Part shown: one piece after another, positions 1 through 64,000 of the stretch
How positions within the stretch are numbered: the first letter of the stretch is position 1
How the letters are laid out: each line of letters opens with the position of its first letter
IMG/VR virus record: IMGVR_UViG_2675903036_000001
Coordinates: 22,710 to 86,709 of that record
Direction: 5' to 3' (one strand)
DNA: 64,000 bases
Origin: a virus
Taxonomy: Duplodnaviria > Caudoviricetes
Program-made: the position numbers and the translations under genes
Notes under the pieces: model-generated
Seen by the model: the letters and a program-made list of their open reading frames with translations, nothing else
The model's database searches: none
What the model was told of the DNA's origin: nothing

Positions 1-13
1 GAGGAAGTAAGGA

Positions 14-652
14 ATGGGAAAATCTGAGATGGAAGAATTGGTCAAAGCCATCGCTGTAACGGCTGAATTGACCGGAACAGAGTTATCGATTGATGCAGCC
101 AGGGTCATGGCTATGGACTTGTCTGAATACCCGATTAATCAGGTACTGGCTGCTTTGACGAAATGCAGACGTAGCCTGAGCGGAAGGCTTACGGTTCAAG
201 CCGTTATCAGCAGAATTGATGATGGAAGACCTGGGCCGGAAGAGGCTTGGGCTATGGTCCCAAGAGACGAAAGCGCATCTATTGTTTGGACTGATGAAAT
301 GGCGCAGGCGTTTGGCATAGCCAATTCGTTGATTTGTGACGGGAGTACGATTCAAGCCCGTATGGCTTTTATTGAGTCATACAAAAGGTTATGTGATGAG
401 TCGCGTGAGCAAAAGATACCTGTTAGATGGACTCCATCGCTAGGGCATGACAAAAGAGGCCGCGAGTCAGTTCTGATGGATGCTGTGATGAAAGGACGCT
501 TAGCTGCTAATCATGCTCTTGGCCTACTGCCTCATATCGATGGATCGGATGCTAAAGAAAATCTTCTTGCGATTATTAGATCAACTGATCGTCTCATTAA
601 GATTAAAGCAATTGATCAATCTCCCAAATTAACCGAGAAAGAGTTTGCTTGA
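14..652 (+). CDS. phage replication-region protein (helicase-loader/P-like, tentative)
   Basis: 212-aa ORF with a purine-rich RBS; DGRPGPEEAWA motif resembles proteins that follow phage replication initiators. Confidence 0.45.
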   Translation: MGKSEMEELVKAIAVTAELTGTELSIDAARVMAMDLSEYPINQVLAALTKCRRSLSGRLTVQAVISRIDDGRPGPEEAWAMVPRDESASIVWTDEMAQAFGIANSLICDGSTIQARMAFIESYKRLCDESREQKIPVRWTPSLGHDKRGRESVLMDAVMKGRLAANHALGLLPHIDGSDAKENLLAIIRSTDRLIKIKAIDQSPKLTEKEFA

Positions 653-698
653 TAAGCGACAGAAAAAGCAAATAAACGAAGGGAAGAGGAAAAAGAAA

Positions 699-887
699 AT
701 GATTGGCCCTGTTAGCGATTACACGATTTTAAAAGAATCCGAGATGCCCGATCTGATTGATCGCGTTTGCCAATGCATCACGCTAGGCTGGGAGCCGCTT
801 GGGTCGCCATTTGCAGATGGTGGTAATCATATTTCTGGCAGGCAATGGTGCCAGGCAATGGTCAAGAGGGAGGGAAGTAGGAAATGA
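699..887 (+). CDS. DUF1737-like small phage protein
   Basis: YTIL...GWEPLGSPF...QAMVK pattern; ATG at 699 preferred over the track start at 645. Confidence 0.5.
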   Translation: MIGPVSDYTILKESEMPDLIDRVCQCITLGWEPLGSPFADGGNHISGRQWCQAMVKREGSRK

Positions 888-1072
888 GCGGGGAGCATTT
901 TTACAGTTGCGCAATCGTCGATAGAAATAACCATCCGCTACATGACACATCAATGTCTGGATTGAATGAGAAAGACCTGCAGAAAGTCGCGGATATCTAC
1001 AATGATGCAGCGCCTATGAATGCGGATACTAACGCGCCATACCGTGTGGTTAAGCTGTTTTTCAAGGATTAG
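884..1072 (+). CDS. hypothetical phage protein
   Basis: ATGA overlap with the upstream gene; operon packing. Confidence 0.5.
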   Translation: MSGEHFYSCAIVDRNNHPLHDTSMSGLNEKDLQKVADIYNDAAPMNADTNAPYRVVKLFFKD

Positions 1073-1078
1073 AGAGAG

Positions 1079-1558
1079 ATGCAGCAAGTTCGCAAGAAAC
1101 CGTCCAAAGAAAAATTGATGTTCAAGGTGACTAAGGGTGCGCTTGTGCCGGCAGATTCTTACACGTCTGAAAGGCTAAGAGTGCGCAGGTATCGGATTGG
1201 TGACTTAGTGGCGGTGATCATCTCCAAAATCCGTTCGCCTGGTTTTAATCGGCTAGCTCATCGTATCGGGCAGTTGGTTGTAGCTAATATCGATGATTTT
1301 CATGGGATGGACGCTCATGACGCGCTTAAAAAAATCCAGCTGGAAGGGAACATTGCCTGCGATGAAATGATGGTGGATTTTGGTGAGGGTGAAGTGAAAT
1401 ATCGCATACCGAGAAGCTTGTCTTTTGAGTCGATGGAGGAAGGGGAATTCAGGCAGGTTGCGGTGAAATTTTGCGAGTACATCGCAAATCGGTATTGGCC
1501 TGATCTTGATCCAGAGCAGATTGAGCACATGGCTCAGAGTTTTGTGGAGGCGGCGTGA
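1079..1558 (+). CDS. DUF1367/NinB-like phage protein
   Basis: RSPGFNRLAH and PRSLSFESMEEGEF motifs typical of this family. Confidence 0.55.
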   Translation: MQQVRKKPSKEKLMFKVTKGALVPADSYTSERLRVRRYRIGDLVAVIISKIRSPGFNRLAHRIGQLVVANIDDFHGMDAHDALKKIQLEGNIACDEMMVDFGEGEVKYRIPRSLSFESMEEGEFRQVAVKFCEYIANRYWPDLDPEQIEHMAQSFVEAA

Positions 1559-2553
1559 AAGCTTACTACAACGAATTTGATCGCGATGCTGCTGCTTGGC
1601 TGCGGCAGCTAATTAATGGTGGATTGATTGCTGACGGGGAAGTGGATGAGCGAAGCATTACTGAAGTTGAAGCAAATGACCTTGTGGGATTCGACAGATG
1701 CCATTTTTTCGCTGGGGTTGGAACTTGGGACTATTGCCTTAACGAAGCTGGATGGGGAAATAGACCGGTCTGGACAGCAAGCCTTCCCTGCCAGCCTTTC
1801 AGTGTCGCCGGAAAAGGATTCGGTAAGTCTGATGAACGGCACTTGCTCCCACACTTCGTTGAATTGGTCAGACAGTGCAAGCCTGACACTTTGTTTGGAG
1901 AGCAGGTTGCGTCAGCAATTCGCCACGGTTGGCTCGATGATTTACATGCAGAAATGGGTAAAGAAGGTTACGCCGTCGGGCATTGCGTATTCGGAGCACA
2001 CAGCATCGGCACCGCGCACATCAGACAAAGGCTTTACTGGGTTGCCAACTCCATTCGCACCGGATCACAAGGGAAGGTATCAGGGCGGGAGGACGAGAAA
2101 CGGCAAGCTCTCGAAAGACTCACTGGATGTCGTGGCGCAGATAGCTGGATGGGCATCACCAACAGCAACAGACTCAAGCAGAGGAGTGAAGCCGCCGAGG
2201 CCGCACGATACAGGAATACCGTTGACGCAACAGGTGGGGTTGATAGCCGGGTGGAGCACTCCAAGAGCAAACAAATGGGGATTCCCGGACAGTCACGGAA
2301 GCGACGAGAGGCCGATGTTGTCGAATGGCTCTACTGCCGAGACAACAAATACCGGCCAGTTAAATCCGGCCTTAAGCCGCTGGTTGATAGGACTTCCACC
2401 GGAGTGGTGTACAGCGGCAATCAAAACCAAGAGATCAATGCCGACTACTCGCTTGAAGCAAAAACAATGAGGTTAAGAGGGTATGGCAACGCCATTGTGG
2501 CAGGGTGTGGGATTGAGTTTATTTCAGCATTTATGGATGTGATGCATGACTAA
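1555..2553 (+). CDS. C5 cytosine DNA methyltransferase (alpha-type chain)
   Basis: motif I FFAGVG, catalytic PCQ, EQV, HIRQRLYWV (VIII), LRGYGNAIV (X). Confidence 0.85.
   Translation: MKAYYNEFDRDAAAWLRQLINGGLIADGEVDERSITEVEANDLVGFDRCHFFAGVGTWDYCLNEAGWGNRPVWTASLPCQPFSVAGKGFGKSDERHLLPHFVELVRQCKPDTLFGEQVASAIRHGWLDDLHAEMGKEGYAVGHCVFGAHSIGTAHIRQRLYWVANSIRTGSQGKVSGREDEKRQALERLTGCRGADSWMGITNSNRLKQRSEAAEAARYRNTVDATGGVDSRVEHSKSKQMGIPGQSRKRREADVVEWLYCRDNKYRPVKSGLKPLVDRTSTGVVYSGNQNQEINADYSLEAKTMRLRGYGNAIVAGCGIEFISAFMDVMHD
1628..2470 (+). CDS. overlapping +1-frame ORF, probable methyltransferase beta chain (TRD-like repeats and motif IX-like segment); true start uncertain
   Basis: 280 stop-free codons nested in the MTase gene; LPTP/WASP/WSTP repeats and GQLNPALSRWLIGLPPEW. 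Confidence 0.55.
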   Translation: MLTGKWMSEALLKLKQMTLWDSTDAIFSLGLELGTIALTKLDGEIDRSGQQAFPASLSVSPEKDSVSLMNGTCSHTSLNWSDSASLTLCLESRLRQQFATVGSMIYMQKWVKKVTPSGIAYSEHTASAPRTSDKGFTGLPTPFAPDHKGRYQGGRTRNGKLSKDSLDVVAQIAGWASPTATDSSRGVKPPRPHDTGIPLTQQVGLIAGWSTPRANKWGFPDSHGSDERPMLSNGSTAETTNTGQLNPALSRWLIGLPPEWCTAAIKTKRSMPTTRLKQKQ

Positions 2554-2836
2554 AGCAGAAAAAGACCATATGTCTGCAGTTGCCTCAACCTGCTGCGTAA
2601 TCTGCCGCGAGTTCGATGGAGTGAGAACGCCCGGCCAGGTTCATCACGTTGCAGATGGTAGTAACCCTAGAAGCAGTTTCATGACGATTTGTCTTTGTGA
2701 ATCTCACCACGTTGGACATGTGGGGCTGCACGGCATGGGCCCAAAGAAGTTCTGCAAATTATTCAGATTGCCGAATGAGTTTTATCTGCTTGGGCTGCAG
2801 AACAAATATCTGGCGATAGATAGAGGATCGAGATGA
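2546..2836 (+). CDS. Ref-like/HNH-type small nuclease
   Basis: CVIC...VHH...LCESHH...GLH zinc/HNH pattern. Confidence 0.6.
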   Translation: MTKAEKDHMSAVASTCCVICREFDGVRTPGQVHHVADGSNPRSSFMTICLCESHHVGHVGLHGMGPKKFCKLFRLPNEFYLLGLQNKYLAIDRGSR

Positions 2837-3037
2837 ATGGATACAAGCTCAGAAGAGTATAGAGCCGCATGTGAGGCCGAAGAGGTTTTCAGACTATTCA
2901 AAACCAAAGAAGAGCGCAGGGCTTACATAGATGGTGTTGAGAAAAAAAGAGGAATCGCTGCGGCAAACAAGCTTAGATCAGATGTTTATGACGAGTGGTA
3001 TAGGAGAAAAAATGGAAGCGGAGCAGGCAATAAATAA
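2837..3037 (+). CDS. hypothetical phage protein
   Basis: 66-aa ORF abutting the upstream stop. Confidence 0.5.
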   Translation: MDTSSEEYRAACEAEEVFRLFKTKEERRAYIDGVEKKRGIAAANKLRSDVYDEWYRRKNGSGAGNK

Positions 3038-3126
3038 AAACTGGATGATTTCGTTTTTGAGTAAGTACGAGCTGTCACGATCCTTCCGTCATTTATACAA
3101 GAAGAAGAGGGAGGAGGGTTAAATGC

Positions 3127-3564
3127 ATGGCGATTTATTCGAATGAATTTAGAAAAGAGATGGAAAAGCGATTTGCAGAAAATGCGGGCTTGTCATCTGC
3201 TAAAAAGAAAAATAATACCCTGCAAGAATTACAGGCGCTAGGAAGGTTAAAGGAGCGCCAGATGAATAAGCTGGAACTGGCGTACTCTCAGCATCTTGAA
3301 GCGCTGAAAGCATGCGGATATGTGCTTTGGCACGAATTCGAGGCGGTAAAGCTTAGGCTTGCGGACAACACGCACTACACGGTTGATTTCATGGTGATGA
3401 GAGCCAACGGCGAGCTGGAAGCTCATGAAGTAAAGGGCGGGTATGCGTTTGACGATTCGTTGGTTAAGCTGAAATGCGCGGCAGAGAAATTTCCCTGGCC
3501 ATTCTACCTGGTGAAAAAGGGCAAGGACGGTACCTGGGATATCAGCAAGGTGGAAAATAAATGA
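3127..3564 (+). CDS. DUF1064-like PD-(D/E)XK nuclease
   Basis: NKLE..Y, YTVDF, HEVKG motifs; GGAGG RBS. Confidence 0.7.
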   Translation: MAIYSNEFRKEMEKRFAENAGLSSAKKKNNTLQELQALGRLKERQMNKLELAYSQHLEALKACGYVLWHEFEAVKLRLADNTHYTVDFMVMRANGELEAHEVKGGYAFDDSLVKLKCAAEKFPWPFYLVKKGKDGTWDISKVENK

Positions 3565-3764
3565 GAGAAGAGCATCTAACCCGATTGTCATTTAGAGACC
3601 CGCTCAAGGTTTTGATGGTGAAGGAATCCAGAACGTGCAAGGGGTGTGTGCATGAGCATCGTGAGCGTGCGTTTGGTCAGGACGTAGTGGTGTGCACCAG
3701 AATGGATGCTGATGGCAGACAACGCAAGCACGGCAGAAGATGTAAGGACTACAAAGAAAATTGA
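3561..3764 (+). CDS. Cys-rich hypothetical protein
   Basis: CKGC..C..C; ATGA overlap. Confidence 0.55.
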   Translation: MREEHLTRLSFRDPLKVLMVKESRTCKGCVHEHRERAFGQDVVVCTRMDADGRQRKHGRRCKDYKEN

Positions 3765-3794
3765 TGGTTGTTACTGGTGCTTAACTGACAAGGA

Positions 3795-4337
3795 ATGTTG
3801 GAGATGGAGCCTATCAAATACTTTTTAAGAGGGGATTGTCCTGGGGAATATTTCGAGTGCAGCAGATTATCTGCAACACTGACTAAATCATCGTGCGCCG
3901 ATATGTGGCGTCAAGCACGCAAGGAAAAAGATAACTTCCGTCTTCATCACTGCAGGAACTGCAAGATAGGCGCAATGCATGCCGGAGAGCATGAAATATC
4001 TACATCGCGTCTATCAGGTAAAAGAATCTGCGCCAGGTGTCACAGGCCATCCAATCGATTTATCAGCGACAATATTTGTGTGAGCTGCTACAACAGGCAA
4101 CAAGAGTGGTTGAAGGGGAAGAATGCTAAAGGCACTAAGCCGATTAAACAAAGGCCATTGAAACCAATGAGTGTGCCGTATGTAACTGGTGACGAATTGC
4201 ATATTGCAAGGGCTGTACTTGCAGAATCGACGAATGAAATGATTATTAGAATGCTGAGAGACAGTCAGAAAAACGTACGGTTTGGTTTTTATAGAAAGGC
4301 GCTTGCGATTGAAGCCAGAGAGTTGGTATCTGACTGA
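3795..4337 (+). CDS. zinc-finger-like protein (candidate regulator)
   Basis: several CxxC pairs (CRNC, CARC, CVSC). Confidence 0.55.
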   Translation: MLEMEPIKYFLRGDCPGEYFECSRLSATLTKSSCADMWRQARKEKDNFRLHHCRNCKIGAMHAGEHEISTSRLSGKRICARCHRPSNRFISDNICVSCYNRQQEWLKGKNAKGTKPIKQRPLKPMSVPYVTGDELHIARAVLAESTNEMIIRMLRDSQKNVRFGFYRKALAIEARELVSD

Positions 4338-4671
4338 TCATATCTGCCGGAACTGCTTTGGACGCATTCTGGTGAGATACAAAAGCCGGGCAATTCAGCG
4401 CGTAGAGAATGCGCAACTTGATTTGTTTGCTGATGCTTCTGGTCAGAAAACGATTAAGGAGGCTGCGGGTGAACGTGTCTGGAGGGAGGTAGGCAAGGTA
4501 TTCAGATGTGCTGATTGCGGACAGATAGCAGTTTCTGATGATCACAGGGATATCTGTTGCTGTGGTCTCAAGCTGAAAGACGGTACTGATTTAGGGATTA
4601 GATGTGTGTATTCGGATAATCCAAACGAGCCATATCAAACTGAAATTATAGCCAAGCAGATAGATGATTAA
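4282..4671 (+). CDS. zinc-ribbon protein containing QLDLF; start uncertain
   Basis: CRNC, CADC, CCCG; QLDLF at ~4414. Confidence 0.5.
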   Translation: MVFIERRLRLKPESWYLTDHICRNCFGRILVRYKSRAIQRVENAQLDLFADASGQKTIKEAAGERVWREVGKVFRCADCGQIAVSDDHRDICCCGLKLKDGTDLGIRCVYSDNPNEPYQTEIIAKQIDD

Positions 4672-4687
4672 TTAAAAGGAGAAAGAG

Positions 4688-4972
4688 GTGGAAGAACAAA
4701 ACAATGCAAGTGGAGTGCCAGAGCTTGAAGTCAGCAAGCTCGATATCAAGGATGGTGACATTCTGCTTATTCGTATTCCCGCCGGGAAGGTGCCCGATAA
4801 AGAAGCACAAATGTACTTCTCGGCATTGAGGGATAGATTAACTACTCTGGGCTTTAAAGACGTGACCGTTCTCGTTTTGGACGCAGAGATTGATATAGAA
4901 ACGCTTGATGAAAGAATCATGAGTAAGTACGGGTGGGTTAAGGCTCCTAAAGCGGAAAGTATGCTGCATTGA
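4688..4972 (+). CDS. hypothetical phage protein
   Basis: AGGAG RBS, GTG start. Confidence 0.6.
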   Translation: MEEQNNASGVPELEVSKLDIKDGDILLIRIPAGKVPDKEAQMYFSALRDRLTTLGFKDVTVLVLDAEIDIETLDERIMSKYGWVKAPKAESMLH

Positions 4973-4979
4973 TTATCGA

Positions 4980-4994
4980 TCGTGATGTTAGGTT
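4980..4994 (+). promoter_or_regulatory. putative late promoter TCGTGA-tgt-TAGGTT upstream of the terminase operon
   Basis: matches the motif repeated before 11 other late genes. Confidence 0.55.
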
Positions 4995-5049
4995 AATGTG
5001 TATTCCGGCAAGAGTACAAATCACAATAAACTGGATAGCAATTAAACAC

Positions 5050-5259
5050 ATGACATTACCTTACGATGTAGAGAGATGTAAAGGAAAGAACGCGCTTTTG
5101 TGTCAACGATGCATGCGGCGCGAACCGGGCGACCAGGTTGCGCAGTGGTTTATCACTCCGGCTTTGACGCTGGATGGCTGCCAGAATTTTATTGGTTATT
5201 CATTCCTGAACGCCAAAACGATAGAGGGAGGGCTGGTAAGTGGCTCGACTAACTCCTGA
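5050..5259 (+). CDS. small Cys-rich phage protein
   Basis: MTLPYDVERC..C..C..C; ATG at 5050. Confidence 0.45.
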   Translation: MTLPYDVERCKGKNALLCQRCMRREPGDQVAQWFITPALTLDGCQNFIGYSFLNAKTIEGGLVSGSTNS

Positions 5260-5758
5260 GCAATGGAATGATATTCGTGCCAAATTTGAAGTAGGTGCTT
5301 CTGCCAGAGAGTTATCCGCGATATTCGGTATTTCTCATACGGCAATTAATAAAAAGGCCGAGAAAGAAGGATGGACGCGGAGTATTGAACCGGCGATCAG
5401 GCGGAAAGTTTCCGAGAAAGTTTCCGGCTATGTTTCCAGTGACAACCTTTCAAAACGGGCTGAGGCGATTGATGCTGAAGCGGAGCGCCGTGCCGCCGTT
5501 ATTGAACGGCATCGTGAAGAATGGCCGACGGTTCGCGAGATGGTGGAGGCAGGCTGCAAAACTCATAGTGAGGCATCAAGTCTTGAGGAAAAGCGTATCG
5601 CGTTCGAAGACTTGAAAGCAGCCAAGATTGCGAGTGAAACGTTGAAGATCATTCAGGATGGGGAGAGGAAAGCCTGGAATTTAGATCAAATTGTGGACGT
5701 GACGACGCTTACGGATGAGCAATTGGCGGCGATAGCTAAAGGGAGAATGCCAGTTTAA
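5240..5758 (+). CDS. terS: terminase small subunit
   Basis: N-terminal HTH (ARELSAIFGISHTAINKKA..EGW), C-terminal LTDEQL, position before terL. Confidence 0.7.
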   Translation: MARLTPEQWNDIRAKFEVGASARELSAIFGISHTAINKKAEKEGWTRSIEPAIRRKVSEKVSGYVSSDNLSKRAEAIDAEAERRAAVIERHREEWPTVREMVEAGCKTHSEASSLEEKRIAFEDLKAAKIASETLKIIQDGERKAWNLDQIVDVTTLTDEQLAAIAKGRMPV

Positions 5759-5768
5759 TTACAAGAAC

Positions 5769-6680
5769 ATGGTGACTGCTAAAGATATGACCGGAATGGT
5801 GTTTGGTCGCTTCACGGTAATTCGTCGTGATTCCGAAAGAAAAAGCCATTCTGGTTCAAGGTGGATATGCCGTTGTGAATGCGGCAACGAGAAATCCATA
5901 ATTCGAGGCAATCTAATCAGTGGACAAATCAAGTCATGTGGTTGCCTCCTTCTTGGCGATCCAGCTAAGGTTTGCGGGCGAACACTTGGCGTATCCATTA
6001 ATTATTTGCCAGGAGAGAGGTTTGGTCGTTTGGTCGTAATTTCTACATGCGAATCTAAAAAAGGAATGTCTCAATTCAATACGCGCTGTGATTGTGGAAA
6101 GGATGTTACGGTTACAGGTCTGTATTTAAGAAAAAGCAAGAATCCTTCGTGTGGTTGCTACGAGTATGAAAACGCTAGAAATAGGCGATTGATAAATTTA
6201 TCTGGCGAGCGATTTGGCAAACTTACTGCTGTTGAGCGATCTGGAAAAAATTCTTCAGGCCACACATTGTGGTTGTGCAAATGTGACTGTGGATGTGAAA
6301 AGAAAGTTTCTCTTTCTTCATTGCGAAGTGGGCGCACTATTTCATGCGGGTGCGCTAAATCAGATAGTGTCGTTTGGATGCCAAATAATGCACTCAGATA
6401 TTCTCGCCATCGAGGTTCTATTCGTCGTGCGCTGAGGCATGGTGCTAATGGAAAATTCACAGAGAAAGAGATTGAAGAATTAAATAAAAAACAAAAAGGT
6501 CGCTGTGCTTATTGTGGTGCAAAGTTTGGTAACTCATATGATCGCGATCACATTCAGCCTCTGAGCAAAGGTGGAAGTAACGCGATTGACAATATTCAAT
6601 TGTTATGTCGATCTTGCAATGGTCGTAAAAATGCCAAAGATCCGTTTACATGGGCTAATGAGATTGGGATGCTGTTGTAA
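5769..6680 (+). CDS. HNH endonuclease with three Cys-rich repeats
   Basis: 3x G.RFGRL.V...C.CG...SCGC; C-terminal CAYC..DHIQPLSKGGSN...NIQLLCRSCN. Confidence 0.85.
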   Translation: MVTAKDMTGMVFGRFTVIRRDSERKSHSGSRWICRCECGNEKSIIRGNLISGQIKSCGCLLLGDPAKVCGRTLGVSINYLPGERFGRLVVISTCESKKGMSQFNTRCDCGKDVTVTGLYLRKSKNPSCGCYEYENARNRRLINLSGERFGKLTAVERSGKNSSGHTLWLCKCDCGCEKKVSLSSLRSGRTISCGCAKSDSVVWMPNNALRYSRHRGSIRRALRHGANGKFTEKEIEELNKKQKGRCAYCGAKFGNSYDRDHIQPLSKGGSNAIDNIQLLCRSCNGRKNAKDPFTWANEIGMLL

Positions 6681-8203
6681 TGGTTATTCCGTTATCTATT
6701 CGGGCAGCGGCTGAGCTGGAAATTCGCCGCCGCCGCACAGAAGAACTTAAGCGGATTAATGGTGATTCGGAAACTATACGTGAGCGTTTGGGAATGCCGC
6801 AGCTTCACCCTGCTCAAATAAGAATGCTCGCAGAAAGTCGACGTTACAATGTCGCTTCGTGTGGCAGAAGGTTCGGGAAAACTTTCCTCTCTGCTGATGT
6901 GCTCCTTGATGGCCCTCGAAAAAAGGGAGCGCTTCATGGGTACCCGGTGGCGTTGTATGCCCCCACCTATCAAACCATGCTTGAATCGTGGCGGAATCTA
7001 GTTTATCTGCTGAAACCCATTACTTCCCAGAAATCAGAGCAGAATAAGCGTATTGACCTAAATACTGGTGGGTGTATTGAGTTCTGGTCATTGGACAATC
7101 CTGATGCTGGCCGGGGCAGGAAGTATGCCACGGTAGTTATCGATGAGGCCGCCATGATAAAACGACTGGAAGAATCATGGAGTCAGAACATACAGCCGCT
7201 TTTGCTTGATTACCAAGGAGAGGCATGGATTGTTAGCACTCCGAAGGGTGATAATTTCTTCAAGACTCTGTTTGATTATGGTCATGCCGCAAATCCGGCG
7301 CGAGATGACCAATGGCAATCCTGGCAGATACCGACTTGGGAAAATCCTCATATCAATCGGGAAGATATTGAAAGAATGCGCTCTAGCATGCCTCGTTTGG
7401 CGTTCATGCAGGAGATCGAGGCGCAATTCGTAACTTTCGCTGGCACGTTCATTAAGGCAGAGCATCTCCATAGCGGTCAGCCACCGGAGGGTATGACGCT
7501 GTATCAGGGAGTTGATCTTGCAATTTCAATGAAGGAAAACGCTGACTATACTGCAATTGTTACTGTTGGTGTGGATAAGAACACAGGCCGCGTGTGGATA
7601 GTAGATGCAGAACGAAGGCGAGTTGGTTTCCGGGATGCGTTGGATTTTATCCAAAGTAAAGCGGAAAGATGGCGCCCAGAATCGATTGCTATTGAAGTGG
7701 TGCAATATCAGGCTGCTGTAGTAGAGGAATTATTGCGCTCTACCGATCTTCCTGTGCGACAGGTAAGACCAGATAAAGATAAATTGACGCGTGCACAAGG
7801 CTTGATTACACGATACGAGAACGGGCTTGTCTGGCATGCAGAGACACTTCCACAAGAGTTTATCAACGAACTATTATCGTTTGGCCCGGACTGTGAGCAT
7901 GATGATATGGTCGATGCCGCTGTTTATGGATACATGATGACTGGAGACTATGGGAAAACATTATTTATTCTGCCAAAAAATCCTGAGACAGAAGTGATGC
8001 AGAAACGTCAAGCAATGGTCGAAAGGGGTATGCCTGGCTTACCTGATGGCGTGATGGGAATACTCGAAAAGCAGCCTACGGAAAGCGAGGTGTGCGGCAA
8101 TTGCACGGCGTTCAACTCTGAAACCAAGCTGTGTGAAGAGCGGCACGTGAAGGTGCGTGCACACGATCCTGGATGTTCATTATTTGTGGAGGCGGAGGGT
8201 TGA
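6680..8203 (+). CDS. terL: terminase large subunit
   Basis: Walker A GRRFGKT, Walker B VVIDEAA, STPKG, nuclease GVDLA and HDDMVDA. Confidence 0.95.
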   Translation: MVIPLSIRAAAELEIRRRRTEELKRINGDSETIRERLGMPQLHPAQIRMLAESRRYNVASCGRRFGKTFLSADVLLDGPRKKGALHGYPVALYAPTYQTMLESWRNLVYLLKPITSQKSEQNKRIDLNTGGCIEFWSLDNPDAGRGRKYATVVIDEAAMIKRLEESWSQNIQPLLLDYQGEAWIVSTPKGDNFFKTLFDYGHAANPARDDQWQSWQIPTWENPHINREDIERMRSSMPRLAFMQEIEAQFVTFAGTFIKAEHLHSGQPPEGMTLYQGVDLAISMKENADYTAIVTVGVDKNTGRVWIVDAERRRVGFRDALDFIQSKAERWRPESIAIEVVQYQAAVVEELLRSTDLPVRQVRPDKDKLTRAQGLITRYENGLVWHAETLPQEFINELLSFGPDCEHDDMVDAAVYGYMMTGDYGKTLFILPKNPETEVMQKRQAMVERGMPGLPDGVMGILEKQPTESEVCGNCTAFNSETKLCEERHVKVRAHDPGCSLFVEAEG

Positions 8204-8233
8204 AATAAATAAAAATCTAATTGGCTATTATTC

Positions 8234-8288
8234 TACTTTTGAAATAACCGGCGCGCTTTAACACGTTCAGTTGATTGAGTCGTTGGGC
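8234..8288 (-). repeat. degenerate/truncated attC site
   Basis: minus-strand GCCCAAC just after the stop of the YkvA-like gene, with an attC-like right arm gccggttatttcaaa. Confidence 0.45.
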
Positions 8289-8292
8289 GTGC

Positions 8293-8685
8293 TCACGGTT
8301 GCGCCATGAGCGCTTCATAGCCCCACACGATGCAGAGCGCAGCCAACAGTAGCCAAATTGCGATGATTACTGCGCCAGCAACCCGGCTTACTGTTTTTCC
8401 ATTTTTAATGGTTTCCTGTGCTCGTGTTCGGCATTCAGCCAGAACAGAATGGGGAACCAGCTTGATTGCCAATGCAATACCCAGAGGTATCAGGATGAGA
8501 TCATCCAGGTAGCCAAGAACAGGCACAAAGTCCGGAATAAGATCAATAGGACTGAAGGCATAAGCAACGATACCGGCAACGAGAAGCTTGGCATACCAAG
8601 GTGTCCGTGGGTCGCGGGCAGCAAGATAAAGCGCAAAGGTTTCCGCCTTGAGATGGCGCGCGCGTTGTTTCAATTTTTCGAGCAC
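8293..8685 (-). CDS. YkvA/DUF1232 membrane protein (gene cassette)
   Basis: PRTPWYAK...YAFSPIDLIPDFVPVLGYLDD signature; GTG start after GAGG; the longer track start runs through attC. Confidence 0.85.
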   Translation of the reverse strand: MLEKLKQRARHLKAETFALYLAARDPRTPWYAKLLVAGIVAYAFSPIDLIPDFVPVLGYLDDLILIPLGIALAIKLVPHSVLAECRTRAQETIKNGKTVSRVAGAVIIAIWLLLAALCIVWGYEALMAQP

Positions 8686-8708
8686 TACCACTGCCTCGCT
8701 AAATAGAC

Positions 8709-8825
8709 GCCCAACGCCTTGGTTAACCGGCGCCGGAGCACGAAGTGCGGAGGGTACCGACATAGGCCATGAAAATGCCGAAGGCATGGCCTATGTTGGC
8801 GTCCGCGTTGAACCCCCAGTTAGGC
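8709..8825 (-). mobile_element. integron attC site
   Basis: minus strand GCCTAAC ... long imperfect palindrome ... GTTGGGC (RYYYAAC/GTTRRRY). Confidence 0.8.
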
Positions 8826-8873
8826 TGGGGAGCGTAGGCACGGTGTTGCATGTCAGTTTTAATGATGGAAGTG

Positions 8874-9338
8874 TCAAACATCGCTTTGTGAGCCACCCTT
8901 TGCACCATTCGGATAACTGATAACGGCCGCAACGTTACCAACTGGTGCCGTTACTTGAACGCCTATCACTGCTCCGTTCGCGTAGCCATCCTGTCTTCCA
9001 TCGCGATGCTTGACCTGATACGAGCCTCCAGGAAGTACCTTAATGCGCCCAGCATTAGCACCTCCTCGAGTTGATGTGTTTTGCGAATCGCAGTTCGGGC
9101 AAAGTAAACGGAGGTTTTCAGTTCTGTTGTCTCTCGAATTTCCTGACTCGTGATCCAGTATGAGCGGCAACGGCTTACCGTTCCATTGCAGTGGCACGGA
9201 AAAAAACTGGCAAGAAGAGTTATCGCATCGTTCAGGTAGGCCTTGGCGTTTTCGCCATGCTAAGTAGTGTCTGCGGACAGTTTGTCGCGACTTGGGGTGG
9301 TCGGACATACAAAGCACGGAAGTTTGGTCTGGTTGCAT
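8874..9338 (-). CDS. HNH endonuclease (gene cassette)
   Basis: LILDHESGNSRDNRTENLRLLCPNCDSQ; preceded by the GTTAGGC core site. Confidence 0.8.
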   Translation of the reverse strand: MQPDQTSVLCMSDHPKSRQTVRRHYLAWRKRQGLPERCDNSSCQFFSVPLQWNGKPLPLILDHESGNSRDNRTENLRLLCPNCDSQNTSTRGGANAGRIKVLPGGSYQVKHRDGRQDGYANGAVIGVQVTAPVGNVAAVISYPNGAKGGSQSDV

Positions 9339-9362
9339 GAGAACTTCCTATTGGTGACGAAA

Positions 9363-9380
9363 GCCTAACTAGAATTAGAC
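9363..9380 (-). mobile_element. attI-like core site (GTCTAAT-tcta-GTTAGGC)
   Basis: GTTRRRY directly ahead of the first cassette with a closely spaced L-box and no long palindrome. Confidence 0.4.
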
Positions 9381-9515
9381 CTCCGAAATGACGCAATATA
9401 TTACGTCAAAAATGAAATATAACTCGGAAAGTTGCATGCTATTTTCTTATGATTAATAGAATTGCGTCGGTTTAGCTTTCATCATAATAACAATCTTCGC
9501 TAGATCCACAAATAT

Positions 9516-9848
9516 ATGAAATTTATATCCGCATTAGTAACCATTCTTATTTCCCATCTGGCATTTGCTTCTGGAGATCACATCCAACCAGATAAGTTGG
9601 GCGGCTACTTCACTAAAGAGGACCATTACCAATCAGACAGGATGGGCGGTTACTATGCCCCTAACGGAGAGCACCTGCAATCAGATGGTAGGGGCGGCTA
9701 CTTTACGCAAAAAGGTCATGTTCAGACTGATAACCAAGGTGGTTATTATGCTCCACAAGGGCATTATCAATCGGACGGCAGGGGTGGATACTTCACCCCT
9801 GATGGCAAGCATATTCAGTCTGACGGAATGGGTGGGTGGTATAAGTAA
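9516..9848 (+). CDS. secreted protein with six HxQxDxxGG[YW][YF] repeats
   Basis: signal peptide MKFISALV...AFA; 15-16-aa tandem repeats. Confidence 0.75.
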   Translation: MKFISALVTILISHLAFASGDHIQPDKLGGYFTKEDHYQSDRMGGYYAPNGEHLQSDGRGGYFTQKGHVQTDNQGGYYAPQGHYQSDGRGGYFTPDGKHIQSDGMGGWYK

Positions 9849-9853
9849 GTTAT

Positions 9854-9882
9854 TTGACACGACAATGCAAGGGGGATATATT
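9854..9882 (+). promoter_or_regulatory. sigma70 promoter TTGACA-17-TATATT for the antirepressor leader
   Basis: perfect -35 and 17-bp spacer. Confidence 0.7.
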
Positions 9883-9890
9883 GCAGATAA

Positions 9891-10087
9891 GTGCTCAAAA
9901 CACTTCGCATAGCGGACTAACCTGCGCCCGATAGTCGTGGTTTTTTTACGTCCATAGTTTTCCTATGGCCGGGTGTTAGGCTAATAAAAGACCTGTCTTG
10001 ACAGGGAATATGCCAGCCGTCTATGCGCGGTTTTGAGCACCCGGCCACCCTCTCAAAAAGGGTGAATACTCAAAATAAATCGCATAG
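9891..10087 (+). ncRNA. C4-type antisense RNA (~9964-10046) with flanking target sites
   Basis: TGGCCGGGTG/CACCCGGCCA closing stem; CTATGCG and GTTTTGAGCAC are complementary to CGCATAG and GTGCTCAAAAC upstream, with partial copies at 10068-10087 over the RBS. Confidence 0.75.
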
Positions 10088-10096
10088 GAGGTCATC

Positions 10097-10921
10097 ATGA
10101 CTGCTCTTTCTTTAGCTTTTCAATCCACTCAATTCGACGTTGTAGACCGTAACAACCAGCCTTGGCTAAGGAGCCTCCAGATCGGAGGTGCCTTGGGATA
10201 TGCCAAGCCAGACCACTCGATTTGGAAATTGTACGAATCTAACAAAGACGAATTCACCGACGCCATGACTGCCTTGGTTGAATTAGAAACTAATGGCGGA
10301 AAACAGAAAGTAAGAATTTTCTCCCTTCGTGGTGCTCATCTTCTCGCCATGTTCGCCCGCACAAAAATCGCTAAAGAATTCAGGAAATGGGTTCTGGATA
10401 TCCTGGATCGGGAAACTCAACTACCGAGCAATCCTCAGCAGTTCATTACACCCGAGCAAACCAACGAAATTTACACTCTGGTTTGCGAGCGCTTCCCAGA
10501 TGGCCGTGACCGTGTGTACGCATGGAGCCGCTTCAACAATCATTTTCGTATCAATAGCTACAAAAATTTACTGTTTACAAAATACGAGGAGGCTTGCCGG
10601 TATATCCCTTCCATTCCAGGCAAGAAAGAAGTTAGGACGTTACCCGCTCCTATGCCTGCGATCAAACCACCCGTTTGGACAAAGCCCGATCCTGCGGGCT
10701 CAGCAGACGCAATACGCAGCATCCAAACAATGAGAAGCATCATTACGGAATTGCAGACCTGGTGTCATGAGCTTCCCATTGAAGCAGGGATGCCGCTATG
10801 GGAAGCACTGGATGATGTTAAGAGGCTCCTAATAACTGGCTCAACAGAAGTAAGCGAAGCATTGATGCATATCGGCATCGCCACTCGCTACCTGAATCGC
10901 TGGATGGGTAGGAGCCAATAG
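10097..10921 (+). CDS. phage antirepressor (BRO-N domain + ORF6C-like region)
   Basis: QKVRIFSLRGAHLLAMFARTKIAKEFRKWVLDILD. Confidence 0.85.
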   Translation: MTALSLAFQSTQFDVVDRNNQPWLRSLQIGGALGYAKPDHSIWKLYESNKDEFTDAMTALVELETNGGKQKVRIFSLRGAHLLAMFARTKIAKEFRKWVLDILDRETQLPSNPQQFITPEQTNEIYTLVCERFPDGRDRVYAWSRFNNHFRINSYKNLLFTKYEEACRYIPSIPGKKEVRTLPAPMPAIKPPVWTKPDPAGSADAIRSIQTMRSIITELQTWCHELPIEAGMPLWEALDDVKRLLITGSTEVSEALMHIGIATRYLNRWMGRSQ

Positions 10922-10932
10922 AAAGCACAGCA

Positions 10933-10961
10933 CAGGAAAGGGCCTAGATGCTCTTTCCTTT
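10933..10961 (+). terminator. hairpin terminator after the antirepressor
   Basis: AGGAAAGGGC-ctagat-GCTCTTTCCT followed by TT. Confidence 0.5.
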
Positions 10962-10989
10962 CTCAAGCAAAATAAAAAGGAAGAATAAG

Positions 10990-12066
10990 ATGAAAAAATG
11001 GTTGTTTGTGATGATGCTGTTTCTTAGTGCTTGTGCAGTTCCTCAGGAATCCCAAAGAACATCGTATTGGGATAGTATGAATAATTCCGAGAAGAGCGCT
11101 TTCTTGACACAGCAATTTGCGAAATCTGGAGACTCAAATGAGCAGCTAAAACTTGGTGATGCTTATATGGATGGCTTAGGAATGCCACAGGATTCTGAGA
11201 AAGCATTTTACTGGACTGAAAAAGCAGCTAATGGTTGGGCTCGTGGAGCAAATTATAAAGTAGGAATCATGTACCAAAAAGGAATCGGCGTTGAACAAAA
11301 CTCTGTTAAAGCCGCAGAACATTTCTTAAAAGCAATAGAGAGAGATGTTGATAAAAAAGCAATGATACATTTAGGCGAAATGTATTTGAATGGGGATGGC
11401 GTTGAGAAAAATATAGAAAAAGGTATTTCTCTCTATGAGAGGGCTGCTGAGGGAGGCGATGCTGATGCTCAATTCGCATTGGGAAAAATTTATTTCAATG
11501 ATTACCGTGTGCCTAAGAATATAAAGCAAGCTCACTACTGGTTGACTACATCTGCTAAAAATGGATATTCAGATCAGGTAAACAGTCTTTTGAATGATTT
11601 GGATAAAGAATTAGCTCAGGCTGAGGCTGATGAGCAAGAGAAGGCTAGAAAAGCGAAAACCGAGCTTAATGAAGCTATAAGAAGCCAGTCCTATGTTAAA
11701 CAGTTAAGGCAAAAATACGGAAAACGCTTGAGGTATGAAACCGCTCACGCGCAAACAAGGATTCAATCCTTCAATATTGATTGCCGTGCAAACGATGGGC
11801 GCTATCTTCCACTTGAGAATGTCTTGCTTGCCAAGATGGCTTCTCTTGATAGTAAACAAGCATATCTGACTATCCGTGCAACTAACCGTGGTGACGATGT
11901 AAGAATCTACGATGAGCTGATAAGTGCAGACGGCAGACGCATGGGCTCAATACCTATGTTTGAGATTAATAAATGGGGGGAATTGCGTACATTAGCAGAT
12001 GTCAGGATTGAGGCTATCCTAAATAGTTGTTTTGGCAGTTTCGGTCCAATATGGGCAAGCAGGTAA
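10990..12066 (+). CDS. Sel1-repeat lipoprotein
   Basis: lipobox LSAC after MKK; four Sel1-like repeats (LG..Y..G.GV..N...A). Confidence 0.85.
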   Translation: MKKWLFVMMLFLSACAVPQESQRTSYWDSMNNSEKSAFLTQQFAKSGDSNEQLKLGDAYMDGLGMPQDSEKAFYWTEKAANGWARGANYKVGIMYQKGIGVEQNSVKAAEHFLKAIERDVDKKAMIHLGEMYLNGDGVEKNIEKGISLYERAAEGGDADAQFALGKIYFNDYRVPKNIKQAHYWLTTSAKNGYSDQVNSLLNDLDKELAQAEADEQEKARKAKTELNEAIRSQSYVKQLRQKYGKRLRYETAHAQTRIQSFNIDCRANDGRYLPLENVLLAKMASLDSKQAYLTIRATNRGDDVRIYDELISADGRRMGSIPMFEINKWGELRTLADVRIEAILNSCFGSFGPIWASR

Positions 12067-12120
12067 GCAAGCGCCGCTAAAATACGGATCGTCTCAATCA
12101 TCTTGTTTTTGCGCAAATAA

Positions 12121-12139
12121 ACCGTTAGAATTTAACGGT
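12121..12139. promoter_or_regulatory. palindromic operator of the TA pair
   Basis: ACCGTTA-gaatt-TAACGGT ahead of the toxin gene. Confidence 0.5.
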
Positions 12140-12161
12140 CAATAAATAAAATAATACCCGC

Positions 12162-12473
12162 ATGAGCAATATTGTTGCTTTGGATTTGACATGCGCTAAC
12201 GCAAAACAATTAATAGCTGAAATAGCGAAAGACAGCGCCAGAGTATTCTATACAACTCATGCGGAAAAGCGCATGAAGGAGCGCAAAATCACAAGATCGC
12301 AGGTTCAGCGTTGCTTGCTACATGGGAAAATAACTGAAGGTCCGTACCGTGATATTCACGGCAAATGGTGTTTAACTTTGGAAACATTTTCGGCTGGAGA
12401 GCCAGTGGCGGTAGTTGCCGCCCTTGATAAAGACTCTGATGGAAGCATGATTATTATAATAACGTCTTATTGA
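12162..12473 (+). CDS. DUF4258 family toxin
   Basis: YTTHAEKRMKERKIT motif; paired with a downstream HTH gene. Confidence 0.75.
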   Translation: MSNIVALDLTCANAKQLIAEIAKDSARVFYTTHAEKRMKERKITRSQVQRCLLHGKITEGPYRDIHGKWCLTLETFSAGEPVAVVAALDKDSDGSMIIIITSY

Positions 12474-12486
12474 GGAGGGGATCAGC

Positions 12487-12927
12487 ATGTTGCATTATAC
12501 AAGCTGCGGGCTACAAAATATTTGGCTTAGGAACGGATATACAACTGTTAAAACTGCTTATGGAGAAGCCACTTCCATTCATGATCTGGATGGCTTGCAT
12601 AAAGCTATTGGGCTGTATTTGGTTAATAACAAACCAAGATTAACAGGCGCGGAACTGCGGTTTCTACGGAAAGAACTTGATTTGTCACAATCTCATTTAG
12701 CTACCATGCTTGGTGTTAGCGAGCCATCAATCAGGGGGTGGGAGAATAATCGTTCTAAAGTATCTGCTCCAGCAGAAAAAATACTAAGAGCGATGTATGC
12801 GGCAAAAGTGAATGGGCATAGAGATATAAATTCTCTATTGGAGAGGATAAGCCAATTAAACCGTGACATTCATTCAGTCAAGATAGAGCTTGAAGAAACC
12901 AAATCGGGGTGGAAACAAGCTGCTTAA
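12487..12927 (+). CDS. XRE/MqsA-like HTH antitoxin
   Basis: HYTSCGL.NIWL.NG N-terminus; LRFLRKELDLSQSHLATMLGVS...GWEN. Confidence 0.8.
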   Translation: MLHYTSCGLQNIWLRNGYTTVKTAYGEATSIHDLDGLHKAIGLYLVNNKPRLTGAELRFLRKELDLSQSHLATMLGVSEPSIRGWENNRSKVSAPAEKILRAMYAAKVNGHRDINSLLERISQLNRDIHSVKIELEETKSGWKQAA

Positions 12928-12959
12928 GCTGAAATATGTAGGCCAATAACAAAAGGGTG

Positions 12960-12974
12960 TCGTGATGCTACTTT
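12960..12974 (+). promoter_or_regulatory. putative late promoter TCGTGA-tgc-TACTTT, ATG 6 nt downstream (leaderless)
   Basis: repeated motif; no SD sequence before the portal ATG. Confidence 0.7.
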
Positions 12975-12980
12975 CATGGC

Positions 12981-14720
12981 ATGAACGACACTCCCTCACA
13001 AGTAGCTTTCAACGAAGTAGCGCCACAAGATGAGCGCTATGACGCCCATGCAGAGTTACAAAAAAGTGCATTATCAGAATTAATTCCGCGCCCTGAGATA
13101 CAGCCGGTCATTGACTATATTCTTGATGACTTGGCTGAACAGGAAATGAGAAAGGCTTTAGCGAAGCCGAATATCATTCCTTTCCCTTCTAAAGCAGTCA
13201 AGAATAAGCAACCTGGCATGCAATCCGTGTATCTGGACGATATGCAGGTATCGGTCATGGGGCACTACTACGATAAGCCTGGCGTGTTCAGCTTCGACTC
13301 CATGCGTGCCATGGTCGAACAGACGCCGATACTCAATTCCGTGATCATGACACGTATCCGCCAGGTTCAGCGGTTCTGCAGGATACAGGAATCCGGTCGC
13401 GGGCCTGGCTTCGAGATCAAGCTCAAAGACCGTGAGGCAGAGGTAACGGATACCAACCGTCAATCCATCCAATTGATGCAGGATTTCATGCTTAACTGCG
13501 GGTGGGAAGCAAAACCACGCCAGAGAATGCGGCTTAAGCGCGACGATTTCACGTCATTCGTGGCCAAGCTGACTCGGGATAGTCTTACCATGGATTCAAT
13601 GGCTATCGAGACAGAATACAAGCGTGACAGAAAGCTTGGGATGGATGGATTGTATGCCGTGGATGGTTCCACGATCAGGCTTTGCACGGAAGATGGTTAT
13701 GAGGGCGATGACGAGATATTCGCGCTGCAGGTGGTGCAGGGGCGCATCCGTACTGCCTATACCTATGACGATCTGATCTATGTGCCGCGCAATCCGCGTA
13801 CGGATGTATTAACTGGTGGTTATGGTCTGGCTGAGACCGAGTTATTGATTCGCGTGGTCACGGGATTTTTAAACGCCATGACCTACAATCAGAAGTATTT
13901 CGATAGTAACGCGATTCCCAAAGGGCTGTTGCACTTATCCGGAAATTATTCCGAGAAAGACCTGTCGGCATTCAAGCGCTACTGGAATGCAATGGTGAAG
14001 GGTGTCAACAATGCCTGGACGTTGCCGGTCATGGTATCCAAGGATCAGGAATCCCGCGCGGCCTTCGAGCGCTTTGGTGTCGATGTCGATGAGATGATGT
14101 TCTCGAAATGGATGACATTCCTGGCATCGATCATCTGTGCCATTTACGGCATTTCTCCTGATGAGATTAATTTTGAGTCATTCAGCGCAAGCAAATCATC
14201 TCTTTCTGGCTCAGACACGTCTGAGAAGCTGGCAAATTCAAAAGACAGCGGCTTACGTCCACTTCTGACTTATCTGGAAAATATTTTCTCGGATTTCATT
14301 ATTCAGGATTTCAGCGAGCAATATGTGTTTCGCTGGACAGGGCTCGATGAGGAAGACGAAGAAAAGCGCCATGAAATTCGCAAGCTGGTACTCAAGGTCA
14401 ATGAAATACGCGCCCAAGAAGGTTACGACAAACTAAATGACAAATGGGGTGAGGCCCCTGTCAATCCTGCCTTGCTTGGCGCTTGGCAGTCCGAACAGCA
14501 ACAGAATGATCAAGATTTTGGTAACCCGGACGAGCAAGGCAGTAATTCTGACCAGGAAGATCAATCTGATTTTGGCGATGCAGGAGAGAATCAAGGCGAT
14601 CAGCAAGAAGCGGATTATGGCGATGCGGGTGATAACGATGATGAGACTGCAATCGAGTCCGATGATGAAGAAAATTTAGGAAAGTCTTTCGGTCTGCCTG
14701 TTTACACATTTGAAGTTTAG
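12981..14720 (+). CDS. portal protein
   Basis: NPRTDV..GYGLAE.E, YF...AIPKGLL, ICAIYGISPDEINF, VNEIRAQEG; acidic tail. Confidence 0.9.
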   Translation: MNDTPSQVAFNEVAPQDERYDAHAELQKSALSELIPRPEIQPVIDYILDDLAEQEMRKALAKPNIIPFPSKAVKNKQPGMQSVYLDDMQVSVMGHYYDKPGVFSFDSMRAMVEQTPILNSVIMTRIRQVQRFCRIQESGRGPGFEIKLKDREAEVTDTNRQSIQLMQDFMLNCGWEAKPRQRMRLKRDDFTSFVAKLTRDSLTMDSMAIETEYKRDRKLGMDGLYAVDGSTIRLCTEDGYEGDDEIFALQVVQGRIRTAYTYDDLIYVPRNPRTDVLTGGYGLAETELLIRVVTGFLNAMTYNQKYFDSNAIPKGLLHLSGNYSEKDLSAFKRYWNAMVKGVNNAWTLPVMVSKDQESRAAFERFGVDVDEMMFSKWMTFLASIICAIYGISPDEINFESFSASKSSLSGSDTSEKLANSKDSGLRPLLTYLENIFSDFIIQDFSEQYVFRWTGLDEEDEEKRHEIRKLVLKVNEIRAQEGYDKLNDKWGEAPVNPALLGAWQSEQQQNDQDFGNPDEQGSNSDQEDQSDFGDAGENQGDQQEADYGDAGDNDDETAIESDDEENLGKSFGLPVYTFEV

Positions 14721-14731
14721 CGGAGAAGTTA

Positions 14732-15025
14732 ATGGAGTCTCAAGAGCAGAGAGAGTTGCCGCGTTACAAAGGTCACAAAGAGGTTTGTGCTTTAAAAATT
14801 AAGAAAGTTATCAGAAACCAACAATCTTTTGCAATTACGTTAAGTTTTGAAGAGGAAGGCTATTCTGATCTAGCTGTCAGTGAGGAATGGTTGATCAGAC
14901 ATCGACCGCAAGCAGGAGGTTATTACGTTGTTTGCCAAGATGGATATGTGTCGTATTCGTCAGCCAAGGCATTTGAGGATGGCTATACGCTTATACGACC
15001 AGTGGGACCATTGGGGGTTGTTTGA
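14732..15025 (+). CDS. conserved small phage protein (GGYYVV..DGY.SYS...FEDGY type)
   Basis: GGAG RBS; recognisable phage motif. Confidence 0.65.
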   Translation: MESQEQRELPRYKGHKEVCALKIKKVIRNQQSFAITLSFEEEGYSDLAVSEEWLIRHRPQAGGYYVVCQDGYVSYSSAKAFEDGYTLIRPVGPLGVV

Positions 15026-16512
15026 AAAATCAGAAATTGCCTAGTAGAGCTATTGCTGGCGATGAAATCTTCTTCCATCACAAAGATGCGCCGTGCTGCG
15101 GAAAGGTATTGTCTGTCGGCAAGCATGGCGTGACGGTCGATCAGGAAGGGAAGCAGCATCGCGTCACGTGGGAGCGGGTGCTAGGACACAAGAAACGTAT
15201 ATCACCAAAACTAAAAATACTGCATGAAGGCGAGGACGGCATGATCGTAGAAGATGCTATGGGCAAGAAGCGCTTCGTGCATATTCCGTCAGATGCTAAA
15301 GAGGATCAATACATGGTTAAAGCATTGTCTGATAAACGGCTATTGTTGTTTACAAAGTCAGAGAAGATCGCTAATCGTGCAGGCCTTCACCTGGAAAACA
15401 GGACGGACCGTACAGGACGAAATCAAAAAAAATGGGTACGAAGTGGCCAGGATGAAACGAAAGGCGATAAACAAACCAAAACAAGTGAGTCTGAGCAAAA
15501 TAGCAGCCATGGGCAGACAGAATTTGGCGCACACAATATTAAAGCTGGGCAAAAAGTGCAATTCAAGCTGGGCGAGCTTGCTGGTGAAGGCAAAGTTGTT
15601 GGCAATCCGGGTGCTGATGGTGCGCATGTTAAGGATTCAAGCGGCCATATTCATCAGGTGCGCTGGGATCAGGTAACAGGGAATAGTTCGCATAATTCTG
15701 AGAGTGATAACAAAGGAGCTGGCGATGATCAGCAAGGCCAAAGCAAGCTATTTGATGACGAATTCGTTGCATCACTGCCTAGCATAGCAAAACAGCCACA
15801 TGATAACTGGGAAGACCTGGTTAAACATGGCAAGGAAGGTCTGGAGCAATTCAATGAGATGTTAGGCAAGGTCCAGCAGGTTATGGGATTGAAATCTGGA
15901 CACAATCCAGATGATATTACTGATGAGCAATGGGGGAATGACGACGGCTATCTATTCATTGCGCCTCTGAAAGGTGAGAAACGGGCAAGAGAAAAAGTAG
16001 AGGGAGATTATGATGGTGATTGGTCGCAATTGCGCGATGTGGTTAGGGCGACAATTAGTGTGCCTACTATGGCGCAAGTCAAGCAGGCCGTGGGACATTT
16101 GCATGATGTGGGTATTGATCTGGCGCAAAAACCGAAGAACAGGTTTGAGAAGTCTACGCATGAAGGTTATCGCGATTTAATGGCTATTGTTAAGCTGCCT
16201 AATGGTATGGTTGCAGAACTGCAAATTCATGTCAAAGCAATGACACAGGCAAAAAATCACGGGCATCACCATTATGGAATCACCCGCTCCTTGCAGACTA
16301 AATATAATGAAATCGAGCCTTCTGATAAATGGAGTGATGAGGATCATTCTGAATACTATAAAGCGATCAAGGCTCAACGTAACATATATTCCGAAGCTTG
16401 GAGAAAGGCTAATGGAGAGACTAAGAATCAATTGACAAAGGCATTCCTAGGTAGCACAATAATATTGCTGTTTAGGAAGAAGGAGGTGCCAAATGAACAT
16501 GATTTACATTGA
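15022..16512 (+). CDS. multidomain protein: two SH3-like repeats + RelA/SpoT-like nucleotidyltransferase (small alarmone synthetase-like)
   Basis: PLKGEKRAREKV, LRDVVRATI, KNRF, GYRDL, AELQIH motifs in the C-terminal half. Confidence 0.75.
   Translation: MKNQKLPSRAIAGDEIFFHHKDAPCCGKVLSVGKHGVTVDQEGKQHRVTWERVLGHKKRISPKLKILHEGEDGMIVEDAMGKKRFVHIPSDAKEDQYMVKALSDKRLLLFTKSEKIANRAGLHLENRTDRTGRNQKKWVRSGQDETKGDKQTKTSESEQNSSHGQTEFGAHNIKAGQKVQFKLGELAGEGKVVGNPGADGAHVKDSSGHIHQVRWDQVTGNSSHNSESDNKGAGDDQQGQSKLFDDEFVASLPSIAKQPHDNWEDLVKHGKEGLEQFNEMLGKVQQVMGLKSGHNPDDITDEQWGNDDGYLFIAPLKGEKRAREKVEGDYDGDWSQLRDVVRATISVPTMAQVKQAVGHLHDVGIDLAQKPKNRFEKSTHEGYRDLMAIVKLPNGMVAELQIHVKAMTQAKNHGHHHYGITRSLQTKYNEIEPSDKWSDEDHSEYYKAIKAQRNIYSEAWRKANGETKNQLTKAFLGSTIILLFRKKEVPNEHDLH
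16432..16460 (+). promoter_or_regulatory. internal sigma70 promoter TTGACA-17-CACAAT
   Basis: lies in the last codons of the synthetase gene, ~30 nt before AGGAGG-ATG of the 76-aa ORF. Confidence 0.6.
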
Positions 16513-16723
16513 GAATGAAGGCGCTTTGTATCGCGGACCAGCTAGGGGAGTTCCTAGGGAAATCTGGAACGCAAAAGAAAAGAAATTCGTGCCTTACAAG
16601 GGCGCTGTCCCTAAGCCAATTGAGTGGGGGTACGAAATTGATGAGGCAGAAGCGCGGGAAATGATGGGTATCGAGGAAGAAGGGAATGGGAAAAATGATC
16701 CTGTTCTTCAAGTCGCACATTAG
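16493..16723 (+). CDS. small acidic protein, candidate immunity/antitoxin
   Basis: AGGAGG RBS; overlaps both neighbours. Confidence 0.7.
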   Translation: MNMIYIENEGALYRGPARGVPREIWNAKEKKFVPYKGAVPKPIEWGYEIDEAEAREMMGIEEEGNGKNDPVLQVAH

Positions 16724-17267
16724 CGGCTACACCCGAGGTAATACCTACGTTCATGACCATTACCGTCGAGCTGCAAAATTTGCGGCTGCCAAGCATAAAG
16801 GCCAAACCCGCAAGGATGGCAAAACACCCTACATAACACACCCAGTCCAGGTGGCATCTATTCTGAGTAGAGAGGCCAAAGTAACCGATCCGGTTATCCT
16901 GTTAAGCGCATTACTACATGACACACTGGAAGATACCGACACCAGCTACGAGGAATTGGAAGCAGAGTTCGGCAACGAGGTTGCCAATCTGGTGCTGGAA
17001 GTGACCAATAATCCAAACCTATCCAAGCTGGATAGCAAAACAGAGCAAATTGCCAAGCCGTGGTCTCCAAAAGCTATCAGACTCAAGATGGCCGACAAGA
17101 CAGCTAACCTGCGAGATCTGGTTAATGCTCCGCCAGTTGGAATGTCAAAAGACAAAAAGATTGAATACGCCAATCATGCCAGAAAGGTGATTGAAGGCAT
17201 GAGAGAGCATCCAGAAGCGTTAAAACGATTATTCGATCTAGCCTACCAAATAGTTCTCAGTCACTAA
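16686..17267 (+). CDS. HD-domain (p)ppGpp hydrolase-like protein (Mesh1/SAH-like) with ILFFKS leader
   Basis: AAAKHKGQTRKDGKTPYITHP, ALLHDTLEDT, EVT, KMADKTANLRD. Confidence 0.9.
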   Translation: MGKMILFFKSHISGYTRGNTYVHDHYRRAAKFAAAKHKGQTRKDGKTPYITHPVQVASILSREAKVTDPVILLSALLHDTLEDTDTSYEELEAEFGNEVANLVLEVTNNPNLSKLDSKTEQIAKPWSPKAIRLKMADKTANLRDLVNAPPVGMSKDKKIEYANHARKVIEGMREHPEALKRLFDLAYQIVLSH

Positions 17268-17533
17268 ACTGCTTCATTCCATAGCGGTATGGTGTCGTAA
17301 CGTACCATAATTATCTTCGACAACCTGGGCAAAACTTTTTGCTGCTAAGTATTGTCTTATTAATTACTCCGAGCGTGTGTGTGGGGTGCTTCAAAAAACA
17401 TCACGCAGCTGGTGAGCAGATCTCCTTTTGCAGAGTTACCCATCCTCTGTTTCTTGCGTGAGCCAGTCGATTCCGTGCGTTAGTCGGCGATTCTATTTTT
17501 GCAAGCTGAGAAACCGGCTGCAACTATTGTATG

Positions 17534-17548
17534 TCGTGACCTGACAAT
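17534..17548 (+). promoter_or_regulatory. putative late promoter TCGTGA-cct-GACAAT, ATG 7 nt downstream
   Basis: repeated motif. Confidence 0.7.
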
Positions 17549-17555
17549 ATGTGTC

Positions 17556-18716
17556 ATGACAACGCTTCTAATCGATATAGGCCCATTGAGCGAACATCAA
17601 TCAGATGAAGCGCTAGAGGCAATCTACAAATCAGTCCACGATCATGGCGGTGATGATTCTATCTGGAATACGCATGAATCCCCATATATCAGACGATTAA
17701 TCGAGTTATTTACCGAACGAGGATTAACTCGTCTCGAAAAGGTAAGGACAGAGTTAACTGCGTGGGCTAAAGGTGAAAAACACCGTAAAGATAGTCCTGT
17801 TCCAAGGCCGGAGGGCATGATACGCCGGTGGGACAAAGGCGAGCTTGCATTGGTCAAGCTCTATCTTGAAGCCTTGCCACCGGAGCAATTCACCCTGGAT
17901 GATTGGGGAATGGTCGTTGATTTTTTGGTGCAGCGTTATCTGCCGGAAGATGAATTGCGTACCGAAGCAGAATGGCTGGCAACGCGATCAGGATTAATGG
18001 GCAAGGTGCAAGCAAACATGCAAAAGTCACCAAACTTGAAGCAGGCAGACAGGTTGCTGGCAGCTATGCCCAATACCGTCAAGGGTGCGTCCAAGCAATT
18101 CAAACTATCATCCGTGCAACATGCGGTACTGGACTTTGGGCGTGCGCGTGCAGCCGAAGCAGTGACAAGGCTATCTGACAACGTGCGTCACAAAATGCGT
18201 GATGTGATCATGCAGCATGAAGAACAGAAGATGCTCAATGGTGGAGCAGCTACGCCGGGGTCAGCCCTAAAAACGCGATTGTTAGATGAATTTGCCGTAT
18301 TGAACAGAGATTGGCGGCGTATTGCGTTGACAGAAGCAGGGGAAACCGCCAATCAAGGTTTTATTTCCAGTATGAAGCCTGGCAGCAAATTGAGGCGCGT
18401 TGAACAATACGCGAATGCCTGTTCTTTCTGCAGGAAGATTGATGGCGCCATTGTAGAGGTTGTGGAGCCTTCGAAGCCATTAAAGAATCCCGATACGATG
18501 GTTTGGCTTGGAAAAACCAATGTGGGGCGTTCATTGTCACCACACAAGCGCGTGGGAGGTGAATTAATCGAGCGCTTGCCGGAAGAACGCTGGTGGATTG
18601 CGGCAGGTGTACAGCATCCGCACTGCCGTGGACAGTGGATAAAATTACCTGAATCAAGACCAGAAGACGATCCTGATTTTGCTGAATGGCTAAGAAGAAC
18701 GTTGGAGCAGATATGA
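17556..18716 (+). CDS. MuF/SPP1 gp7-like head morphogenesis protein
   Basis: RIALTE, ACSFC, QHPHCRG; ATG at 17556 preferred. Confidence 0.75.
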   Translation: MTTLLIDIGPLSEHQSDEALEAIYKSVHDHGGDDSIWNTHESPYIRRLIELFTERGLTRLEKVRTELTAWAKGEKHRKDSPVPRPEGMIRRWDKGELALVKLYLEALPPEQFTLDDWGMVVDFLVQRYLPEDELRTEAEWLATRSGLMGKVQANMQKSPNLKQADRLLAAMPNTVKGASKQFKLSSVQHAVLDFGRARAAEAVTRLSDNVRHKMRDVIMQHEEQKMLNGGAATPGSALKTRLLDEFAVLNRDWRRIALTEAGETANQGFISSMKPGSKLRRVEQYANACSFCRKIDGAIVEVVEPSKPLKNPDTMVWLGKTNVGRSLSPHKRVGGELIERLPEERWWIAAGVQHPHCRGQWIKLPESRPEDDPDFAEWLRRTLEQI

Positions 18717-19291
18717 TACTTTTCTTGAAAGCTCACCCTATTAATCAGGCCATTTCACGTAGCACGTCAGCAAGCAAATTGAATGATAATGGAATCCGTC
18801 GCAATCCTGGCGAACCATCACCAGAGGCTGCTAAGGAAGGAAACTATAAAAAGCCGGTGATGAAGTGGCGTGGTCTGACCATTCGTATCGAGAATCCTGC
18901 CGGTTCCGTGCGTCGAGGGAATGGGTGGGAAACCAGAATGAAATATGACTATGGTTATATATCCGGTTCAAACGGGGTCGATGGCGACGAAGTAGATGTG
19001 TATATTGGCCCAAATCTCGATGTCACTGAAATGGTTTACGTTGTGCATCAGCGTAAATATGGGGACTGGAACAAGTACGACGAAGATAAATGCTTGATCG
19101 GATTTATGAGTGAGGATGAAGCCAAGGCAGCTTACCTTGCGCATTACGATGATCCACGCTTTCTAGGGCCGATAACAGCATTGCCGGTTGAGGAATTTAT
19201 CGAAAAGGTCAAAGCGACAAGAGAACAGTCTGGAATGATCAAATCGATGATTCTATTCTTCAAAGCCAACGTCAATCGGTGCTCGATTTAA
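18713..19291 (+). CDS. inorganic-pyrophosphatase-like (InPase) domain protein with ILFLKA leader
   Basis: IENPAGSVR, YDYGYI.G..GVDGDEVDVYIG, VVHQ, DEDKCLIGF; ATGA-coupled to MuF. Confidence 0.75.
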   Translation: MILFLKAHPINQAISRSTSASKLNDNGIRRNPGEPSPEAAKEGNYKKPVMKWRGLTIRIENPAGSVRRGNGWETRMKYDYGYISGSNGVDGDEVDVYIGPNLDVTEMVYVVHQRKYGDWNKYDEDKCLIGFMSEDEAKAAYLAHYDDPRFLGPITALPVEEFIEKVKATREQSGMIKSMILFFKANVNRCSI

Positions 19292-19350
19292 TGCTGCGAT
19301 GATGAATATCTAAGCATTACATTCTTAAAACAAGATTCATAAAAAAAGCA

Positions 19351-19365
19351 TCGTGACACGACAAT
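19351..19365 (+). promoter_or_regulatory. putative late promoter TCGTGA-cac-GACAAT
   Basis: repeated motif, 34 nt before the ATG. Confidence 0.65.
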
Positions 19366-19399
19366 AGGCTCAATAACCTTTTGTCGAAGTCGCGAGCCT

Positions 19400-22300
19400 A
19401 TGTTGATTCTTTTCCTGAAAGCAGAACAGCAATCACTGCTGTTTGACGCTCCTGTATTAGTGCAGGGGTCAGTCCGTAAAGACGGAAGTGTAGTAAAACC
19501 GCACGTGCGGATTCAAAAAAAGAAACTGCCTGATTCTGGCGGTACACAGGGGAATTTATTTGGTGATAATTCCACTGAACAATCGAAAAAACCCTCAAAG
19601 TTAGACGCATTCATTGCCAAGCAAGGCGGAATGCAGTCTCTTGCGTCCAAGCTATCAATGCTGACTGAAGGTCAGCAGCAGACCATCTTTGAAAAGATGG
19701 CGGCGCTGGATGGAAAGAACGTCAAAGAAGTAGCTGCGATGTTTGACGGCTTTTCTGTCAGTGAGATCGAACAGAAGCAGCCGGATTTGTTCACATTGCA
19801 ACATGAAGCGGTAAAGGAAGCAAACAAAGAAGAGTTTGCGGAAGAGGACAAAGCTCCACAGATTATCAATCATCTTGACCCACTTGAATTTGGCGTTAAA
19901 GCCGGTATCACCAAGTCAGAACGGCGCAAACTCAATGCACAGGCCGTAGCTATCGTCACAGACAAAACTTCATCGGATATCACTGAAGACGACCGTGCGA
20001 TCCTGCGTCAGTATTCCGGCAATGGTGGCTGTGGTGATTCGCTCAATGAATTCTATACCGATCCGGCAGTTGCGCTTGCCATGTGGAAAGTCGCGGAAAA
20101 GCTGGGTATTACTCACGGTACAGCCTTGGAGCCTTCATGTGGATCGGGCGTATTCCTGCACACTGCGCCTGCTGGATTCAAGGTTACTGGCGTTGAATTG
20201 GAAAGCATCTCTGCCAAGATGGCCGAAGCATTACATGGTGAACGGCATGAAATCGTGAATGCTTCGCTGGAGCGATTTGCTACTCAGGATACGCGACGAT
20301 TTGATATCGTAATCGGCAATCCCCCCTATGGGCCGCGCGGCATGCTTGCCAGGGATGACAAGAAAGAGCTGTCCAAAGCGGAAGAGTATTTCATTGATAC
20401 CAGTCTGGACAAGACCCGTGCAGATGGACTATGCATGCTGGTAGTGCCAAGCGGCATTATGGGTAGCAAGAATGGCCGCAAATTCAGGGAGCGCATGCTG
20501 AGAAAAGCGGAGTTCCTGGGCGCTCAGCGATTGCCTAACAGTGCATTCGAGGCAAGTCATACCGATGTGACGACCGACATTATTTACCTTCGCAAAAGGC
20601 CGGATGATATAGCAGGCGCATTATGCGTTGTGGATAAGAAAGCTCTGCAAGCGCTTGGTGTGTGGGATGATGAATTTCTGGCAGGAAAATACTTCGAAGG
20701 ACGAGGGAAAGCCAGCGTGTTTGGCGAGGTGGGCACTGCCAAGCGTGCGTTCGGTGAAATTTATACCGTAAATGGGACAATGCGCGGCGTGCCATTTTTG
20801 ATCGAGGAATTCAATCCTCATTCACAAACGGTTACGCCGTCGATTAATGACATTCTGTCGGTATTACCGGATCAAGCGGCCAAGGATAAAGCGCTCAATG
20901 CAGCTGAAAAGCAACCATATCAGAATGGCGCCAAGGTAGGTGATATCAAGGTTGAGGATGGCGTGACCTATGTGCTGCAGGGTAATCCACCACGTTGGCA
21001 TCGGGTGGATGATGCGATGCAATCCGAAGCTGTTACCCAAGCGCAAGCATTGGCATCTGAAATTGATCGTCTTATGGACGGCGAGGTGGCAGACCGGGCT
21101 GCGCTCGAGCAATCCCTCCGTGACTGGGTGGCGCGGCACGGCATACCGGCCAAGCATCCAGAGCTGTTAATCGCAGCAGCCCAGGATAAAACGCTTTATC
21201 GGTTAATCGGTGCGGTAGGCAAGGACGGCAGATTGTCCGATGCGGTGATGGGCAGAGCCGCGCGCAGAATAGAGGGTGGATTCGATGCAGTAGCACAATC
21301 ATTGGCGTTGACGCATGAGTCTGGTGATTTCTCGGTTGCTGAATTAGCCGAAGCGCTAGACAGAGATCAGGACGATATCCTGGATCAGCTGACTGCGGAT
21401 CATCGTTATGCATATGTCGATGGCGATAGATGGTCTACTATGGATACTTACCTGACAGGTCATCTATGGTCTAAACTTGATCAAGTCAAGAGCCAGCTTG
21501 CCAGCAATGAATTAGTCATGGTTATGCGTTCAAAGCTGGAAAATCAGCAAAAGAGACTTGAAGAAACCATCGATCCAAAATCACTGGAAGATGTGGAAAT
21601 TCAGTTAAACAGCGCATTCATTCCCCTAAGCATTCTGGAAGCATGGATTGACGATAAGGCTGACAGATTACGCGAGTCCAACCCCGGTTCAGGCTGGTAT
21701 CAAAACCTTAAGCAAGCTTCCATCACTTTTGAGAATGGCATTTACACCATAGGCAAAGGTACGGCGATCAATGAATCCTTGCTCGATAAATACTTGAATC
21801 GAACGGGCGTCAGAAAGGACGATTTGCCGACAATTGATGAATGGAACGAAGCATTCAAAAATTGGCTATGCGCATCAGAGTATCGAGACGCAGTAGAGGA
21901 TTTATATAACCGTAAATTCCGTGGCTTCGTGCATCGAGAATTCACCGATGAACCGATTGATGTGCCTGGATTGGCCAATCAAGACCAACTAAAACGTTAC
22001 CAATGGCCGGGGCTGAAATGGGCGTTATCGGTCGGTAAAGGGATTATTGCGGATGATGTTGGATTAGGGAAGACCGTAAAGGGCCTGTTGCTCGCACGAT
22101 TGGCCAAGCTTACCGGCAAGGCGCATAAGCCGATGATCATGGTTCCTAAGTCAGTATTAGCTAACTGGTACGTGGAGTCTCAAAAATGGTTCCCCGGTTC
22201 CAAGGTGCTTACCATAGGCGGTGATTTCTCCTATAACGACAAAGGTGAATTAGTCGGGCGTGACGATAATAAGAACGAGCGTGAACGCAAATATCATGAT

Positions 22301-25300
22301 CTGACGCAAAACGATTATGATTTCGTAATCATATCTGAGCCGGTCTTTCAGGAAATAGACCTTGATCCGGTGACGAAGAAAGAAATGTATGACACTGATT
22401 TCTGGGTGCAGCGTGGTGATTCGCTTGGCAATGCAGGGGATAAGCGCGTCAAGAAAATTCGAGAAGCCTACGAGCAGTCTATTGCAAAACGTGAATTCGA
22501 AGACAGAACGGGCGTGATCTACTTTAATGATCTTGGTGTGGACATGATCATTGCAGATGAAGCGCATCACACAAAAAACCTCTATGCCGCAAAATCGCGT
22601 TTTGGCGACAATCCCAAGTTCCTGGGTGGACAAGGACTATCAAACCGTGCGTTGGATTTCAATCTGAAAGCACGTTGGTTATTGGGACAAAACGGCGGTA
22701 AAGGCGTATATGGATTGACGGCCACACCGACCAAAAATAGCCCCCTGGAAATCTATTCGATGTTGTCGCATATCGCACCAGAAGCGTTTGAAAGCATCGG
22801 TATCCGTAACAGCGAGGAATTTCTTGATCGATTCTGCAAGTTCGAGCGTGATAACGTGCTGGGAACCAACGGCGAGATTGATGAAGCGCTGGTGGTGGCG
22901 GGTTTCAAAAACATGGAAGAACTGCGCACGCTCATGAGCCAATATGTCAGGAGGACAACCGCAGAGGATGTCGGATTGATATTGCCGAAACGCGACGACC
23001 GCATGCATCTGATCGACATGACGCCTGAACAACAGGCGGTTTATGTGGAATTGCGCGACATGGCTGCCGAAGCTGCTAAAAAGGATGCTACCGGTGATGC
23101 GCATATCTTCAGTGTCATGGACAAAATGAACAAAGCGGCGCTTGACCTGGAAATATACGATCCGGTTACCTATCAAGGTACCAGCAGTCCAAAATACGAG
23201 GCATTGTCCAAGCACGTGGCGGAGGGCGTCAAGGATGGCGGGCAGGTGATTTTTGCCGATTACGTGGATGCGCACGACAAGATTGTGAAAGCGCTCGTAA
23301 AGGCAGGCATACCCAAAAACCAGATTGGCATTATCAATGCACAGGTGGCATCCAGCGCGGTGAAACGGCAAAACATCGCCGATCAGTTCAATGCAGGCAA
23401 ATTGAAGGTGGTAATCGGCAATACTGCAACCATGGGTGAGGGAATCAATTTGCAGAAAGGCACTACTGATATTCATCACATGGATCTGCCGTGGGAACCG
23501 GCCAGCATTCAACAGCGCAACGGTCGCGGATTGCGGCAAGGCAATATTAAAGAAGCGGTGAGGATACACACCTATCTGTCGAAAGGATCATTCGATGGTT
23601 ATCGTTATCAGTCAATCGGCGCAAAAAAAGACTGGCAAGACCTGTTGTGGAAAGGCGGGGATACTATTGAAAATCTGTCCCGGGAGGGCAACATCAGCCG
23701 TGATGAAATGCTGATCATGCTGTCCGCCGATCCGGACGCGGCGCGCGCTAGATTCGATTCTGACAAGAAAGCGGCTCTAGAGCGGCATGAAGCAGGAGAG
23801 CGCGCAAAAGCTTCTGAAGAATTCGTGCGCTTCCAGTCACTGAGAGCAAGCTACCAGTCGCTCAAGGACAAGAACACCACAAGCGCGGCTTTGTTGCAAT
23901 CCAAGCTGGAGAAAGCTAAAACCGCTCTGAGAGGCAATCGCTTCTTTACGGGTAAGTCATTGATCGATTCCGCTACCGATGCGCTCATGGAGCCCAAGAC
24001 CGGCCTGGTATTGCATGCCAATGTGGCGTTTCATGCAGTAGATGAAAAAGGTGAGAACGAGGGTAAATTTGTGGTGACCGGCGTCAATCTGAAGGAAAAA
24101 ACGGTGACGGTGAGACCGTATGCGGATATCAATGGTCGCAAGAAGGCTGTCAAATTGTCAGATCTGAATCATGGTATTAAGCCTTTTGCATTCAATGAGG
24201 ATAGCGAAGCTAAAGAGCTGGCTGCGAAGATGGAATCCGATGCAGCGAATAAAGCCAACAATATTACGGATTACAAACAGTTATCGGAGTTGCCATCAAG
24301 GGTTCTGCGTGAATCGCATGACGCCATACAGCAACAGCTTAAGGAAGGGGCAAGATCATACAAGATTTCGTTCCACGCTGGTAAAGTGCCGATGGTTCAT
24401 CGTGAGAGTGGAGGGATTGATTTGGTTAATAACTACTCAATCCGTGACAAGCTGGATAGTCATGATTTCCTGCTGCCGACCGATGACGCCAGGAAGAAAC
24501 TGGCAGACGCCTGGCTGGATGAAGAGCGCAATGTCAGGTTTGGAACTACTTTTGTTAAAACAGGGAGAAGAGGTTCATCATCCTCTCAGACGCATGCTGT
24601 CAGGGAGTATCAGAATGCGGATTACAGCAGCAAACAACATAACCCTTGGTCTGAGCATGTAGCATCCGCGAATGGCGAGAAACATTCGTATTACGAGGAT
24701 GAATATGGCGCCAGTACGCCATCCATCAAGGCATTACGCGAGAGGCTGAAAAAAGAACAGATTGATCGCGCTAAGAAAGCCACTACATTAACGGATACAA
24801 TCAATATCCTTGCGCCATTGGGCGCAGTGCAAGACAAGGTGAAGGGATATGGCGCAAAAGTTAAGCTGCCCAGAAAAGCATTAGCGATCCTGTGGGCCAA
24901 GGCGAGGCATTTGGGCGTGCTGGGCGAGAAATTGGACGATCATCTGCCAGGGGAAGAAAAGAATTACGGGAAGTATGAAAAACATTCCAGTTATTTCCAT
25001 GGATCAAGAAAAGATAAAACGGTGCATGCTGCATTGATTGGCATGGCGAAAGATGCCGGATATGACGACCTCGCTGCGGCAATGATTGAGTCTGGTCTGC
25101 GTCACCATAAGAAATCTGATCACAAAGAGGTGTTGAGCGAGTTGCACCAAGACTACGGTCACAGCGATCAAGTGCTTAAAATGATGCTTAAATTAGCGGA
25201 AGCATCGGGCATTGCTGACATGAAAGCGGTTAATGCGGAAACAGGCATTCAGAATGCTGGCATACTGCGGCCTAGACAATGGGGTGGCGATGAGCATAAA

Positions 25301-25342
25301 ACGATACGAGAAATAATACAGGAGCGTATGAAGAATGGTTGA
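19400..25342 (+). CDS. DarB-like giant protein: N6-adenine methyltransferase + SNF2-type SF2 helicase
   Basis: LEPSCGSG, IGNPPY, DVGLGKT, DEAH, TATP, GEGINLQ, QRNGRGLRQG. Confidence 0.9.
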   Translation: MLILFLKAEQQSLLFDAPVLVQGSVRKDGSVVKPHVRIQKKKLPDSGGTQGNLFGDNSTEQSKKPSKLDAFIAKQGGMQSLASKLSMLTEGQQQTIFEKMAALDGKNVKEVAAMFDGFSVSEIEQKQPDLFTLQHEAVKEANKEEFAEEDKAPQIINHLDPLEFGVKAGITKSERRKLNAQAVAIVTDKTSSDITEDDRAILRQYSGNGGCGDSLNEFYTDPAVALAMWKVAEKLGITHGTALEPSCGSGVFLHTAPAGFKVTGVELESISAKMAEALHGERHEIVNASLERFATQDTRRFDIVIGNPPYGPRGMLARDDKKELSKAEEYFIDTSLDKTRADGLCMLVVPSGIMGSKNGRKFRERMLRKAEFLGAQRLPNSAFEASHTDVTTDIIYLRKRPDDIAGALCVVDKKALQALGVWDDEFLAGKYFEGRGKASVFGEVGTAKRAFGEIYTVNGTMRGVPFLIEEFNPHSQTVTPSINDILSVLPDQAAKDKALNAAEKQPYQNGAKVGDIKVEDGVTYVLQGNPPRWHRVDDAMQSEAVTQAQALASEIDRLMDGEVADRAALEQSLRDWVARHGIPAKHPELLIAAAQDKTLYRLIGAVGKDGRLSDAVMGRAARRIEGGFDAVAQSLALTHESGDFSVAELAEALDRDQDDILDQLTADHRYAYVDGDRWSTMDTYLTGHLWSKLDQVKSQLASNELVMVMRSKLENQQKRLEETIDPKSLEDVEIQLNSAFIPLSILEAWIDDKADRLRESNPGSGWYQNLKQASITFENGIYTIGKGTAINESLLDKYLNRTGVRKDDLPTIDEWNEAFKNWLCASEYRDAVEDLYNRKFRGFVHREFTDEPIDVPGLANQDQLKRYQWPGLKWALSVGKGIIADDVGLGKTVKGLLLARLAKLTGKAHKPMIMVPKSVLANWYVESQKWFPGSKVLTIGGDFSYNDKGELVGRDDNKNERERKYHDLTQNDYDFVIISEPVFQEIDLDPVTKKEMYDTDFWVQRGDSLGNAGDKRVKKIREAYEQSIAKREFEDRTGVIYFNDLGVDMIIADEAHHTKNLYAAKSRFGDNPKFLGGQGLSNRALDFNLKARWLLGQNGGKGVYGLTATPTKNSPLEIYSMLSHIAPEAFESIGIRNSEEFLDRFCKFERDNVLGTNGEIDEALVVAGFKNMEELRTLMSQYVRRTTAEDVGLILPKRDDRMHLIDMTPEQQAVYVELRDMAAEAAKKDATGDAHIFSVMDKMNKAALDLEIYDPVTYQGTSSPKYEALSKHVAEGVKDGGQVIFADYVDAHDKIVKALVKAGIPKNQIGIINAQVASSAVKRQNIADQFNAGKLKVVIGNTATMGEGINLQKGTTDIHHMDLPWEPASIQQRNGRGLRQGNIKEAVRIHTYLSKGSFDGYRYQSIGAKKDWQDLLWKGGDTIENLSREGNISRDEMLIMLSADPDAARARFDSDKKAALERHEAGERAKASEEFVRFQSLRASYQSLKDKNTTSAALLQSKLEKAKTALRGNRFFTGKSLIDSATDALMEPKTGLVLHANVAFHAVDEKGENEGKFVVTGVNLKEKTVTVRPYADINGRKKAVKLSDLNHGIKPFAFNEDSEAKELAAKMESDAANKANNITDYKQLSELPSRVLRESHDAIQQQLKEGARSYKISFHAGKVPMVHRESGGIDLVNNYSIRDKLDSHDFLLPTDDARKKLADAWLDEERNVRFGTTFVKTGRRGSSSSQTHAVREYQNADYSSKQHNPWSEHVASANGEKHSYYEDEYGASTPSIKALRERLKKEQIDRAKKATTLTDTINILAPLGAVQDKVKGYGAKVKLPRKALAILWAKARHLGVLGEKLDDHLPGEEKNYGKYEKHSSYFHGSRKDKTVHAALIGMAKDAGYDDLAAAMIESGLRHHKKSDHKEVLSELHQDYGHSDQVLKMMLKLAEASGIADMKAVNAETGIQNAGILRPRQWGGDEHKTIREIIQERMKNG

Positions 25343-25661
25343 TCCTAAGACCTTTGCGGAATCAACTCTACAATTATTGCAGCAAGACCCGAGGCGATAC
25401 CATAATTTCGGGGTGTACTGGTATTTCGTCAAGGCGCTCATGAAGCGGTATTACACCAAAGATAATCTGCATCTCCTTGGCGAGTATATGGATGCTGACA
25501 CCATGGCGAGAATGCCTGAGCACGCTACTTTGCAGGAAGCAATAGAAGCGGCTATCGAGGAATACCGGCATAATGCCAGCTTCAACCTTGGTCGCTCGAC
25601 CGTCGAGGATTTAACAGGTGGCGGTGTGCTTGACCTGCATGATGAGGATGCTGGCGTCTAA
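25335..25661 (+). CDS. hypothetical protein overlapping the end of the DarB-like gene
   Basis: 108 aa; overlap with the upstream stop. Confidence 0.65.
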   Translation: MVDPKTFAESTLQLLQQDPRRYHNFGVYWYFVKALMKRYYTKDNLHLLGEYMDADTMARMPEHATLQEAIEAAIEEYRHNASFNLGRSTVEDLTGGGVLDLHDEDAGV

Positions 25662-25701
25662 CTTTCGATAGCGAGAGATCCCTCGTCGTGTGAGCGTTCT
25701 G

Positions 25702-25716
25702 TCGTGACCGTACCAT
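25702..25716 (+). promoter_or_regulatory. putative late promoter TCGTGA-ccg-TACCAT, ATG 7 nt downstream
   Basis: repeated motif. Confidence 0.7.
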
Positions 25717-25723
25717 AGCGCGT

Positions 25724-25858
25724 ATGAGCCAGATTGTATTCATCAAAGCTTTCAGCAGCGAATGGAAGGAGGAGGATCATTCCCGTGATGGTAACGGAAA
25801 ATTTGCTGAAAAATCATCCGCCAGTACCGGGTCGAGCCTGCTCCACAACCGTGGGTAA
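25724..25858 (+). pseudogene. 44-aa leader-only stump of a cargo gene (MSQIVFIKAFSSEWKEEDHSRDGNGKFAEK...)
   Basis: hand translation, below the ORF-track cutoff; paralogous to the N-terminus of 27902..33175. Confidence 0.65.
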
Positions 25859-25972
25859 ATAGCGTTATCCATGAACTCTACAGGGAAACTCTGTTTTTGG
25901 CTGTCTGATTTTTCTGGAAGCTGAGGCGCATGGTTTCTACATTTGCATCAATTCCATTTTTTACAGCAATTT

Positions 25973-26129
25973 CACGAGCTTCCTGCTGAAGCAGGACTGC
26001 CATTAATGGGATGCGTTAGATGATCTGGCCAAGCTCTTGATCACCGGCTCAACAGAAGTAAGCGAGGCATTGACGCATATCGGCATCGCCACTCGCTACC
26101 TGAATCGCTGGATGGGAAGGAGCCGCTAA
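25973..26129 (+). pseudogene. remnant of a second antirepressor 3' end
   Basis: diverged copy of 10766-10921, near-identical over its last ~80 nt, with a 1-nt insertion. Confidence 0.85.
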
Positions 26130-26148
26130 CTCATCATTAGCTGGTAAT

Positions 26149-26178
26149 AGGGAAGGAGTGAAATTTCGCTCTTTCCCT
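26149..26178. terminator. hairpin between convergent genes
   Basis: AGGGAAGGAGTGAA-at-TTCGCTCTTTCCCT. Confidence 0.55.
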
Positions 26179-26239
26179 TCAGCTCATCAAGGACAAAGAC
26201 GCTTGATTTGTCGCGGCTATACGATTGATTGAGTTTTTA

Positions 26240-27598
26240 TCAAAGTGAAACTTTTGCTCTTTCCATAGCCTTCTCATCAAGGGAAAACAGATTTACGCGT
26301 ATCGCGCGACTGAGCGCAGCCTGATGCAATTGCTCTTCAGTTTGGCCAGATGGATTATTCGCTGTCTTCACGTTTTGATATTCAATACTGAAATCCAGGA
26401 TATTGAGTAAGGAGTTTTGATTCGTCGAAGAACCGGAATATGCAATCGTGTGCTGAAACCCGAGCTGGGCAAGGAATCTGGCAAAATTCGTGAAGTATGT
26501 GGAATAAGTGCTCAGTGCCGATGGCAATACCCAGGAGATGTGTTTTAGCTTGCTTGTGACCATATCATCGGTAGTAGTGTCGAATGTGCCTGCCAGCGAT
26601 TTCCAAGGTTGCACCTGGGTATAGGTATTCTGGGGGATACCGAATAACCCCTTGGCATTCAGCGCATTGAGAGCCGCTCCAACGGCGATTGATCCTGTGA
26701 TGGTTTCCGAGGGACTTGCAGAAGTAGGTTGAGCGATATTTTTTTCATAGATGAACGGTATTTGTTCAAGAGTAGAGCTCTGCCATGCATGAGGGACGAC
26801 ATCCAGGGTATTGTATTCACTCGTGTAGGTGAGGCTTGCGTTATTACCTTGCGGAATCGATCCGATGACGTACTCGTAGTAGGAAGCGAAATTGGTTTCT
26901 CCCGGGGTAGGGCCCGCCGTAGCCCATACGTCGATTTCTGTTACCTTGCCATTTGAGTTCCAATTCTGAAGATTTTGCATGTAGAGAGCCAGCACAGGAG
27001 AGAGCGCTCCGCCCAAGCTATGTCCTGCTACGGCAACGTTAGCTCCTGACGGGATGTTGACCGTGGTGCTCGCTAATTGACTCTGAAGGACTGTGAGCAT
27101 GGTGTTGCTGTTCGCATCCACCATACTGAGCAAGGCCGAGAGACCGTCCGCCGCGCCTTGGGAGATGGCTGCATCAGCATACTGACTTGGTAAAGTCAAT
27201 TCATTGCCGAGTATGCTTTGCCACGTTACGTTGGTGTGTACGCCGAAATCTTCCGTTAACCACCCATACACCGAATCGATGTTGGTGCCAGCTATCGCCA
27301 CGACGAATTGATTTTGAGAAGGACTGTAGAAAAGTACCATTGTGTTATCTGCGATGGCTGGGACAGCTAATGGATTGTGTGACCAGATAACTGGTCCCCA
27401 AATGACTTGCCAGTCGTTACCGATAAATCCTTGAATTGTTGTATCGTTAAGCGACGCCGTGATGACCTTTGCTACAAATCCCTGAAGATCGGTGATTGTA
27501 TTGAAGGAGGTTACTCCGAATGCTGCATTGGAGAGCAGGGAAAGACTATGGATTTGCTGCTCTATGGAATATGTTCCGGGTTGCGCTGTCTGTTCCAT
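26240..27598 (-). CDS. class 3 lipase family protein (moron)
   Basis: VVAIAGT, GHSLGG nucleophile elbow, AGPTPG, DVVP; ATG at 27598 after AAGGA. Confidence 0.85.
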   Translation of the reverse strand: MEQTAQPGTYSIEQQIHSLSLLSNAAFGVTSFNTITDLQGFVAKVITASLNDTTIQGFIGNDWQVIWGPVIWSHNPLAVPAIADNTMVLFYSPSQNQFVVAIAGTNIDSVYGWLTEDFGVHTNVTWQSILGNELTLPSQYADAAISQGAADGLSALLSMVDANSNTMLTVLQSQLASTTVNIPSGANVAVAGHSLGGALSPVLALYMQNLQNWNSNGKVTEIDVWATAGPTPGETNFASYYEYVIGSIPQGNNASLTYTSEYNTLDVVPHAWQSSTLEQIPFIYEKNIAQPTSASPSETITGSIAVGAALNALNAKGLFGIPQNTYTQVQPWKSLAGTFDTTTDDMVTSKLKHISWVLPSALSTYSTYFTNFARFLAQLGFQHTIAYSGSSTNQNSLLNILDFSIEYQNVKTANNPSGQTEEQLHQAALSRAIRVNLFSLDEKAMERAKVSL

Positions 27599-27879
27599 TT
27601 TTTGTATCCTTTTCTGGAAGGGAGTGGTGTGTAGGAGAAACAAAAGCCCTTTTACGTAAATAGCGCTTATCGCAATACAATCCGAATTTACTGGATAGGC
27701 CGTCAGACAGGGCATGAAAACAATATAGGGGAGGCAAAACAGGAGCAATAAATGAAAAAGAACCGTTTTCCCCCTGTTATTTAAGTGTTCTGATATGCCA
27801 AAAGCATGGTAAGCCAATTATTGTCGAATTGATCATGGCTAACGCAATTTTTGATTGCTCTTGTCTGGAAACACATATG

Positions 27880-27894
27880 TCGTGACCTCAAAAT
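27880..27894 (+). promoter_or_regulatory. putative late promoter TCGTGA-cct-CAAAAT, ATG 7 nt downstream
   Basis: repeated motif. Confidence 0.7.
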
Positions 27895-27901
27895 AGAGGC
27901 C

Positions 27902-30900
27902 ATGAGGCCAATCTTATTTATCAAATCAGCTCCCCTCAAATGGAATGAATCCGATCACTCGCGCAATGAAAAGGGTGAGTTTGCGCATAAACCATCCATG
28001 CATGTTGAGTCAAGCGCCGGAATCGAATCATTTGAACAGGCAAGAGCGTGGTGGCGTAAAAATCTCGGTGGAAAGGTGGCCGACCTGACGGTTCATCTTT
28101 CGCGTTCCGGCGACGGATGGAAAAAAACAATAAAGATCAAGGTTGATTTCCCGTCCAATGAAACCCACGCTTTTACTGAAAAATCAGATCCTGGCGTAAA
28201 CCCAGATTGTTACGATAATCCAAAAAAACGTTTGCATCCGAGATCATTTATTCGTGAACGCGCGATATTAATGGATCGCATTGCTAGGACAATCGAGTTT
28301 CCACAAACGAAAGCCATTCATTATGGCGCTGACCTGTTATTCGAGCGCGTTTATGGAGGCAAGCACCTTGTGGTTGCTTTGACGTGGAGTCAAGCACGCG
28401 GTTTATATGTGTTTGATTCCGCGTATGCGATGTCGGCAGACAAAGTAAAGAAAATCTTGAGCAGTCAAGACCGCACAAAAAACAACGGCCCACTTCAAAA
28501 AAGTGAGCCATTTGGATCGGCGCCTTCGGTCTTTCGGGACTCTACTGAATCCGGGAGTTACCCCACCGGCAGTAAACCTGTGGTATCAGAACCCATCGGC
28601 TTCCGTCGCTGCTGCACAGATACTATAGTTGACTTTCTAACGACGGTCAACGCCGATTTGGTGAAGTCGATTCCGGCGGGTGCGCGCTGGATCACGGTTC
28701 ACCCTAATGGCAAGGACGCAAAAGGCCAGCCATTGCTTGTTCAGGAGGAATCAGACGGTTCGATGCGCGTCATTGGTGGCGCTGGCGGCAAGCTTAATTA
28801 CCTGAAATTGCGCCATGTCCGCTCTGAGTCCGATTACAAGAAAGAGGCTGGTGAGCGCAGAAAGGCGCAAGCTGAGAAAAGAAAAGAACAGCGAAAAAAG
28901 GATAAAGAGCTTGGTATAAGCGAATCCAAGGGCCGAGCGCGAGAAGCTATTGTTGCTCAACGCAGGGGCGCGGAAAGAGAGTACATCCAGTCTGTCTCTC
29001 AAGCAATGGGCTGGGAGCAATCATCAATCGAATTCCCGGAGCATAAATACGGCCATTTGTCGGATGCCGCCGTCAACAAGCTACGCGGCAAGCACCATAG
29101 AAACTTACTGGAAAAAGCCAAGCAAGCAGTCGAGCTGCAGCGTCAAAAGTTGCTGTCGAGTGAAGAGGCGAGATTGTCTGCCGGGATAGGCGAAGTGCCT
29201 CTTGATACGCAGGATGATGATAGTCTGTCGGTTGATGATCTTAAACCCATCCCAAGTCAGAATGGAGGTCTTGGATATAGCTCTGATTATAAAGGTCGCG
29301 CTGAACGTGCCGGGCTGACTGAGGAAGACTTGAAAGCTGAGTCAAGCGCCATCCGCTCAGAAAAGCTTGCGCAAATGACTGACGCGCAACGGCAGGCGGC
29401 AATCAGGCTAGGTGAAACATCCAGGCTGCTGAAGCAGGAACTGGAAAATATCCGGGAGCCGGTTGTATCGAACGCGGTGAGTGTAATGGAAGATGCCAAA
29501 GCTGCGGTCGAATTACTCAAGGCAGAAAAGAAGCTGAAGGCCATTAACCAGCAAGCAAAAATGAAGCTGGCTGAAGTGGATGAGGCCAGTGCAAAGGTAG
29601 AGCCAAAGGCGTTTGTGCTTGAGTATGCGGCTGACCCTGATATAGAAAAGAAAATCGCGGAAGATATCGAAAACGATCTGCGCACTGCGCAAACACGCAC
29701 ATTTTTGACGGAATTTCAGCGGTTAGCCGGTGATAAGCCGGAGGAAACCGTTGGAAAATATATGGGTATCGGTGCTTATAACAGCATTAATTCCCTGGCG
29801 CTTGCTGTGGGTGGTGATGCTTTGGTAGATCGCTCAGTGGTAGATGTGCTGGGTATAGCCGGTGCAGCGCAGGTGCTGGCGAGGCGAGTCCATGCCGATC
29901 TGAAGGAGGATGTAGATCGGATTGCTGAGGGCATGCAGGAGTTTCACCTTCACCACTACATGACAACCAGCGATCAGGCACTTAATCAAGCACGTGAATT
30001 GATGGATGTGGCGCGTGAAATTGAGATAGGTGAGGGTGCAACAGGGGCTGATCTTAATACCGCACAAGAGCTCAATGCCAAGCGCCGGGCTGCGGTGACT
30101 GATGCGCAAAAGATCATCGGGCAAGCATTAGGAGAAATGGAGGCCAATGCTGCTCTGGTGATGGCGCTGAAGCAAGGCGCAAAAGATTTGGTGCAGGTAC
30201 CATTAGGCAATCTATCTGTCGAAAGTGCAATTGTGCGCGCTAGGGCAATCGGATTGCAGCGTGGGGATTATCAAATTGACGATTCTGCAGGGCAAACCTT
30301 CCTGACCGTCAATGCAAGCGGTATGGATAGATTAGCCAAGCCGGTTAATCGCGAAGATGTAGAGCAGATTAAACATAATCTCTCGATCATGCGTGGCGAT
30401 CACGATGAAGATGATTGGCTGCCGTTGGGTGTTGCCAACAGACCAGATTTGGCGATAAATGTTAATCCGGGCATTGCGCCAAGGTTAGCTGACCCATTTC
30501 AACCAAGCGAAGACCCGGAACAATCACTGCGAGATTATATCGGTGGACGCACGGCTGATGGCGATACGCCTGCCGATATCCTGGCTGACATTCAATCGCT
30601 GGATTTCTTCCGGAAAGCAGGTAGTGATGAAGCGTACAGAGCTGCGCTAGATGCTGTTGCACCATTAAAGGATCAAGATGGAAAAATACAACGAGCTGAA
30701 TCACTCTCTGACCATTTCGAGCAATATGCAGACCAATTTGTACAATCCAGATACGGTGGATCAAGATCCCCGATCAACCGTCAAAAGTTTGAAATTAACC
30801 AAAAATCAGTTGATGCACTCCATCGCGCATTGTCAGAGGCACCGGAGGGTGTGGCGGCATATAAGCAGATAGGCGAGTTGACCCATACTGATCAAAGGAC

Positions 30901-33175
30901 GCTTAGAGAGTATTTCTATCGTCATGTGGCGAAGGAAACCCCGGAATCCAGCATGTTGCGTCAAGACCTGGAGCAATTGGACAAAAACGAGCCGGAAAAA
31001 GAGTTTGTCGATATGTTTGGCGACACGGCTACTAACCCGGAATGGTCGGCTTGGCGCAATCAGCGTGATGAGCTTGCGGCGAAGGTTAATGCTGCATCTC
31101 TAACCTGGGATAAGTATATTGACACGATGCGTGGGCATGAAAAAGCCTACGAGTCCATTCAGGACATGATTCGTTCGCGCGTGTCCAAAAAGTTTGTTGA
31201 TGAGCACAATAAACTGAATCCCGATAATCCTTTGAAGATAGGCCGGTCTGTTATCCGTAATAACCTGAATCATCTGGATGCAACAGACCAGGAAACGCGG
31301 GAAGCAAGAATGGCAGAACAAAGGCAGTTGATAGACAGTCTGCGTGAGCGCTCTCAAGGCAGATATGCTGCAGGTTCTGTCTCTGACAAACTGGATGCGG
31401 TGAGAGAACGTCAGGAAGCGTTTGAACAGTCGCAAATGGATTTCTTTTCTACTGAGGAAATGCCTGCTGAGGAAGCCATTAAAGAATTAAGAAGCGATGA
31501 GCGGCATACAGTAGGGCATGAAGCAGAGCGGCAGATTGCCGGGATGATGGGTATTGTCGGCAAAAACTTTAAGCCGGGGCAACCCGTAAAACTCTGGAAT
31601 CCATCGATGAGCGGGGGCGATAATTACGCGCGTCAGCGGGCTATCAAGCTGATTCAGGCAAACAAGCGCATCGGCTTGCACCTAGGCGCGGGATCCGGAA
31701 AAACGCTTGTCGGTCTCGGCGGATTTACCCATCTTCATCAGCAAGGGCTTGTAAAAAGAGGGATTGCGGTAGTTCCAAGCATAGTCCAAGGGCAGTTTTC
31801 GGGAGAGGCCATCAGGTATCTTGAGCCGAACAAGTTTAACTGGCACATCGAGCCTGGCGCAAACCGTGCGGAGCGAATCGCGGCATATAAAAATCCTGAT
31901 AATCATCTTTGTGTTGTAACTCATCAATCGCTTCGTGACGATCTGTTATATCTGGGTTCGCAACGCGCGGGTATTCCGCCAAAAGAAATGTCTGAGCGTG
32001 TATCAGTGATGACTCACGCAGAACGCAAAGAGTGGGCGCGTGATCTGATGGAGAAAGAAGGAATCGATTTTCAGTACATGATGATCGATGAAGGTCATAA
32101 CCTTCTCGACCGTCAAGGGAAGGAAGATTCCGCCATGTCCAACGTGATCGGCTCTTTTTCTGCAAATACTCCTTACTATGTGAGCATGACCGCCGACCCG
32201 GTTCGCAATGACGCGTCGGAAATATTCTCCGCGTTGCAGAAGGTCGCACCGGAAAGATATACCGACAGAGCGGAGTTCATGCGCCGCTACGGAACAGATA
32301 CATTGGCATCAAAGGATGCATTGCGTCGAGAAATGGCAAGATACTTCTATCCTCACAAGATAGAACCAAAAGTCAATATCAAAAGCGATGTGGTGAACGT
32401 GCCGCTCAGTGAAGGCCAGAAACACGCTCTGTCTTCATTGGATAAGGATTTGGCGTCTATGCGCATTGCCAGAATGCAAGGCAAGGTGGATATTGAAGCT
32501 GCAAAACGGGTGAATCCCGCTATGTTCGATGGCGTTCCCGAAGATCGGCATGAATCGATTGCGAAGTCGTTGCAAAACGCAATTGGGATTGTCCGTGAGT
32601 CCGCTACGCAACGAATAATCAATGCTCACCCAGAATCTGCGAAACTGGACGAAGTGGCGAAACAGGTCAAAGCGAGAAGCGGGAAACCAGGAATTATTTT
32701 TTCACACAGCCTGGAAGCCGTTGAATCCATCAAGTCGCGGCTGGAAAAGGAAGGGATGCGCGTCGTTACGATATCAGGAGCAGATTCGTCTGCTGAGAAG
32801 GATCGTAAGCGCAAGATGTTCAGCCCCGATGGGGGTGAAGAACCGAAAGCCGATATTCTTGTGGCGTCAGATGCTGCAAGCACGGGGCTAAACGCGCAGC
32901 GCGGTCAGTACCTGATTCAGTACGACGTGGTGAATACTGCGATGACGCACGCTCAACGCAGAGCGCGTATACACCGGATTGGGCAGAAAAATGATATTGA
33001 ATTGATTGATTTGGTTGGAGACCATCCTTCTGAGCGCAGAGCAAGAGACCGATTGGCAAAAAAGTATCAGTTGAGGGATTTGACTACGAGCCCGCTGGAA
33101 GGACTTGATGATACCGGCCTGGCTTATTTCCTGCGCCAGCGAGAACTAACACAAAATCAAGGAGGGTTGTTTTGA
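27902..33175 (+). CDS. giant polyvalent protein: leader + putative BECR/LPD-type RNase domain + helical region + SNF2-type helicase
   Basis: GAGSGKT, IDEGH, MTADP, STGLN, QRRARIHRIGQ; the N-terminal domain call is tentative. Confidence 0.8.
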   Translation: MRPILFIKSAPLKWNESDHSRNEKGEFAHKPSMHVESSAGIESFEQARAWWRKNLGGKVADLTVHLSRSGDGWKKTIKIKVDFPSNETHAFTEKSDPGVNPDCYDNPKKRLHPRSFIRERAILMDRIARTIEFPQTKAIHYGADLLFERVYGGKHLVVALTWSQARGLYVFDSAYAMSADKVKKILSSQDRTKNNGPLQKSEPFGSAPSVFRDSTESGSYPTGSKPVVSEPIGFRRCCTDTIVDFLTTVNADLVKSIPAGARWITVHPNGKDAKGQPLLVQEESDGSMRVIGGAGGKLNYLKLRHVRSESDYKKEAGERRKAQAEKRKEQRKKDKELGISESKGRAREAIVAQRRGAEREYIQSVSQAMGWEQSSIEFPEHKYGHLSDAAVNKLRGKHHRNLLEKAKQAVELQRQKLLSSEEARLSAGIGEVPLDTQDDDSLSVDDLKPIPSQNGGLGYSSDYKGRAERAGLTEEDLKAESSAIRSEKLAQMTDAQRQAAIRLGETSRLLKQELENIREPVVSNAVSVMEDAKAAVELLKAEKKLKAINQQAKMKLAEVDEASAKVEPKAFVLEYAADPDIEKKIAEDIENDLRTAQTRTFLTEFQRLAGDKPEETVGKYMGIGAYNSINSLALAVGGDALVDRSVVDVLGIAGAAQVLARRVHADLKEDVDRIAEGMQEFHLHHYMTTSDQALNQARELMDVAREIEIGEGATGADLNTAQELNAKRRAAVTDAQKIIGQALGEMEANAALVMALKQGAKDLVQVPLGNLSVESAIVRARAIGLQRGDYQIDDSAGQTFLTVNASGMDRLAKPVNREDVEQIKHNLSIMRGDHDEDDWLPLGVANRPDLAINVNPGIAPRLADPFQPSEDPEQSLRDYIGGRTADGDTPADILADIQSLDFFRKAGSDEAYRAALDAVAPLKDQDGKIQRAESLSDHFEQYADQFVQSRYGGSRSPINRQKFEINQKSVDALHRALSEAPEGVAAYKQIGELTHTDQRTLREYFYRHVAKETPESSMLRQDLEQLDKNEPEKEFVDMFGDTATNPEWSAWRNQRDELAAKVNAASLTWDKYIDTMRGHEKAYESIQDMIRSRVSKKFVDEHNKLNPDNPLKIGRSVIRNNLNHLDATDQETREARMAEQRQLIDSLRERSQGRYAAGSVSDKLDAVRERQEAFEQSQMDFFSTEEMPAEEAIKELRSDERHTVGHEAERQIAGMMGIVGKNFKPGQPVKLWNPSMSGGDNYARQRAIKLIQANKRIGLHLGAGSGKTLVGLGGFTHLHQQGLVKRGIAVVPSIVQGQFSGEAIRYLEPNKFNWHIEPGANRAERIAAYKNPDNHLCVVTHQSLRDDLLYLGSQRAGIPPKEMSERVSVMTHAERKEWARDLMEKEGIDFQYMMIDEGHNLLDRQGKEDSAMSNVIGSFSANTPYYVSMTADPVRNDASEIFSALQKVAPERYTDRAEFMRRYGTDTLASKDALRREMARYFYPHKIEPKVNIKSDVVNVPLSEGQKHALSSLDKDLASMRIARMQGKVDIEAAKRVNPAMFDGVPEDRHESIAKSLQNAIGIVRESATQRIINAHPESAKLDEVAKQVKARSGKPGIIFSHSLEAVESIKSRLEKEGMRVVTISGADSSAEKDRKRKMFSPDGGEEPKADILVASDAASTGLNAQRGQYLIQYDVVNTAMTHAQRRARIHRIGQKNDIELIDLVGDHPSERRARDRLAKKYQLRDLTTSPLEGLDDTGLAYFLRQRELTQNQGGLF
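28474..28509 (-). terminator. intrinsic terminator on the minus strand inside the CDS
   Basis: GGCTCACTT-ttttg-AAGTGGGCC then GTTGTTTTTT; the U-G pair works only in the minus-strand RNA. Confidence 0.7.
28477..28615 (-). ncRNA. putative ~140-nt structured antisense RNA embedded in the CDS
   Basis: bounded by its own promoter and terminator; nested stems TTTACTG/CAGTAGA and CCGG/CCGG, and a GGG-GTAA-CTC GNRA hairpin. Confidence 0.6.
28622..28650 (-). promoter_or_regulatory. sigma70 promoter TTGACC-17-TATAGT (antisense, intragenic)
   Basis: 5/6 and 5/6 matches to consensus with optimal spacing. Confidence 0.7.
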
Positions 33176-33251
33176 GAGCAATTATTTCTGCCATGCTGCT
33201 TGTCAGTTGCGGGGTTTCCCCGGCGTCTGACAGTTTTCTGGAGACACGCTG

Positions 33252-33500
33252 TTGATTGATGATCTCAAGGATCGCTCAAGGAGACAGCTAGGCGAGTTGG
33301 CCGTCATGCAGCATCGCATCAATGAAAGCGAGAAGCTGATACTCAAGCGGGCTGAAACGAGGCTGGATGAAGTCAATGCGCGCATTCAGCAAATACGGTC
33401 TTCATCATTGGACCAGTCGCAGGAATATATGAATTTAATCAAAGAGCGTGGTCTACTGCACATGATCATCGCGCAAGCAAAAGCATCTATTCGGATTTAG
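33252..33500 (+). CDS. small helical hypothetical protein
   Basis: GGAG RBS, TTG start. Confidence 0.55.
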   Translation: MIDDLKDRSRRQLGELAVMQHRINESEKLILKRAETRLDEVNARIQQIRSSSLDQSQEYMNLIKERGLLHMIIAQAKASIRI

Positions 33501-33537
33501 TTTCACTTGGAATTCTCCAAGTGAGAGAGAACGATTT

Positions 33538-33601
33538 CTCACTGGCGATTTCGCCAGTGAGCTTTGGTAGCGCACTTTGACCGCCTTCTGGCGGTTTTTT
33601 T
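33538..33601 (+). terminator. double hairpin; the second is an intrinsic terminator
   Basis: CTCACTGGCGA-tt-TCGCCAGTGAG; ACCGCC-ttct-GGCGGT followed by a T-run. Confidence 0.7.
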
Positions 33602-33625
33602 GTGATCAATCCCTTATCTATCAAG

Positions 33626-33640
33626 TCGTGATGCAAACAT
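33626..33640 (+). promoter_or_regulatory. putative late promoter TCGTGA-tgc-AAACAT, ATG 6 nt downstream
   Basis: repeated motif. Confidence 0.7.
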
Positions 33641-33646
33641 TGCTGC

Positions 33647-34567
33647 ATGAACGACGCGGAGATACTTGCAGCGACACCAGATTACATAAGCATCGGGAGC
33701 ATGCTCAAGGCAACTCCTGCGATGGAGTCTGGGCAGCGTCTGATTTATCTGGAAGCTAGCAACGAGGCGCTTGACCAGCAGAATGAAGTGGTTCTGCAGA
33801 AAGCGCTCAAGGATAGCGCGGACTGGTTTCTGCGCTACGGAAATCTGGATATCGACCATTTCAGTTTGATCGGCAAGCCCAATCCGGCCAAAGGGTATGC
33901 AGGCATACCGGATTATCAGAACTACGAGATTGGTAGACCGCTTGATGTCCGCTTTGATGGTGCCAAGACATTTGTTAAAGGCGAGATTTATTCTGGTCAA
34001 GGTGCTGCTGCTGAACAGGCCAATCAATTCTGGGAAAGCTTGACTGAAATACAGCCTCCAGCCAGATGGTATCCATCCGTAGGTGGAAGCATCATGGAAA
34101 AAGCTGTTGAGCTGGATGCCAATACACAAGCGCGCAAAACTGTTATCAGAAAAGTGCGCTGGTCTAATATCGGTTTTAGCAAAACGCCAGTCAATCCAGC
34201 GGTTCCCACAGTGGCCACCGTTCCCATAGGTGTGCTCGTCAAGAGCTGGGGGGCATCCGGTCTTGATATCGCCAAGGCATTGGAAGCAGGTTACGGCACG
34301 GATTCCGCTCAATTGTCGGGCGGCGCGGCATTGCGCAAGCAATCCCTGCATGGCAATCCCATTGGATATTTTGAATTACGCAATCGCTTATCGGAGGCTT
34401 TGCATAAAGGCAGTCTCGGTAAGAACCCAGGCATACGTGACCTGATTGCGCATTGCACGCAGAAGTTCGGGTTGTCTCGGGACGAGGCCGCCGAATGTGT
34501 TGAGCGCTTCATGCGCGATTTAAAACGTGGGTTGAAAAATCGCCAGGCAATCAGGTCGGGCGGGTAA
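33647..34567 (+). CDS. prohead protease
   Basis: EASNEALDQQNEVV, GNLDIDH, YPSVGG, TPVNP; located before scaffold and capsid. Confidence 0.75.
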   Translation: MNDAEILAATPDYISIGSMLKATPAMESGQRLIYLEASNEALDQQNEVVLQKALKDSADWFLRYGNLDIDHFSLIGKPNPAKGYAGIPDYQNYEIGRPLDVRFDGAKTFVKGEIYSGQGAAAEQANQFWESLTEIQPPARWYPSVGGSIMEKAVELDANTQARKTVIRKVRWSNIGFSKTPVNPAVPTVATVPIGVLVKSWGASGLDIAKALEAGYGTDSAQLSGGAALRKQSLHGNPIGYFELRNRLSEALHKGSLGKNPGIRDLIAHCTQKFGLSRDEAAECVERFMRDLKRGLKNRQAIRSGG

Positions 34568-34578
34568 TAAACGGAGAT

Positions 34579-35229
34579 ATGGAGAAAATTATGAGCTTTG
34601 AAAAACTGTTAGACGAACTCGAAACCATGAGCAAGGCCATGCCATCCGACGACACTGGCGAGGATGATAAAAAGATCCAAGCTGCGGCGGCTGAAGGTGG
34701 TGAAGGCGATGTGAGTGATGAGAATGAAAATGTCGATGGAAATGAAGAAGAAAGCGACGACGATCCAAGTGACGATGAAGTGGAAGTTGGAGATGAAAAC
34801 ATGACCAAATCATTTCAATTCACCCTTGATAGCGGAGAAATCATTGAAGCGCAAGACGGAACCAAGCTGGTTAAGTCGTTGATGAATCGTATCGAGAAGA
34901 ATGAAGGAACGTTGACTAAAGCGCTTGGCACTGCGGTCACGCTCATCAAATCACAGGGAGACATGATTAAGTCTCTACAGGAAAAGATCGGCCAATTGTC
35001 CGGTCAGGGGCGCGGACGCAAGGCGGTTGTTAGCGTCGTGGAGAAGCAGCCTACTGCTCTGGTCAAGTCTGCTCAGGAAGAAGGCATGTCTTCAAATGAA
35101 TTCATGACAAAGGCGTTGAGTGCGCAAGCTTCCGGAAAAATAACCGGCAATGACGTGGCTCGCGCGGAAGCGTATCTGAACAAGGGCATGCCGATTCCGT
35201 CGGACATCGTTAGCAGAGTAATCAGCTAA
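34579..35229 (+). CDS. capsid scaffold protein
   Basis: acidic stretch + coiled coil; eight [LM]-x-K-[SA] motifs; position. Confidence 0.7.
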   Translation: MEKIMSFEKLLDELETMSKAMPSDDTGEDDKKIQAAAAEGGEGDVSDENENVDGNEEESDDDPSDDEVEVGDENMTKSFQFTLDSGEIIEAQDGTKLVKSLMNRIEKNEGTLTKALGTAVTLIKSQGDMIKSLQEKIGQLSGQGRGRKAVVSVVEKQPTALVKSAQEEGMSSNEFMTKALSAQASGKITGNDVARAEAYLNKGMPIPSDIVSRVIS

Positions 35230-35274
35230 GTTCCCGTATCGTTATCATTAGTCACTAAGTTAAGGAAAATTATA

Positions 35275-36735
35275 ATGAATCCACAAGTAATCCAATCTTT
35301 GACCGGCAATGCATCAGGTACTGGTCAGATGTCGTTGGGGGATGTTCAAGATTTGCAGAAGGCGCTTGAAGCGGGTTACGGTACTGATGTTGCGCAGCTG
35401 ACTGGTGGCGGTGCGCTGCGTATTCAGTCGCTCGAAAAAACCATGCTGTCCACTATCCAGGAGAATAAGCATTTTGCTTTATTCAACGAGCTGCAAAAAA
35501 CCAATGCAACGGCTACGGTAGATGAATGGACTGAGCAATCAGGCGTTGGCGGTAGATTAGGCGGATCGACTAATACTGAGACGGGCAATATCCGTGCGGC
35601 GCAAGGTCAGTACAATCGTCGTACTGGCATGGTCAAGTACCTGATGACTCGCAGGGAAGTATCGTTCGTACAAACGTTGCAAAATGCGATTGCGGATGCC
35701 GAGGCAGTTGAAGCTCAGAATGGCGCATTGCAGTTGCTGACGGATGCCGAATACCTGTGCTTTGAGGGCGATTCCACGGTTGTTCCTACCGAGTATGACG
35801 GATTGCGCGCATTGCTGTTGGATGGTGTTGATGCTGGCCAGGTGTCTGCGGATAACATCTTGGACGCAGAGGGTCAGTCCCTGGCATCTATTGATCTGAT
35901 CAGCAAAGGCGCTGCGCAAATCGCCGGATATGGCAACTTTGGCACGCCAACACATCTTTTCATGAGCCAGCTTACTCAATCCGATTTTGATATTGGACTT
36001 GATCCGGCATGGCGCGTACCGTTAAACGATGTGCCTGGAGGCGGTATCAGCCTGGGCTCTCCCGTGGTCGGTATTCGCACCAGTTGGGGTAACATCAAAA
36101 CAGTTAATGACGTATTCATCCGCGATGAGCGCCAACAAATGCCGCATGAAGCATCCAATGCCGCTGACGCTTCCGCAATGAATGCGATCAAACCGGCTTC
36201 TGTCGCAGGAGTCGCCACAAGTGATGCTAGCTCAAAGTTTGGCGCTGCGCATGATGGCAATTATTACTACTTTGTTACCGGCGTTAATGCTGCAGGTGAA
36301 TCAACCGGCAAGGCATCTGCTCAGGTCGCTGTTGCGGTTGGCGATAAAGTCACGCTGACTATTACCGCGTCAGTTGGCGGAGAGGAGACCGGATATGTGA
36401 TCTACCGCAGTCGCCTGAATGGAACAGCCAACGCAAATGATGTGCGTCAGATGGCGCGAGTAGCAAAATCAGGTGCTACCACAACCTACGTCGATCTGAA
36501 CCGTGAAATCCCCGGATCGACCAATGCCTATATTCTCAATATGGCTCCAGGCGCGATGGCAATCACCTGGAGACAGTTACTTCCTATGCTGAAATTCCCG
36601 CTCTATCCTACTGTTAGCGCAGTAGTTCCTTGGGCGCAGTTGTTGTTCGGCTATCTTCGTATCGGGAAACGCCGTCATCATGTTCTGATCAAGAATATCG
36701 TGAGCAACGGCGCGCTGTGGAAGCCATTCGCATAA
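35275..36735 (+). CDS. major capsid protein (N-terminus reminiscent of Twort/A511-type capsids)
   Basis: KALEAGYGTD..LTGGGALR.QSL, E..CF.GDS, EYDGL. Confidence 0.85.
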   Translation: MNPQVIQSLTGNASGTGQMSLGDVQDLQKALEAGYGTDVAQLTGGGALRIQSLEKTMLSTIQENKHFALFNELQKTNATATVDEWTEQSGVGGRLGGSTNTETGNIRAAQGQYNRRTGMVKYLMTRREVSFVQTLQNAIADAEAVEAQNGALQLLTDAEYLCFEGDSTVVPTEYDGLRALLLDGVDAGQVSADNILDAEGQSLASIDLISKGAAQIAGYGNFGTPTHLFMSQLTQSDFDIGLDPAWRVPLNDVPGGGISLGSPVVGIRTSWGNIKTVNDVFIRDERQQMPHEASNAADASAMNAIKPASVAGVATSDASSKFGAAHDGNYYYFVTGVNAAGESTGKASAQVAVAVGDKVTLTITASVGGEETGYVIYRSRLNGTANANDVRQMARVAKSGATTTYVDLNREIPGSTNAYILNMAPGAMAITWRQLLPMLKFPLYPTVSAVVPWAQLLFGYLRIGKRRHHVLIKNIVSNGALWKPFA

Positions 36736-36805
36736 AGCTTTAACCAGATAGCGCGGCAGGAGGCTTTATGGCTTCCTGTTGTGCTGCTGTATAGGAGACA
36801 GAGAA

Positions 36806-37129
36806 ATGGTTAAACGATTACTTTGCACCTTGCCTAATGCGTCAAACGATATTAACGGGATCGAATTCGAGCCTTATGAGTTAGGCGGTATGGTGTCGGT
36901 CAAGCAAGCGGATGATCTGGGTGAGGTAGTAATCCGTAAATTTCTTAAGATCGGCGGATATAAGCTGATTGATGTAGATGCTAAATCAACTGGCAATGAG
37001 TCTGTTAATCAGCCTATTGTAGAAGATGGCGGTGTCAAGGGGGCAGGGCTTTCATTAAGTCAATCCGGCCTGGCTGGCAAGCACAAGAAGATAATCCGGT
37101 CAAAAGATAAGGAAAATACAAATGAATGA
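36806..37129 (+). CDS. hypothetical head-region protein
   Basis: AGGAG RBS; ATG at 36806. Confidence 0.6.
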   Translation: MVKRLLCTLPNASNDINGIEFEPYELGGMVSVKQADDLGEVVIRKFLKIGGYKLIDVDAKSTGNESVNQPIVEDGGVKGAGLSLSQSGLAGKHKKIIRSKDKENTNE

Positions 37130-37337
37130 ATCTCAAGAGAAAAGAATTCTGAACAATGTGTCACCAGGAACTAAAAAAGTTGGTTTGGGTGAACGCCTGA
37201 TTGCGCTTGAAAAGACGGTTGCCGTATTGCCAAGACAGGCTGTTGCTGTTGATGATGCTGCGGGAGCAAATCCAACAAAAGCTGAATTCGATGCATTGCT
37301 GGACGCGCTCAGAGCATCGGGCGTTATAGCTGAATAG
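37122..37337 (+). CDS. head fibre/decoration-like protein
   Basis: AVDDAAGANPTKAEFDALLDALRASGVIA motif. Confidence 0.6.
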   Translation: MNESQEKRILNNVSPGTKKVGLGERLIALEKTVAVLPRQAVAVDDAAGANPTKAEFDALLDALRASGVIAE

Positions 37338-37339
37338 CC

Positions 37340-37579
37340 ATGAGATCATTGGATAGAGACACAGGGGCCTCGGAATCTCAGCGCGGAACCGATGGTGCGC
37401 AGCACGTATATCCGGTGGCGCGTGTCCTGTCATCGCAATCTGTTGCGGCTGGCGCGTCGTCAGCGCAGTCTGCCGCTATTAGTGAGCGGACGGTGCGGCT
37501 GTGTTCCACGGGCCGTATTCTCTGGTCATTGACGACGGCGATTTTTACCAATTCATCCAGACGCAAGGTCTTCAGTTGA
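37340..37579 (+). CDS. hypothetical protein, possibly truncated
   Basis: 79-aa ORF in operon position. Confidence 0.4.
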   Translation: MRSLDRDTGASESQRGTDGAQHVYPVARVLSSQSVAAGASSAQSAAISERTVRLCSTGRILWSLTTAIFTNSSRRKVFS

Positions 37580-37606
37580 TTTTGTGATTTGTCGTAGGAG
37601 GTTAAA

Positions 37607-38389
37607 TTGAGTTCTCTATTTCCAGATTTAACTGCGACAACAGCATTATTGAGGCAAGATCAATTAATGCTGGCTTCAAAATATGCTTTGCCCAATTCAT
37701 CCAGCCTGTCGGATGACTACCTGAATTCAAAGTTGATAGCTGCTGAAGCTGATGCATCTAGGCAATTGAGAATCTATTTTGAACCAACAGTCATGATTCC
37801 TGACGATGTGCTTCAAGATGAGATTGATGCATTGGAGGCAGCCAACACGAAATATGCTCAGGAAGCAGCGTATGACTACGATTCACATTTTTTCACGGGA
37901 GAACGATGGGGATATATTGTCACGAAAGAGAAACCGATCATCTCAGTGCAATCTATCAAGTTTGCCTATCCTGCTCCAACCAATCAGGTGTTTGAAATTC
38001 CGCAATCGTGGATCAGGCTGGATAAAAAGTTTGGTCATATCCGGCTGGTTCCTGCTGCTCAATCCTTCTCTGCGCCATTGTCCGCGTTCATCATGCAGGC
38101 ATTAGGTGGTGGCAGAACGGTGCCCTTCATGATTCATGTGCGCTACACAGCAGGGTTGAGTAACCCTAACCAGGATTACCCGGATTTAGTTGATTTGGTC
38201 AAGAAAATGGCTATCTTGAGGATAATGCAGGATGCTTTCCTGCCGCAATCAGGATCGATCTCTTCAGATGGTCTCAGTCAGTCTATGAGCGTAGATTTGC
38301 AGAAATGGCATGATGGGATCGAGGATAAGCTGGATGCGCTAAGAGATGCTATTCACGGCCCACGCATTGCATTTCTGGGGCATGTTTAA
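37607..38389 (+). CDS. head-tail adaptor/neck protein
   Basis: AGGAGG RBS; PIISVQSI, VRYTAG, SISSDGLSQS; position. Confidence 0.7.
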   Translation: MSSLFPDLTATTALLRQDQLMLASKYALPNSSSLSDDYLNSKLIAAEADASRQLRIYFEPTVMIPDDVLQDEIDALEAANTKYAQEAAYDYDSHFFTGERWGYIVTKEKPIISVQSIKFAYPAPTNQVFEIPQSWIRLDKKFGHIRLVPAAQSFSAPLSAFIMQALGGGRTVPFMIHVRYTAGLSNPNQDYPDLVDLVKKMAILRIMQDAFLPQSGSISSDGLSQSMSVDLQKWHDGIEDKLDALRDAIHGPRIAFLGHV

Positions 38390-38391
38390 TC

Positions 38392-39021
38392 ATGGAGTTC
38401 AGCGTTGACTGGTTCAATGATCACTTGGCTGGGATGGGGCAAGATTTCTTGTGGCGCAAAGCATCCATGTGTCCGTGCGTCAATCCGCATAGTGGCGCAG
38501 CCAAGCCCAATTGCCCGATATGCGGCGGGAAGGGTAGAAGCTGGACTAATCCGGTTTCTGTTAAGGCTGGCATGGCAAGTGAGCGTGTTCTGCGTCAATG
38601 GGCGCAGTTTGGAAGGTATGAGGCAGGCGATGCAGTATTGAGCGTACCTGAAAGCTCATTACTCTATGAAGCAGGGCAATTTGACCGAGTGACCATGCTG
38701 AATGCGACCGACCAATTCTCTTTAGTGTTAGTGCGTGGACAAAACGACAGAATAAGCTTCCCTGTGCAGAATATCGACCAGATATATTGGATCGTCTCAG
38801 GCAATACCATTGTTGAAGGTGGCATTCCTTCGGTAGCGAGCAATGGGCAGTTATCCTGGACTTCTGGTGCGCCTCCTGCCGGCACTCATTACAGCATATC
38901 TGGTACCAGGTACTCAGAATATTTTGCCTGGGATGAGGTGCCCGGTGACAGAAATCATCACTATGGCTCAAGACTTCCCAGAAAGCTGGTAGTGAGGCGA
39001 TTTGATTTGTTTGGGCGGTAA
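38392..39021 (+). CDS. head closure/neck protein with zinc motif
   Basis: WRKASMCPC...CPICGGKG, typical of this slot in such myoviruses. Confidence 0.7.
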   Translation: MEFSVDWFNDHLAGMGQDFLWRKASMCPCVNPHSGAAKPNCPICGGKGRSWTNPVSVKAGMASERVLRQWAQFGRYEAGDAVLSVPESSLLYEAGQFDRVTMLNATDQFSLVLVRGQNDRISFPVQNIDQIYWIVSGNTIVEGGIPSVASNGQLSWTSGAPPAGTHYSISGTRYSEYFAWDEVPGDRNHHYGSRLPRKLVVRRFDLFGR

Positions 39022-39423
39022 TTGTGAATCCTATTATATTGACTAAGGATGCCTGTTTTGCCCAAGTGTGCGGTAAAAAAGCATACCTCAATGTCTAAAG
39101 CGGGTTTAAGCCTAAGTTTGTCACGCATTTGGCCCAACCGAGGTTTATTCATCAGATTTTTGTGGATCTAACGATGTTTGTTATGATGAAAACTAAATTG
39201 ACGCATTCCCATAAAACATGGGTAGATAACATGCGGTTTGCTGTGTTATTCCATTTCCAAATCAAAAGTTAATTATTAATGTGTCAAGTAATTGAAGTTG
39301 CAACAATAAAAAATTAAATAAATACACTTTAGATTTAAAAATGGAATTAAATTTCATTTTTGACGTCATACCCAGAAGGAGCGGTGTCTTGACGCAGGTG
39401 TATCAATAGATAGGAGGATTGCA

Positions 39424-39786
39424 ATGAGTGAGGACAACTCCAAAAAGGATGCGGTGAAGAATGAGAACGGTTCTGGTAAGGACACCATTAAGAAGGTCGG
39501 CGCCGAGAAAGGCGCAGCTGTAGGCGGAGCGGTCGCCGGGGCCGTTACTGGGGCTGCTGCAAGTGCAGTGGCTGCCGCTGCCGCGGGTACAACCACTTCG
39601 CTCACAGTGGGAGCTGGATTCGCGCCGTTTGTTTCAGCTCTTGGGGCGGCAAAATTGGCTTCCTTGCCTGGCATTGTTTTATTTCTTGCGAACCCCGTTG
39701 GGGGGGCGATCGCCACAGGAGCGCTCGCTGTTGGCGGGGCCGTTGTTGGTTACAAGATCGCGAAGGCCATTGCGAAGAAGCTCTAA
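39424..39786 (+). CDS. Gly/Ala-rich glycine-zipper membrane protein (gene cassette)
   Basis: AGGAGG RBS; followed by attC. Confidence 0.7.
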   Translation: MSEDNSKKDAVKNENGSGKDTIKKVGAEKGAAVGGAVAGAVTGAAASAVAAAAAGTTTSLTVGAGFAPFVSALGAAKLASLPGIVLFLANPVGGAIATGALAVGGAVVGYKIAKAIAKKL

Positions 39787-39834
39787 CATTGCAGGGTGCG
39801 CGTCACGCTGGTGATCTAGCGGCCACGAGTTGTG

Positions 39835-39916
39835 GCCTAACTTCCGCTTCAACGCGTACCCACGGCAAGCGGCGCTTCGCTTACTTGTTGCGGGTCGGTT
39901 AAGCGGAGCGTTATAA
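39835..39916 (+). mobile_element. integron attC site
   Basis: GCCTAAC-ttccgcTTCAAC ... GTTAAgcggagc-GTTATAA imperfect palindrome. Confidence 0.75.
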
Positions 39917-40109
39917 AGTTTCCGTATATCTTCCATACTCTTGGCATTAATGACAACAAAATTGCTACCTTTATTAGGTTTATCCACTGTATATCATCAC
40001 AAATGGATCGATATACAGTTCTGGAGATCATGACAGCGCTAACTGTCTCATATTATTTAGCCAAATTAACGGAAATTTATTGAAAGAAATTGACTGGCTG
40101 GTTTTGGTC

Positions 40110-40281
40110 GAGGCTGTGTAAAAACGCTAGAACTGAAAAAACCAGTGGTTTGATCATGCTAAATATTGAATAAAATACTGAGCAATGTGGAGTCAATCAT
40201 TGAGTATTGACTCATTTCTGACCGCTCAGTGGGACAATTCTAATATTTGTTAGGTTTGGTAATGCATTTTGACGCAGCCTC
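40110..40281. mobile_element. 172-bp MITE / internally deleted IS (IS1182-like ends, tentative)
   Basis: 18-bp imperfect TIRs GAGGCTGTGTAAAAACGC / GCATTTTGACGCAGCCTC; GGTC direct repeat on both flanks. Confidence 0.65.
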
Positions 40282-40427
40282 GGTCGAATTTAGTCAATCA
40301 ATGCCAGATTAAATGAAAACTAATTTTTGAAGCTGTTAACTCAAGTCTGAGCTACTACATATACATATAAAGTGCCTTTGCTTTTATTTCTTAGGTAGAC
40401 AAGATAAAGAAATGTCCATTAATTTTT

Positions 40428-41204
40428 TTACTTAGCCATTCTAATAGCTTCCTGAAAAGCTTTTTCCGCTCTTGGCTGCATGGCTTCTGCTACGGCCTTG
40501 GCAAGAAATAAACCGGGTTTGGCAGGCACTATCCAGCCATTACTTTTCTCCGACATAACGCGGAATGTCAAATAAGTGCTGCGTTTTGCTCCGCCTGCGC
40601 TGGTGTCGAAGCGACGCATGCCAGCGAATCGATTTGGAATAGAGTCTCCCGATAAACTCCCTCCCCATTTGTAAATATTCTGGTTGACCGTCAATCGTTT
40701 CCTTGACTGAATATCGTATGCGCCGGTGCCTGATAGACGTTGCGTTTGCCCAGTCACCATGGACGAGGACAGCGTTTTAGCCATATCATAGATTTCATCC
40801 GGCATAGCCTGTCCGGTAGCATTCGCGCCTGGCGTGTTGTGCTGGAAGGGGATGATCAGAAATCGGCTCCCTTTTTGCGATGTGCGCACCTTCAGGCTGG
40901 TATTGAGCATTCGCTTAAGGTCCTTGGGTTGGCGGCCTTGCTCGATCTCTTCCGCGTATTTGTAATCAGCCCACACTAAAGCTTCAAATTCATTGATCAT
41001 CTGCCACTGGATCGTTGCCTTATAAGCATCCTTCTCGCCCCGCCAGAGTCGCGCTCGTTCCACCGATTCAAGCCAGTCAATCCTTGTTTGCTGTGCGACG
41101 GCTCGCACGGCCTGATTGAGTAATGGGAATATCTCTGCAGTAATAATGCTTCTGCTAGCAGCTATCACATCTGACAAATCCACACTGATTCTGAACTCGG
41201 CCAT
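40428..41204 (-). CDS. neck/tail-completion-like virion protein, inverted
   Basis: YAEEIEQG..PKDLK, FLIIPF, YLTFRVMS..S.GWIVP; AGGAG RBS before ATG at 41204. Confidence 0.7.
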   Translation of the reverse strand: MAEFRISVDLSDVIAASRSIITAEIFPLLNQAVRAVAQQTRIDWLESVERARLWRGEKDAYKATIQWQMINEFEALVWADYKYAEEIEQGRQPKDLKRMLNTSLKVRTSQKGSRFLIIPFQHNTPGANATGQAMPDEIYDMAKTLSSSMVTGQTQRLSGTGAYDIQSRKRLTVNQNIYKWGGSLSGDSIPNRFAGMRRFDTSAGGAKRSTYLTFRVMSEKSNGWIVPAKPGLFLAKAVAEAMQPRAEKAFQEAIRMAK

Positions 41205-41227
41205 GGCTGGGACTCCTTGATGCCGAA

Positions 41228-41242
41228 ATTTTATATTCACGA
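41228..41242 (-). promoter_or_regulatory. putative late promoter TCGTGA-ata-TAAAAT (minus strand)
   Basis: same motif, oriented with the inverted gene. Confidence 0.7.
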
Positions 41243-41256
41243 CAGTAAAAAATCAT

Positions 41257-41291
41257 TTATCCACAATTTCCGTGGATAAGGTTGTGGGTAA
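41257..41291. promoter_or_regulatory. cluster of three DnaA-box-like 9-mers
   Basis: TTATCCACA (perfect), CGTGGATAA and TGTGGGTAA (1 mismatch each). Confidence 0.5.
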
Positions 41292-41376
41292 GTGCACTAT
41301 GTTGAGTGACAGTAATGTTTATTTGGTAAGCATCAATTTAAAGCGCTTGCGTGTTAATACCTCATTCGTTTTCGTG

Positions 41377-41391
41377 TCGTGATGCAATGAT
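41377..41391 (+). promoter_or_regulatory. putative late promoter TCGTGA-tgc-AATGAT for the tail operon
   Basis: repeated motif; ATG 9 nt downstream, no SD. Confidence 0.65.
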
Positions 41392-41400
41392 TGCGACATC

Positions 41401-42234
41401 ATGATCAGATTCATTCAGCCTATCGCATCCGGAAACGCAATCCGACTTCTGCTTAACCCTCCTTCTGGAGCTGCCAAGTGGCGTGTGTTGCGCAAAGAAT
41501 CGGATAATTTTTCAGGAGCCAATGATCCTAACGCCTTCCTAGTTTATGAAGGAGATGAAGGCACAGTCGTAGATCATCAGCTTCTGGTAAACGATCAGCT
41601 CTATTACTACAAGGTTTACTACTGGGTTGATGGCGCTTGGCTGGAGAGTGTTACTGCGTCAGGCATGCCGCATGCTTTTTATGAAGATGCGAGCACGGAT
41701 GTGCTGGGCTTGCTTCGTGACCGACTGGATTACGGCTTTCGTGTAGAAGTCGAGCGGGGAGGCATTGTGCATGACTATAACGCAGTTCCTATTTTGACTG
41801 CTCCTCCTGTATTCGAGGATACGCGCTGGCCGTGCGTGACCGTTCACCTTGAGTCTGAATCCCCTGTTGAACGCGGTCTTGGCGAGATACTGCTGCCGGA
41901 TTTCTACGATGAGGATGAAGGTGTCTGGGTGGCTCACGAAGGCTGGTTGGCAAGCGTTCAACTCCAGATTGTTACCTGGTCGCTGAATCCAGATGAGCGT
42001 ATCGAAATGCGCAAGGCAGTCCGGCGGATTATTCAAGCCAATCTGTCACTGTTTGATCATGAGGGCATGATCAAAATAGAAACCAACCAGCGTGATGTGG
42101 AGGACTTCACTTCATATCAGGCGCCTGTCTATCAAAGCATGTGCAGTTTCTCTTGCATCGCTCCTGCACAAATCAAAATGGATGATCCCAGCATTATTCG
42201 TCAGGTTAATTCAACCATTGTATTCACGGAGTAA
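41401..42234 (+). CDS. tail completion/terminator-like protein
   Basis: position before sheath; WPCVTVHLESE. Confidence 0.55.
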   Translation: MIRFIQPIASGNAIRLLLNPPSGAAKWRVLRKESDNFSGANDPNAFLVYEGDEGTVVDHQLLVNDQLYYYKVYYWVDGAWLESVTASGMPHAFYEDASTDVLGLLRDRLDYGFRVEVERGGIVHDYNAVPILTAPPVFEDTRWPCVTVHLESESPVERGLGEILLPDFYDEDEGVWVAHEGWLASVQLQIVTWSLNPDERIEMRKAVRRIIQANLSLFDHEGMIKIETNQRDVEDFTSYQAPVYQSMCSFSCIAPAQIKMDDPSIIRQVNSTIVFTE

Positions 42235-42240
42235 AACATT

Positions 42241-42453
42241 ATGGCAAAGGAAAAAACAACCGCCGAAACGGTTCAAGAAAAGCCAGCTGATGCAGTCACG
42301 CTGGACGAGTTCTGCACTCGTTTATCCGGTACAGATAAGCGTGTGGAGATGATTGGCGCTTTTAATCATGTCGAGAAGAAAGCGGGTCGCGTCAAAGATA
42401 CCGAAGAGAGCTTTCGCTCACGGTTCGATGCTTTTATTAACCAACCAGCGTAA
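42241..42453 (+). CDS. small conserved pre-sheath protein
   Basis: GGAG RBS; position. Confidence 0.6.
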   Translation: MAKEKTTAETVQEKPADAVTLDEFCTRLSGTDKRVEMIGAFNHVEKKAGRVKDTEESFRSRFDAFINQPA

Positions 42454-42463
42454 GAGGTAAAAC

Positions 42464-44176
42464 ATGGCTGTATTTTTTAATGGCAGATTATGGGTGTCAC
42501 CCGCCACCATGTCGGTGGTGGACGATACCGCGATGGCCAACAAGAACTTAAGCGTAGGCAATGTGGTTGCGCTCATTGGTCGCGCTGGCGGCGGCGAACC
42601 GAACAAAGCTTTGCGCTTCGGCAATCCATCGCAAGCAATCAAAACGTTGCGCAATGGCGATCTGTTGACGGCTGTCTTAAAAGCGTTCGACCCATCCTCG
42701 CAAACAGGCGGTCCTGCTGAAGTGGTGGTGGTGCGCGTCAATCCTGCGCTGCAATCATCGCTCGTGCTAAAGGACGGTTCTGCCAATAATGTAATCACGC
42801 TGAAGTCAACCGACTATGGCATTCACGCGAATCAAATCAAGGTCAAGGTTGAGGCAGGCTCCGTGTCCGGCAAAAAGGTTACAACAGCTTACGGTCTTGC
42901 GTATTACACAAAAGATAACGTGGCGCGTAACGCATTCAGCATTGCTTACGGCGGTGCAGGCGCAGCTACCATCAGCGTTACCAATTCAACCGTTACCCTG
43001 AAAGTGGACGCGGCTGCTGTCGCTACTATCGCTCTTGCCGATTATCCGACCGTGCAACAACTGGTTGACCGCATTAATGTCGTTTCAGGATTCACGGCTG
43101 ATGTGCTTGATGGTAATGGCAATCAGGAGGCATTAAACGGACTGGATAGCCTGACCGATCAAGGGATTAGTGCCACACCTTACACGGTGACAGCCAATCT
43201 GCAGGCAGTAGTTGACTGGATCAATTCTACTTCTGAGGGATTCGTCACGGCTACACGTGAGGCTAATGCAGGGGTGGTACCAGCCAACATCGGCTATACC
43301 TATCTGACAGGTGGTTCCGATGGCGTAGTCACCAATACTGAATGGCAGAACGCGTTCACAACACTGCAAACGGTCGATGTGCAATGGGTGGTGCCTATTT
43401 CCGGCGATTCCAGCATCCATGCCATGGCGGATACGCATGTTGCTTTCATGAGCAATGTCGGCAGGATGGAGCGTCGGGCAATTGTGGGCACGGTATCAGG
43501 CACTACGGATGCAGCGGCGATTGATGCAGCCAAAGCGATTAATTCTGACCGTACATCTTTGGTTCATCTTGGTTTCTACGATTACGATGCCGCAGGCAAG
43601 CTCGTGTTGGTGGAACCGTATATCTTGGCGGCATTGTTGGCTGGTGCCTTCTCGGGCGTTAATCCTGGCACGGCATTGACCAACAAGACCATCAAGATAC
43701 GCGGCTTGGAGCGCGATCTGCGTAATCCTACCGATACCGATCAGCTCATCAATGGTGGCGTGTTGTGCGTGGAAAACACTAATAGCGGCTTCAAGGTGGT
43801 CAAATCCATCTCTACCTGGTTGGTGAATGATAACTATAACCGCGTCGAGGTATCAACGGGCGTAGCAGCTGATTTTGTGGCTCGTAACGTGCGGCAGGCG
43901 CTGGATGTGTTGCGCGGAGAGCGGGGTAACCCAATTACGCTGTCACGTGCTATCTCCATTGCCGAGTCGACCTTGCGTGAATTGGCCAGGCCGGAACCGC
44001 AGGGCGTTGGCGTTATCGTGGGTGATGCAGCTAATCCGGCCTATAAAAATATTGTAGCTTCACTGGAAGGAGACGTGTTGAGGGTCGAATTTCAGGTAAG
44101 TCCAGTGATTCCAGTGAACTACATTCCGGTGACAATCTTTGCTGTGCCGTATTCCGGTACGGCGACTGCGGCTTAA
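42464..44176 (+). CDS. contractile tail sheath protein
   Basis: LTGGSDG, EW.NAF..L, LTNK, LINGGVL, PVIPVNYI. Confidence 0.9.
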   Translation: MAVFFNGRLWVSPATMSVVDDTAMANKNLSVGNVVALIGRAGGGEPNKALRFGNPSQAIKTLRNGDLLTAVLKAFDPSSQTGGPAEVVVVRVNPALQSSLVLKDGSANNVITLKSTDYGIHANQIKVKVEAGSVSGKKVTTAYGLAYYTKDNVARNAFSIAYGGAGAATISVTNSTVTLKVDAAAVATIALADYPTVQQLVDRINVVSGFTADVLDGNGNQEALNGLDSLTDQGISATPYTVTANLQAVVDWINSTSEGFVTATREANAGVVPANIGYTYLTGGSDGVVTNTEWQNAFTTLQTVDVQWVVPISGDSSIHAMADTHVAFMSNVGRMERRAIVGTVSGTTDAAAIDAAKAINSDRTSLVHLGFYDYDAAGKLVLVEPYILAALLAGAFSGVNPGTALTNKTIKIRGLERDLRNPTDTDQLINGGVLCVENTNSGFKVVKSISTWLVNDNYNRVEVSTGVAADFVARNVRQALDVLRGERGNPITLSRAISIAESTLRELARPEPQGVGVIVGDAANPAYKNIVASLEGDVLRVEFQVSPVIPVNYIPVTIFAVPYSGTATAA

Positions 44177-44192
44177 CGGGAGCTATTGAAAC

Positions 44193-44615
44193 ATGAGAAC
44201 AAATCTTAAAACACGTTCAGGCAACCGGATCGTGGCGATGTTTGACGGAAAACAGATTGGCGCGGTGCAGTCCGTGCGCATGAATGACGATTATTCGCCT
44301 GAGCCGATGAGCGGTATTGGTGATATTCACGTCCACGAGTACGTGCCAACTATGGCTCGTCATAACCTGCAAGTACAAACCATGGTGCTGAACAAAGGAT
44401 CGATGCGGGAAGCAGGAATCACCATGGAAAACGGGGACGGCGTGCTGCAAGGTCTGGTGTTCGATATCGAGGTTTACAGCAAGGATGACGGCACGTTGCT
44501 GCGTAAGTACATCGGATGTTCCTATGCGAGCGGCGATCTGGAAATATCGAAGCACGCTATCGTCATGGCGTCAGGGCAGTTTATGGCGTTGGATGTGGTT
44601 GGCACGATAGTTTAA
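44193..44615 (+). CDS. tail tube protein
   Basis: SGNRI...DGKQIG.VQS, GIG.IH..EYVP; follows sheath. Confidence 0.8.
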   Translation: MRTNLKTRSGNRIVAMFDGKQIGAVQSVRMNDDYSPEPMSGIGDIHVHEYVPTMARHNLQVQTMVLNKGSMREAGITMENGDGVLQGLVFDIEVYSKDDGTLLRKYIGCSYASGDLEISKHAIVMASGQFMALDVVGTIV

Positions 44616-44649
44616 GTTTGGATTCTCACTTGGTAAGCCCCGGGTGAGA

Positions 44650-44678
44650 GTTTCCCCCGCACCTGCGGGGATAGACCC
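44650..44678 (+). CRISPR. solitary type I-E CRISPR-repeat-like unit (no array)
   Basis: GTTTCCCCCGCACCTGCGGGGATAGACCC; 23/29 identical by eye to GTGTTCCCCGCGCCAGCGGGGATAAACCG. Confidence 0.55.
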
Positions 44679-44692
44679 AAAAAGGACACGAA

Positions 44693-45121
44693 ATGCAATC
44701 AGCAACAGAGCAAAATACCGGCAGAAAATTGCTTGCAACCGATTTTTATGTGGATGTGAAAGACATTGGGCGATTCCGTCTTGCGAAACGCACCATGCGC
44801 GATGAATTCCAGATTGGCGCGGAGTATTCGAGGTTGACGGAAGGAGTAGATACGCCTACGCCATGGCTCGCGCAAATGGCGACTATGGTAGCGAATCTGA
44901 AAGTGCTCGCAGTAACCGTGCCGGAAGATTGGAACATCGATGAGATGGACCCGCTGGACGACGAATCGTACAGTCGTATTTTCCGCGTTTATGAAGCGCT
45001 GCGCGCTAGGGAGGATTCCTTTCGTAGCGGAGTCGGCAAATCAAGCAAAAAAACGGGGCAAGGAGCTGGCGAAGACCTTGCAGTTCTGGTTCAGGAGGAA
45101 ATACCAACTTACACCGAATGA
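44693..45121 (+). CDS. tail assembly chaperone
   Basis: position between tube and tape measure. Confidence 0.7.
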   Translation: MQSATEQNTGRKLLATDFYVDVKDIGRFRLAKRTMRDEFQIGAEYSRLTEGVDTPTPWLAQMATMVANLKVLAVTVPEDWNIDEMDPLDDESYSRIFRVYEALRAREDSFRSGVGKSSKKTGQGAGEDLAVLVQEEIPTYTE

Positions 45122-45278
45122 TCCGAAATTCCTTGATCTAACGATTGAGGATATCGAGACGGATTATTGGGCGCATTACTACTACGAAAATGCCACGGCG
45201 GATGAAGTCGAAGATGAAGATTTCGACCTGGATGACATTCTTCAGAAAATGGAAAACGACGATTGGGAAGAGTTGTAG
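45021..45278 (+). CDS. tail chaperone C-terminal extension, probably reached by +1 frameshift
   Basis: overlapping +1 frame with FWFRRKYQLTPNDPKFLDLT and acidic tail; no convincing start of its own. Confidence 0.55.
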   Translation, partial: FVAESANQAKKRGKELAKTLQFWFRRKYQLTPNDPKFLDLTIEDIETDYWAHYYYENATADEVEDEDFDLDDILQKMENDDWEEL

Positions 45279-47984
45279 ATGGCTGATGTAAGAATACCAA
45301 TTAGCGCTGATTTCAATAGCGGTGATCTGGATAAGGTGGTTCAGCAGTTCTCTAGCCAGATGAACCGGTTGGCCAAGTCAATTGCTGAAGCCAATAATAC
45401 TAAATTCAATCCTATTGACGATGCGACGGCCGATGATATCAAGAAAGTCATTCATCAGTTTGATGCTCTAAAACGGCTATCTGAAAGCTTCAATAAGCGT
45501 CTAAAAGATACCGGACAATCCAATGCCGGTCTGTTCGATATCGATTTTCATAGGCTGTATGAGAACCAGCGTGCGGGTGCCAGGAAGGCGCTTGACGTTC
45601 TTCAGTATGTTACGGCTGGTACGACGTTCGCGTCACGCATGCCGGGGACCACTACCGGCAATCAAGGCGGCTCGCAATTGCCTGTGCCAACAAATGGAAC
45701 TCCCGCGACAGCAGACTGGAAGCACTGGGGAGGTAACGTATTCAATTCCGCTATAGGCGCTGCCGGGCCTGGCGGGCAAGTGATCAGCAATGCTGTCAGC
45801 GCTGGCATGTCCGGCGGTTTAAAAGCTGGATTGTTCGGTTTGGCGGGCGGATTTGCTGCGCTGGGTGTCGGCAAGCTGATCTCGTCGGCAAGAGAGAAAA
45901 TAGGTGACGCGCAACAAGAAGCCATTGGTTATGATCGCCTGAAACGCTCTCTGGGTGATATCAATGTCGGATTCGATGAGCTCAAAAGCTCGTTAAGATT
46001 CTCTGCTGGTGAAATTTGGGAAACATTCGGCAAAACTCAGGAGCTGGCCATAGAGTTTGCGAAGATTTCAGGATTGAGCCGCGATCAGTCCAAGAACCTG
46101 GCGAAAGAAGTGGCCTTCGGCGGCGGCTTCTCATGGTCGCTCGGCCTGGATACCAAGCAGGGAAATCAGTTCTTCGCGCAGATGCGCCAATTCAAGGTCA
46201 CCAACAACGAATCGGACACCAGGCGGCTTGGGCTCATGATCGGGGAGGGGATCGCCAGAAGTGGCGCGTTCTCGAAAGCCGATGAGTTGATGCAGGCAAT
46301 AGCCGGTTATACCGCGAACCAGGCGCGCATGAGTTTGACCGTGCCTAACGTGGCAGGTTATGCGGGAATGTTGTCCAGTATGGTTGGTTCAGGCATACCT
46401 GGACTCGATCCACAGGGAGCAGCAGCGATACTTGGCCGTGCCAATTCGGCCATCATGCAGGGGGGGGGAGCGGGAGAGGCCGGGCAGAATTTCTTGCACT
46501 CAATTCTGGGGCGCCTCGGGCTCAATCCAATTGAGTCAACTTTATTCCAGGAGGGAGGGCTGCTTTCCACGGGGGCGAGCACGTTCGGCGGGAAGCTTTT
46601 CACGGACTGGGCGAAGATGCGAGGCGTGGCAGCTCATGGAATAGCGGGAAATTCCAGCGATACCCTGTTTTCCCATGTAATGGGTGGGCTTGGCAACAAT
46701 TATAGCAATCCATGGCTGCGGCTGAACGCTATGTCGCGTATGTTTGGCGTGAATCATTCCCAGGCCATGGCGCTGGATGTACTGCATCAGCAAGACCCTA
46801 AGATGCTGGGAGGAATGGAAAAACATCTGGCCGGTCTGGACGTGGACTTATCCAGTCTCTCCAGTACTGGAATCATGTCTACGGCGAGCATATTCACCGG
46901 CGACAGAAAAACACTGGATAGCGCGGCAAGAAGCCTGCTGAACAGAACGGACAAAGGCAAGCTCAACGAGCAGGAAAGGGAAGGTCTGATTAAGGCGCAA
47001 ACGGGAAATGATGAGGGTGCTTTTAGAAACGTATTAATGAAGCTCACTGCCACGCGCGAAATGCAACAGACGGAAGGCAGTAAGACGCAAGAACTGCTGT
47101 CTGAAACAAATCGCGTGCTGCAAGATATGGCGTCGAGGCTTATTCCTGCAATCGACACAATGAAAGATGGGATTCTCCATCTGGCAAGATTGGCTGGATT
47201 TAAGCCTGGGGATCCTTATAAACCTAAGAAAGATTATGGCAGCGATGTTTACGAAAAGTTAGGTGAAGCAGGAAAGGCGTTGGATGAGATTAACGGCATT
47301 GGTTCCACATCCACGCCTGCTACAGCCGGTCGTCTGCCTGATGCAGTAACTCCAGCCCCCAGTCCGGCAACGAGTGGTAGTGAAGTCAATATGGGCCATG
47401 ATGTAAAGCAAAGGATGGAGGAGGTGCTTGCTTCATTGCCACCGGGTCTTGCGCAAAGAATTCGCAACAATCCGGCTTTTCAAAAGCAGGTGGCTATGGA
47501 ATCTGGATGGCGGCATTTAGGTAAAGACGGAAAGTTGCTTAGGTCAAAAGCTGGCGCCCTTGGAATAACACAAGTTATGCCGAAAACTGGAAGAGATCCA
47601 GGTGGTAACATTATTCCTTTACGAGATGATTCTATTGAAGAGTATCTCAGGTTCGGCCTTGATTATGATGATTGGCTGCACAAAGAATTTGGCGGGGATA
47701 CTGAAAAAGCACTTGCAGCATATAACTGGGGCATTGGGAATGTAAAGAAATTTGGAGATGGATATAAAAATATTCCAGAAACAAATGGCTATGTCAATTC
47801 CATTATGAAGGGACTGCCAGAAGGCACCCAGAAATGGGCCGGTGGTCAGAATGAGCAGAGGATAGCGGTTGACGGTAAATTCACGCTTGATAATTCAAAT
47901 GGAACTCCGGCAGCACCCCCGGTCAACATAACTAAAATTGTGCGTCAACCAAGCCCCCATGGAATGCAGGGGGGATTCAGGTGA
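45279..47984 (+). CDS. tape measure protein with C-terminal lytic transglycosylase
   Basis: Gly/Ala-rich; MESG, SKAGALGITQVMP, ALAAYNWG, PETNGYV. Confidence 0.85.
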   Translation: MADVRIPISADFNSGDLDKVVQQFSSQMNRLAKSIAEANNTKFNPIDDATADDIKKVIHQFDALKRLSESFNKRLKDTGQSNAGLFDIDFHRLYENQRAGARKALDVLQYVTAGTTFASRMPGTTTGNQGGSQLPVPTNGTPATADWKHWGGNVFNSAIGAAGPGGQVISNAVSAGMSGGLKAGLFGLAGGFAALGVGKLISSAREKIGDAQQEAIGYDRLKRSLGDINVGFDELKSSLRFSAGEIWETFGKTQELAIEFAKISGLSRDQSKNLAKEVAFGGGFSWSLGLDTKQGNQFFAQMRQFKVTNNESDTRRLGLMIGEGIARSGAFSKADELMQAIAGYTANQARMSLTVPNVAGYAGMLSSMVGSGIPGLDPQGAAAILGRANSAIMQGGGAGEAGQNFLHSILGRLGLNPIESTLFQEGGLLSTGASTFGGKLFTDWAKMRGVAAHGIAGNSSDTLFSHVMGGLGNNYSNPWLRLNAMSRMFGVNHSQAMALDVLHQQDPKMLGGMEKHLAGLDVDLSSLSSTGIMSTASIFTGDRKTLDSAARSLLNRTDKGKLNEQEREGLIKAQTGNDEGAFRNVLMKLTATREMQQTEGSKTQELLSETNRVLQDMASRLIPAIDTMKDGILHLARLAGFKPGDPYKPKKDYGSDVYEKLGEAGKALDEINGIGSTSTPATAGRLPDAVTPAPSPATSGSEVNMGHDVKQRMEEVLASLPPGLAQRIRNNPAFQKQVAMESGWRHLGKDGKLLRSKAGALGITQVMPKTGRDPGGNIIPLRDDSIEEYLRFGLDYDDWLHKEFGGDTEKALAAYNWGIGNVKKFGDGYKNIPETNGYVNSIMKGLPEGTQKWAGGQNEQRIAVDGKFTLDNSNGTPAAPPVNITKIVRQPSPHGMQGGFR

Positions 47985-49444
47985 GCAGAACTATTGACAC
48001 GTATAATCCGCAGCTCAAAGTCGTTCTACATAAAACAGTCGGGCGCGGGACTGTGGATGGCAATGAAGCGGTATCCACAAGATTCTCGAATTCGGATACC
48101 CAGATTGATCTGTCACCTGTTCTTGGGGACGGCTCATCCGTACTGACTTCAAAATCAGTCAGGGATCCTGCTGGCGGTTTTACTGTTACGTTAATAGATC
48201 GTCAATACGAAAAAATGGGATCGTTTGAATCCCTGTATGGCCTGATCGAGCCAATGGATGTGATTGAAATCAGGATGAAGCATGAGCACGACGACACGAC
48301 CAAGATACCAATCGTCATGCGGGGGTTCATCAGCGAGATACGGCGCACGGAATCCATGGGAGCGGATGGTAAGCCACAGCGGAATGTTGTATTGGTAGGG
48401 CAGGATTACGGCAAAATCTGGCAAATGCTGCAAATTCTATTTCTGCCTGGCTATGTAATCGGGCAGAATTTGATCACGAATTTCAAGCTATTCGAACGAT
48501 ACAAGATGGGGTTTGAAACCAATTACCCATCCGATAAATTCATTCGGGACGTATTTGAAAAAATAATCAATCCGTATCTAAAGGGATTGATGCCTGAAGG
48601 CTCTTCAAACCCCGCGGAATTCAAACTTGACAGGATTGTAGATGATGGCAGCCGTACCAGTATATCGGGAACGCAGAATCAGGAGGGAACGCTTTATAAC
48701 TTGATGCGTATGTATACCGATGTGGGAATCTGGAACGAGCTGTTTATTCAAGATGAAGAAGACGGTGTGCATGTCGTGTTTCGTCCGACACCCGCATTGA
48801 AGGTGGATGGAAAAACGAAAATTCAAGAAAGAGCACCCGATCCTGAAATTATTGATGTGCCGATTGATCGCATCATCAATATGACCGTCTCCCGCTCGGA
48901 CGCAGATATAGCCAATTTTTATTGGGTAAGAAGTCCACGGTTTGATTTGAACAGCGATCTGTACCGGCAATTGTTCGCCGTCCACGCATCATCCGACAAA
49001 GATACGGTATTGCTAACCAATCATCCGAACACGAATGAAGGGCTGTACGGTCTTCGTGCTATGTACGGAGAGACGCAGACCGGGCCGAATGACGCCTATA
49101 CATCAGGTTTGAAGGAAGCGGAGGAAGATAAAAGACGCGACAAGGTAGTTGACTGGGTTAAACACAGAAGAGTTGCCATGGTTGAACAAAACAAGGATAA
49201 CGTGGTGCTGGAGCGTGGCAGCCTTCGCATGTTTGGTAATGAGCGCATCCGAGCCGGAATGTATATCAACTTGAAAAGAGGTGCGTTCAACGCGCTGTAT
49301 TACGTCACGCAAGTCGATCATTCCTTTGTCCCCTACAACGGTTTCGTGTCCACACTTACGCTTGAGCGAGGTCTTGGTTTTGTCGAGCGGGTAAAAATGG
49401 AGTCGGGCAAACAATCCCCCTGGATAGCTGAGAGAACGCGATAA
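47981..49444 (+). CDS. baseplate hub protein
   Basis: position; GQDYGK, GNERIRAG, YYVTQVDHSF..TLTLERG. Confidence 0.7.
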   Translation: MSRTIDTYNPQLKVVLHKTVGRGTVDGNEAVSTRFSNSDTQIDLSPVLGDGSSVLTSKSVRDPAGGFTVTLIDRQYEKMGSFESLYGLIEPMDVIEIRMKHEHDDTTKIPIVMRGFISEIRRTESMGADGKPQRNVVLVGQDYGKIWQMLQILFLPGYVIGQNLITNFKLFERYKMGFETNYPSDKFIRDVFEKIINPYLKGLMPEGSSNPAEFKLDRIVDDGSRTSISGTQNQEGTLYNLMRMYTDVGIWNELFIQDEEDGVHVVFRPTPALKVDGKTKIQERAPDPEIIDVPIDRIINMTVSRSDADIANFYWVRSPRFDLNSDLYRQLFAVHASSDKDTVLLTNHPNTNEGLYGLRAMYGETQTGPNDAYTSGLKEAEEDKRRDKVVDWVKHRRVAMVEQNKDNVVLERGSLRMFGNERIRAGMYINLKRGAFNALYYVTQVDHSFVPYNGFVSTLTLERGLGFVERVKMESGKQSPWIAERTR

Positions 49445-50217
49445 TGTTGAGATTGGGACGTGTGGTAGCGATTCACCCGGAAGACAATTCGGTAGATATC
49501 GTCATGACCGACGACGGTGCTCGCCTAGCTGGAGTGCAGGTGCTTGCTTCTTCCGCCAGCACGCGCAGCGGACTTGTTGACTTGCCCGTGCCTGCACAAC
49601 CGGATGAGGGCGACGCAAAATGGGATATCACGAAGGTCACGGAGAGCGACGTGATTGCAGCTGTGGCCTATTTTGATGCAATGAGAATGCCTGTGGTCGT
49701 AGGCTTTCTCTATCCACAAATCAATCAGATGCTGTTTGCGGAAGAGGGCAGAAAGTTAGATCGTCACCATTCTGATGTGTATAGCGCGATAGATAAGGAT
49801 GGCAATGTTGAATGGTTCCACCCGAGCGGAACTTATGTTCGCATGGCCGTTTCACCCGAGCATGAAGACCTGGACGGCAAGGACTTCGATAAAAAATGGA
49901 AGACTGATCGCAATACTGATAAGCGGGTTTCATTCAGGCTAGCGATTAAAAACAGCGGCGGCACGAAGGCAACAATCACCATTGATCCCGATGGAAATGT
50001 CTCGCTGGTACACGCTGGCAATCTCAATATTGAAACAAGTGGAAATGCTGCTCACACAGCGCAAACTATCGTCATGAACGCTGATACATTGATGATAAAT
50101 GCAAATGTAGCAATTAACGGCGACAGCATGACTCACAACGGGGTGGATATAGGTAGATCGCACCGTCATTCCGGTGTCGAGGCTGGACCAGACAATACCG
50201 GGGCACCGATCTCCTAG
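49444..50217 (+). CDS. baseplate spike (gpV-like)
   Basis: N-terminal OB-like region, HPSGT, C-terminal HRHSGV metal-binding tip. Confidence 0.85.
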   Translation: MLRLGRVVAIHPEDNSVDIVMTDDGARLAGVQVLASSASTRSGLVDLPVPAQPDEGDAKWDITKVTESDVIAAVAYFDAMRMPVVVGFLYPQINQMLFAEEGRKLDRHHSDVYSAIDKDGNVEWFHPSGTYVRMAVSPEHEDLDGKDFDKKWKTDRNTDKRVSFRLAIKNSGGTKATITIDPDGNVSLVHAGNLNIETSGNAAHTAQTIVMNADTLMINANVAINGDSMTHNGVDIGRSHRHSGVEAGPDNTGAPIS

Positions 50218-50257
50218 AAATCCAGGTTCTGCCACTTTAATTTTGTCTTTTATAACC

Positions 50258-50536
50258 CTACCGGATTTCCTTTACGTTCAATTCCAGTTCAAAACCACAA
50301 GCATGGGCATAATTCTGGATCGTATTCCAACTTGGGTTGGTATTACCTCGCTCTAACCGACTTACATTGCTTTTCTGCGTTCCCATTCTCATGGCAATTT
50401 CTTCCTGGGTAAGCTTAGCTCTATTTCTCATGGAGATTAAAGCGTCTGCCAACTGGAATTCTGCATCAAGTTTATCGTATTCTGATTTCACGGCAGGATT
50501 CGATAATGCTTTTTGTTTTAATTGATGAAGATTCAT
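50258..50536 (-). CDS. higA: HigA-like XRE antitoxin
   Basis: LTQEEIAMRMGTQKSNVSRLERG..NPS. Confidence 0.8.
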   Translation of the reverse strand: MNLHQLKQKALSNPAVKSEYDKLDAEFQLADALISMRNRAKLTQEEIAMRMGTQKSNVSRLERGNTNPSWNTIQNYAHACGFELELNVKEIR

Positions 50537-50856
50537 TTTCTTTCGACCTCTCTTTGACGATTTCTTGCTAGATCAATCTCTTTCTTCGGGGTTTTCTGAC
50601 TCTTCTTTACGAATGCGTGGAGAACAATGACCCGTTTTCCTTTGAGATAACAGAATAAACCTCGACCAATACCTTCCTCTGCTTTTGCACGAATTTCAAA
50701 AAGACCGTCACCCATAGGTTCTGTATGTGGCGATCCCAGGTTAGCTCCATGCTTTTCTATAAGTTCCAGAAGACGGATCATTCTGGCCTGAATCTTGGGT
50801 GGCATACCTATAATCTGGTCAGTTACTCCAGCATAGAATTCAACCTTCCAATTCAT
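50533..50856 (-). CDS. higB: HigB/RelE-like (Gp49) toxin
   Basis: PHT..MGDGLFEIR, VLHAFVKKSQKTP; toxin-first order. Confidence 0.85.
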   Translation of the reverse strand: MNWKVEFYAGVTDQIIGMPPKIQARMIRLLELIEKHGANLGSPHTEPMGDGLFEIRAKAEEGIGRGLFCYLKGKRVIVLHAFVKKSQKTPKKEIDLARNRQREVERK

Positions 50857-50872
50857 TTTGCGTCCTTATGAA

Positions 50873-50892
50873 TGTTATCATAAATGATAACA
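50873..50892. promoter_or_regulatory. palindromic operator of higBA
   Basis: TGTTATCAT-aa-ATGATAACA. Confidence 0.6.
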
Positions 50893-50948
50893 ATGGTTCT
50901 CATGCCTGTCTACTCCCCAAGCTTCTTCGTTTAGCATAGTCCACCATG

Positions 50949-50963
50949 TCGTGATGCTAATTT
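50949..50963 (+). promoter_or_regulatory. putative late promoter TCGTGA-tgc-TAATTT, ATG 6 nt downstream
   Basis: repeated motif. Confidence 0.7.
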
Positions 50964-50969
50964 ACCTTC

Positions 50970-52118
50970 ATGCTCACGATCCAAACACAGCCTCCAAAAT
51001 CACAGAAAGCAGGGGACAGGCCGATCTCGTTTGTTTTAATGACCGGTGGCCCTGATCCTGTAATCAATGAATACAAATTCATTATCCGTCCTGAAGAGCT
51101 AACACGGGTTGATCCTTCGCGCGTAACGGTTCATCAGACACTTGGCGGAGAATCGCTGGGCTGGGCGGATAGCTTTGGCAAGGGATTGCCTACCATCAAC
51201 ATATCCGGCAATACCGGATGGCGTATTAAGTACGATTCTGGTGACGGACTGGATCGGATGATTAGGTTGAAAGAGCATATTGATGCTTGGCATGGAATCA
51301 GACAGATACGGATCAATGAGGGCAGGAATCCTGACGATACGAGGTTGTTATTCGTTGACACCCTAGATCAGTTTGCGGTTCATGTCGTACCGATTCAATT
51401 TGTATTGCGGCGCAGCAAATCAAGACCACTGCTCGCACAGTTCAATATCTCGATGGCGGTAATCAGTCCGGATATCGATTCGTCGCCTTTTCTGCCCGCA
51501 CCTGCTCAGCCCAACATGCCTTCCGTCATAGCCGGTCTGCTCGGGGCGATTGGGCGCATTACTAAACTCCTGAATGATGCAGCGAAGTGGATAGATAAGA
51601 ATATTCTCGGCCCGGTTAAAGAGTTTGCGGAAATGACGCGCAAGATTATGAATGCAGTCATTGGCATGATCCGCACGGGTGTCAATGTGGTGGCGAGAGT
51701 GATTTTGATGGCTAGAGAGATCGCGCAGGCTGGCATGAACATCGCACGTTCCATATCAGCAATACTAGATTTACCATCGCTTGTAAAACAGCAAATATCC
51801 AAGGTGGCAACCGAATACTCATCTATTTTCTGCCTGATACGCAACGCTCTAGGGATTACGCCTTACTATGACGATTACTCATCTGTATACGGCGCGTCAA
51901 ATTGCTCGTCTACGGCAGGCGGACGACCGCCCAGCATCTACACTAACACTAATACCTTCGCAGCTATTACACCTGAAACCGATTCGACAGTGACGGTATC
52001 CAGCGCTGCCCAATCGAGCCTTGCTGCCCTGACAAGAACCGATCCGGTCTTATCGCCCATGTCGCAAAGTGAATTGCTTGCGCACACTAACAATGTTGTT
52101 GCTGGGGTGGCGATCTGA
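50970..52118 (+). CDS. baseplate/tail-tube-initiator-like protein
   Basis: RPEEL, QTLGG, D.FG.G..TINISGNTGW; position. Confidence 0.65.
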   Translation: MLTIQTQPPKSQKAGDRPISFVLMTGGPDPVINEYKFIIRPEELTRVDPSRVTVHQTLGGESLGWADSFGKGLPTINISGNTGWRIKYDSGDGLDRMIRLKEHIDAWHGIRQIRINEGRNPDDTRLLFVDTLDQFAVHVVPIQFVLRRSKSRPLLAQFNISMAVISPDIDSSPFLPAPAQPNMPSVIAGLLGAIGRITKLLNDAAKWIDKNILGPVKEFAEMTRKIMNAVIGMIRTGVNVVARVILMAREIAQAGMNIARSISAILDLPSLVKQQISKVATEYSSIFCLIRNALGITPYYDDYSSVYGASNCSSTAGGRPPSIYTNTNTFAAITPETDSTVTVSSAAQSSLAALTRTDPVLSPMSQSELLAHTNNVVAGVAI

Positions 52119-52735
52119 TGGCGCCGCCAAGAATACAGATACCTGCGTACAGAATCGCCGAGACATTCCATGGCGATACGATCCAGGCCATTGCTTTTCG
52201 TGAACTGGGTGATGCTAATCGCTGGCCCGATCTGGTTGCGCTGAATGAATTAAGACCGCCATTCATCACCAGCGATCCTGATCTGGTTGTTCCGGGAGTG
52301 TTACTGGCTGGCAATCCAATCAAGGTGCTTGCTCCCAGTCCGTTTGTGCCTGCAACACGGTCTCCCGATGATGCATTTCTCAGGGACGTGGCTCTCAATA
52401 ATAAATTGCTCGAAGCAACAGAAGGGGGCGATTTCGCCATGGCGTCTGGCGTTCCCAATCTGAGGCAGGCATTGAATCACGCCATGATTACTGAAAAAGG
52501 TAATCTCCCATTTCACCCCAGATATGGCTCGATGATTCCGAGGATCATCGGTGAGGTCAGCTCGCCTGTATCTGCAATCATGGCGGCTGAGTACGCAAAA
52601 TCCGTGGTTGCGGCTGATGAGCGAATATCGCGCGTCATTCAATCCAAGGCGGAAGCGGTAGGGGACAAAATAAGGGTTGAGGTGAATGCTGAGACAATCC
52701 ATGGCAGACCAGTCAATTTGGAGGTGGTGATTTAA
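52118..52735 (+). CDS. LysM + gp25-like baseplate wedge protein
   Basis: GDTIQAIA.RELGD..RW..L..LN; NLRQAL..TEKG.LPFHPRYGS. Confidence 0.8.
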   Translation: MAPPRIQIPAYRIAETFHGDTIQAIAFRELGDANRWPDLVALNELRPPFITSDPDLVVPGVLLAGNPIKVLAPSPFVPATRSPDDAFLRDVALNNKLLEATEGGDFAMASGVPNLRQALNHAMITEKGNLPFHPRYGSMIPRIIGEVSSPVSAIMAAEYAKSVVAADERISRVIQSKAEAVGDKIRVEVNAETIHGRPVNLEVVI

Positions 52736-52736
52736 T

Positions 52737-53831
52737 ATGTTCCAGATCAAGGATTTTATTAGTGTGACTGCATCCATGCTGAATTGGATGAAGGCAACAC
52801 AATCAAAGATCACCGATTTCAACGTGGGATCGGTAGCGAGAACTTTGGTTGAAGCGCCTGCTGTCGAGATTGAGGAACTCTATCAACAATTTTTCATTGG
52901 TTTACGGGAAGCGATACCAGTTGCGATTTTCCGGGCATTTAATTTTGAGAGACTTTCTGCCGCACTTGCAGTTGGTACTGTAACCGTTACGCAGGGCGCG
53001 GCCAGAACCAGCGATCTTCCGATCCCCGAGGGAACCGTTTTTCTAACAGCCGATGGGCGGGAATACAAAAGCGTTCAGGATGTTACCTGGCTGACCGGCA
53101 CGACATTCGTGCAAATACAGGTTGAAGCATCTTTGCCCGGTATGCTGGGCAATACCTCCGCAGGAACCATTGTCCAGTCGTCATTTTTCGATAGCAATGC
53201 GGTTATCAGCAACCTGCCAATTAATAACGGCAGGGATGCCGAGACCGAGGAAGAGCGCAAAATCCGTTTTGCCGATTTCATCCTGTCGCTATCTCGCGGC
53301 ACTTTGGCGGCTATCAAATTTGCGGTTGCTTCTGCTGCAGTCAAATCCGAGTTGGGCGAAACAATAGAATATGTTGCCCGAATTGGTGTTGAGGAGGAAA
53401 TCGGGCACGTTGACATTCACATTTATGGATCAGGTGGAATTGCCAGTGATGCGTTGGTCACTCAAGCGCAAATGCTGGTGGACGGTTATGAACTGGACGA
53501 TGGAACGAAAATACCTGGTTACCGTTCAGCAGGCATTCGCGTGACGGTCAATAAAATGACCGAGCAGACCATCAATGTGACAATGAATGCCAGCCTGTTT
53601 CCTGGTTACTCTCTCACAACCGCTCTTATCAATGAAATTAAGGCAAGGATAGAAACAGAATTCGATGGCGTCGAGTCCGGTAGCGTGCTCTACATGAAAA
53701 GCCTGACTGATGCGGCCTTAAGTGTGGTTGGCATCAAAGATATCTTTGTCTCAAATGAGTCAAATATCATTTGCGGCAATGATGAGGTGCTGCGTTTAGG
53801 TGATTTTACTGTCATTGAAGTCAATGCTTGA
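52737..53831 (+). CDS. baseplate J-like protein
   Basis: TDFNVGSVARTLVEA, G..GN, NGRDAETEEE...RF. Confidence 0.85.
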   Translation: MFQIKDFISVTASMLNWMKATQSKITDFNVGSVARTLVEAPAVEIEELYQQFFIGLREAIPVAIFRAFNFERLSAALAVGTVTVTQGAARTSDLPIPEGTVFLTADGREYKSVQDVTWLTGTTFVQIQVEASLPGMLGNTSAGTIVQSSFFDSNAVISNLPINNGRDAETEEERKIRFADFILSLSRGTLAAIKFAVASAAVKSELGETIEYVARIGVEEEIGHVDIHIYGSGGIASDALVTQAQMLVDGYELDDGTKIPGYRSAGIRVTVNKMTEQTINVTMNASLFPGYSLTTALINEIKARIETEFDGVESGSVLYMKSLTDAALSVVGIKDIFVSNESNIICGNDEVLRLGDFTVIEVNA

Positions 53832-56433
53832 CCGCCTGCTTAAATCGCTTCATTCGCCGTTCGATAAATCGCCTCATGCGAAAATTGCGCTGCGTGTCCA
53901 GCATCCCGATGTTTTCAGATGGACTGTTAATAATCGAGTGTTATCGGTTGGTACGGAGGCATCGGAAAACACAACTGATTTCAATCTTGCCTCCTTAACG
54001 CTTGATGAATTAGCTGATGCGCTGACAAATACTGGCTTCCAGGTTGTTTATCAGGATGCCGAGCTCTCAAGTCACTCGTCCGCAATCCTGTTGTCTGGCT
54101 CCGGCAGTCAATCTCAATCCAATGGCGATGCGCTGAGAGTCTATGAGAGCCTGCTTTGGTCTTTGATGGATTCTTACGCGATCGAGCTTGAAATTGCTGC
54201 TGGCAGCATTGATCAAGCCTTGCTCCAGATGTACCTTGATACCGCGCAAAGTGAATGGCTGGATTACTGGGGTGAATATTTCGGCTTTCCACGCGAAGGA
54301 CGAACCGATGCGGAATATAGCGCATACATCATCGACGAGGCGCTCAGGCCGAGAAACAATGCGCTTGCTATCGAAGACACCATCAAGCGATTGACGCAAG
54401 AAGATGTGCATATCTACGAGCCATGGAAGGACATCTTTGTTCTGAGTGAATCGAAGCTGAGTGAACGTTATCATCTACATGGAGCGCACTATTACACGTT
54501 TGCAACCATACAGCCGGTTGGTAATGCAGGCACAAATTGGGGCAAGGTTATTCCGTTGATAAGGCGCAATAAGGCTGGTGGCATTATGCTCGCGGAAGCC
54601 AGACCGCTTGTTCCCCCCGCTTATATTGACGCAGGTGTTATAGATAGCATCGTGAGTGCATCCGAAACACGCGTCCGTGTTGCCAGAATTAAACTTGAGA
54701 TGGACTCGCCCTTGAGTGCGTATCGCCTCGATTTTGATACATATATCAAGAACTATCCCTTCATGGCCTACGGGCTGATGACGTTGGCAAGTGAAAAGTT
54801 GGCTTATGTGGCCGATATTCCCAACCCTAGAACTATCGCCAAGGCATCAATATGCCTATCGGATTCCTGGTCTCTCGGTAATACTAATTCGGTATTTGGT
54901 CGTGGCAGGATAATCCGGATCATGCCTGGAATGACGTTATCTGGCGGCGCAACTGAAGACGATGATTTGAGGCTTTCCGATGGTGTCGTAACGATTATTT
55001 ATGAACAAGTAGAAGAGATCATTGATGACCGGAGGGTAAGGTGGATTGAGTTGTTGGCCGAGGCTTTTGCGCTCTCTACTGAAATGACGCAAACCGGTTA
55101 TGCTTTTTTACCAATTACTAATAACCCTGCATCTATAGACATTCTTTATACGGGGTTGGTTGAGCTTCCTGAGACCATGTTTATGTTCTCTGCCGAAATG
55201 ATCCAAACCGGTTATGCTTTTTTACCAATTACTAATAATCCTGCATCTATAGATATTCTTTACGCAGTATTGATAGATTCTGGTCATGATGCCGATAGAA
55301 GGTGGGTTGGAAAGTGGGACAGTTCCACATGGGTGGAGGGTGTGGATGAGCTCTTGATTACGACGCAGCTGACGGTTATTGGTGATATGGGCCTGTTTGT
55401 TAACAATGAGCAAGGTTTTTGGTACGACCCGTCTGATTTTTCCACGATGTTCCAAGATTCTGCTGGAACGATTCCTGTAACGTCAGTGGGGCAGTCGGTT
55501 GGAAAAATACTCGATAAATCCGGTAATGAAAATCACGCAACTCAAGCCACAACGTCTAAAAAACCGATTCTGAAAAGGCAGCCGACCAGTGGGATTAGGA
55601 ATTTATTGCGGGCATCCGGTGATTTATTATTAACAATAGCGTCTGGAGGTGCTTGGAATACATCATCTGACTGGAGCCAAATATCTGTTAATCCATTATA
55701 TCCAGGCGACAAAGCGTACCAAGTAACCAACGCAGGGGTAGTATCTAGCAGGAATATATCCAATAATATTGGAATGTCATCAGGTGAAAGGGATACGCTT
55801 TCCGTAATTATCGAAGAAGCCCCATCTAATAAAGCTGCATTAACTACAATTGGCCTTTATGACAGTACCACATTGACATTTTCAGGAAGAATCAATTTAA
55901 AATGGTCTACTGGAACAATAGAGTTGTTACTTGGTAATGGATCTCAGTTAGGGTACTGTGAAAAATTATCGGATGTGGGGCCTAACGGCGGTAGAGTATT
56001 TAGGTTGGTTATATCCGCAATAACCCCTGTTGGAGAAAATAGAATGAGATTTCTATACCCAACAGGGACGAACACTAATAATCAGTCTGTCATCATACAC
56101 TCAGCTCAATATGAGACTGTTACAGAGACCGCGACTGCATACCAGCAAACATTCGGTAATTATGATGTTTATGAGCCAGGATTCAACCAAGTCTACTGGC
56201 TCGATTATGACGGCGTTGATGATGCGCTGGTTTCTACCAATCCAGACTTAGGTACGAATGCCACCCGAGCTAGGGCGACGATTGGCGGCGCAGTAATCGA
56301 GCAGGGGTTGACGCTCGGTGTAAATCTCACACTTAGTACAGACAATCTAGGATTGATAGTAATAAATCGACCTCTGACCCAGGACGAACTGTCCGCTTTA
56401 ACATCATACTTAAACAGCATCGTAGGTTCTTGA
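53824..56433 (+). CDS. baseplate wedge (gpI-like) protein with a C-terminal fibre/lectin-like domain
   Basis: EWLDYWGEYFG..R...D..Y; C-terminal WYDPSD...DKSGN..HATQ and DGVDD; ATG at 53824. Confidence 0.65.
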   Translation: MLDRLLKSLHSPFDKSPHAKIALRVQHPDVFRWTVNNRVLSVGTEASENTTDFNLASLTLDELADALTNTGFQVVYQDAELSSHSSAILLSGSGSQSQSNGDALRVYESLLWSLMDSYAIELEIAAGSIDQALLQMYLDTAQSEWLDYWGEYFGFPREGRTDAEYSAYIIDEALRPRNNALAIEDTIKRLTQEDVHIYEPWKDIFVLSESKLSERYHLHGAHYYTFATIQPVGNAGTNWGKVIPLIRRNKAGGIMLAEARPLVPPAYIDAGVIDSIVSASETRVRVARIKLEMDSPLSAYRLDFDTYIKNYPFMAYGLMTLASEKLAYVADIPNPRTIAKASICLSDSWSLGNTNSVFGRGRIIRIMPGMTLSGGATEDDDLRLSDGVVTIIYEQVEEIIDDRRVRWIELLAEAFALSTEMTQTGYAFLPITNNPASIDILYTGLVELPETMFMFSAEMIQTGYAFLPITNNPASIDILYAVLIDSGHDADRRWVGKWDSSTWVEGVDELLITTQLTVIGDMGLFVNNEQGFWYDPSDFSTMFQDSAGTIPVTSVGQSVGKILDKSGNENHATQATTSKKPILKRQPTSGIRNLLRASGDLLLTIASGGAWNTSSDWSQISVNPLYPGDKAYQVTNAGVVSSRNISNNIGMSSGERDTLSVIIEEAPSNKAALTTIGLYDSTTLTFSGRINLKWSTGTIELLLGNGSQLGYCEKLSDVGPNGGRVFRLVISAITPVGENRMRFLYPTGTNTNNQSVIIHSAQYETVTETATAYQQTFGNYDVYEPGFNQVYWLDYDGVDDALVSTNPDLGTNATRARATIGGAVIEQGLTLGVNLTLSTDNLGLIVINRPLTQDELSALTSYLNSIVGS
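55081..55266 (+). repeat. in-frame direct repeat, 114-nt period
   Basis: EM.QTGYAFLPITNNPASIDILY encoded at 55081 and 55195. Confidence 0.9.
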
Positions 56434-56438
56434 TCAAG

Positions 56439-56453
56439 TCGTGATTGTACGCT
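56439..56453 (+). promoter_or_regulatory. putative late promoter TCGTGA-ttg-TACGCT
   Basis: repeated motif; leadered, with GGAG RBS. Confidence 0.65.
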
Positions 56454-56481
56454 TAACGAAACATTAATGGAGTTTCGTTGA

Positions 56482-56964
56482 ATGGCAATTCTGACACTTT
56501 CTGGTCGAGCCGCTATGGCGATAGCGATCAAGGCGCAGCCAATACATCTGGCGTGGGGTTCCGGCGATGCGGCATGGGATACGGTTCCGGTTGTTGAAAC
56601 CGTGGATCAGACGGGGCTTGTAGCTGAAGTAGGCCGTCGTGCTGCAACTTCCGTGAAATTCTGTGTTCCTGATGAAGCAGGGGAAATCATCGTTCCGACC
56701 GGGCGCTTTACTGAAGTGCCGGGGCCATCGAATCATCTCTACATGAAGTTCAACTTTGATTTCCTCGACTCTCCCAGCGCGGAAGTCCGCGAAGCGGGTG
56801 TTTTTACCGGCACTCAGGTTGTGTCAGGGCTTCCGGTGGGGCAAACGTATTTTATACCGTCTGAGATACAAGACACTGGAATCCTTCTGGCACTGGAGAG
56901 ATTCCCAAAATTTTCCCGATCATCCGCTGTTCGTCAGTCATTTGAATTTGTAATTACTATTTGA
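56482..56964 (+). CDS. baseplate/tail structural protein
   Basis: HLAWGSG, EVGRR, VREAGVF, RQSFEFVITI. Confidence 0.7.
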   Translation: MAILTLSGRAAMAIAIKAQPIHLAWGSGDAAWDTVPVVETVDQTGLVAEVGRRAATSVKFCVPDEAGEIIVPTGRFTEVPGPSNHLYMKFNFDFLDSPSAEVREAGVFTGTQVVSGLPVGQTYFIPSEIQDTGILLALERFPKFSRSSAVRQSFEFVITI

Positions 56965-56976
56965 GGCTAATCAACC

Positions 56977-58914
56977 ATGATAGATGGCTACTACAATCGA
57001 TTTGATCCGGCGAAAAAATACGAAAAACACCTTTTCCGCGCGGGTTATGTCCTGCAATCATCGGAGTTAAATGAGGTTCAGTCATACGCGGAGGATCGTG
57101 TTCGCGGTGTTGCCGATGCTCTGTTCAAGGATGGCGATGTTGTTCGTGATGCGCAGATTATCGTGAACAGCGCTACTGGTGAGGTGCAGTGTCAGTCCGG
57201 TGCAATTTATCTGGTCGGCGCAGTGCGTGGGATTCCATCCAAAACCATGACCATCCCGACTACCGGCGTGGTATCGGTCGGAATACGTCTGGTTGAAACT
57301 GTCATCACCGAGTTGGATGATCCGGCATTGCGCGATCCAGCCATTGATGTCCGCAATTACCAGGAGTCTGGTGCTGCCAGATTGAAGGTTGAAGCTATCT
57401 GGAGTTTCCAGGGTGATGGTGCGACGGGGGAGTTTTACCCGGTTTATACCGTTGAAGATGGCCAGCTGCGCGCCAAGGAAACGCCTCCTAATCTGGATTC
57501 CGTTACGCAGTCTCTTGCTCGCTATGATCGCGATTCCGCCGGTGGTACCTATGTGGTTTCTGGTTTGACTGTTAAGGCGCTGGATGATCTTGGAACCGGA
57601 GAGCAGGTTTATTCGGTCGGTGAAGGTCGTGCTCGTGTCTATGGATATGGTGTAGAGCTAAAAACCTCCCGGCGTGAAGTGTATCCAGTCATCCCGGATT
57701 TGCGTAATATCATTTCCGAGCCTCACACCAGCACGACGGTGAGTGCTCAGCGCGTCGATATCGACCGAACTCCAATTGAGAACATCGCTAGCGTACAAAT
57801 TACGGCGGAAAAGACCGTCACTCTGACCCATGGCGGTTTTGTTGGCGCACAAGACCCGCTGCCTGACACATCGGTTCTGTCGCTTCTGGAAGTGAAGCAA
57901 GGTGGGACTACGTATCTCGCTAATACTGACTACAAGTTAACCAGCGGAAAGGTTGACTGGTCTCTTGCGGGTAATGAGCCTGCTCCTGGCTCAACCTATA
58001 CAGTTACGTATCAATATATTTCCGAAGTTACCCCGACCGCAATAGACGATACCGGTTTCACGGTAGAAGGCGCGGTAGTTGGTAGTCTCATTCTGGTGAC
58101 CTACAACCAGAAACTGCCGCGTTATGACCGAATCGCACTAAATGCCTAGGGTGATATTGTATGGTTCAGCGGCGTATCGGCAGAATGGAATCCGCAGGTT
58201 CCGGCTGTCCCCGATAATGTCCTCCCATTAGCCACGATCTACCAGGACTGGGGCGCCACGCGACGCATAGAGAATGATGGTGTGCGCGTCGTGCCCATGT
58301 CTGACTTGTCTGCGATCAATAGTCGTATCGATTACATGCTGGGCTTGATTGCCCAGCAACGCCTGGAGGGGAGCGCAAGCTTGACCGAAGCAGGGCAGAA
58401 GAAAGGTCTCTTTGTCGATCCATTTCTGGATGACTCCCTGCGAGACGCGGGTGTCGCCCAAACAGGTGCAATCTTCTCGGGCGAACTGACCCTACCCGTG
58501 ACAATCGATCAAGTCAGTTTGATGTCGTCCGATGTGTCTTCCCCGGCATCAATGGCGAGCGATCTGTCTCTTGTTCTTGAGCAATCAGCTCGTACCGGTA
58601 CGATGAAGGTCAACCCATACATGGCATTCGAGCCGCTGCCTGCCAGTGTCCGCCTTACTCCGGCTATCGACAACTGGACAGTTACAAACACTTCCTGGGC
58701 GTCATCCATCACCCAACAAATTGTGGTTGGGAGAGGCCGCTTGCTAATAGGTTTCGGTACGGCCACTGGCGTGCAGGTGCTGTCCAGATCAAGCAGGCCA
58801 GCTGAATTTCTACGTCAAATAGATATTAATTTCACGATTTCAGGGTTTGGCCCGAACGAAGCGCTTTCCAGCGTTACATTCGATGGTGTCGCCGTTACCC
58901 CTGTTGCGCCATAA
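56977..58914 (+). pseudogene. DUF4815-like tail/baseplate protein interrupted by an in-frame TAG at 58147-58149
   Basis: YYNRFD...LFRAG.VLQS.ELNE.Q start; the frame stays open after TAG and runs into the 58282..58914 ORF. Confidence 0.75.
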
Positions 58915-58923
58915 GGATAAGAA

Positions 58924-60138
58924 ATGACTATTCAAGCTAATGCTCAAGGTGTGGTTACTGGCAAGTTCACCATTCCCGCTGGCTTGCCAGCAGGAACCAA
59001 GCGCGTTCGATTCAATGGTGCTGGCGGTTCCCATGGAGATGCCGTTTTCGTTGGCAATGGCACTATCACCAGCCAGGTTCTCAGGAGTGTCTCAATAACG
59101 ACGCTAGTATTTTCAGGATTACTAGTTGACCCTCTCGCCCAGACGTTTTCTTTAGAGCAGTCTGCCCAGATCGCGGCGATAGACCTGTGGTTCTCTGCGA
59201 AGGGTTCTTCCGATGTGGTAGTGCAGATTCGTGAAACCAGCAACGGCGTGCCCAACCAATCCGTGATTGGAGAAGCAAGATTAGCTCCGTCCGCGATCAG
59301 TACCACGGTACACACCAGAATAACACTTACAGCACCCATTCAGCTTCTGGCTGGAGTCGAATACGCTTTGGTTGTCATGTGTGACGATGCCGTGACTGAA
59401 ATGCGCATTGCCGAGCTGGGCAAGTGGGATGCAGCAAACGGTCGCTGGGTAACCAGCCAGCCTTATCAGGTAGGTGTATTGTTATCCTCCTCGAATGCAT
59501 CCACATGGACGGCTCACCAAGACCGTGATTTAGCATTCCGGCTACACAAGGCTGTATTCACCCAGACAAATAAAACCGTCTCTCTGGGGAGCATCGCCGT
59601 TACTGATGCAACAGATTTGATGCTTATAGCTGCCGAAGAGTTGCCCAGTAGCGTAACGCGAATTGAGTATGAATTATCCCTTCCTGGGGGTGAAACTGTC
59701 AGTGTTTCTACTGGTCAGCCTGTACGGTTGACTGCAGCAGTGACTGGTAACATCAGCATATCAGCCAAGATGTATGGTTCTGCAAATGTATCCCCTATCT
59801 TATTTCCTGGCACACAGCTCGTAGTGGGATCAGTATCTGCAAACGGCGATTATGTTTCCCGCGCAATCAAAGGCGGAACCAGCATAAGTGTGAAGGTGTT
59901 GTTTGATGCGATCATCCCTGGCGGATCATCTGTGACGGTGAAATACAAGGGTGTGGATGCGGGGGACACTTGGGCAACGGTTCCTTATGTATCCTCCTCC
60001 CCAATTGACGATGGTTTCTACGAAATGAAGCATGAGATTGCTGGCATCAGCGAAGACATGATTCAGATCAAGCTCGAACTGACCGGCGCTACATCAGCTC
60101 GTCCTCGCGTGAAAAATCTTCGTTTCATGACGATATGA
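58924..60138 (+). CDS. tail/baseplate structural protein (DUF4815 C-terminal-like)
   Basis: GKFTIPAG, DPLAQTF, GVLLSSSNASTWT, RPRVKNLR. Confidence 0.75.
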   Translation: MTIQANAQGVVTGKFTIPAGLPAGTKRVRFNGAGGSHGDAVFVGNGTITSQVLRSVSITTLVFSGLLVDPLAQTFSLEQSAQIAAIDLWFSAKGSSDVVVQIRETSNGVPNQSVIGEARLAPSAISTTVHTRITLTAPIQLLAGVEYALVVMCDDAVTEMRIAELGKWDAANGRWVTSQPYQVGVLLSSSNASTWTAHQDRDLAFRLHKAVFTQTNKTVSLGSIAVTDATDLMLIAAEELPSSVTRIEYELSLPGGETVSVSTGQPVRLTAAVTGNISISAKMYGSANVSPILFPGTQLVVGSVSANGDYVSRAIKGGTSISVKVLFDAIIPGGSSVTVKYKGVDAGDTWATVPYVSSSPIDDGFYEMKHEIAGISEDMIQIKLELTGATSARPRVKNLRFMTI

Positions 60139-60150
60139 GGCGTGTGATCT

Positions 60151-61959
60151 ATGCCTATTGACGACAGAACAGTAAATTTTAATTTACCGTTACCTAGTTC
60201 AGATAATTTCTTGTTTGACGATGTTGAGCGAATTAGAGGAGCGTTTGCGCAAATAGACCATGAACTGCATGGTCTATCGTCTTCTTTATTAGGTGTTGGT
60301 GGGAATTCTGCTAGCGGTTCCATCACCCTAACATCTTCTTCCGAAACGATTCAGAGCATTACTCCAACAGAAAGCGGTAATTATGTAACGTTGCCTGACG
60401 CTACGACGATGAATGCAGGCATTCCATCATTCGCTATTCAGAATGCTGGCTCCCATGATCTGGGTATCATGGATTCTGCCGGGAAGAAGTTGGGTTGGAT
60501 TCGCTCTGGGCAGACAGGGATTGTTGGTCTTGTGGACAACACAGCTGTTAATGGTGTTTGGGTAACTGTTGGTATTGAAAAGCTTGGTGTAACAGCATCG
60601 AAGGGATTTTATTCACTTACGGGCATGTCCAGCTCTTTTAGTATGAAAGCTATAGCGGTTGATCAAAATCGCACACTGATTTTGTTTGGCACCACAGTAT
60701 TGAATGCCATTGTGTACGATGCTAACACCCGCTCTTTCGGTCAACCAACAGTTGTGATTGCAACCATCAACAATAGTTTAATTGAGGGAATTCTCGCTTC
60801 TGCAGACAAAGTTCTGGTGCTCGGAGCAACAGCTAGTGATTTGTGCGGCGTGATTCTCTCCTTGTCCGGAACCACCATTTTTCCTGGCCCGGTCGGCACT
60901 CGCTCAACAAACATACCGGATAAGATGGGTATGCTGGTGGAACTTGGAAATTCCGGCACGACATTCGCCTTCACTCAGGGGCGCAGTAGCGGTCCATATG
61001 CAGAGATCTGTGCAATTAGTATTTCTAATGATACGGTTGCCATCGGTGATACGCTGGCGCTAGATCGCCCGACAGACAAAAAAAGCGGATTGGTTCTGAT
61101 TCCGATTTCCGAATCTACTGTGCTGTCGCTCAATAGTGATGGCATCAACATTTCTGCAAAGCCTCACAGTATTTCTGGCATAACAGTGACTCCTGGCAGC
61201 GCGGCCTTGCTAACTACAACTATGCCAGAATTTCGTTGGTTAGTTCTGCCTTCAGGACGTGTGGCCGTAATTTACGCCAATTTGGATAAAGCGCATGGAG
61301 CTATCATATCCGTTACTGGAATGACAGCGTCCGCTTCTGATGTTGTTCTTGGAGATTATTTTGGTAGCTCTGGTTTTCTATCATCAGGCATAGCTACTGT
61401 CGTTGAGTCCGGCAAGGTCGTTGTTGTGAATTATAGTGCTGCCGGTTCTTTATCATCTAATATTTTGACAGCAGACTCATCTGGTGTTGCAGGTGCAGGA
61501 ACAGCTTCCATTATTCAACTCAATGCTTCACCTGCAAGTTTCAATATTGTTTCCGTAAGTGGAGACGTCATTTCTTTGTCTATTGGAGATGATACTTCTT
61601 CCGTGTTGATTAATGTTGACGCATCTGGTGTCAGCCCAGTCATAGATATAGTTGATTCATTCTCCAGCACTCTTTCACGACAGGATTTTGTTGCTCACGC
61701 ATTCGATAAAGACCAGTTCAATTACCGCATAAATTCTCTTGGGAATGGATCTGCAAAATACGCCCCAAATTTAACGGGATCTGCTGTGGTCCTGGGCTAT
61801 ACCAGCAAACGGATTTTCAAGGTTGACTCACCGGTTATCCGTGCTATGGGGTGGAAAACCAATTTATTTGGCGTATCTCCTAGTGGTAATGACCTGTGGG
61901 TCGTAAGCTGTGGTGGGCCGGCTAGTGCAATGATTGCTTGCTTGGAGGCGGCAGAATGA
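60151..61959 (+). CDS. tail fibre / receptor-binding protein
   Basis: N-terminal DDRT...LPLP...DDVERIR.AF..ID; VTLPDATT; beta-rich body. Confidence 0.7.
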   Translation: MPIDDRTVNFNLPLPSSDNFLFDDVERIRGAFAQIDHELHGLSSSLLGVGGNSASGSITLTSSSETIQSITPTESGNYVTLPDATTMNAGIPSFAIQNAGSHDLGIMDSAGKKLGWIRSGQTGIVGLVDNTAVNGVWVTVGIEKLGVTASKGFYSLTGMSSSFSMKAIAVDQNRTLILFGTTVLNAIVYDANTRSFGQPTVVIATINNSLIEGILASADKVLVLGATASDLCGVILSLSGTTIFPGPVGTRSTNIPDKMGMLVELGNSGTTFAFTQGRSSGPYAEICAISISNDTVAIGDTLALDRPTDKKSGLVLIPISESTVLSLNSDGINISAKPHSISGITVTPGSAALLTTTMPEFRWLVLPSGRVAVIYANLDKAHGAIISVTGMTASASDVVLGDYFGSSGFLSSGIATVVESGKVVVVNYSAAGSLSSNILTADSSGVAGAGTASIIQLNASPASFNIVSVSGDVISLSIGDDTSSVLINVDASGVSPVIDIVDSFSSTLSRQDFVAHAFDKDQFNYRINSLGNGSAKYAPNLTGSAVVLGYTSKRIFKVDSPVIRAMGWKTNLFGVSPSGNDLWVVSCGGPASAMIACLEAAE

Positions 61960-62372
61960 AAAAACTTGTGACTCAGGTAGGTATATTCGGCCCGTATCGT
62001 AAGATCGAAGTGCTGAGTGATCGCTATCGCTGTGATGGAGTCGATTTTCCATTCACCGTAGTCGGCGAGAGCGTCATTGAAGATGCACAGCCGGGTGATT
62101 TTCCACTACCAGAAGCGCCACAACCTGAAGTACCCCAATCAGTCACCATGCGCCAAGCACGTTTGGCCTTGCTAAATATCGGTAAGCTGAACGATGTGGA
62201 CGCTGCACTTGCATCCATTCCAGACGAGACTCAGCGCAAGGCTGCGCAGATCGAGTGGGAATACGCACTCGAAGTCCAGCGTAACTACGGCCTGGTACAG
62301 CAGATCGCGTCTTCGCTGGGCCTAGATAATAAGACGCTCGATAATTTATTTATTGAAGCTGAGAAGCTTTGA
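61956..62372 (+). CDS. tail fibre assembly-like protein
   Basis: VPQSVTMRQARLAL...AQIEWEYA...LDNLF; ATGA overlap with GGAGG RBS. Confidence 0.7.
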   Translation: MKKLVTQVGIFGPYRKIEVLSDRYRCDGVDFPFTVVGESVIEDAQPGDFPLPEAPQPEVPQSVTMRQARLALLNIGKLNDVDAALASIPDETQRKAAQIEWEYALEVQRNYGLVQQIASSLGLDNKTLDNLFIEAEKL

Positions 62373-62428
62373 CATCCTCCTTCGCCTAGTGCGGATTTTT
62401 TAATTTCCTGTCTGAGATTAAGTTGTGG

Positions 62429-62443
62429 TCGTGACACGACAAT
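62429..62443 (+). promoter_or_regulatory. putative late promoter TCGTGA-cac-GACAAT for the lysis genes
   Basis: identical 15-mer to 19351-19365. Confidence 0.7.
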
Positions 62444-62480
62444 GAGTTGGTATTTCTACACTCGTTAAGGGGAACGACTA

Positions 62481-62966
62481 ATGGGGGCAGGCTCAAATGA
62501 ATATCTAAGCAGAAAATTATCGCTACACTTTACGCTCGAGGAACTAATACATTCAGACAAAGCCATTGAGCTGGGAATCGATAACATACCGCCAAAAGAC
62601 ATAATCAACGGCTTGGTACTGCTTTGTGAGGATGTTCTAGAACCAGTGAGAGCGCACTACGGCAAGCCATTCCGTCCGAATAGTGGATATAGATCGCCAT
62701 CGCTAAATAAAGCAATCCCCGGAAGCAGCAAAACATCGCAGCACATGCTTGGGCAGGCAGTAGATTTTGAGGTGCCCGGAGTATCAAACTATGATCTTGC
62801 TTGCTGGGTAAGGGATAACCTGACCTTCGATCAACTCATTCTTGAAAACTACACATCTGGAATTCCTAGTTCCGGTTGGGTGCATGTATCCCTGAAGCCA
62901 GATCAAAACAGGATGCAATGTCTGACGATCAAGGGTAAAAACAAACAACAAGGTTTGATCAAATAA
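62481..62966 (+). CDS. peptidase M15A endolysin
   Basis: SGYRS..LN, SQH..GQAVD, WVHVS. Confidence 0.85.
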   Translation: MGAGSNEYLSRKLSLHFTLEELIHSDKAIELGIDNIPPKDIINGLVLLCEDVLEPVRAHYGKPFRPNSGYRSPSLNKAIPGSSKTSQHMLGQAVDFEVPGVSNYDLACWVRDNLTFDQLILENYTSGIPSSGWVHVSLKPDQNRMQCLTIKGKNKQQGLIK

Positions 62967-62977
62967 GAGGACATGAA

Positions 62978-63313
62978 ATGTCAGATCCACAATGTCCTCA
63001 CGCCATGCAGATAGGACAAAACTCAGCGAAGATCGCATCCCTTGAAAAGGAGATTGCCAGTCTAACTAAATCACAACAAACCAGCATTGCAGAGTTAGAA
63101 AAAAAATTAAGCAAACTGACTGCGATGGCTCAGAGCAGTGCTATGCAGGTTGTTGAGGATAAGGCCAAGAAATCCGGTTTTATACGCGGTATGCACATGA
63201 CTGCAACTTTGATTGGTTATGGAATCATCATCGTGGCGCTGATATTGGCCGGAAAAGTGACGGGCGGACTTGATATGTTTGTCAGATTTTTGGGATCTCT
63301 TGATCTGAAATAG
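62978..63313 (+). CDS. putative holin (coiled coil + C-terminal transmembrane segment)
   Basis: hydrophobic C-terminus; follows the endolysin. Confidence 0.45.
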   Translation: MSDPQCPHAMQIGQNSAKIASLEKEIASLTKSQQTSIAELEKKLSKLTAMAQSSAMQVVEDKAKKSGFIRGMHMTATLIGYGIIIVALILAGKVTGGLDMFVRFLGSLDLK

Positions 63314-63876
63314 TGGATAAAACATCAGATCAACTAATCATTGAGTGCGCCCCGTTAGTTAAGCGTATTGCGCGCCATATGATGGTCAAGCTGCCAGCAA
63401 GCGTGGAAGTGGATGACTTAATTCAGGCAGGCATGATTGGCTTACTGGATGCAATCAGGTTGCACGGTGAGTTACCAGGACAGAGCTTCCAGAATTATGC
63501 ATTTACGCGCATTCGTGGAGCAATGCTTGATGCTTTGCGTAGGGCCGATTGTATTGGGAGGCCGCACCGGGAGAAGATCAAAAGGGGTGAATCTGAGGAG
63601 GTGATTATCTCGTCTTTTGAAGATGCTCTCGAAGAGGGGTTCGATCTTATCAGTCAGGAAGATACCCCGCTCGAATATCTAATCAAGAAAGACCTTGTAA
63701 TGAAAGCTGTCGGGTTTTTTGATGGACTCAGTGAAAAACACAAAAAGCTGATGACGATGCGCTATGTCGACGGCGTGAGCTTGCGGGGTATAGGACGAAT
63801 CATGGGTAAAAGCGAGGCATGGGCGTGTATTCAGCACAAGGAAATTTTAAACCAACTGGAAGGAGTATTAAATTGA
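63313..63876 (+). CDS. FliA/WhiG-like sigma70-family factor
   Basis: region 2 DDLIQAGMIGLL..A...YA..RIRGAMLD; region 4 HTH SLRGIGRIMGKSE. Confidence 0.8.
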   Translation: MDKTSDQLIIECAPLVKRIARHMMVKLPASVEVDDLIQAGMIGLLDAIRLHGELPGQSFQNYAFTRIRGAMLDALRRADCIGRPHREKIKRGESEEVIISSFEDALEEGFDLISQEDTPLEYLIKKDLVMKAVGFFDGLSEKHKKLMTMRYVDGVSLRGIGRIMGKSEAWACIQHKEILNQLEGVLN

Positions 63877-63909
63877 TAAAAAGGCTGATTTTAATTTCGT
63901 TTGTCACGG

Positions 63910-64000
63910 TGTAAATAGCGGTGTAAAAATGTACCACTGAAGTGCACTAATTTCGCTGCGATCGCGGAATAAAAGTGTACCAGTCCAATGCCTATAAACT
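63910..64000. mobile_element. probable IS21-family terminal repeat (element continues beyond the window)
   Basis: TG-starting TGTAAATAGCGGTGTAAAAATGTACCAC with internal repeat GCGGAATAAAAGTGTACCAG at 63964. Confidence 0.55.

Follow-up and report, generated by a model that had tools for sequence, protein, structure and literature searches.

What are the genes for a RelA/SpoT-like synthetase, a small acidic protein, and a Mesh1-like hydrolase doing in the head operon of a phage, and do their products leave the cell inside the virion? The window, by which we mean the whole stretch of 64,000 nucleotides that was analysed, is probably the head operon of an ~87-kb, probably temperate relative of Bordetella phage PHB04, and because a tyrosine recombinase gene is present in the record (63 bits, above the cut-off), lysogeny is likely. 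All features described here lie on the + strand. The portal protein gene (12981..14720; Pfam Phage_portal at 72.5 bits, and PHROG portal families), whose product ends in LGKS and then a hydrophobic tail, with a hydrophobic-x-K-S site at residue 566, is followed by a 97-aa ORF (14732..15025; PHROG phrog_11049, of unknown function), which is absent from between portal and carrier in the PHB04 gene order. Next are the three genes of interest, which thus follow the portal, as had been claimed from the sequence alone, with this one ORF in between. Further downstream are a MuF-like minor head protein (17499..18716), an InPase-domain protein (18713..19291; PF18823 at 148.4 bits) with an ATG at 18713 in an ATGA overlap with the MuF-like stop, a DarB-like methyltransferase-helicase giant starting with MLILFLKA (19400..25342; PHROG DarB-like / DNA methyltransferase; Pfam N6_Mtase, Eco57I, SNF2, and Helicase_C), a Ulx-like anti-restriction protein (25335..25661; phrog_1629, E 5e-15), and a second giant helicase protein of 1757 aa with MRPILFIKS as its probable start (27902..33175; Pfam ResIII, SNF2, and Helicase_C). 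These precede the head maturation protease (33647..34567; phrog_1028), a probable scaffold protein (34579..35229), and the major head protein (35275..36735; phrog_752, E 5e-88), in which a candidate cleavage site falls between DLQK and ALEAGYGTD at residue 30. The MuF-like protein carries a C..C...HPHCRG motif and its family assignment is weak, as the window's own copy gave no Pfam match and 3 of 24 homologues weakly matched PF06152 Phage_min_cap2 (best E 6.5e-4). The trio thus shares its strand with the head genes, lying after the portal gene and ahead of those for the MuF-like, protease, scaffold, and major head proteins. This head-module placement is conserved in relatives, and the trio is not set off by promoter- or terminator-like sites in excess of shuffle expectation.

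The sequence-only reading had described a RelA/SpoT-like synthetase, a 76-aa acidic ORF, and a Mesh1-like HD hydrolase with overlapping gene ends, and our Pfam, profile, and Foldseek searches agree with this description. The first gene (15022-16512) is a 496-aa ORF whose TTG start overlaps the stop of the 97-aa ORF. Its residues 1–97 (15022..15312) form a post-portal carrier domain of small β domains, as delineated by alignment and by a model with pLDDT ~80-95 over residues 10–90. Among relatives, the carrier domain is a stand-alone protein of 100-135 aa in some and is fused to a MuF-like body in others (loci L077 and L020), and in every carrier-bearing locus with a portal on the contig it comes after the portal gene. 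There follow an internal leader-like linker (MVKA...LLLFTKS; residues 98–113, 15313..15360) with two hydrophobic-x-K-[S/A] sites, of which K112 is shared by 90% or more of 40 sequences, and then a β hairpin and the carrier's second SH3-like barrel (residues 120–222, 15379..15687; modelled strands E122-140 and E178-221). The AlphaFold model is disordered at the linker (pLDDT <50 at residues 94–115), and likewise pLDDT is <50 for residues 470–477 in the C-terminal tail (LTKA...IILLFRKK; 16432..16482), a kind of tail in which Zeta-head carriers and the InPase also end.

Between these lies the domain at residues 245–465 (15754..16416). Pfam RelA_SpoT (PF04607) matched residues 325–417 at 25.2 bits (E 2.1e-5), just below the 27-bit cut-off, and a relative (L037) scores 29.4 bits, with many homologues having a precomputed PF04607 match. 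A profile of 40 family members searched against the PDB gave Tas1 (6ox6_A) at E 1.7e-10, and the next match was RelA at 0.0038. Similarly, Foldseek with the synthetase model (pLDDT 95-98 over residues 245–465) placed Tas1 first (1.3e-7) with RelQ and RelP close behind, and the matches listed were all RSH (RelA/SpoT-homologue) synthetases, with 68 reaching E ≤ 0.001. Here, nine residues (K317, K325, D339, R342, G382, Y383, E399, Q401, and H415) do not vary among 40 sequences and align with the Tas1/RelA motifs (D..R, GY, E.Q, and H..Y), which we take to be the ATP-binding, Mg, and acceptor motifs of the RSH fold. By sequence similarity, fold, and conserved motifs, this domain is an RSH synthetase, and its closest solved relative, by both profile and fold, is the (p)ppApp toxin Tas1. 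No Pfam or NCBIfam match to a PAAR or MuF delivery domain was found in the protein, the MuF families PF04233 and PF06152 included. It has one enzymatic domain only, short of the two or more unrelated effector domains that mark a polyvalent protein. Relatives do fuse the synthetase, as in P0156 (928 aa), which joins it to ART-PolyVal (PF18760), and in BFVD matches of more than 1000 aa. Moreover, the same synthetase domain is found on the C-terminus of the portal itself in one locus (L031; 45% identity by blastp, tblastn E 2e-47), where the portal part matches Phage_portal_3 at 245 bits.

The second gene (16493..16723), preceded by a strong AAGGAGGT ribosome-binding site, overlaps the end of the synthetase gene by 20 nt and encodes a 76-aa acidic protein (pI 4.96; 14 acidic vs 10 basic residues). 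With 33 homologues, and 309 representative clusters at E ≤ 0.001, it is on sequence grounds a conserved gene of unknown family. Any likeness to Tis1, the partner of Tas1, is at best one of fold: profile searches of the PDB, three in all and with E up to 10, returned only noise, and Foldseek gave no match, while VIA-align superposed the protein weakly on Tis1 (6ox6_B) with a Z of 3.3 and a rmsd of 3.9 Å for 57 residues aligned and 18% identity. Tis1 ranked 2 of 48,161 in this fold search, tied with Sm/SH3-like barrels, and, weak match as it is, was the sole antitoxin-type structure in the list. Considering its ribosome-binding site, homologues, and co-occurrence with the synthetase (see below), we propose the 76-aa protein as a candidate cognate immunity protein, structural rather than enzymatic.

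The third gene (16686..17267) overlaps the second by 38 nt, or by 29 nt with the ATG start at 16695, and encodes a protein of 193 aa that matches HD_4 at 65.3 bits (27.2-bit cut-off). Judging by its alignment with human MESH1/HDDC3 (E 1e-36), in which the catalytic H, HD, ED, and D..N residues are aligned, and with Drosophila Mesh1 (E 3e-32), it is clearly a Mesh1-like small alarmone hydrolase; the match to Aph1 (7smg; E 2.3e-7, 33.9 bits) is far weaker than that to MESH1. Translation probably begins at the ATG at 16695, where relatives start, such that a leader, MILFFKS followed by GYTR...V..H.R, comes first. This leader opens 15 of 18 distinct hydrolase homologues and is missing from three divergent ones (L020, L024, and L047).

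Linkage among related loci was assessed in 36 distinct carriers followed by 400 nt or more of sequence, in which the post-portal gene combines an N-terminal carrier that is conserved with a C-terminal head that can be swapped. The 25 loci with a synthetase head have the 76-aa type of ORF (ORF A) in 24 cases and the hydrolase in 19, and none has ORF B, a different small ORF that accompanies 9 of the 11 loci with a Zeta-toxin head; among the latter, ORF A occurs once and the hydrolase not at all. By Fisher's test between synthetase and Zeta heads, with kinship ignored, this gives p 4.6e-7 for the small ORF and p 2.1e-5 for the hydrolase. The head type switches at least 15 times on a portal tree of 50 rows, and the nearest portal to that of the window belongs to a Zeta-head phage. 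Such head swapping with a head-matched small ORF is the logic of polymorphic toxins and their immunity proteins. The proposal of a toxic synthetase with an adjacent protein and a hydrolase as antidotes is supported by this co-occurrence, and the same architecture has an experimentally demonstrated precedent in Apk2-BcTis1-Aph1 (PMC10083569). A further suggestion, that the nearby InPase belongs to the same pyrophosphate chemistry, did not hold up: InPase genes are also found beside Zeta-head and headless carriers, and we thus regard InPase as general cargo rather than a partner of the synthetase.

An alternative for the hydrolase is that it acts mainly as an independent, injected counter-defence against host toxSAS abortive infection or the stringent response. 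In fact, its cargo leader would be needless for a purely intracellular antidote, and stand-alone phage hydrolases are described as neutralising all tested toxSAS toxins, for which Jimmy et al. propose a bypass of alarmone-based defence (PMC7229694). Yet the presence of the hydrolase depends on that of the synthetase, as the 19 of 25 against 0 of 11 loci reveal, and so we find this alternative doubtful as the main role, though counter-defence and antidote roles are not mutually exclusive.

The leader bears on whether the enzymes travel in the virion. It takes the form (hydrophobic x5)-K-[A/S], often then GYTR.DG..V..H.R, and starts the hydrolase, the InPase, and both giant helicase proteins. 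Both alarmone enzymes had been said to carry it, which is true of the hydrolase, with its N-terminal MILFFKS, and only in part of the synthetase, whose copies are internal (residues 107–113, LLLFTKS) and, in degenerate form, near the C-terminus (IILLFRK), with a different conserved domain at the N-terminus instead. The leader pattern has nine six-frame matches in the 64 kb, six of which fall within genes of this one module and in their reading frame, and a seventh copy is the start of the 1757-aa helicase; this recurrence exceeds chance, and as the copies are encoded by different codons, it is the protein sequence that is conserved. The InPase has an N-terminal copy at 18713 and a second, C-terminal one at 19247, and the leader opens 17 of 27 InPase ORFs; in relatives it recurs between fused modules and at C-termini. 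Since the hydrophobic-x-K-[S/A] with which the leader ends is enriched in the scaffold (8 sites vs 0.82 expected, ~ten-fold; 0 of 300 shuffles reach 8) and in the protease (5 vs 0.77, six- to seven-fold), this end is probably a maturation-protease site, with cleavage deduced from the enrichment of a short, low-information pattern. PHB04 repeats the enrichment, with 7 vs 0.75 expected in the scaffold homologue and 5 vs 0.77 in the protease, and the motifs sit in segments with pLDDT <50.

Considering that T4 short capsid-targeting sequences are cleaved by the prohead protease, the leader may be a comparable signal. Alternatively, the motif could be a mere inter-domain linker or protease site left over from polyprotein-like polyvalent ancestors, with loading achieved through contacts of the carrier or MuF-like protein with the portal. 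Its positions between fused modules and at C-termini fit this possibility, as does a synthetase that lacks an N-terminal copy and nevertheless belongs to a portal-linked carrier. P1 DarB has a proven capsid-targeting signal in its first 30 residues (PMC9024508); compared by eye, the leader showed no sequence likeness to DarB residues 1–50, which also fits a mere linker. A term search of the main text of Iyer et al. (PMC5512222) did not find the leader motif. Against the linker view, the motif exactly opens four unrelated cargo-type proteins, and its hydrophobic strand beside a cleavage site parallels the T4 sequences. On these grounds, a linker without any targeting role seems to us rather unlikely.

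As for the reaction catalysed, tRNA pyrophosphorylation or (p)ppGpp synthesis is the activity of some relatives with this fold. The synthetase of the window could thus pyrophosphorylate tRNA at its 3′ CCA end (the FaRel2/CapRel/PhRel type) or produce (p)ppGpp that reprograms host transcription, as Iyer et al. put forward for such domains in polyvalent proteins. All three chemistries occur on this one fold, and Tas1 is closely followed by RelQ/RelP and Rel in the Foldseek list. Moreover, Iyer et al. suggest an alarmone-like shutdown by the RelA/SpoT domains of polyvalent proteins (PMC5512222), and as Mesh1-type hydrolases counteract all toxSAS classes (PMC7229694), the partner hydrolase does not discriminate between chemistries. 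However, in the sequence-profile search the E value of Tas1 is seven orders of magnitude better than that of any (p)ppGpp synthetase. In addition, tRNA-targeting toxSAS are described as having pseudo-Zn-finger YXXY antitoxins and (p)ppApp makers Tis1-type domains (PMC11782079), and it is Tis1, if weakly matched, that represents the antitoxins in the fold list of the 76-aa protein. We therefore consider these other chemistries unlikely, and the domain, from its sequence and model, is most likely a toxic, ATP-draining (p)ppApp synthetase.

On balance we favour, with some confidence, the overall reading of a carrier-borne (p)ppApp toxin with two immunity proteins, loaded and injected as cargo. 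The post-portal effector would comprise the conserved carrier, disordered linkers, and a Tas1/Apk-like synthetase head, the last of these pyrophosphorylating adenine nucleotides to (p)ppApp and so draining ATP. Inside the virion-building cell, the 76-aa protein would keep the synthetase inactive, while the Mesh1-like hydrolase, as a second and enzymatic immunity, would strip the 3′-pyrophosphate from any alarmone that escapes. We infer, from analogy and sequence, that the procapsid takes up both the carrier-synthetase and the hydrolase, that these exit with the DNA, and that the same holds for the InPase, the DarB-like protein, and the helicase giants. The shared element would then be a protease site joined to a hydrophobic docking strand, acting as a capsid-targeting tag that is clipped after loading. 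Carrying no leader, the 76-aa protein would stay behind, and the synthetase would therefore be free in the next host, its effect limited or timed by the co-delivered hydrolase. Such packaging and injection have been predicted for RelA/SpoT and InPase domains by Iyer et al. (PMC5512222), and our literature search found no virion proteomics for this phage group and no mass spectrometry in one paper that mentions PHB04. Counting against this reading, an ATP-draining enzyme injected into the phage's own new host has no obvious benefit.

A bolder and distinctly tentative form of the proposal is that the capsid carries synthetase and hydrolase beside InPase with the inhibitor left behind, that infection opens with a self-limiting alarmone and ATP-drain pulse (ATP to pppApp, then to ATP and PPi, and finally to 2 Pi), and that the tag of ~25 residues is a load-and-clip device. 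The maturation protease would recognise this portable tag, whose sequence is (hydrophobic x5)-K-[A/S]-x-V-x-G-Y-T-R-x-D-G-x-x-V-x-x-H-x-R. If so, the pulse would hold up the metabolism of the host or its ATP-dependent defences until phage genes take charge, injected cargo would be predictable from sequence across this phage group, and one carrier would exchange an alarmone synthetase head for a Zeta kinase head, or the reverse, along with the matching immunity genes.

Quite improbable, to our mind, is that nothing is packaged and the trio is a prophage toxin-antitoxin or superinfection-exclusion module (like Phrann gp29/gp30) or a lysis-released interbacterial weapon, for even if the likely lysogeny fits an intracellular module, PhRel/gp29 acts from a prophage against superinfection (PMC7229694), and Ahmad et al. 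leave virion carriage of MuF toxins undecided (PMC10083569), the synthetase is translationally fused to a portal-following carrier domain that is itself also fused to a MuF-like body, one lineage fuses it to the portal, nothing promoter- or terminator-like separates the trio from the operon, and the hydrolase shares its N-terminal element with the DarB-like protein.

In comparison with known systems, the arrangement is less unusual than first supposed, as head-associated RelA/SpoT effectors of phages and two-immunity, MuF-fused (p)ppApp toxins are both published. Polyvalent proteins and the P1 Dar system (PMC5512222, PMC9024508) similarly bring RelA/SpoT, InPase, a DarB-like methylase-helicase, and Ulx into one head module, with cargo predicted to be packaged and injected and a capsid-targeting signal at the DarB N-terminus; here, by contrast, most modules are genes in their own right, and each bears a copy of the shared leader. 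As described by Jamet et al. (2017; PMC5576092), the polymorphic MuF toxins that temperate phages encode also have a gene directly after the portal, a conserved N-terminus, a variable C-terminal toxin, and a small downstream ORF, whereas the N-terminal domain here is not MuF and in the window a 97-aa ORF separates the gene from the portal; 'Zeta' has 0 occurrences in the main text of that paper. Tas1-Tis1, the type VI pair from Pseudomonas aeruginosa (PDB ID: 6ox6), includes the closest solved relative of our synthetase, but Tas1 has a PAAR delivery domain, T6SS secretion, and no hydrolase partner. In FaRel-ATfaRel-AT2faRel (PMC7229694, PMC11782079), a toxic (pp)pApp-making synthetase is likewise countered by a hydrolase antitoxin and a small antitoxin, AT2faRel, with Tis1-like and pseudo-Zn-finger domains (PMC11782079), and human MESH1 is an antidote to every toxSAS toxin tested (PMC7229694). 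As presented there, however, this is a chromosomal toxin-antitoxin operon that lacks the head-protein fusion and late-operon context.

Foremost in likeness is Apk2 (BcTas1)-BcTis1-Aph1 from a Bacteroides caccae temperate phage (PMC10083569), in which a Tas1-like synthetase is C-terminal on a head-associated carrier, with the gene for a small non-enzymatic immunity protein and that for an HD-type alarmone hydrolase coming next, in this order. Apk2tox is reported there as toxic and making (p)ppApp, with BcTis1 and Aph1 each protecting partly and the two together fully; in Apk2 loci a tis1-like gene is always present and a hydrolase gene sometimes, just as the small gene is the constant one (24 of 25) and the hydrolase the variable one (19 of 25) in our loci. 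Unlike in Apk2, the carrier here is non-MuF (no MuF Pfam match, an all-β N-terminus, and a separate MuF-like gene), the hydrolase is Mesh1-like rather than Aph1-like and has a leader in common with further cargo, the small protein cannot be recognised as Tis1 from its sequence, and sister phages carry a Zeta toxin as the alternative head. By sequence and analogy, then, the trio appears to repeat the Apk2-BcTis1-Aph1 type of arrangement on a non-MuF carrier.

The first gene of the trio, an ORF of 496 aa at 15022-16512, gives a Pfam RelA_SpoT match at residues 325-417 whose score of 25.2 bits is slightly below the 27-bit cut-off; of 3806 candidates, 191 qualify as its homologues at E<=0.001. A profile of 40 such homologues matched the (p)ppApp toxin Tas1 (6ox6_A) with an E-value of 1.7e-10, RelA being next at 0.0038. 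The AlphaFold model built on this 40-homologue alignment is confident at residues 10-90, 120-140, 170-222, and 245-465, the last of these being the synthetase domain with pLDDT values of 95-98, while disordered stretches are found at 94-115, 143-165, 224-239, and 470-477. Here, a Foldseek search with the model also ranked Tas1 first (1.3e-7), followed by RelQ/RelP and Rel. Moreover, Lys317, Lys325, Asp339, Arg342, Gly382, Tyr383, Glu399, Gln401, and His415 are invariant in the family and align with the Tas1 and RelA motifs; we take these residues to serve in nucleotide binding and catalysis. The enzyme would presumably make (p)ppApp rather than (p)ppGpp or a modification of tRNA. Neither the synthetase nor the small ORF nor the neighboring MuF-like protein belongs to a PHROGs family, the additional clusters from an ESM Atlas search were all unnamed or partly RelA_SpoT, and a search for longer fused forms returned a single protein.

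The second ORF (16493-16723) has a strong ribosome-binding site and encodes 76 residues with a pI of 4.96. Searches gave 33 close homologues and, at E<=0.001, 309 representative clusters, with no family match in Pfam, PHROG, NCBIfam, or PADLOC. To look for a sequence link to Tis1, profiles built from 36 and from 78 family members were run against the PDB and picked up nothing but noise, and Foldseek found no match for the protein, either in the run or at a second look. Its model, with five strands and one helix, has a pLDDT of about 80 at residues 1-60, and a fold search with this model placed Tis1 second of 48,161 chains, as a weak match (Z 3.3, rmsd 3.9 Å, 57 residues aligned) tied with Sm/SH3-like barrels. 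We treat this modeled likeness to Tis1 as a lead, and the 76-aa protein probably binds the synthetase. One protein of 1353 aa (P0261) contains eight stretches matching the domain of the small ORF, and several of about 140-150 aa contain two, so the domain also occurs in tandem arrays.

Judged from its sequence, the third ORF (16686-17267) is a Mesh1-like small alarmone hydrolase. It has a Pfam HD_4 match of 65.3 bits, and its catalytic residues align with those of human MESH1 (E 1e-36) and fly Mesh1 (3e-32); the E-values are about 1e-16 against bacterial small alarmone hydrolases and 2.3e-7 against Aph1 (7smg). The sole NCBIfam match was the RelA/SpoT hydrolase region in the HD protein, and PADLOC gave no match.

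The window forms the final 64 kb of an 86.7-kb IMG/VR virus record with a completeness estimate of 95%. Among named phages, it is closest to Bordetella phage vB_BbrM_PHB04 (Phabquatrovirus), with about 69% DNA identity across parts of the portal region and the same gene order: portal, a 493-aa 'hypothetical' protein, a 69-aa ORF, a 'metal-dependent phosphohydrolase', a MuF-like protein, an InPase-type protein, a DarB-like methyltransferase-helicase, Ulx, and a second giant helicase. In PHB04 numbering, the portal is gp35, the synthetase protein gp34, the small ORF gp33, the hydrolase gp32, the InPase gp28, and the DarB-like protein gp27. In the window, 232 nt lacking any long ORF (17268-17498) separate the hydrolase from the MuF-like gene; the corresponding place in PHB04 is taken by a NinI-like Ser/Thr phosphatase gene, and in the related locus L030 such a gene lies further downstream. 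Elsewhere in the record, outside the window, a tyrosine recombinase/integrase gene (G000:C1:5198-5710, 397-aa frame, 63 bits) indicates that the phage is probably temperate. The closest named homologues come from Nitrosomonas assemblies, which hints at a possible host.

Other genes of the window were also noted. A class-3 lipase domain (Lipase_3, E 5e-9) is carried by a 525-aa ORF at 26240-27817 (-), which has no PHROG family and lies within the head module on the opposite strand, flanked by Ulx and the second helicase. Directly upstream of the portal, two small overlapping ORFs of 103 and 146 aa at 12162-12927 (+), the larger with a helix-turn-helix-like stretch by eye, may form a toxin-antitoxin-like pair. 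Upstream of the head module, a 372-aa ORF at 10948-12066 (+) shows a lipoprotein-like N-terminus and, by eye, Sel1-like repeats.

A scan of viral contigs gave 79 related loci, and in every one holding both genes, the post-portal gene starts with one common N-terminal domain, here called the carrier. This occurs alone (100-250 aa), fused to a MuF-like body (loci L077 and L020), or bearing one of two long C-terminal heads, with the non-synthetase heads proving to be Zeta-toxin domains in all six tested. We counted linkage for 36 distinct carriers with at least 400 nt downstream, having removed duplicates and dropped six others cut by contig ends. Behind the 25 synthetase heads, the 76-aa type of small ORF (ORF A) is found in 24 loci, the hydrolase in 19, and a different small ORF of 55-62 aa (ORF B) in none, whereas the corresponding counts for the 11 Zeta-toxin heads are 1, 0, and 9 (Fisher p of 4.6e-7, 2.1e-5, and 5.8e-7 for ORF A, the hydrolase, and ORF B, respectively, with relatedness ignored). 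The synthetase-head locus in which ORF A was not detected by HMM (L047) has an 86-aa ORF of no assigned type. The head label has to change at least 15 times on a portal tree of 50 rows, where two 'none' labels (L062 and L068) belong to loci truncated by contig ends, and the portal closest to that of the window (70% identity) is from a Zeta-head phage. Together, the head-specific linkage and the head changes on the portal tree are the hallmark of a polymorphic toxin and its cognate immunity genes.

In one Zeta-head locus (L033:7557-7948), the phage's own ORF B is directly followed by an 'orphan' ORF A, 66% identical to that of the window; by analogy, this is the pattern that orphan immunity genes show when the toxin head has been exchanged. 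In another lineage, an 866-aa ORF (L031:4045-6645) joins a portal (Phage_portal_3, 245 bits) with a synthetase domain at its C-terminus that shares 45% identity with that of the window, with no type-A small ORF or hydrolase detected downstream by HMM or blast. The carrier of the window gives no MuF hit and has an all-beta N-terminus, and a separate MuF-like gene is present, whose family matches PF06152 weakly in 3 of 24 members. One of these 24 homologues, probably L043:9189-11396, matches Hint/PT-HINT and homing-endonuclease-like families; with 735 aa, the L043 ORF exceeds its relatives by about 350 aa, suggestive of an intein in the minor head protein gene. A search for internal promoters or terminators that would set off the trio gave no sites above shuffle expectation.

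The sequence-only reading had also suggested that the nearby InPase-like protein could share the pyrophosphate chemistry of the synthetase. This was not borne out: the InPase also accompanies Zeta-head and headless carriers, which rules it out as a specific partner, and so a futile cycle coupled to it stays speculative.

A six-frame pattern search of the 64-kb window for the leader found nine matches, six of them in frame within the head module. These place it at the N-terminus of the hydrolase and the DarB-like protein, at both termini of the InPase, and in one internal and one C-terminal copy in the synthetase protein; a 1757-aa helicase also begins with the motif. In relatives, the full element comprises five hydrophobic residues and K-[A/S], often then x-V-x-G-Y-T-R-x-D-G-x-x-V-x-x-H-x-R. 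It forms the N-terminus in 15 of 18 distinct hydrolase homologues, precedes the InPase domain in 17 of 27 distinct ORFs (as read by eye from strings), and in fused forms also lies between the InPase and the next module. In carrier proteins of any head type, the C-terminus consists of L-x-K-[S/A] and a hydrophobic tail. Two other origins for the leader were ruled out, namely kinship with the N-termini of P1 DarB or DdrB, to which it bears no likeness, and a DNA repeat, since the copies differ in codon use.

Every leader copy contains hydrophobic-x-K-[S/A], for which expected counts were obtained from 300 shuffles per protein. In the window, eight are observed in the scaffold (expected 0.82, with 0/300 shuffles reaching 8), five in the protease (0.77), three in the InPase (0.51), and four in the synthetase protein (1.39), and in PHB04, seven in the scaffold (0.75) and five in the protease (0.77); for most of the other proteins, those of the tail included, the count agrees with expectation. 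In the synthetase protein, the motif-bearing segments coincide with the disordered stretches of the AlphaFold model. The major head protein has a single site, at residue 30, ahead of a segment common to the protease C-terminus. This segment of about 25 residues (K, then ALEAGYGTD.AQL.GG.ALR.QSL) follows a hydrophobic-x-K-A site in both the protease (residues ~208-233, 34268-34345) and the major head protein (residues ~30-52, 35362-35430), also occurs in the PHB04 protease, and may serve both proteins in cleavage or docking.

We infer that the maturation protease cuts at hydrophobic-x-K-[S/A] and that the hydrophobic strand next to it serves for docking and is clipped off once the protein has been loaded. 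Short capsid-targeting sequences in T4 would be an analogue of such a load-then-clip element. Another would be the first 30 residues of P1 DarB (PMC9024508); the P1 sequence is unrelated to the leader here. What the computation itself establishes is the folds, the conservation of catalytic residues, the linkage of the three genes to the synthetase head, the exchange of heads, and the enrichment of the motif. By analogy with homologous systems, toxicity would come from (p)ppApp synthesis and loss of ATP, and protection from the binding protein plus the hydrolase. The carrier-synthetase and the hydrolase would be packaged into the virion, clipped, and injected, a delivery that may benefit the phage. 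A limited open-access literature search found no virion proteomics for this phage group, and the leader motif was found neither in that search nor, under the terms used, in the main text of Iyer et al. (PMC5512222).

That the trio is a toxin with a small antidote and a hydrolase, as first read from the sequence, is sound, and the kind of system is already known. In a temperate Bacteroides phage, a Tis1-like immunity gene and the gene of an HD hydrolase, Aph1, come after that of the MuF-fused Tas1 homologue Apk2; Apk2tox is toxic, produces pApp/ppApp/pppApp, and lowers ATP, each partner alone protects partially and both fully, and in such loci the tis1-like gene is always there and the hydrolase gene sometimes (PMC10083569). 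Likewise, FaRel is paired in its module with two antitoxins, one a hydrolase and the other a small protein, and all toxSAS toxins tested are neutralized by human MESH1 and by phage hydrolases (Jimmy et al., 2020, PMC7229694). Moreover, (pp)pApp producers are blocked at the acceptor site by Tis1-type domains (Dominguez-Molina et al., 2024, PMC11782079), and RelA/SpoT and InPase are among the phage-type polyvalent-protein domains predicted to be packaged and injected (Iyer et al., 2017, PMC5512222).

Virion carriage and injection of phage-encoded (p)ppApp toxins are stated as unknown by Ahmad et al. (2023, PMC10083569), and this question now gains sequence-level handles: a cultured relative, PHB04, with the same genes, a toxin domain fused to the portal in one lineage, the same terminal tag on the hydrolase antidote and the DarB-like anti-restriction cargo, and a candidate cleavage motif directly checkable by mass spectrometry. 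If the tag is real, injected proteins could be listed from sequence, and foreign proteins could be loaded into these capsids by its means. The trio is a real, conserved module and a variant of the known phage toxin/double-immunity system. Compared with the Apk2 system, its hydrolase is Mesh1-like rather than Aph1-like and its small protein has no sequence tie to Tis1, while the moderately surprising features are a portal-linked carrier that is not MuF, the tagged hydrolase, the synthetase domain on the portal C-terminus in L031, and the Zeta toxin as alternative head. The swapping of synthetase and Zeta heads, each with its own small ORF, also takes phage polymorphic toxins beyond the MuF carrier.

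Follow-up and report, generated by a model that had tools for sequence, protein, structure and literature searches.

In toxin-antitoxin (TA) pairs of the ToxIN type (type III), an RNA antitoxin made of tandem repeats precedes the toxin gene and is encoded on the same strand. Some type I TA pairs use a convergent antisense RNA with a 3′ overlap, and the OOP RNA of phage lambda is antisense to the 3′ end of cII. In the RalR/RalA pair, the type I toxin RalR is reportedly a nuclease (PMC4041452). The AvcID system relies on a single structured small RNA (sRNA) of about 170-300 nt that is made in excess and that binds and inhibits an enzyme toxin (PMC10511110). The MuF polymorphic toxins of temperate phages have protein antidotes encoded downstream (PMC5576092, PMC11699363), and PBECR modules are predicted RNases found in phage polyvalent proteins (Iyer, Burroughs, Anand, de Souza and Aravind 2017, PMC5512222). 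According to the latter work, PBECR modules are extensively shuffled and have a predicted active site with Arg/His in the first helix and Ser/Thr in the last strand, and one PBECR family has "arginine instead of histidine". The available text of that paper names no RNA partner for these modules ("RNA gene" and "noncoding" have 0 occurrences), and a search of the literature outside subscription journals, including the text of a 2026 BECR preprint, found no mention of an RNA partner of PBECR or polyvalent proteins.

Here we describe a locus in a 64,000-nt stretch of phage DNA (the window, meaning the whole stretch analysed) at which a candidate PBECR-like module of a polyvalent protein is followed, on the opposite strand of the same open reading frame (ORF), by what is almost certainly a gene for a conserved structured sRNA.

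The polyvalent protein and its in-frame cassette

The plus strand of the locus carries the following features.

27902..33175, plus strand: polyvalent protein ORF of 1757 aa from the ATG at 27902, comprising, from the N-terminus, a PBECR-like module, a linker and the DarB-type SNF2 helicase core
27902..27928, plus strand: N-terminal leader MRPILFIKS, also present in the helicases of relatives that lack the cassette; marks the left edge of the insertion
27929..28661, plus strand: in-frame cassette of ~245 codons holding the domain and the sRNA gene; absent from PHB04 and Mecenats66
28031..28462, plus strand: candidate PBECR-like (BECR-fold RNase-like) domain, aa 44-187, from AlphaFold2 and structural matches
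28662..33175, plus strand: conserved helicase core, starting IPAGARWITVHPNG, common to PHB04 and Mecenats66

The frame is open from a TTG at 27851, which would give a protein of 1774 aa, and it stays open across the sRNA stretch. A match to phrog_62 ("DNA helicase") covers aa 273-1753 (E 3.6e-250), and the Pfam domains SNF2-rel_dom, ResIII and Helicase_C fall at aa 1262-1711. The helicase gene sits between the portal and minor head genes on one side and the prohead protease and major head protein genes on the other, and adjoins a gene for a 1980-aa methylase-helicase that matches a DarB-like PHROG. Large, multidomain, equipped with conflict-type domains and encoded among virion genes, the product is a polyvalent protein. 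The genome also encodes a tyrosine integrase, which makes a lysogen plausible in which a sigma-70 promoter could fire while the late genes are silent.

Comparison with the phages PHB04 and Mecenats66 delimits the cassette. Their helicases begin with MKPILFLKASKIPAGARWITVHPNG and MKRLMIKASIPAGAKWITVHPNG, respectively; DNA similarity to both starts at window positions 28667-28670, and their helicase genes start 24-33 nt earlier. The cassette follows helicase codon 9 in frame, and one metagenome contig joins position 25661 to 28677, skipping it. An earlier interpretation made from the DNA letters (the sequence-only reading) had pointed to two K-S motifs that bracket a linker-like peptide. Both motifs are real (MRPILFIKS... 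and ...DLVKS) and form the borders of the insertion relative to PHB04 and Mecenats66. The peptide was quoted correctly, and the linker residues 204-273 have pLDDT below 50 and are predicted to be disordered. A search of IMG/VR for loci related to the whole protein returned none, and a tblastn search with aa 1-280 found no match among 50,697 phage records.

The module that precedes the linker comprises ~190 aa (elements H44-54 through H179-187) and was modelled by AlphaFold2 at a mean pLDDT of 90, with a helix at 118-132 followed by four strands. In a wide VIA-align search nearly all of the top 25 matches were BECR-fold toxins, among them RelE, colicin D, BrnT, CdiA-CT, YoeB, HigB and ParE, at weak Z scores of 4.2 to 2.7. 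The Pfam family PBECR2 (PF18810) gave sub-threshold matches in 4 of 31 relatives; three PBECR2 matches, each confined to the C-terminal half, had scores of 19.3, 14.9 and 12.7 bits (cut-off 27.1), and the window's own domain had no Pfam match at E up to 1. A BFVD search of the domain returned LPD3 and MuF-C matches, Foldseek against the PDB returned nothing at E up to 0.001, and a profile search against PDB sequences gave one chance-level row (E 0.42). R114 and R120 are invariant, the latter in helix 118-132, and S173 in the last strand is near-invariant; these residues fit the PBECR family in which arginine replaces histidine (PMC5512222), and we tentatively infer that R120 and S173 are equivalent to the published predicted active sites. 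An additional beta subdomain, marked by a conserved H-A-F-T motif, lies at the N-terminus of the domain, and at the C-terminus a G-P-L-x-K motif is present in 28 of 62 family representatives. This motif is family-wide, so part of the terminator conservation described below could be protein-level. The likeness to BECR/LPD-type nucleases suspected in the sequence-only reading thus gains support on weak scores (Z up to 4.2, sub-threshold PBECR2 and LPD3 in BFVD), and the models weakly suggest that the upstream domain has a BECR/PBECR-like, RNase-like fold.

The minus-strand RNA gene

The features of the sRNA gene, all on the minus strand, are listed below; the helices of the predicted transcript come from an RNAalifold consensus and pair counts, and the transcript ends are inferred.

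28622..28650, minus strand: sigma-70-type promoter, TTGACC-17-TATAGT, matching 10/12 consensus positions
28477..28615, minus strand: predicted sRNA transcript of ~139 nt
28615-28610 with 28574-28569, minus strand: helix 1
28601-28598 with 28578-28575, minus strand: helix 2
28593-28590 with 28585-28582, minus strand: helix 3
28568-28565 with 28530-28527, minus strand: helix 4
28563-28561 with 28555-28553, minus strand: helix 5
28552-28547 with 28542-28537, minus strand: helix 6
28512-28484, minus strand: helix 7, the terminator hairpin
28477..28512, minus strand: intrinsic terminator, the hairpin 28512-28484 followed by a U-run at 28482-28477

Promoter, ~140-nt body with stems and intrinsic terminator all lie where the sequence-only reading had put them, and the fold is backed by covariation. 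The terminator hairpin has 13 pairs, 5 of them G-C, and is followed by GTTTTTTG; on the plus strand, the terminator bases encode the peptide KNNGPLQKSEPF. A GTAA tetraloop that had been singled out as a feature fared less well, in that the hairpin is conserved but its loop sequence varies among family members. The AAGG... stretch before the terminator is unpaired and conserved. The unit is single and non-repetitive and lies convergent with the domain gene, at the 3′ end of the latter. A covariance model of the family (R1) scores 164.9 bits on the window over 28471-28626 and detects one copy in the 86.7-kb genome. No RNA sequencing run was listed as containing the sequence, and one run presumed to be RNA covered just 29410-29500.

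Taken by itself, the window sequence is weak evidence for an sRNA gene; it is the comparison with other loci that takes the case far beyond chance. Between 24 and 36 kb, 10 promoter-like sites were observed against 15.2 ± 3.6 in shuffles and 12 terminator-like sites against 10.4, and the 142-nt fold has a z of −1.66, with 14 of 200 shuffles folding equally well or better. Across the whole 64-kb window, the minus strand has 8 promoters scoring at least 10/12 and 2 hairpins of 8 or more pairs followed by a T-run; these counts lead to an estimate of roughly 0.03 for the probability that a promoter lies by chance 100-200 nt before such a terminator. Rfam 15 gave 0 matches at E up to 1 over positions 26000-31000, its sole match in 28440-28680 being a snoR110 fragment (E 5.5; 15.6 bits versus a gathering score of 44), and ARAGORN found no tRNA or tmRNA in the window. 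A small ORF inside the sRNA was considered and rejected: the window and loci L004 and L009 have a 12-codon AUG frame, which lacks a stop in L010, is shortened in L011 and is absent from L005.

These unremarkable single-sequence statistics would fit a locus without any RNA gene, at which promoter and terminator co-occur by chance and conservation stems from a functional peptide (a processing site, for example) or from a DNA recombination site at the module borders. The same explanation can draw on the family-wide peptide motif G-P-L-x-K, on codon periodicity in the clade of the window and on mosaic breakpoints at the edges of the element. The comparative data bear directly on it.

The ~140-nt unit is also present at 13 other distinct phage or MAG loci, 14 with the window. 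In a MAFFT alignment of 9 sequences, 94.1% of cells are paired, compensatory changes occur in 13 of the 40 pairs, and on none of 5 measures was the observed value reached by any shuffle (0 of 500). The covariation analysis that had been suggested along with the sequence-only reading was extended to 16 sequences fitted to the covariance model, where 93.6% of cells are paired and 28 of the 40 pairs are compensatory (0 of 500 shuffles as high); slid controls gave 30-49% paired versus 94% for the real structure. Helix 7 itself shows compensatory changes in 7 of its 13 pairs, and the A-U to G-C switch in the terminator falls on third positions of Ser (AGT/AGC) and Pro (CCA/CCG) codons. The family promoter, TTGnnn-16/17-nAnnnT, ends 6-7 nt before a conserved GCAG start; a scoring script located it there in 13 of the 16 sequences, and visual reading put it at the same position in L005, L006 and L033. 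Pairs are 94.1% canonical on the minus strand versus 82.4% on the plus strand, with 48 G-U cells versus 6, which assigns the sRNA to the minus strand and bears out the strand specificity originally claimed. Junction and internal-loop nucleotides and the three-way architecture are conserved as well, and sequences outside model building were matched at 34-72 bits.

The family is small and rare: blastn of the sRNA against 50,697 phage records gave no match, and a motif pattern scan of IMG/VR returned nothing beyond contig L004, already in the set. A host core sRNA or an attP relic was rejected as an identity for the element, because, among 64 Methylococcaceae genomes, strong matches were confined to the phage-like contigs of two MAGs already in the set; two further matches in the 64 genomes were weak (25.1 and 19.7 bits).

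Divergence at third codon positions amounts to 26-28% in the sRNA element versus 63-67% in the adjacent domain. Within the clade of the window, substitutions in the element at codon positions 1, 2 and 3 run at 8.3, 7.8 and 22%, a periodicity which indicates that the element is also under protein-coding constraint there. In this clade, then, the bases are constrained as RNA and as translated linker alike. At loci where the element is non-coding or contains a stop the corresponding values are 32.8, 30.9 and 36.6%, that is, without periodicity, and it remains intact in these contexts (L012, with a stop inside the element, L005, L011 and L016).

Neither a peptide nor a recombination site would readily account for this persistence and loss of periodicity, for compensatory pairs that include helices with a non-conserved peptide, or for the fixed promoter distance and the strand-asymmetric G-U pairs. 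An origin without an RNA gene is thus largely refuted by the covariation, codon-position and G-U data, and we regard it as highly improbable. Together these comparisons indicate that positions 28477-28650 of the minus strand almost certainly constitute a real and complete gene for a conserved structured sRNA.

Association of the RNA gene with the domain

Across the 14 distinct loci, a full domain lies directly upstream of the sRNA gene in 9, a remnant in 3 (L005, L009, L015) and none in 2 (L011, L016). The converse search gave a concordant result. Domain-only alignment returned 8 loci, from which L037 and L038 were omitted because they looked like duplicates of L036, and the sRNA was present at the 3′ end of the domain in 6 of the 6 searched. 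Homologous domains lacking the downstream antisense promoter and terminator would have spoken against the sequence-only reading; all six carry the sRNA. The absence of domain and sRNA together from PHB04 and Mecenats66 likewise agrees with its proposal that the two move as one in-frame cassette.

The position of the gene is nearly constant. It overlaps the last domain codons in 12 of the 14 loci (not in L005 and L040), with domain subfamilies only 30-40% identical, and in 6 loci whose domain is intact the ORF contains it entirely. In L039, L040 and L012 the domain forms the C-terminus; there its ORF ends within the terminator hairpin, and sRNA and mRNA are convergent with overlapping 3′ ends. 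On this comparative evidence the sRNA gene is very probably linked to the domain.

Five loci (L005, L009, L011, L015, L016) have a disrupted, truncated or lost domain, and there the sRNA retains its promoter, its terminator and scores of 127-177 bits; L009 and L016 have two sRNA copies each. The reverse case, an intact domain with a decayed sRNA, was not found among R1-type cassettes. A divergent domain copy at 1551-2519 of L015 gave no match to the sRNA model (best −1.4 bits); visual inspection shows a hairpin with a U-run and a site resembling a promoter at the homologous place, and the fold of this candidate has a single-sequence z of −1.73 (11 of 200 shuffles as good). Loss of the domain with retention of the sRNA resembles, at the sequence level, the decay of a toxin-antitoxin pair.

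This pattern also bears on how the sRNA might act. As a pure cis-antisense regulator, comparable to those of type I TA pairs or to lambda OOP, it would only pair with the sense mRNA, and RNase III cleavage or a ribosome block at the domain-helicase junction would silence or uncouple the polyvalent gene in lysogens or early in infection. Complementarity to the sense mRNA is given by construction, the sRNA has its own promoter and terminator, and the convergent 3′ overlap in L039, L040 and L012 is the classical layout of type I systems with a 3′ overlap and of OOP/cII. Against this, the sRNA stays intact in the five loci with a broken or missing domain ORF, including L011 and L016, which are without a recognisable sense gene; its conserved junction and internal-loop nucleotides and three-way architecture exceed the needs of kissing hairpins; and the putative toxin, a soluble domain of ~190 aa, is unlike the small membrane peptides of type I pairs. 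We consider a purely cis-acting role unlikely. Pairing in trans with the start region of the cognate ORF received no support from RNAduplex, whose energies were not better than background: 0.32-0.96 of background windows were at least as good (11 candidate starts, 6 loci), in a crude comparison that ignores accessibility.

Autonomy of the transcription unit might also mark an independent trans-acting sRNA "moron" that controls mRNAs of the host or the phage, or serves as a decoy for a host defence or an RNA-binding protein, and is inherited with the domain merely as its neighbour. The sRNA does occur alone beside unrelated morphogenesis genes, in either orientation (L011, L005), and in tandem copies (L016, L009). 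The unpaired conserved AAGG... stretch before the terminator recalls the unpaired stretch that precedes the terminator in many Hfq-type sRNAs. A mere neighbour, however, is hard to reconcile with the constant position of the gene, whose terminator covers the last domain codons in 12 of 14 loci across subfamilies only 30-40% identical. There is no known target, and the sRNA is not a core host sRNA (its strong matches being confined to the two phage-like contigs among 64 Methylococcaceae genomes). This explanation is in our view fairly unlikely.

Possible function and relation to known systems

The reading we put forward, to which we give somewhat less than an even chance, is that the sRNA is the cognate neutraliser of the RNase module, as an antitoxin or immunity factor. 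It draws on the linkage of sRNA and domain, the RNase-like predicted fold, the decay pattern and the precedent of AvcI/AvcD; with the linkage alone, a cis-antisense role or co-inheritance of neighbours fits equally well. As a neutraliser, the sRNA would be expressed constitutively, driven by its own promoter, both in the lysogen and in the producer cell, and would hold the RNase in check up to packaging and injection of the protein. It would most likely bind the RNA-binding domain, as an inhibitor or decoy, in the manner of type III antitoxins such as AvcI. Orphan sRNA copies could shield the cell from the same RNase injected by related phages.

A broader proposal, more doubtful, is that phage polyvalent effectors carry RNA-based immunity within their own coding sequence. 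Each PBECR-like module would be followed by an antisense, sigma-70-driven gene for a structured sRNA whose DNA doubles as linker; the sRNA would inactivate the RNase, and orphan copies would immunise against competing phages. Toxin and antidote in one ORF could then be shuffled as an in-frame cassette bordered by a hydrophobic (I/L)LF(F/L)K(S/A) junction motif.

The question addressed is how phages tolerate the toxic domains of polyvalent proteins packed into their virions. In the part of PMC5512222 available, no antidote is proposed for PBECR RNases; if the neutraliser reading is true, an antisense sRNA in the same ORF would supply one. The locus would further provide a clear example from nature of a single DNA stretch under selection both as a protein linker and, on the opposite strand, as a folded RNA, with compensatory stem changes at synonymous third positions. 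It indicates that gene callers and Rfam can miss RNA genes hidden in the "linker" or low-complexity regions of giant phage proteins. The outcome is a compact candidate toxin-plus-RNA pair and a covariance model with which further members can be sought.

With the PBECR modules of polyvalent proteins the locus shares a BECR-type predicted RNase module within a large, presumably injected protein encoded among virion genes (PMC5512222). It differs in that the domain of the window falls below every Pfam PBECR threshold and carries the additional H-A-F-T beta subdomain at its N-terminus.

By analogy with type III TA systems, both ToxIN-type and AvcID, an RNA instead of a protein would neutralise an enzyme toxin. 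The locus departs from the classical type III definition, since it has no tandem repeats and its sRNA is convergent and lies downstream of or inside the toxin ORF. The putative toxin is moreover a module of a 1774-aa virion protein, and binding of the sRNA to it is a proposal.

Type I TA pairs and OOP offer another likeness, a short antisense RNA that has a promoter and a terminator of its own and overlaps the 3′ end of the putative target gene. Antisense complementarity of the type I kind is present here, whereas the place of the small hydrophobic toxin peptide is taken by a ~190-aa soluble alpha/beta domain. Further differences are the large soluble sense product, the conserved multi-helix fold, the persistence of the sRNA without the sense gene and its ability to lie wholly in a translated linker.

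MuF toxins, finally, are head-associated phage proteins with swappable toxin modules that need a cognate antidote (PMC5576092, PMC11699363), as the module described here may. In place of an immunity protein gene, none of which is evident at this locus, the conserved partner is an RNA.

Genome setting and the in-frame cassette

The virus record spans 86.7 kb and is ~95% complete (CheckV), and the window covers 64 kb of it. A tyrosine integrase in the same record (PF00589, 63 bits, inside a 397-aa open frame) lies outside the window, at G000:C1:5198-5710 in full-record coordinates, so the phage is probably temperate. A head-morphogenesis module with genes for an HNH endonuclease, large terminase, Ant-like protein, portal and minor head protein surrounds the sRNA gene, whose neighborhood reads as follows.

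19400-25342: methylase/SNF2 protein, 1980 aa, matching DarB-like PHROGs
between the methylase/SNF2 gene and the lipase gene: 108-aa ORF
26240-27817, minus strand: Lipase_3 (PF01764) gene, 525 aa, flanked by the 108-aa ORF and the polyvalent ORF
27851-33175, plus strand: polyvalent ORF, 1774 aa, holding the sRNA gene
28477-28650, minus strand: sRNA gene
after the polyvalent ORF, in the same module: prohead protease and major head protein genes

Elsewhere in the module, the HNH endonuclease ORF (5769-6680) directly abuts the downstream large terminase ORF (6680-8203), whose match to phrog_2 begins only at profile position 262; the two could be a packaging pair, or a terminase gene that was split or invaded.

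The polyvalent ORF matches phrog_62 ('DNA helicase') over aa 273-1753; for its first ~270 residues, neither Pfam nor PHROG gives a match. The helicase N-terminus reads MKPILFLKASK-IPAGARWITVHPNG in Bordetella phage PHB04 and MKRLMIKAS-IPAGAKWITVHPNG in Morganella phage Mecenats66, while the window ORF reads MRPILFIKS, then ~245 residues missing from both relatives, then DLVKS-IPAGARWITVHPNG. Because the helicase starts are shared and DNA similarity to both phages starts at 28667-28670, the domain and the RNA gene are an in-frame insertion after codon 9, which bears out the in-frame cassette proposed in a sequence-only reading.

Metagenome-run contigs aligned on 25300-29500 reveal further mosaicism. 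One joins 25661 to 28677, apparently without lipase gene or cassette in between, although the shorter of its two sides is only 28 letters long; another lacks the lipase gene and keeps the domain, RNA and helicase; in a third, homology stops exactly at 28616, the RNA 5′ end. The block 26013-28230, made up of the lipase gene and the initial 330 nt of the polyvalent ORF, is found again at ~98% identity in contigs from three metagenome runs, with different sequence beyond either end, and PHB04 has merely a 284-nt gap where the window has the lipase gene. The hydrophobic motif (I/L/V)LF(F/L/I)K(S/A) forms the N-terminus of nearly all ORFs starting with the domain and repeats right after the RNA/linker, at the start of the next module (window 27902-27928 and 28647-28661; proteins P0004, P0007, P0008, P0022 and P0031; loci L006 and L011). 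The motif may mark module junctions or sites of in-frame recombination, or may instead be an N-terminal targeting signal.

A structured RNA family on the minus strand

The minus strand carries the promoter TTGACC-17-TATAGT (28650-28622) and a 13-pair hairpin (28512-28484) followed by GTTTTTTG, in agreement with the promoter and intrinsic terminator described in the sequence-only reading. Within the window sequence alone, promoter, terminator and fold do not reach significance: in 24-36 kb, sites resembling promoters or terminators show no excess over shuffles, the 142-nt fold has z = -1.66, and a whole-window scan gives an estimated chance of ~0.03 for a comparable promoter 100-200 nt upstream of a comparable terminator. 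The virus genome holds one copy of the element, and Rfam 15 contains no match for the RNA.

An exhaustive profile-free protein search with residues 1-263 yielded 62 representative proteins, in several of which the 'linker' (KNNGPLQKSEPFGSAPSVFRDSTESGSYPTGSKPV..PIGF.RCC) is better conserved than the preceding folded domain; it also occurs in proteins otherwise resembling translated non-coding DNA (e.g. P0023, P0057). DNA of such loci was taken from IMG/VR, metagenome and genome collections. The element has no domain ORF upstream in L005 and L011, contains a stop codon in L012/L017, and in L009, L015 and L016 lies downstream of domain remnants that are truncated or interrupted by stops. A host housekeeping RNA is ruled out, since strong matches among 64 Methylococcaceae genomes were confined to two MAGs, both already known.

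Nine minus-strand copies, aligned with MAFFT, gave an RNAalifold consensus of 40 pairs in seven helices:

helices 1-3: long 5′ arm
helix 4: stem around two hairpins (helices 5 and 6)
unpaired stretch between the helix 4 stem with its hairpins and the terminator
helix 7: terminator

A covariation analysis, the check suggested for linkers after homologous domains, shows 94.1% of cells paired and 13 pairs with compensatory changes; none of 500 column shuffles did as well as the real alignment on even one of five measures, and pairing fell to 30-49% when the 3′ partners were shifted by 1-3 columns. Outside its training set, the covariance model (R1) scored 59 bits for a second, tandem copy in L016, 46 bits for L006/L007 and 40 bits for a second copy in L009. 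When 16 sequences are aligned to the model, compensatory pairs rise to 28/40 and 0/500 shuffles are as good, in an alignment that is biased towards the structure because it was fitted to it. The promoter (TTGnnn-16/17-nAnnnT), located by script in 13 of the 16 sequences and by visual inspection at the matching site in the remaining three, stops 6-7 nt ahead of the conserved RNA start GCAG; the rest of the flanks are unalignable. The functional strand is the minus strand, in line with the strand specificity first claimed (canonical pairs 94.1% vs. 82.4% on the plus strand; G-U cells 48 vs. 6). These comparisons demonstrate an RNA gene and its structure; that there is no RNA gene at all, a reading compatible with the insignificant signals of the window by itself, is highly improbable against this covariation.

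Two loci carry tandem RNA genes on the minus strand, every copy having a separate promoter and terminator, with decayed domain remnants alongside: L016 (1697-1831 and 1913-2068) and L009 (2729-2869 and 3042-3197, two different RNA subtypes).

The RNase-like domain and its linkage to the RNA

The domain was modeled over residues 1-197 from a 31-sequence alignment (mean pLDDT 90) as an N-terminal helix-plus-sheet subdomain, a helix (118-132) and four strands. Foldseek found no PDB match at E up to 0.001. The top 25 matches of a wide VIA-align search are nearly all BECR-fold toxins (RelE family, colicin D tRNase, BrnT, CdiA-CT, YoeB, HigB, ParE), at Z of just 4.2 to 2.7, and the best, weak BFVD matches are LPD3, MuF-C and polyvalent proteins. 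Pfam PBECR2 matches four of 31 relatives below threshold, always in the C-terminal half. R114 and R120, which are invariant, and H89, T92 and S173, which are nearly so, fit the PBECR configuration described in PMC5512222, with Arg in the helix and Ser/Thr in strand 4. On these weak structure matches, sub-threshold hits and residue pattern, the predicted domain is called PBECR-like rather than a PBECR family member; the suggested resemblance to BECR/LPD-type nucleases is supported, on low Z and sub-threshold PBECR2 scores.

Searching with the domain-only alignment (A5) returned eight IMG/VR loci. R1 was run on six, omitting L037 and L038 as apparent duplicates of L036, and matched the minus strand at the domain 3′ end in all six (23.6-63.3 bits); homologous domains lacking a downstream antisense RNA gene, which would have spoken against the original proposal, did not appear among them. 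L036 belongs to the known L006 family and L033 and L034 score identically, leaving four new distinct loci. Among 14 distinct loci, nine have a full domain, three a remnant and two none. The ORF spans the entire RNA gene plus at least 119 further codons in 6/9 full-domain loci; in the other three (L012, L039, L040) it ends within the terminator hairpin, placing the RNA mostly in the 3′ untranslated region. Domain subfamilies with an RNA partner are only 30-40% identical to each other, and linkage of RNA and domain as a cassette is established. An unrelated trans-acting sRNA would suit the loci without a domain and sits poorly with the constant position of the RNA relative to the domain; we consider it rather unlikely. 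A divergent second domain copy (L015 1551-2519), fused to a ...ERWITVHPNG helicase, has no R1 match; by eye, its homologous linker (2075-2215, minus strand) has a 15-bp hairpin with U-run and TTGAAT-17-CATACT, and could encode a member of a sister family that has diverged from this RNA.

Ten of the 62 representatives (P0019, P0021, P0026, P0027, P0034, P0038, P0039, P0043, P0056, P0062) end at most six residues past the G-P-L motif, in the terminator hairpin, reflecting either a frequent ORF stop in the hairpin loop (CAA to TAA, one base) or assembly breaks at the conserved element. P0052 (1397 aa) has three tandem domain copies, each trailed by a linker of similar sequence (..P.RL.KS.G...F..LRD..); a single ORF would then contain three embedded antisense units.

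Comparing the window, L004 and L010, third-position divergence is 63-67% in the domain and only 26-28% in the element, so synonymous sites of the element are constrained. In the clade with an open plus frame, substitutions at positions 1, 2 and 3 (8.3, 7.8 and 22%) show codon periodicity; L005, L011, L012 and L016 show none (32.8, 30.9 and 36.6%). A terminator-stem switch from A-U to G-C falls on the third positions of one Ser and one Pro codon. AlphaFold2 predicts residues 204-273 to be disordered (pLDDT <50), consistent with the linker-like appearance noted from sequence. Within the window's clade, this DNA stretch thus has two roles: one strand encodes a floppy linker, the opposite strand a folded RNA.

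Possible function and comparison with known systems

We tentatively favor the RNA as an antidote of the RNase-like module, a reading we hold at somewhat less than even confidence. The partnership persists across divergent domain subfamilies, and decay is one-sided: five loci keep an intact RNA (127-177 bits) beside a domain that is broken or lost, and no reverse case was seen among R1-type cassettes. A virion-packaged RNase must also be harmless in the producing cell, where the RNA would keep it so; a BECR domain binds RNA, and AvcI, a single sRNA that inhibits an enzyme toxin at the protein level, is a precedent. Given the tyrosine integrase gene in the genome, it is plausible that the sigma-70 promoter fires in a lysogen; RNA copies without a domain might act as immunity against related phages. 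A purely cis-antisense regulator would account for the antisense overlap; we judge this explanation unlikely. In a crude duplex test, there was no sign that the RNA targets the beginning of its cognate ORF.

The portions consulted of PMC5512222, a 2026 BECR classification preprint and full-text literature searches contain no mention of an RNA partner for PBECR or polyvalent proteins. Type III systems are defined by tandem repeats upstream on the same strand and type I systems by a small peptide; the window's arrangement has neither feature, and shares a possible RNA-on-protein action with type III and antisense overlap with type I. An antisense or antitoxin-like sRNA is of an already known kind; new here are the RNA family and the embedded, dual-coding, in-frame cassette layout.
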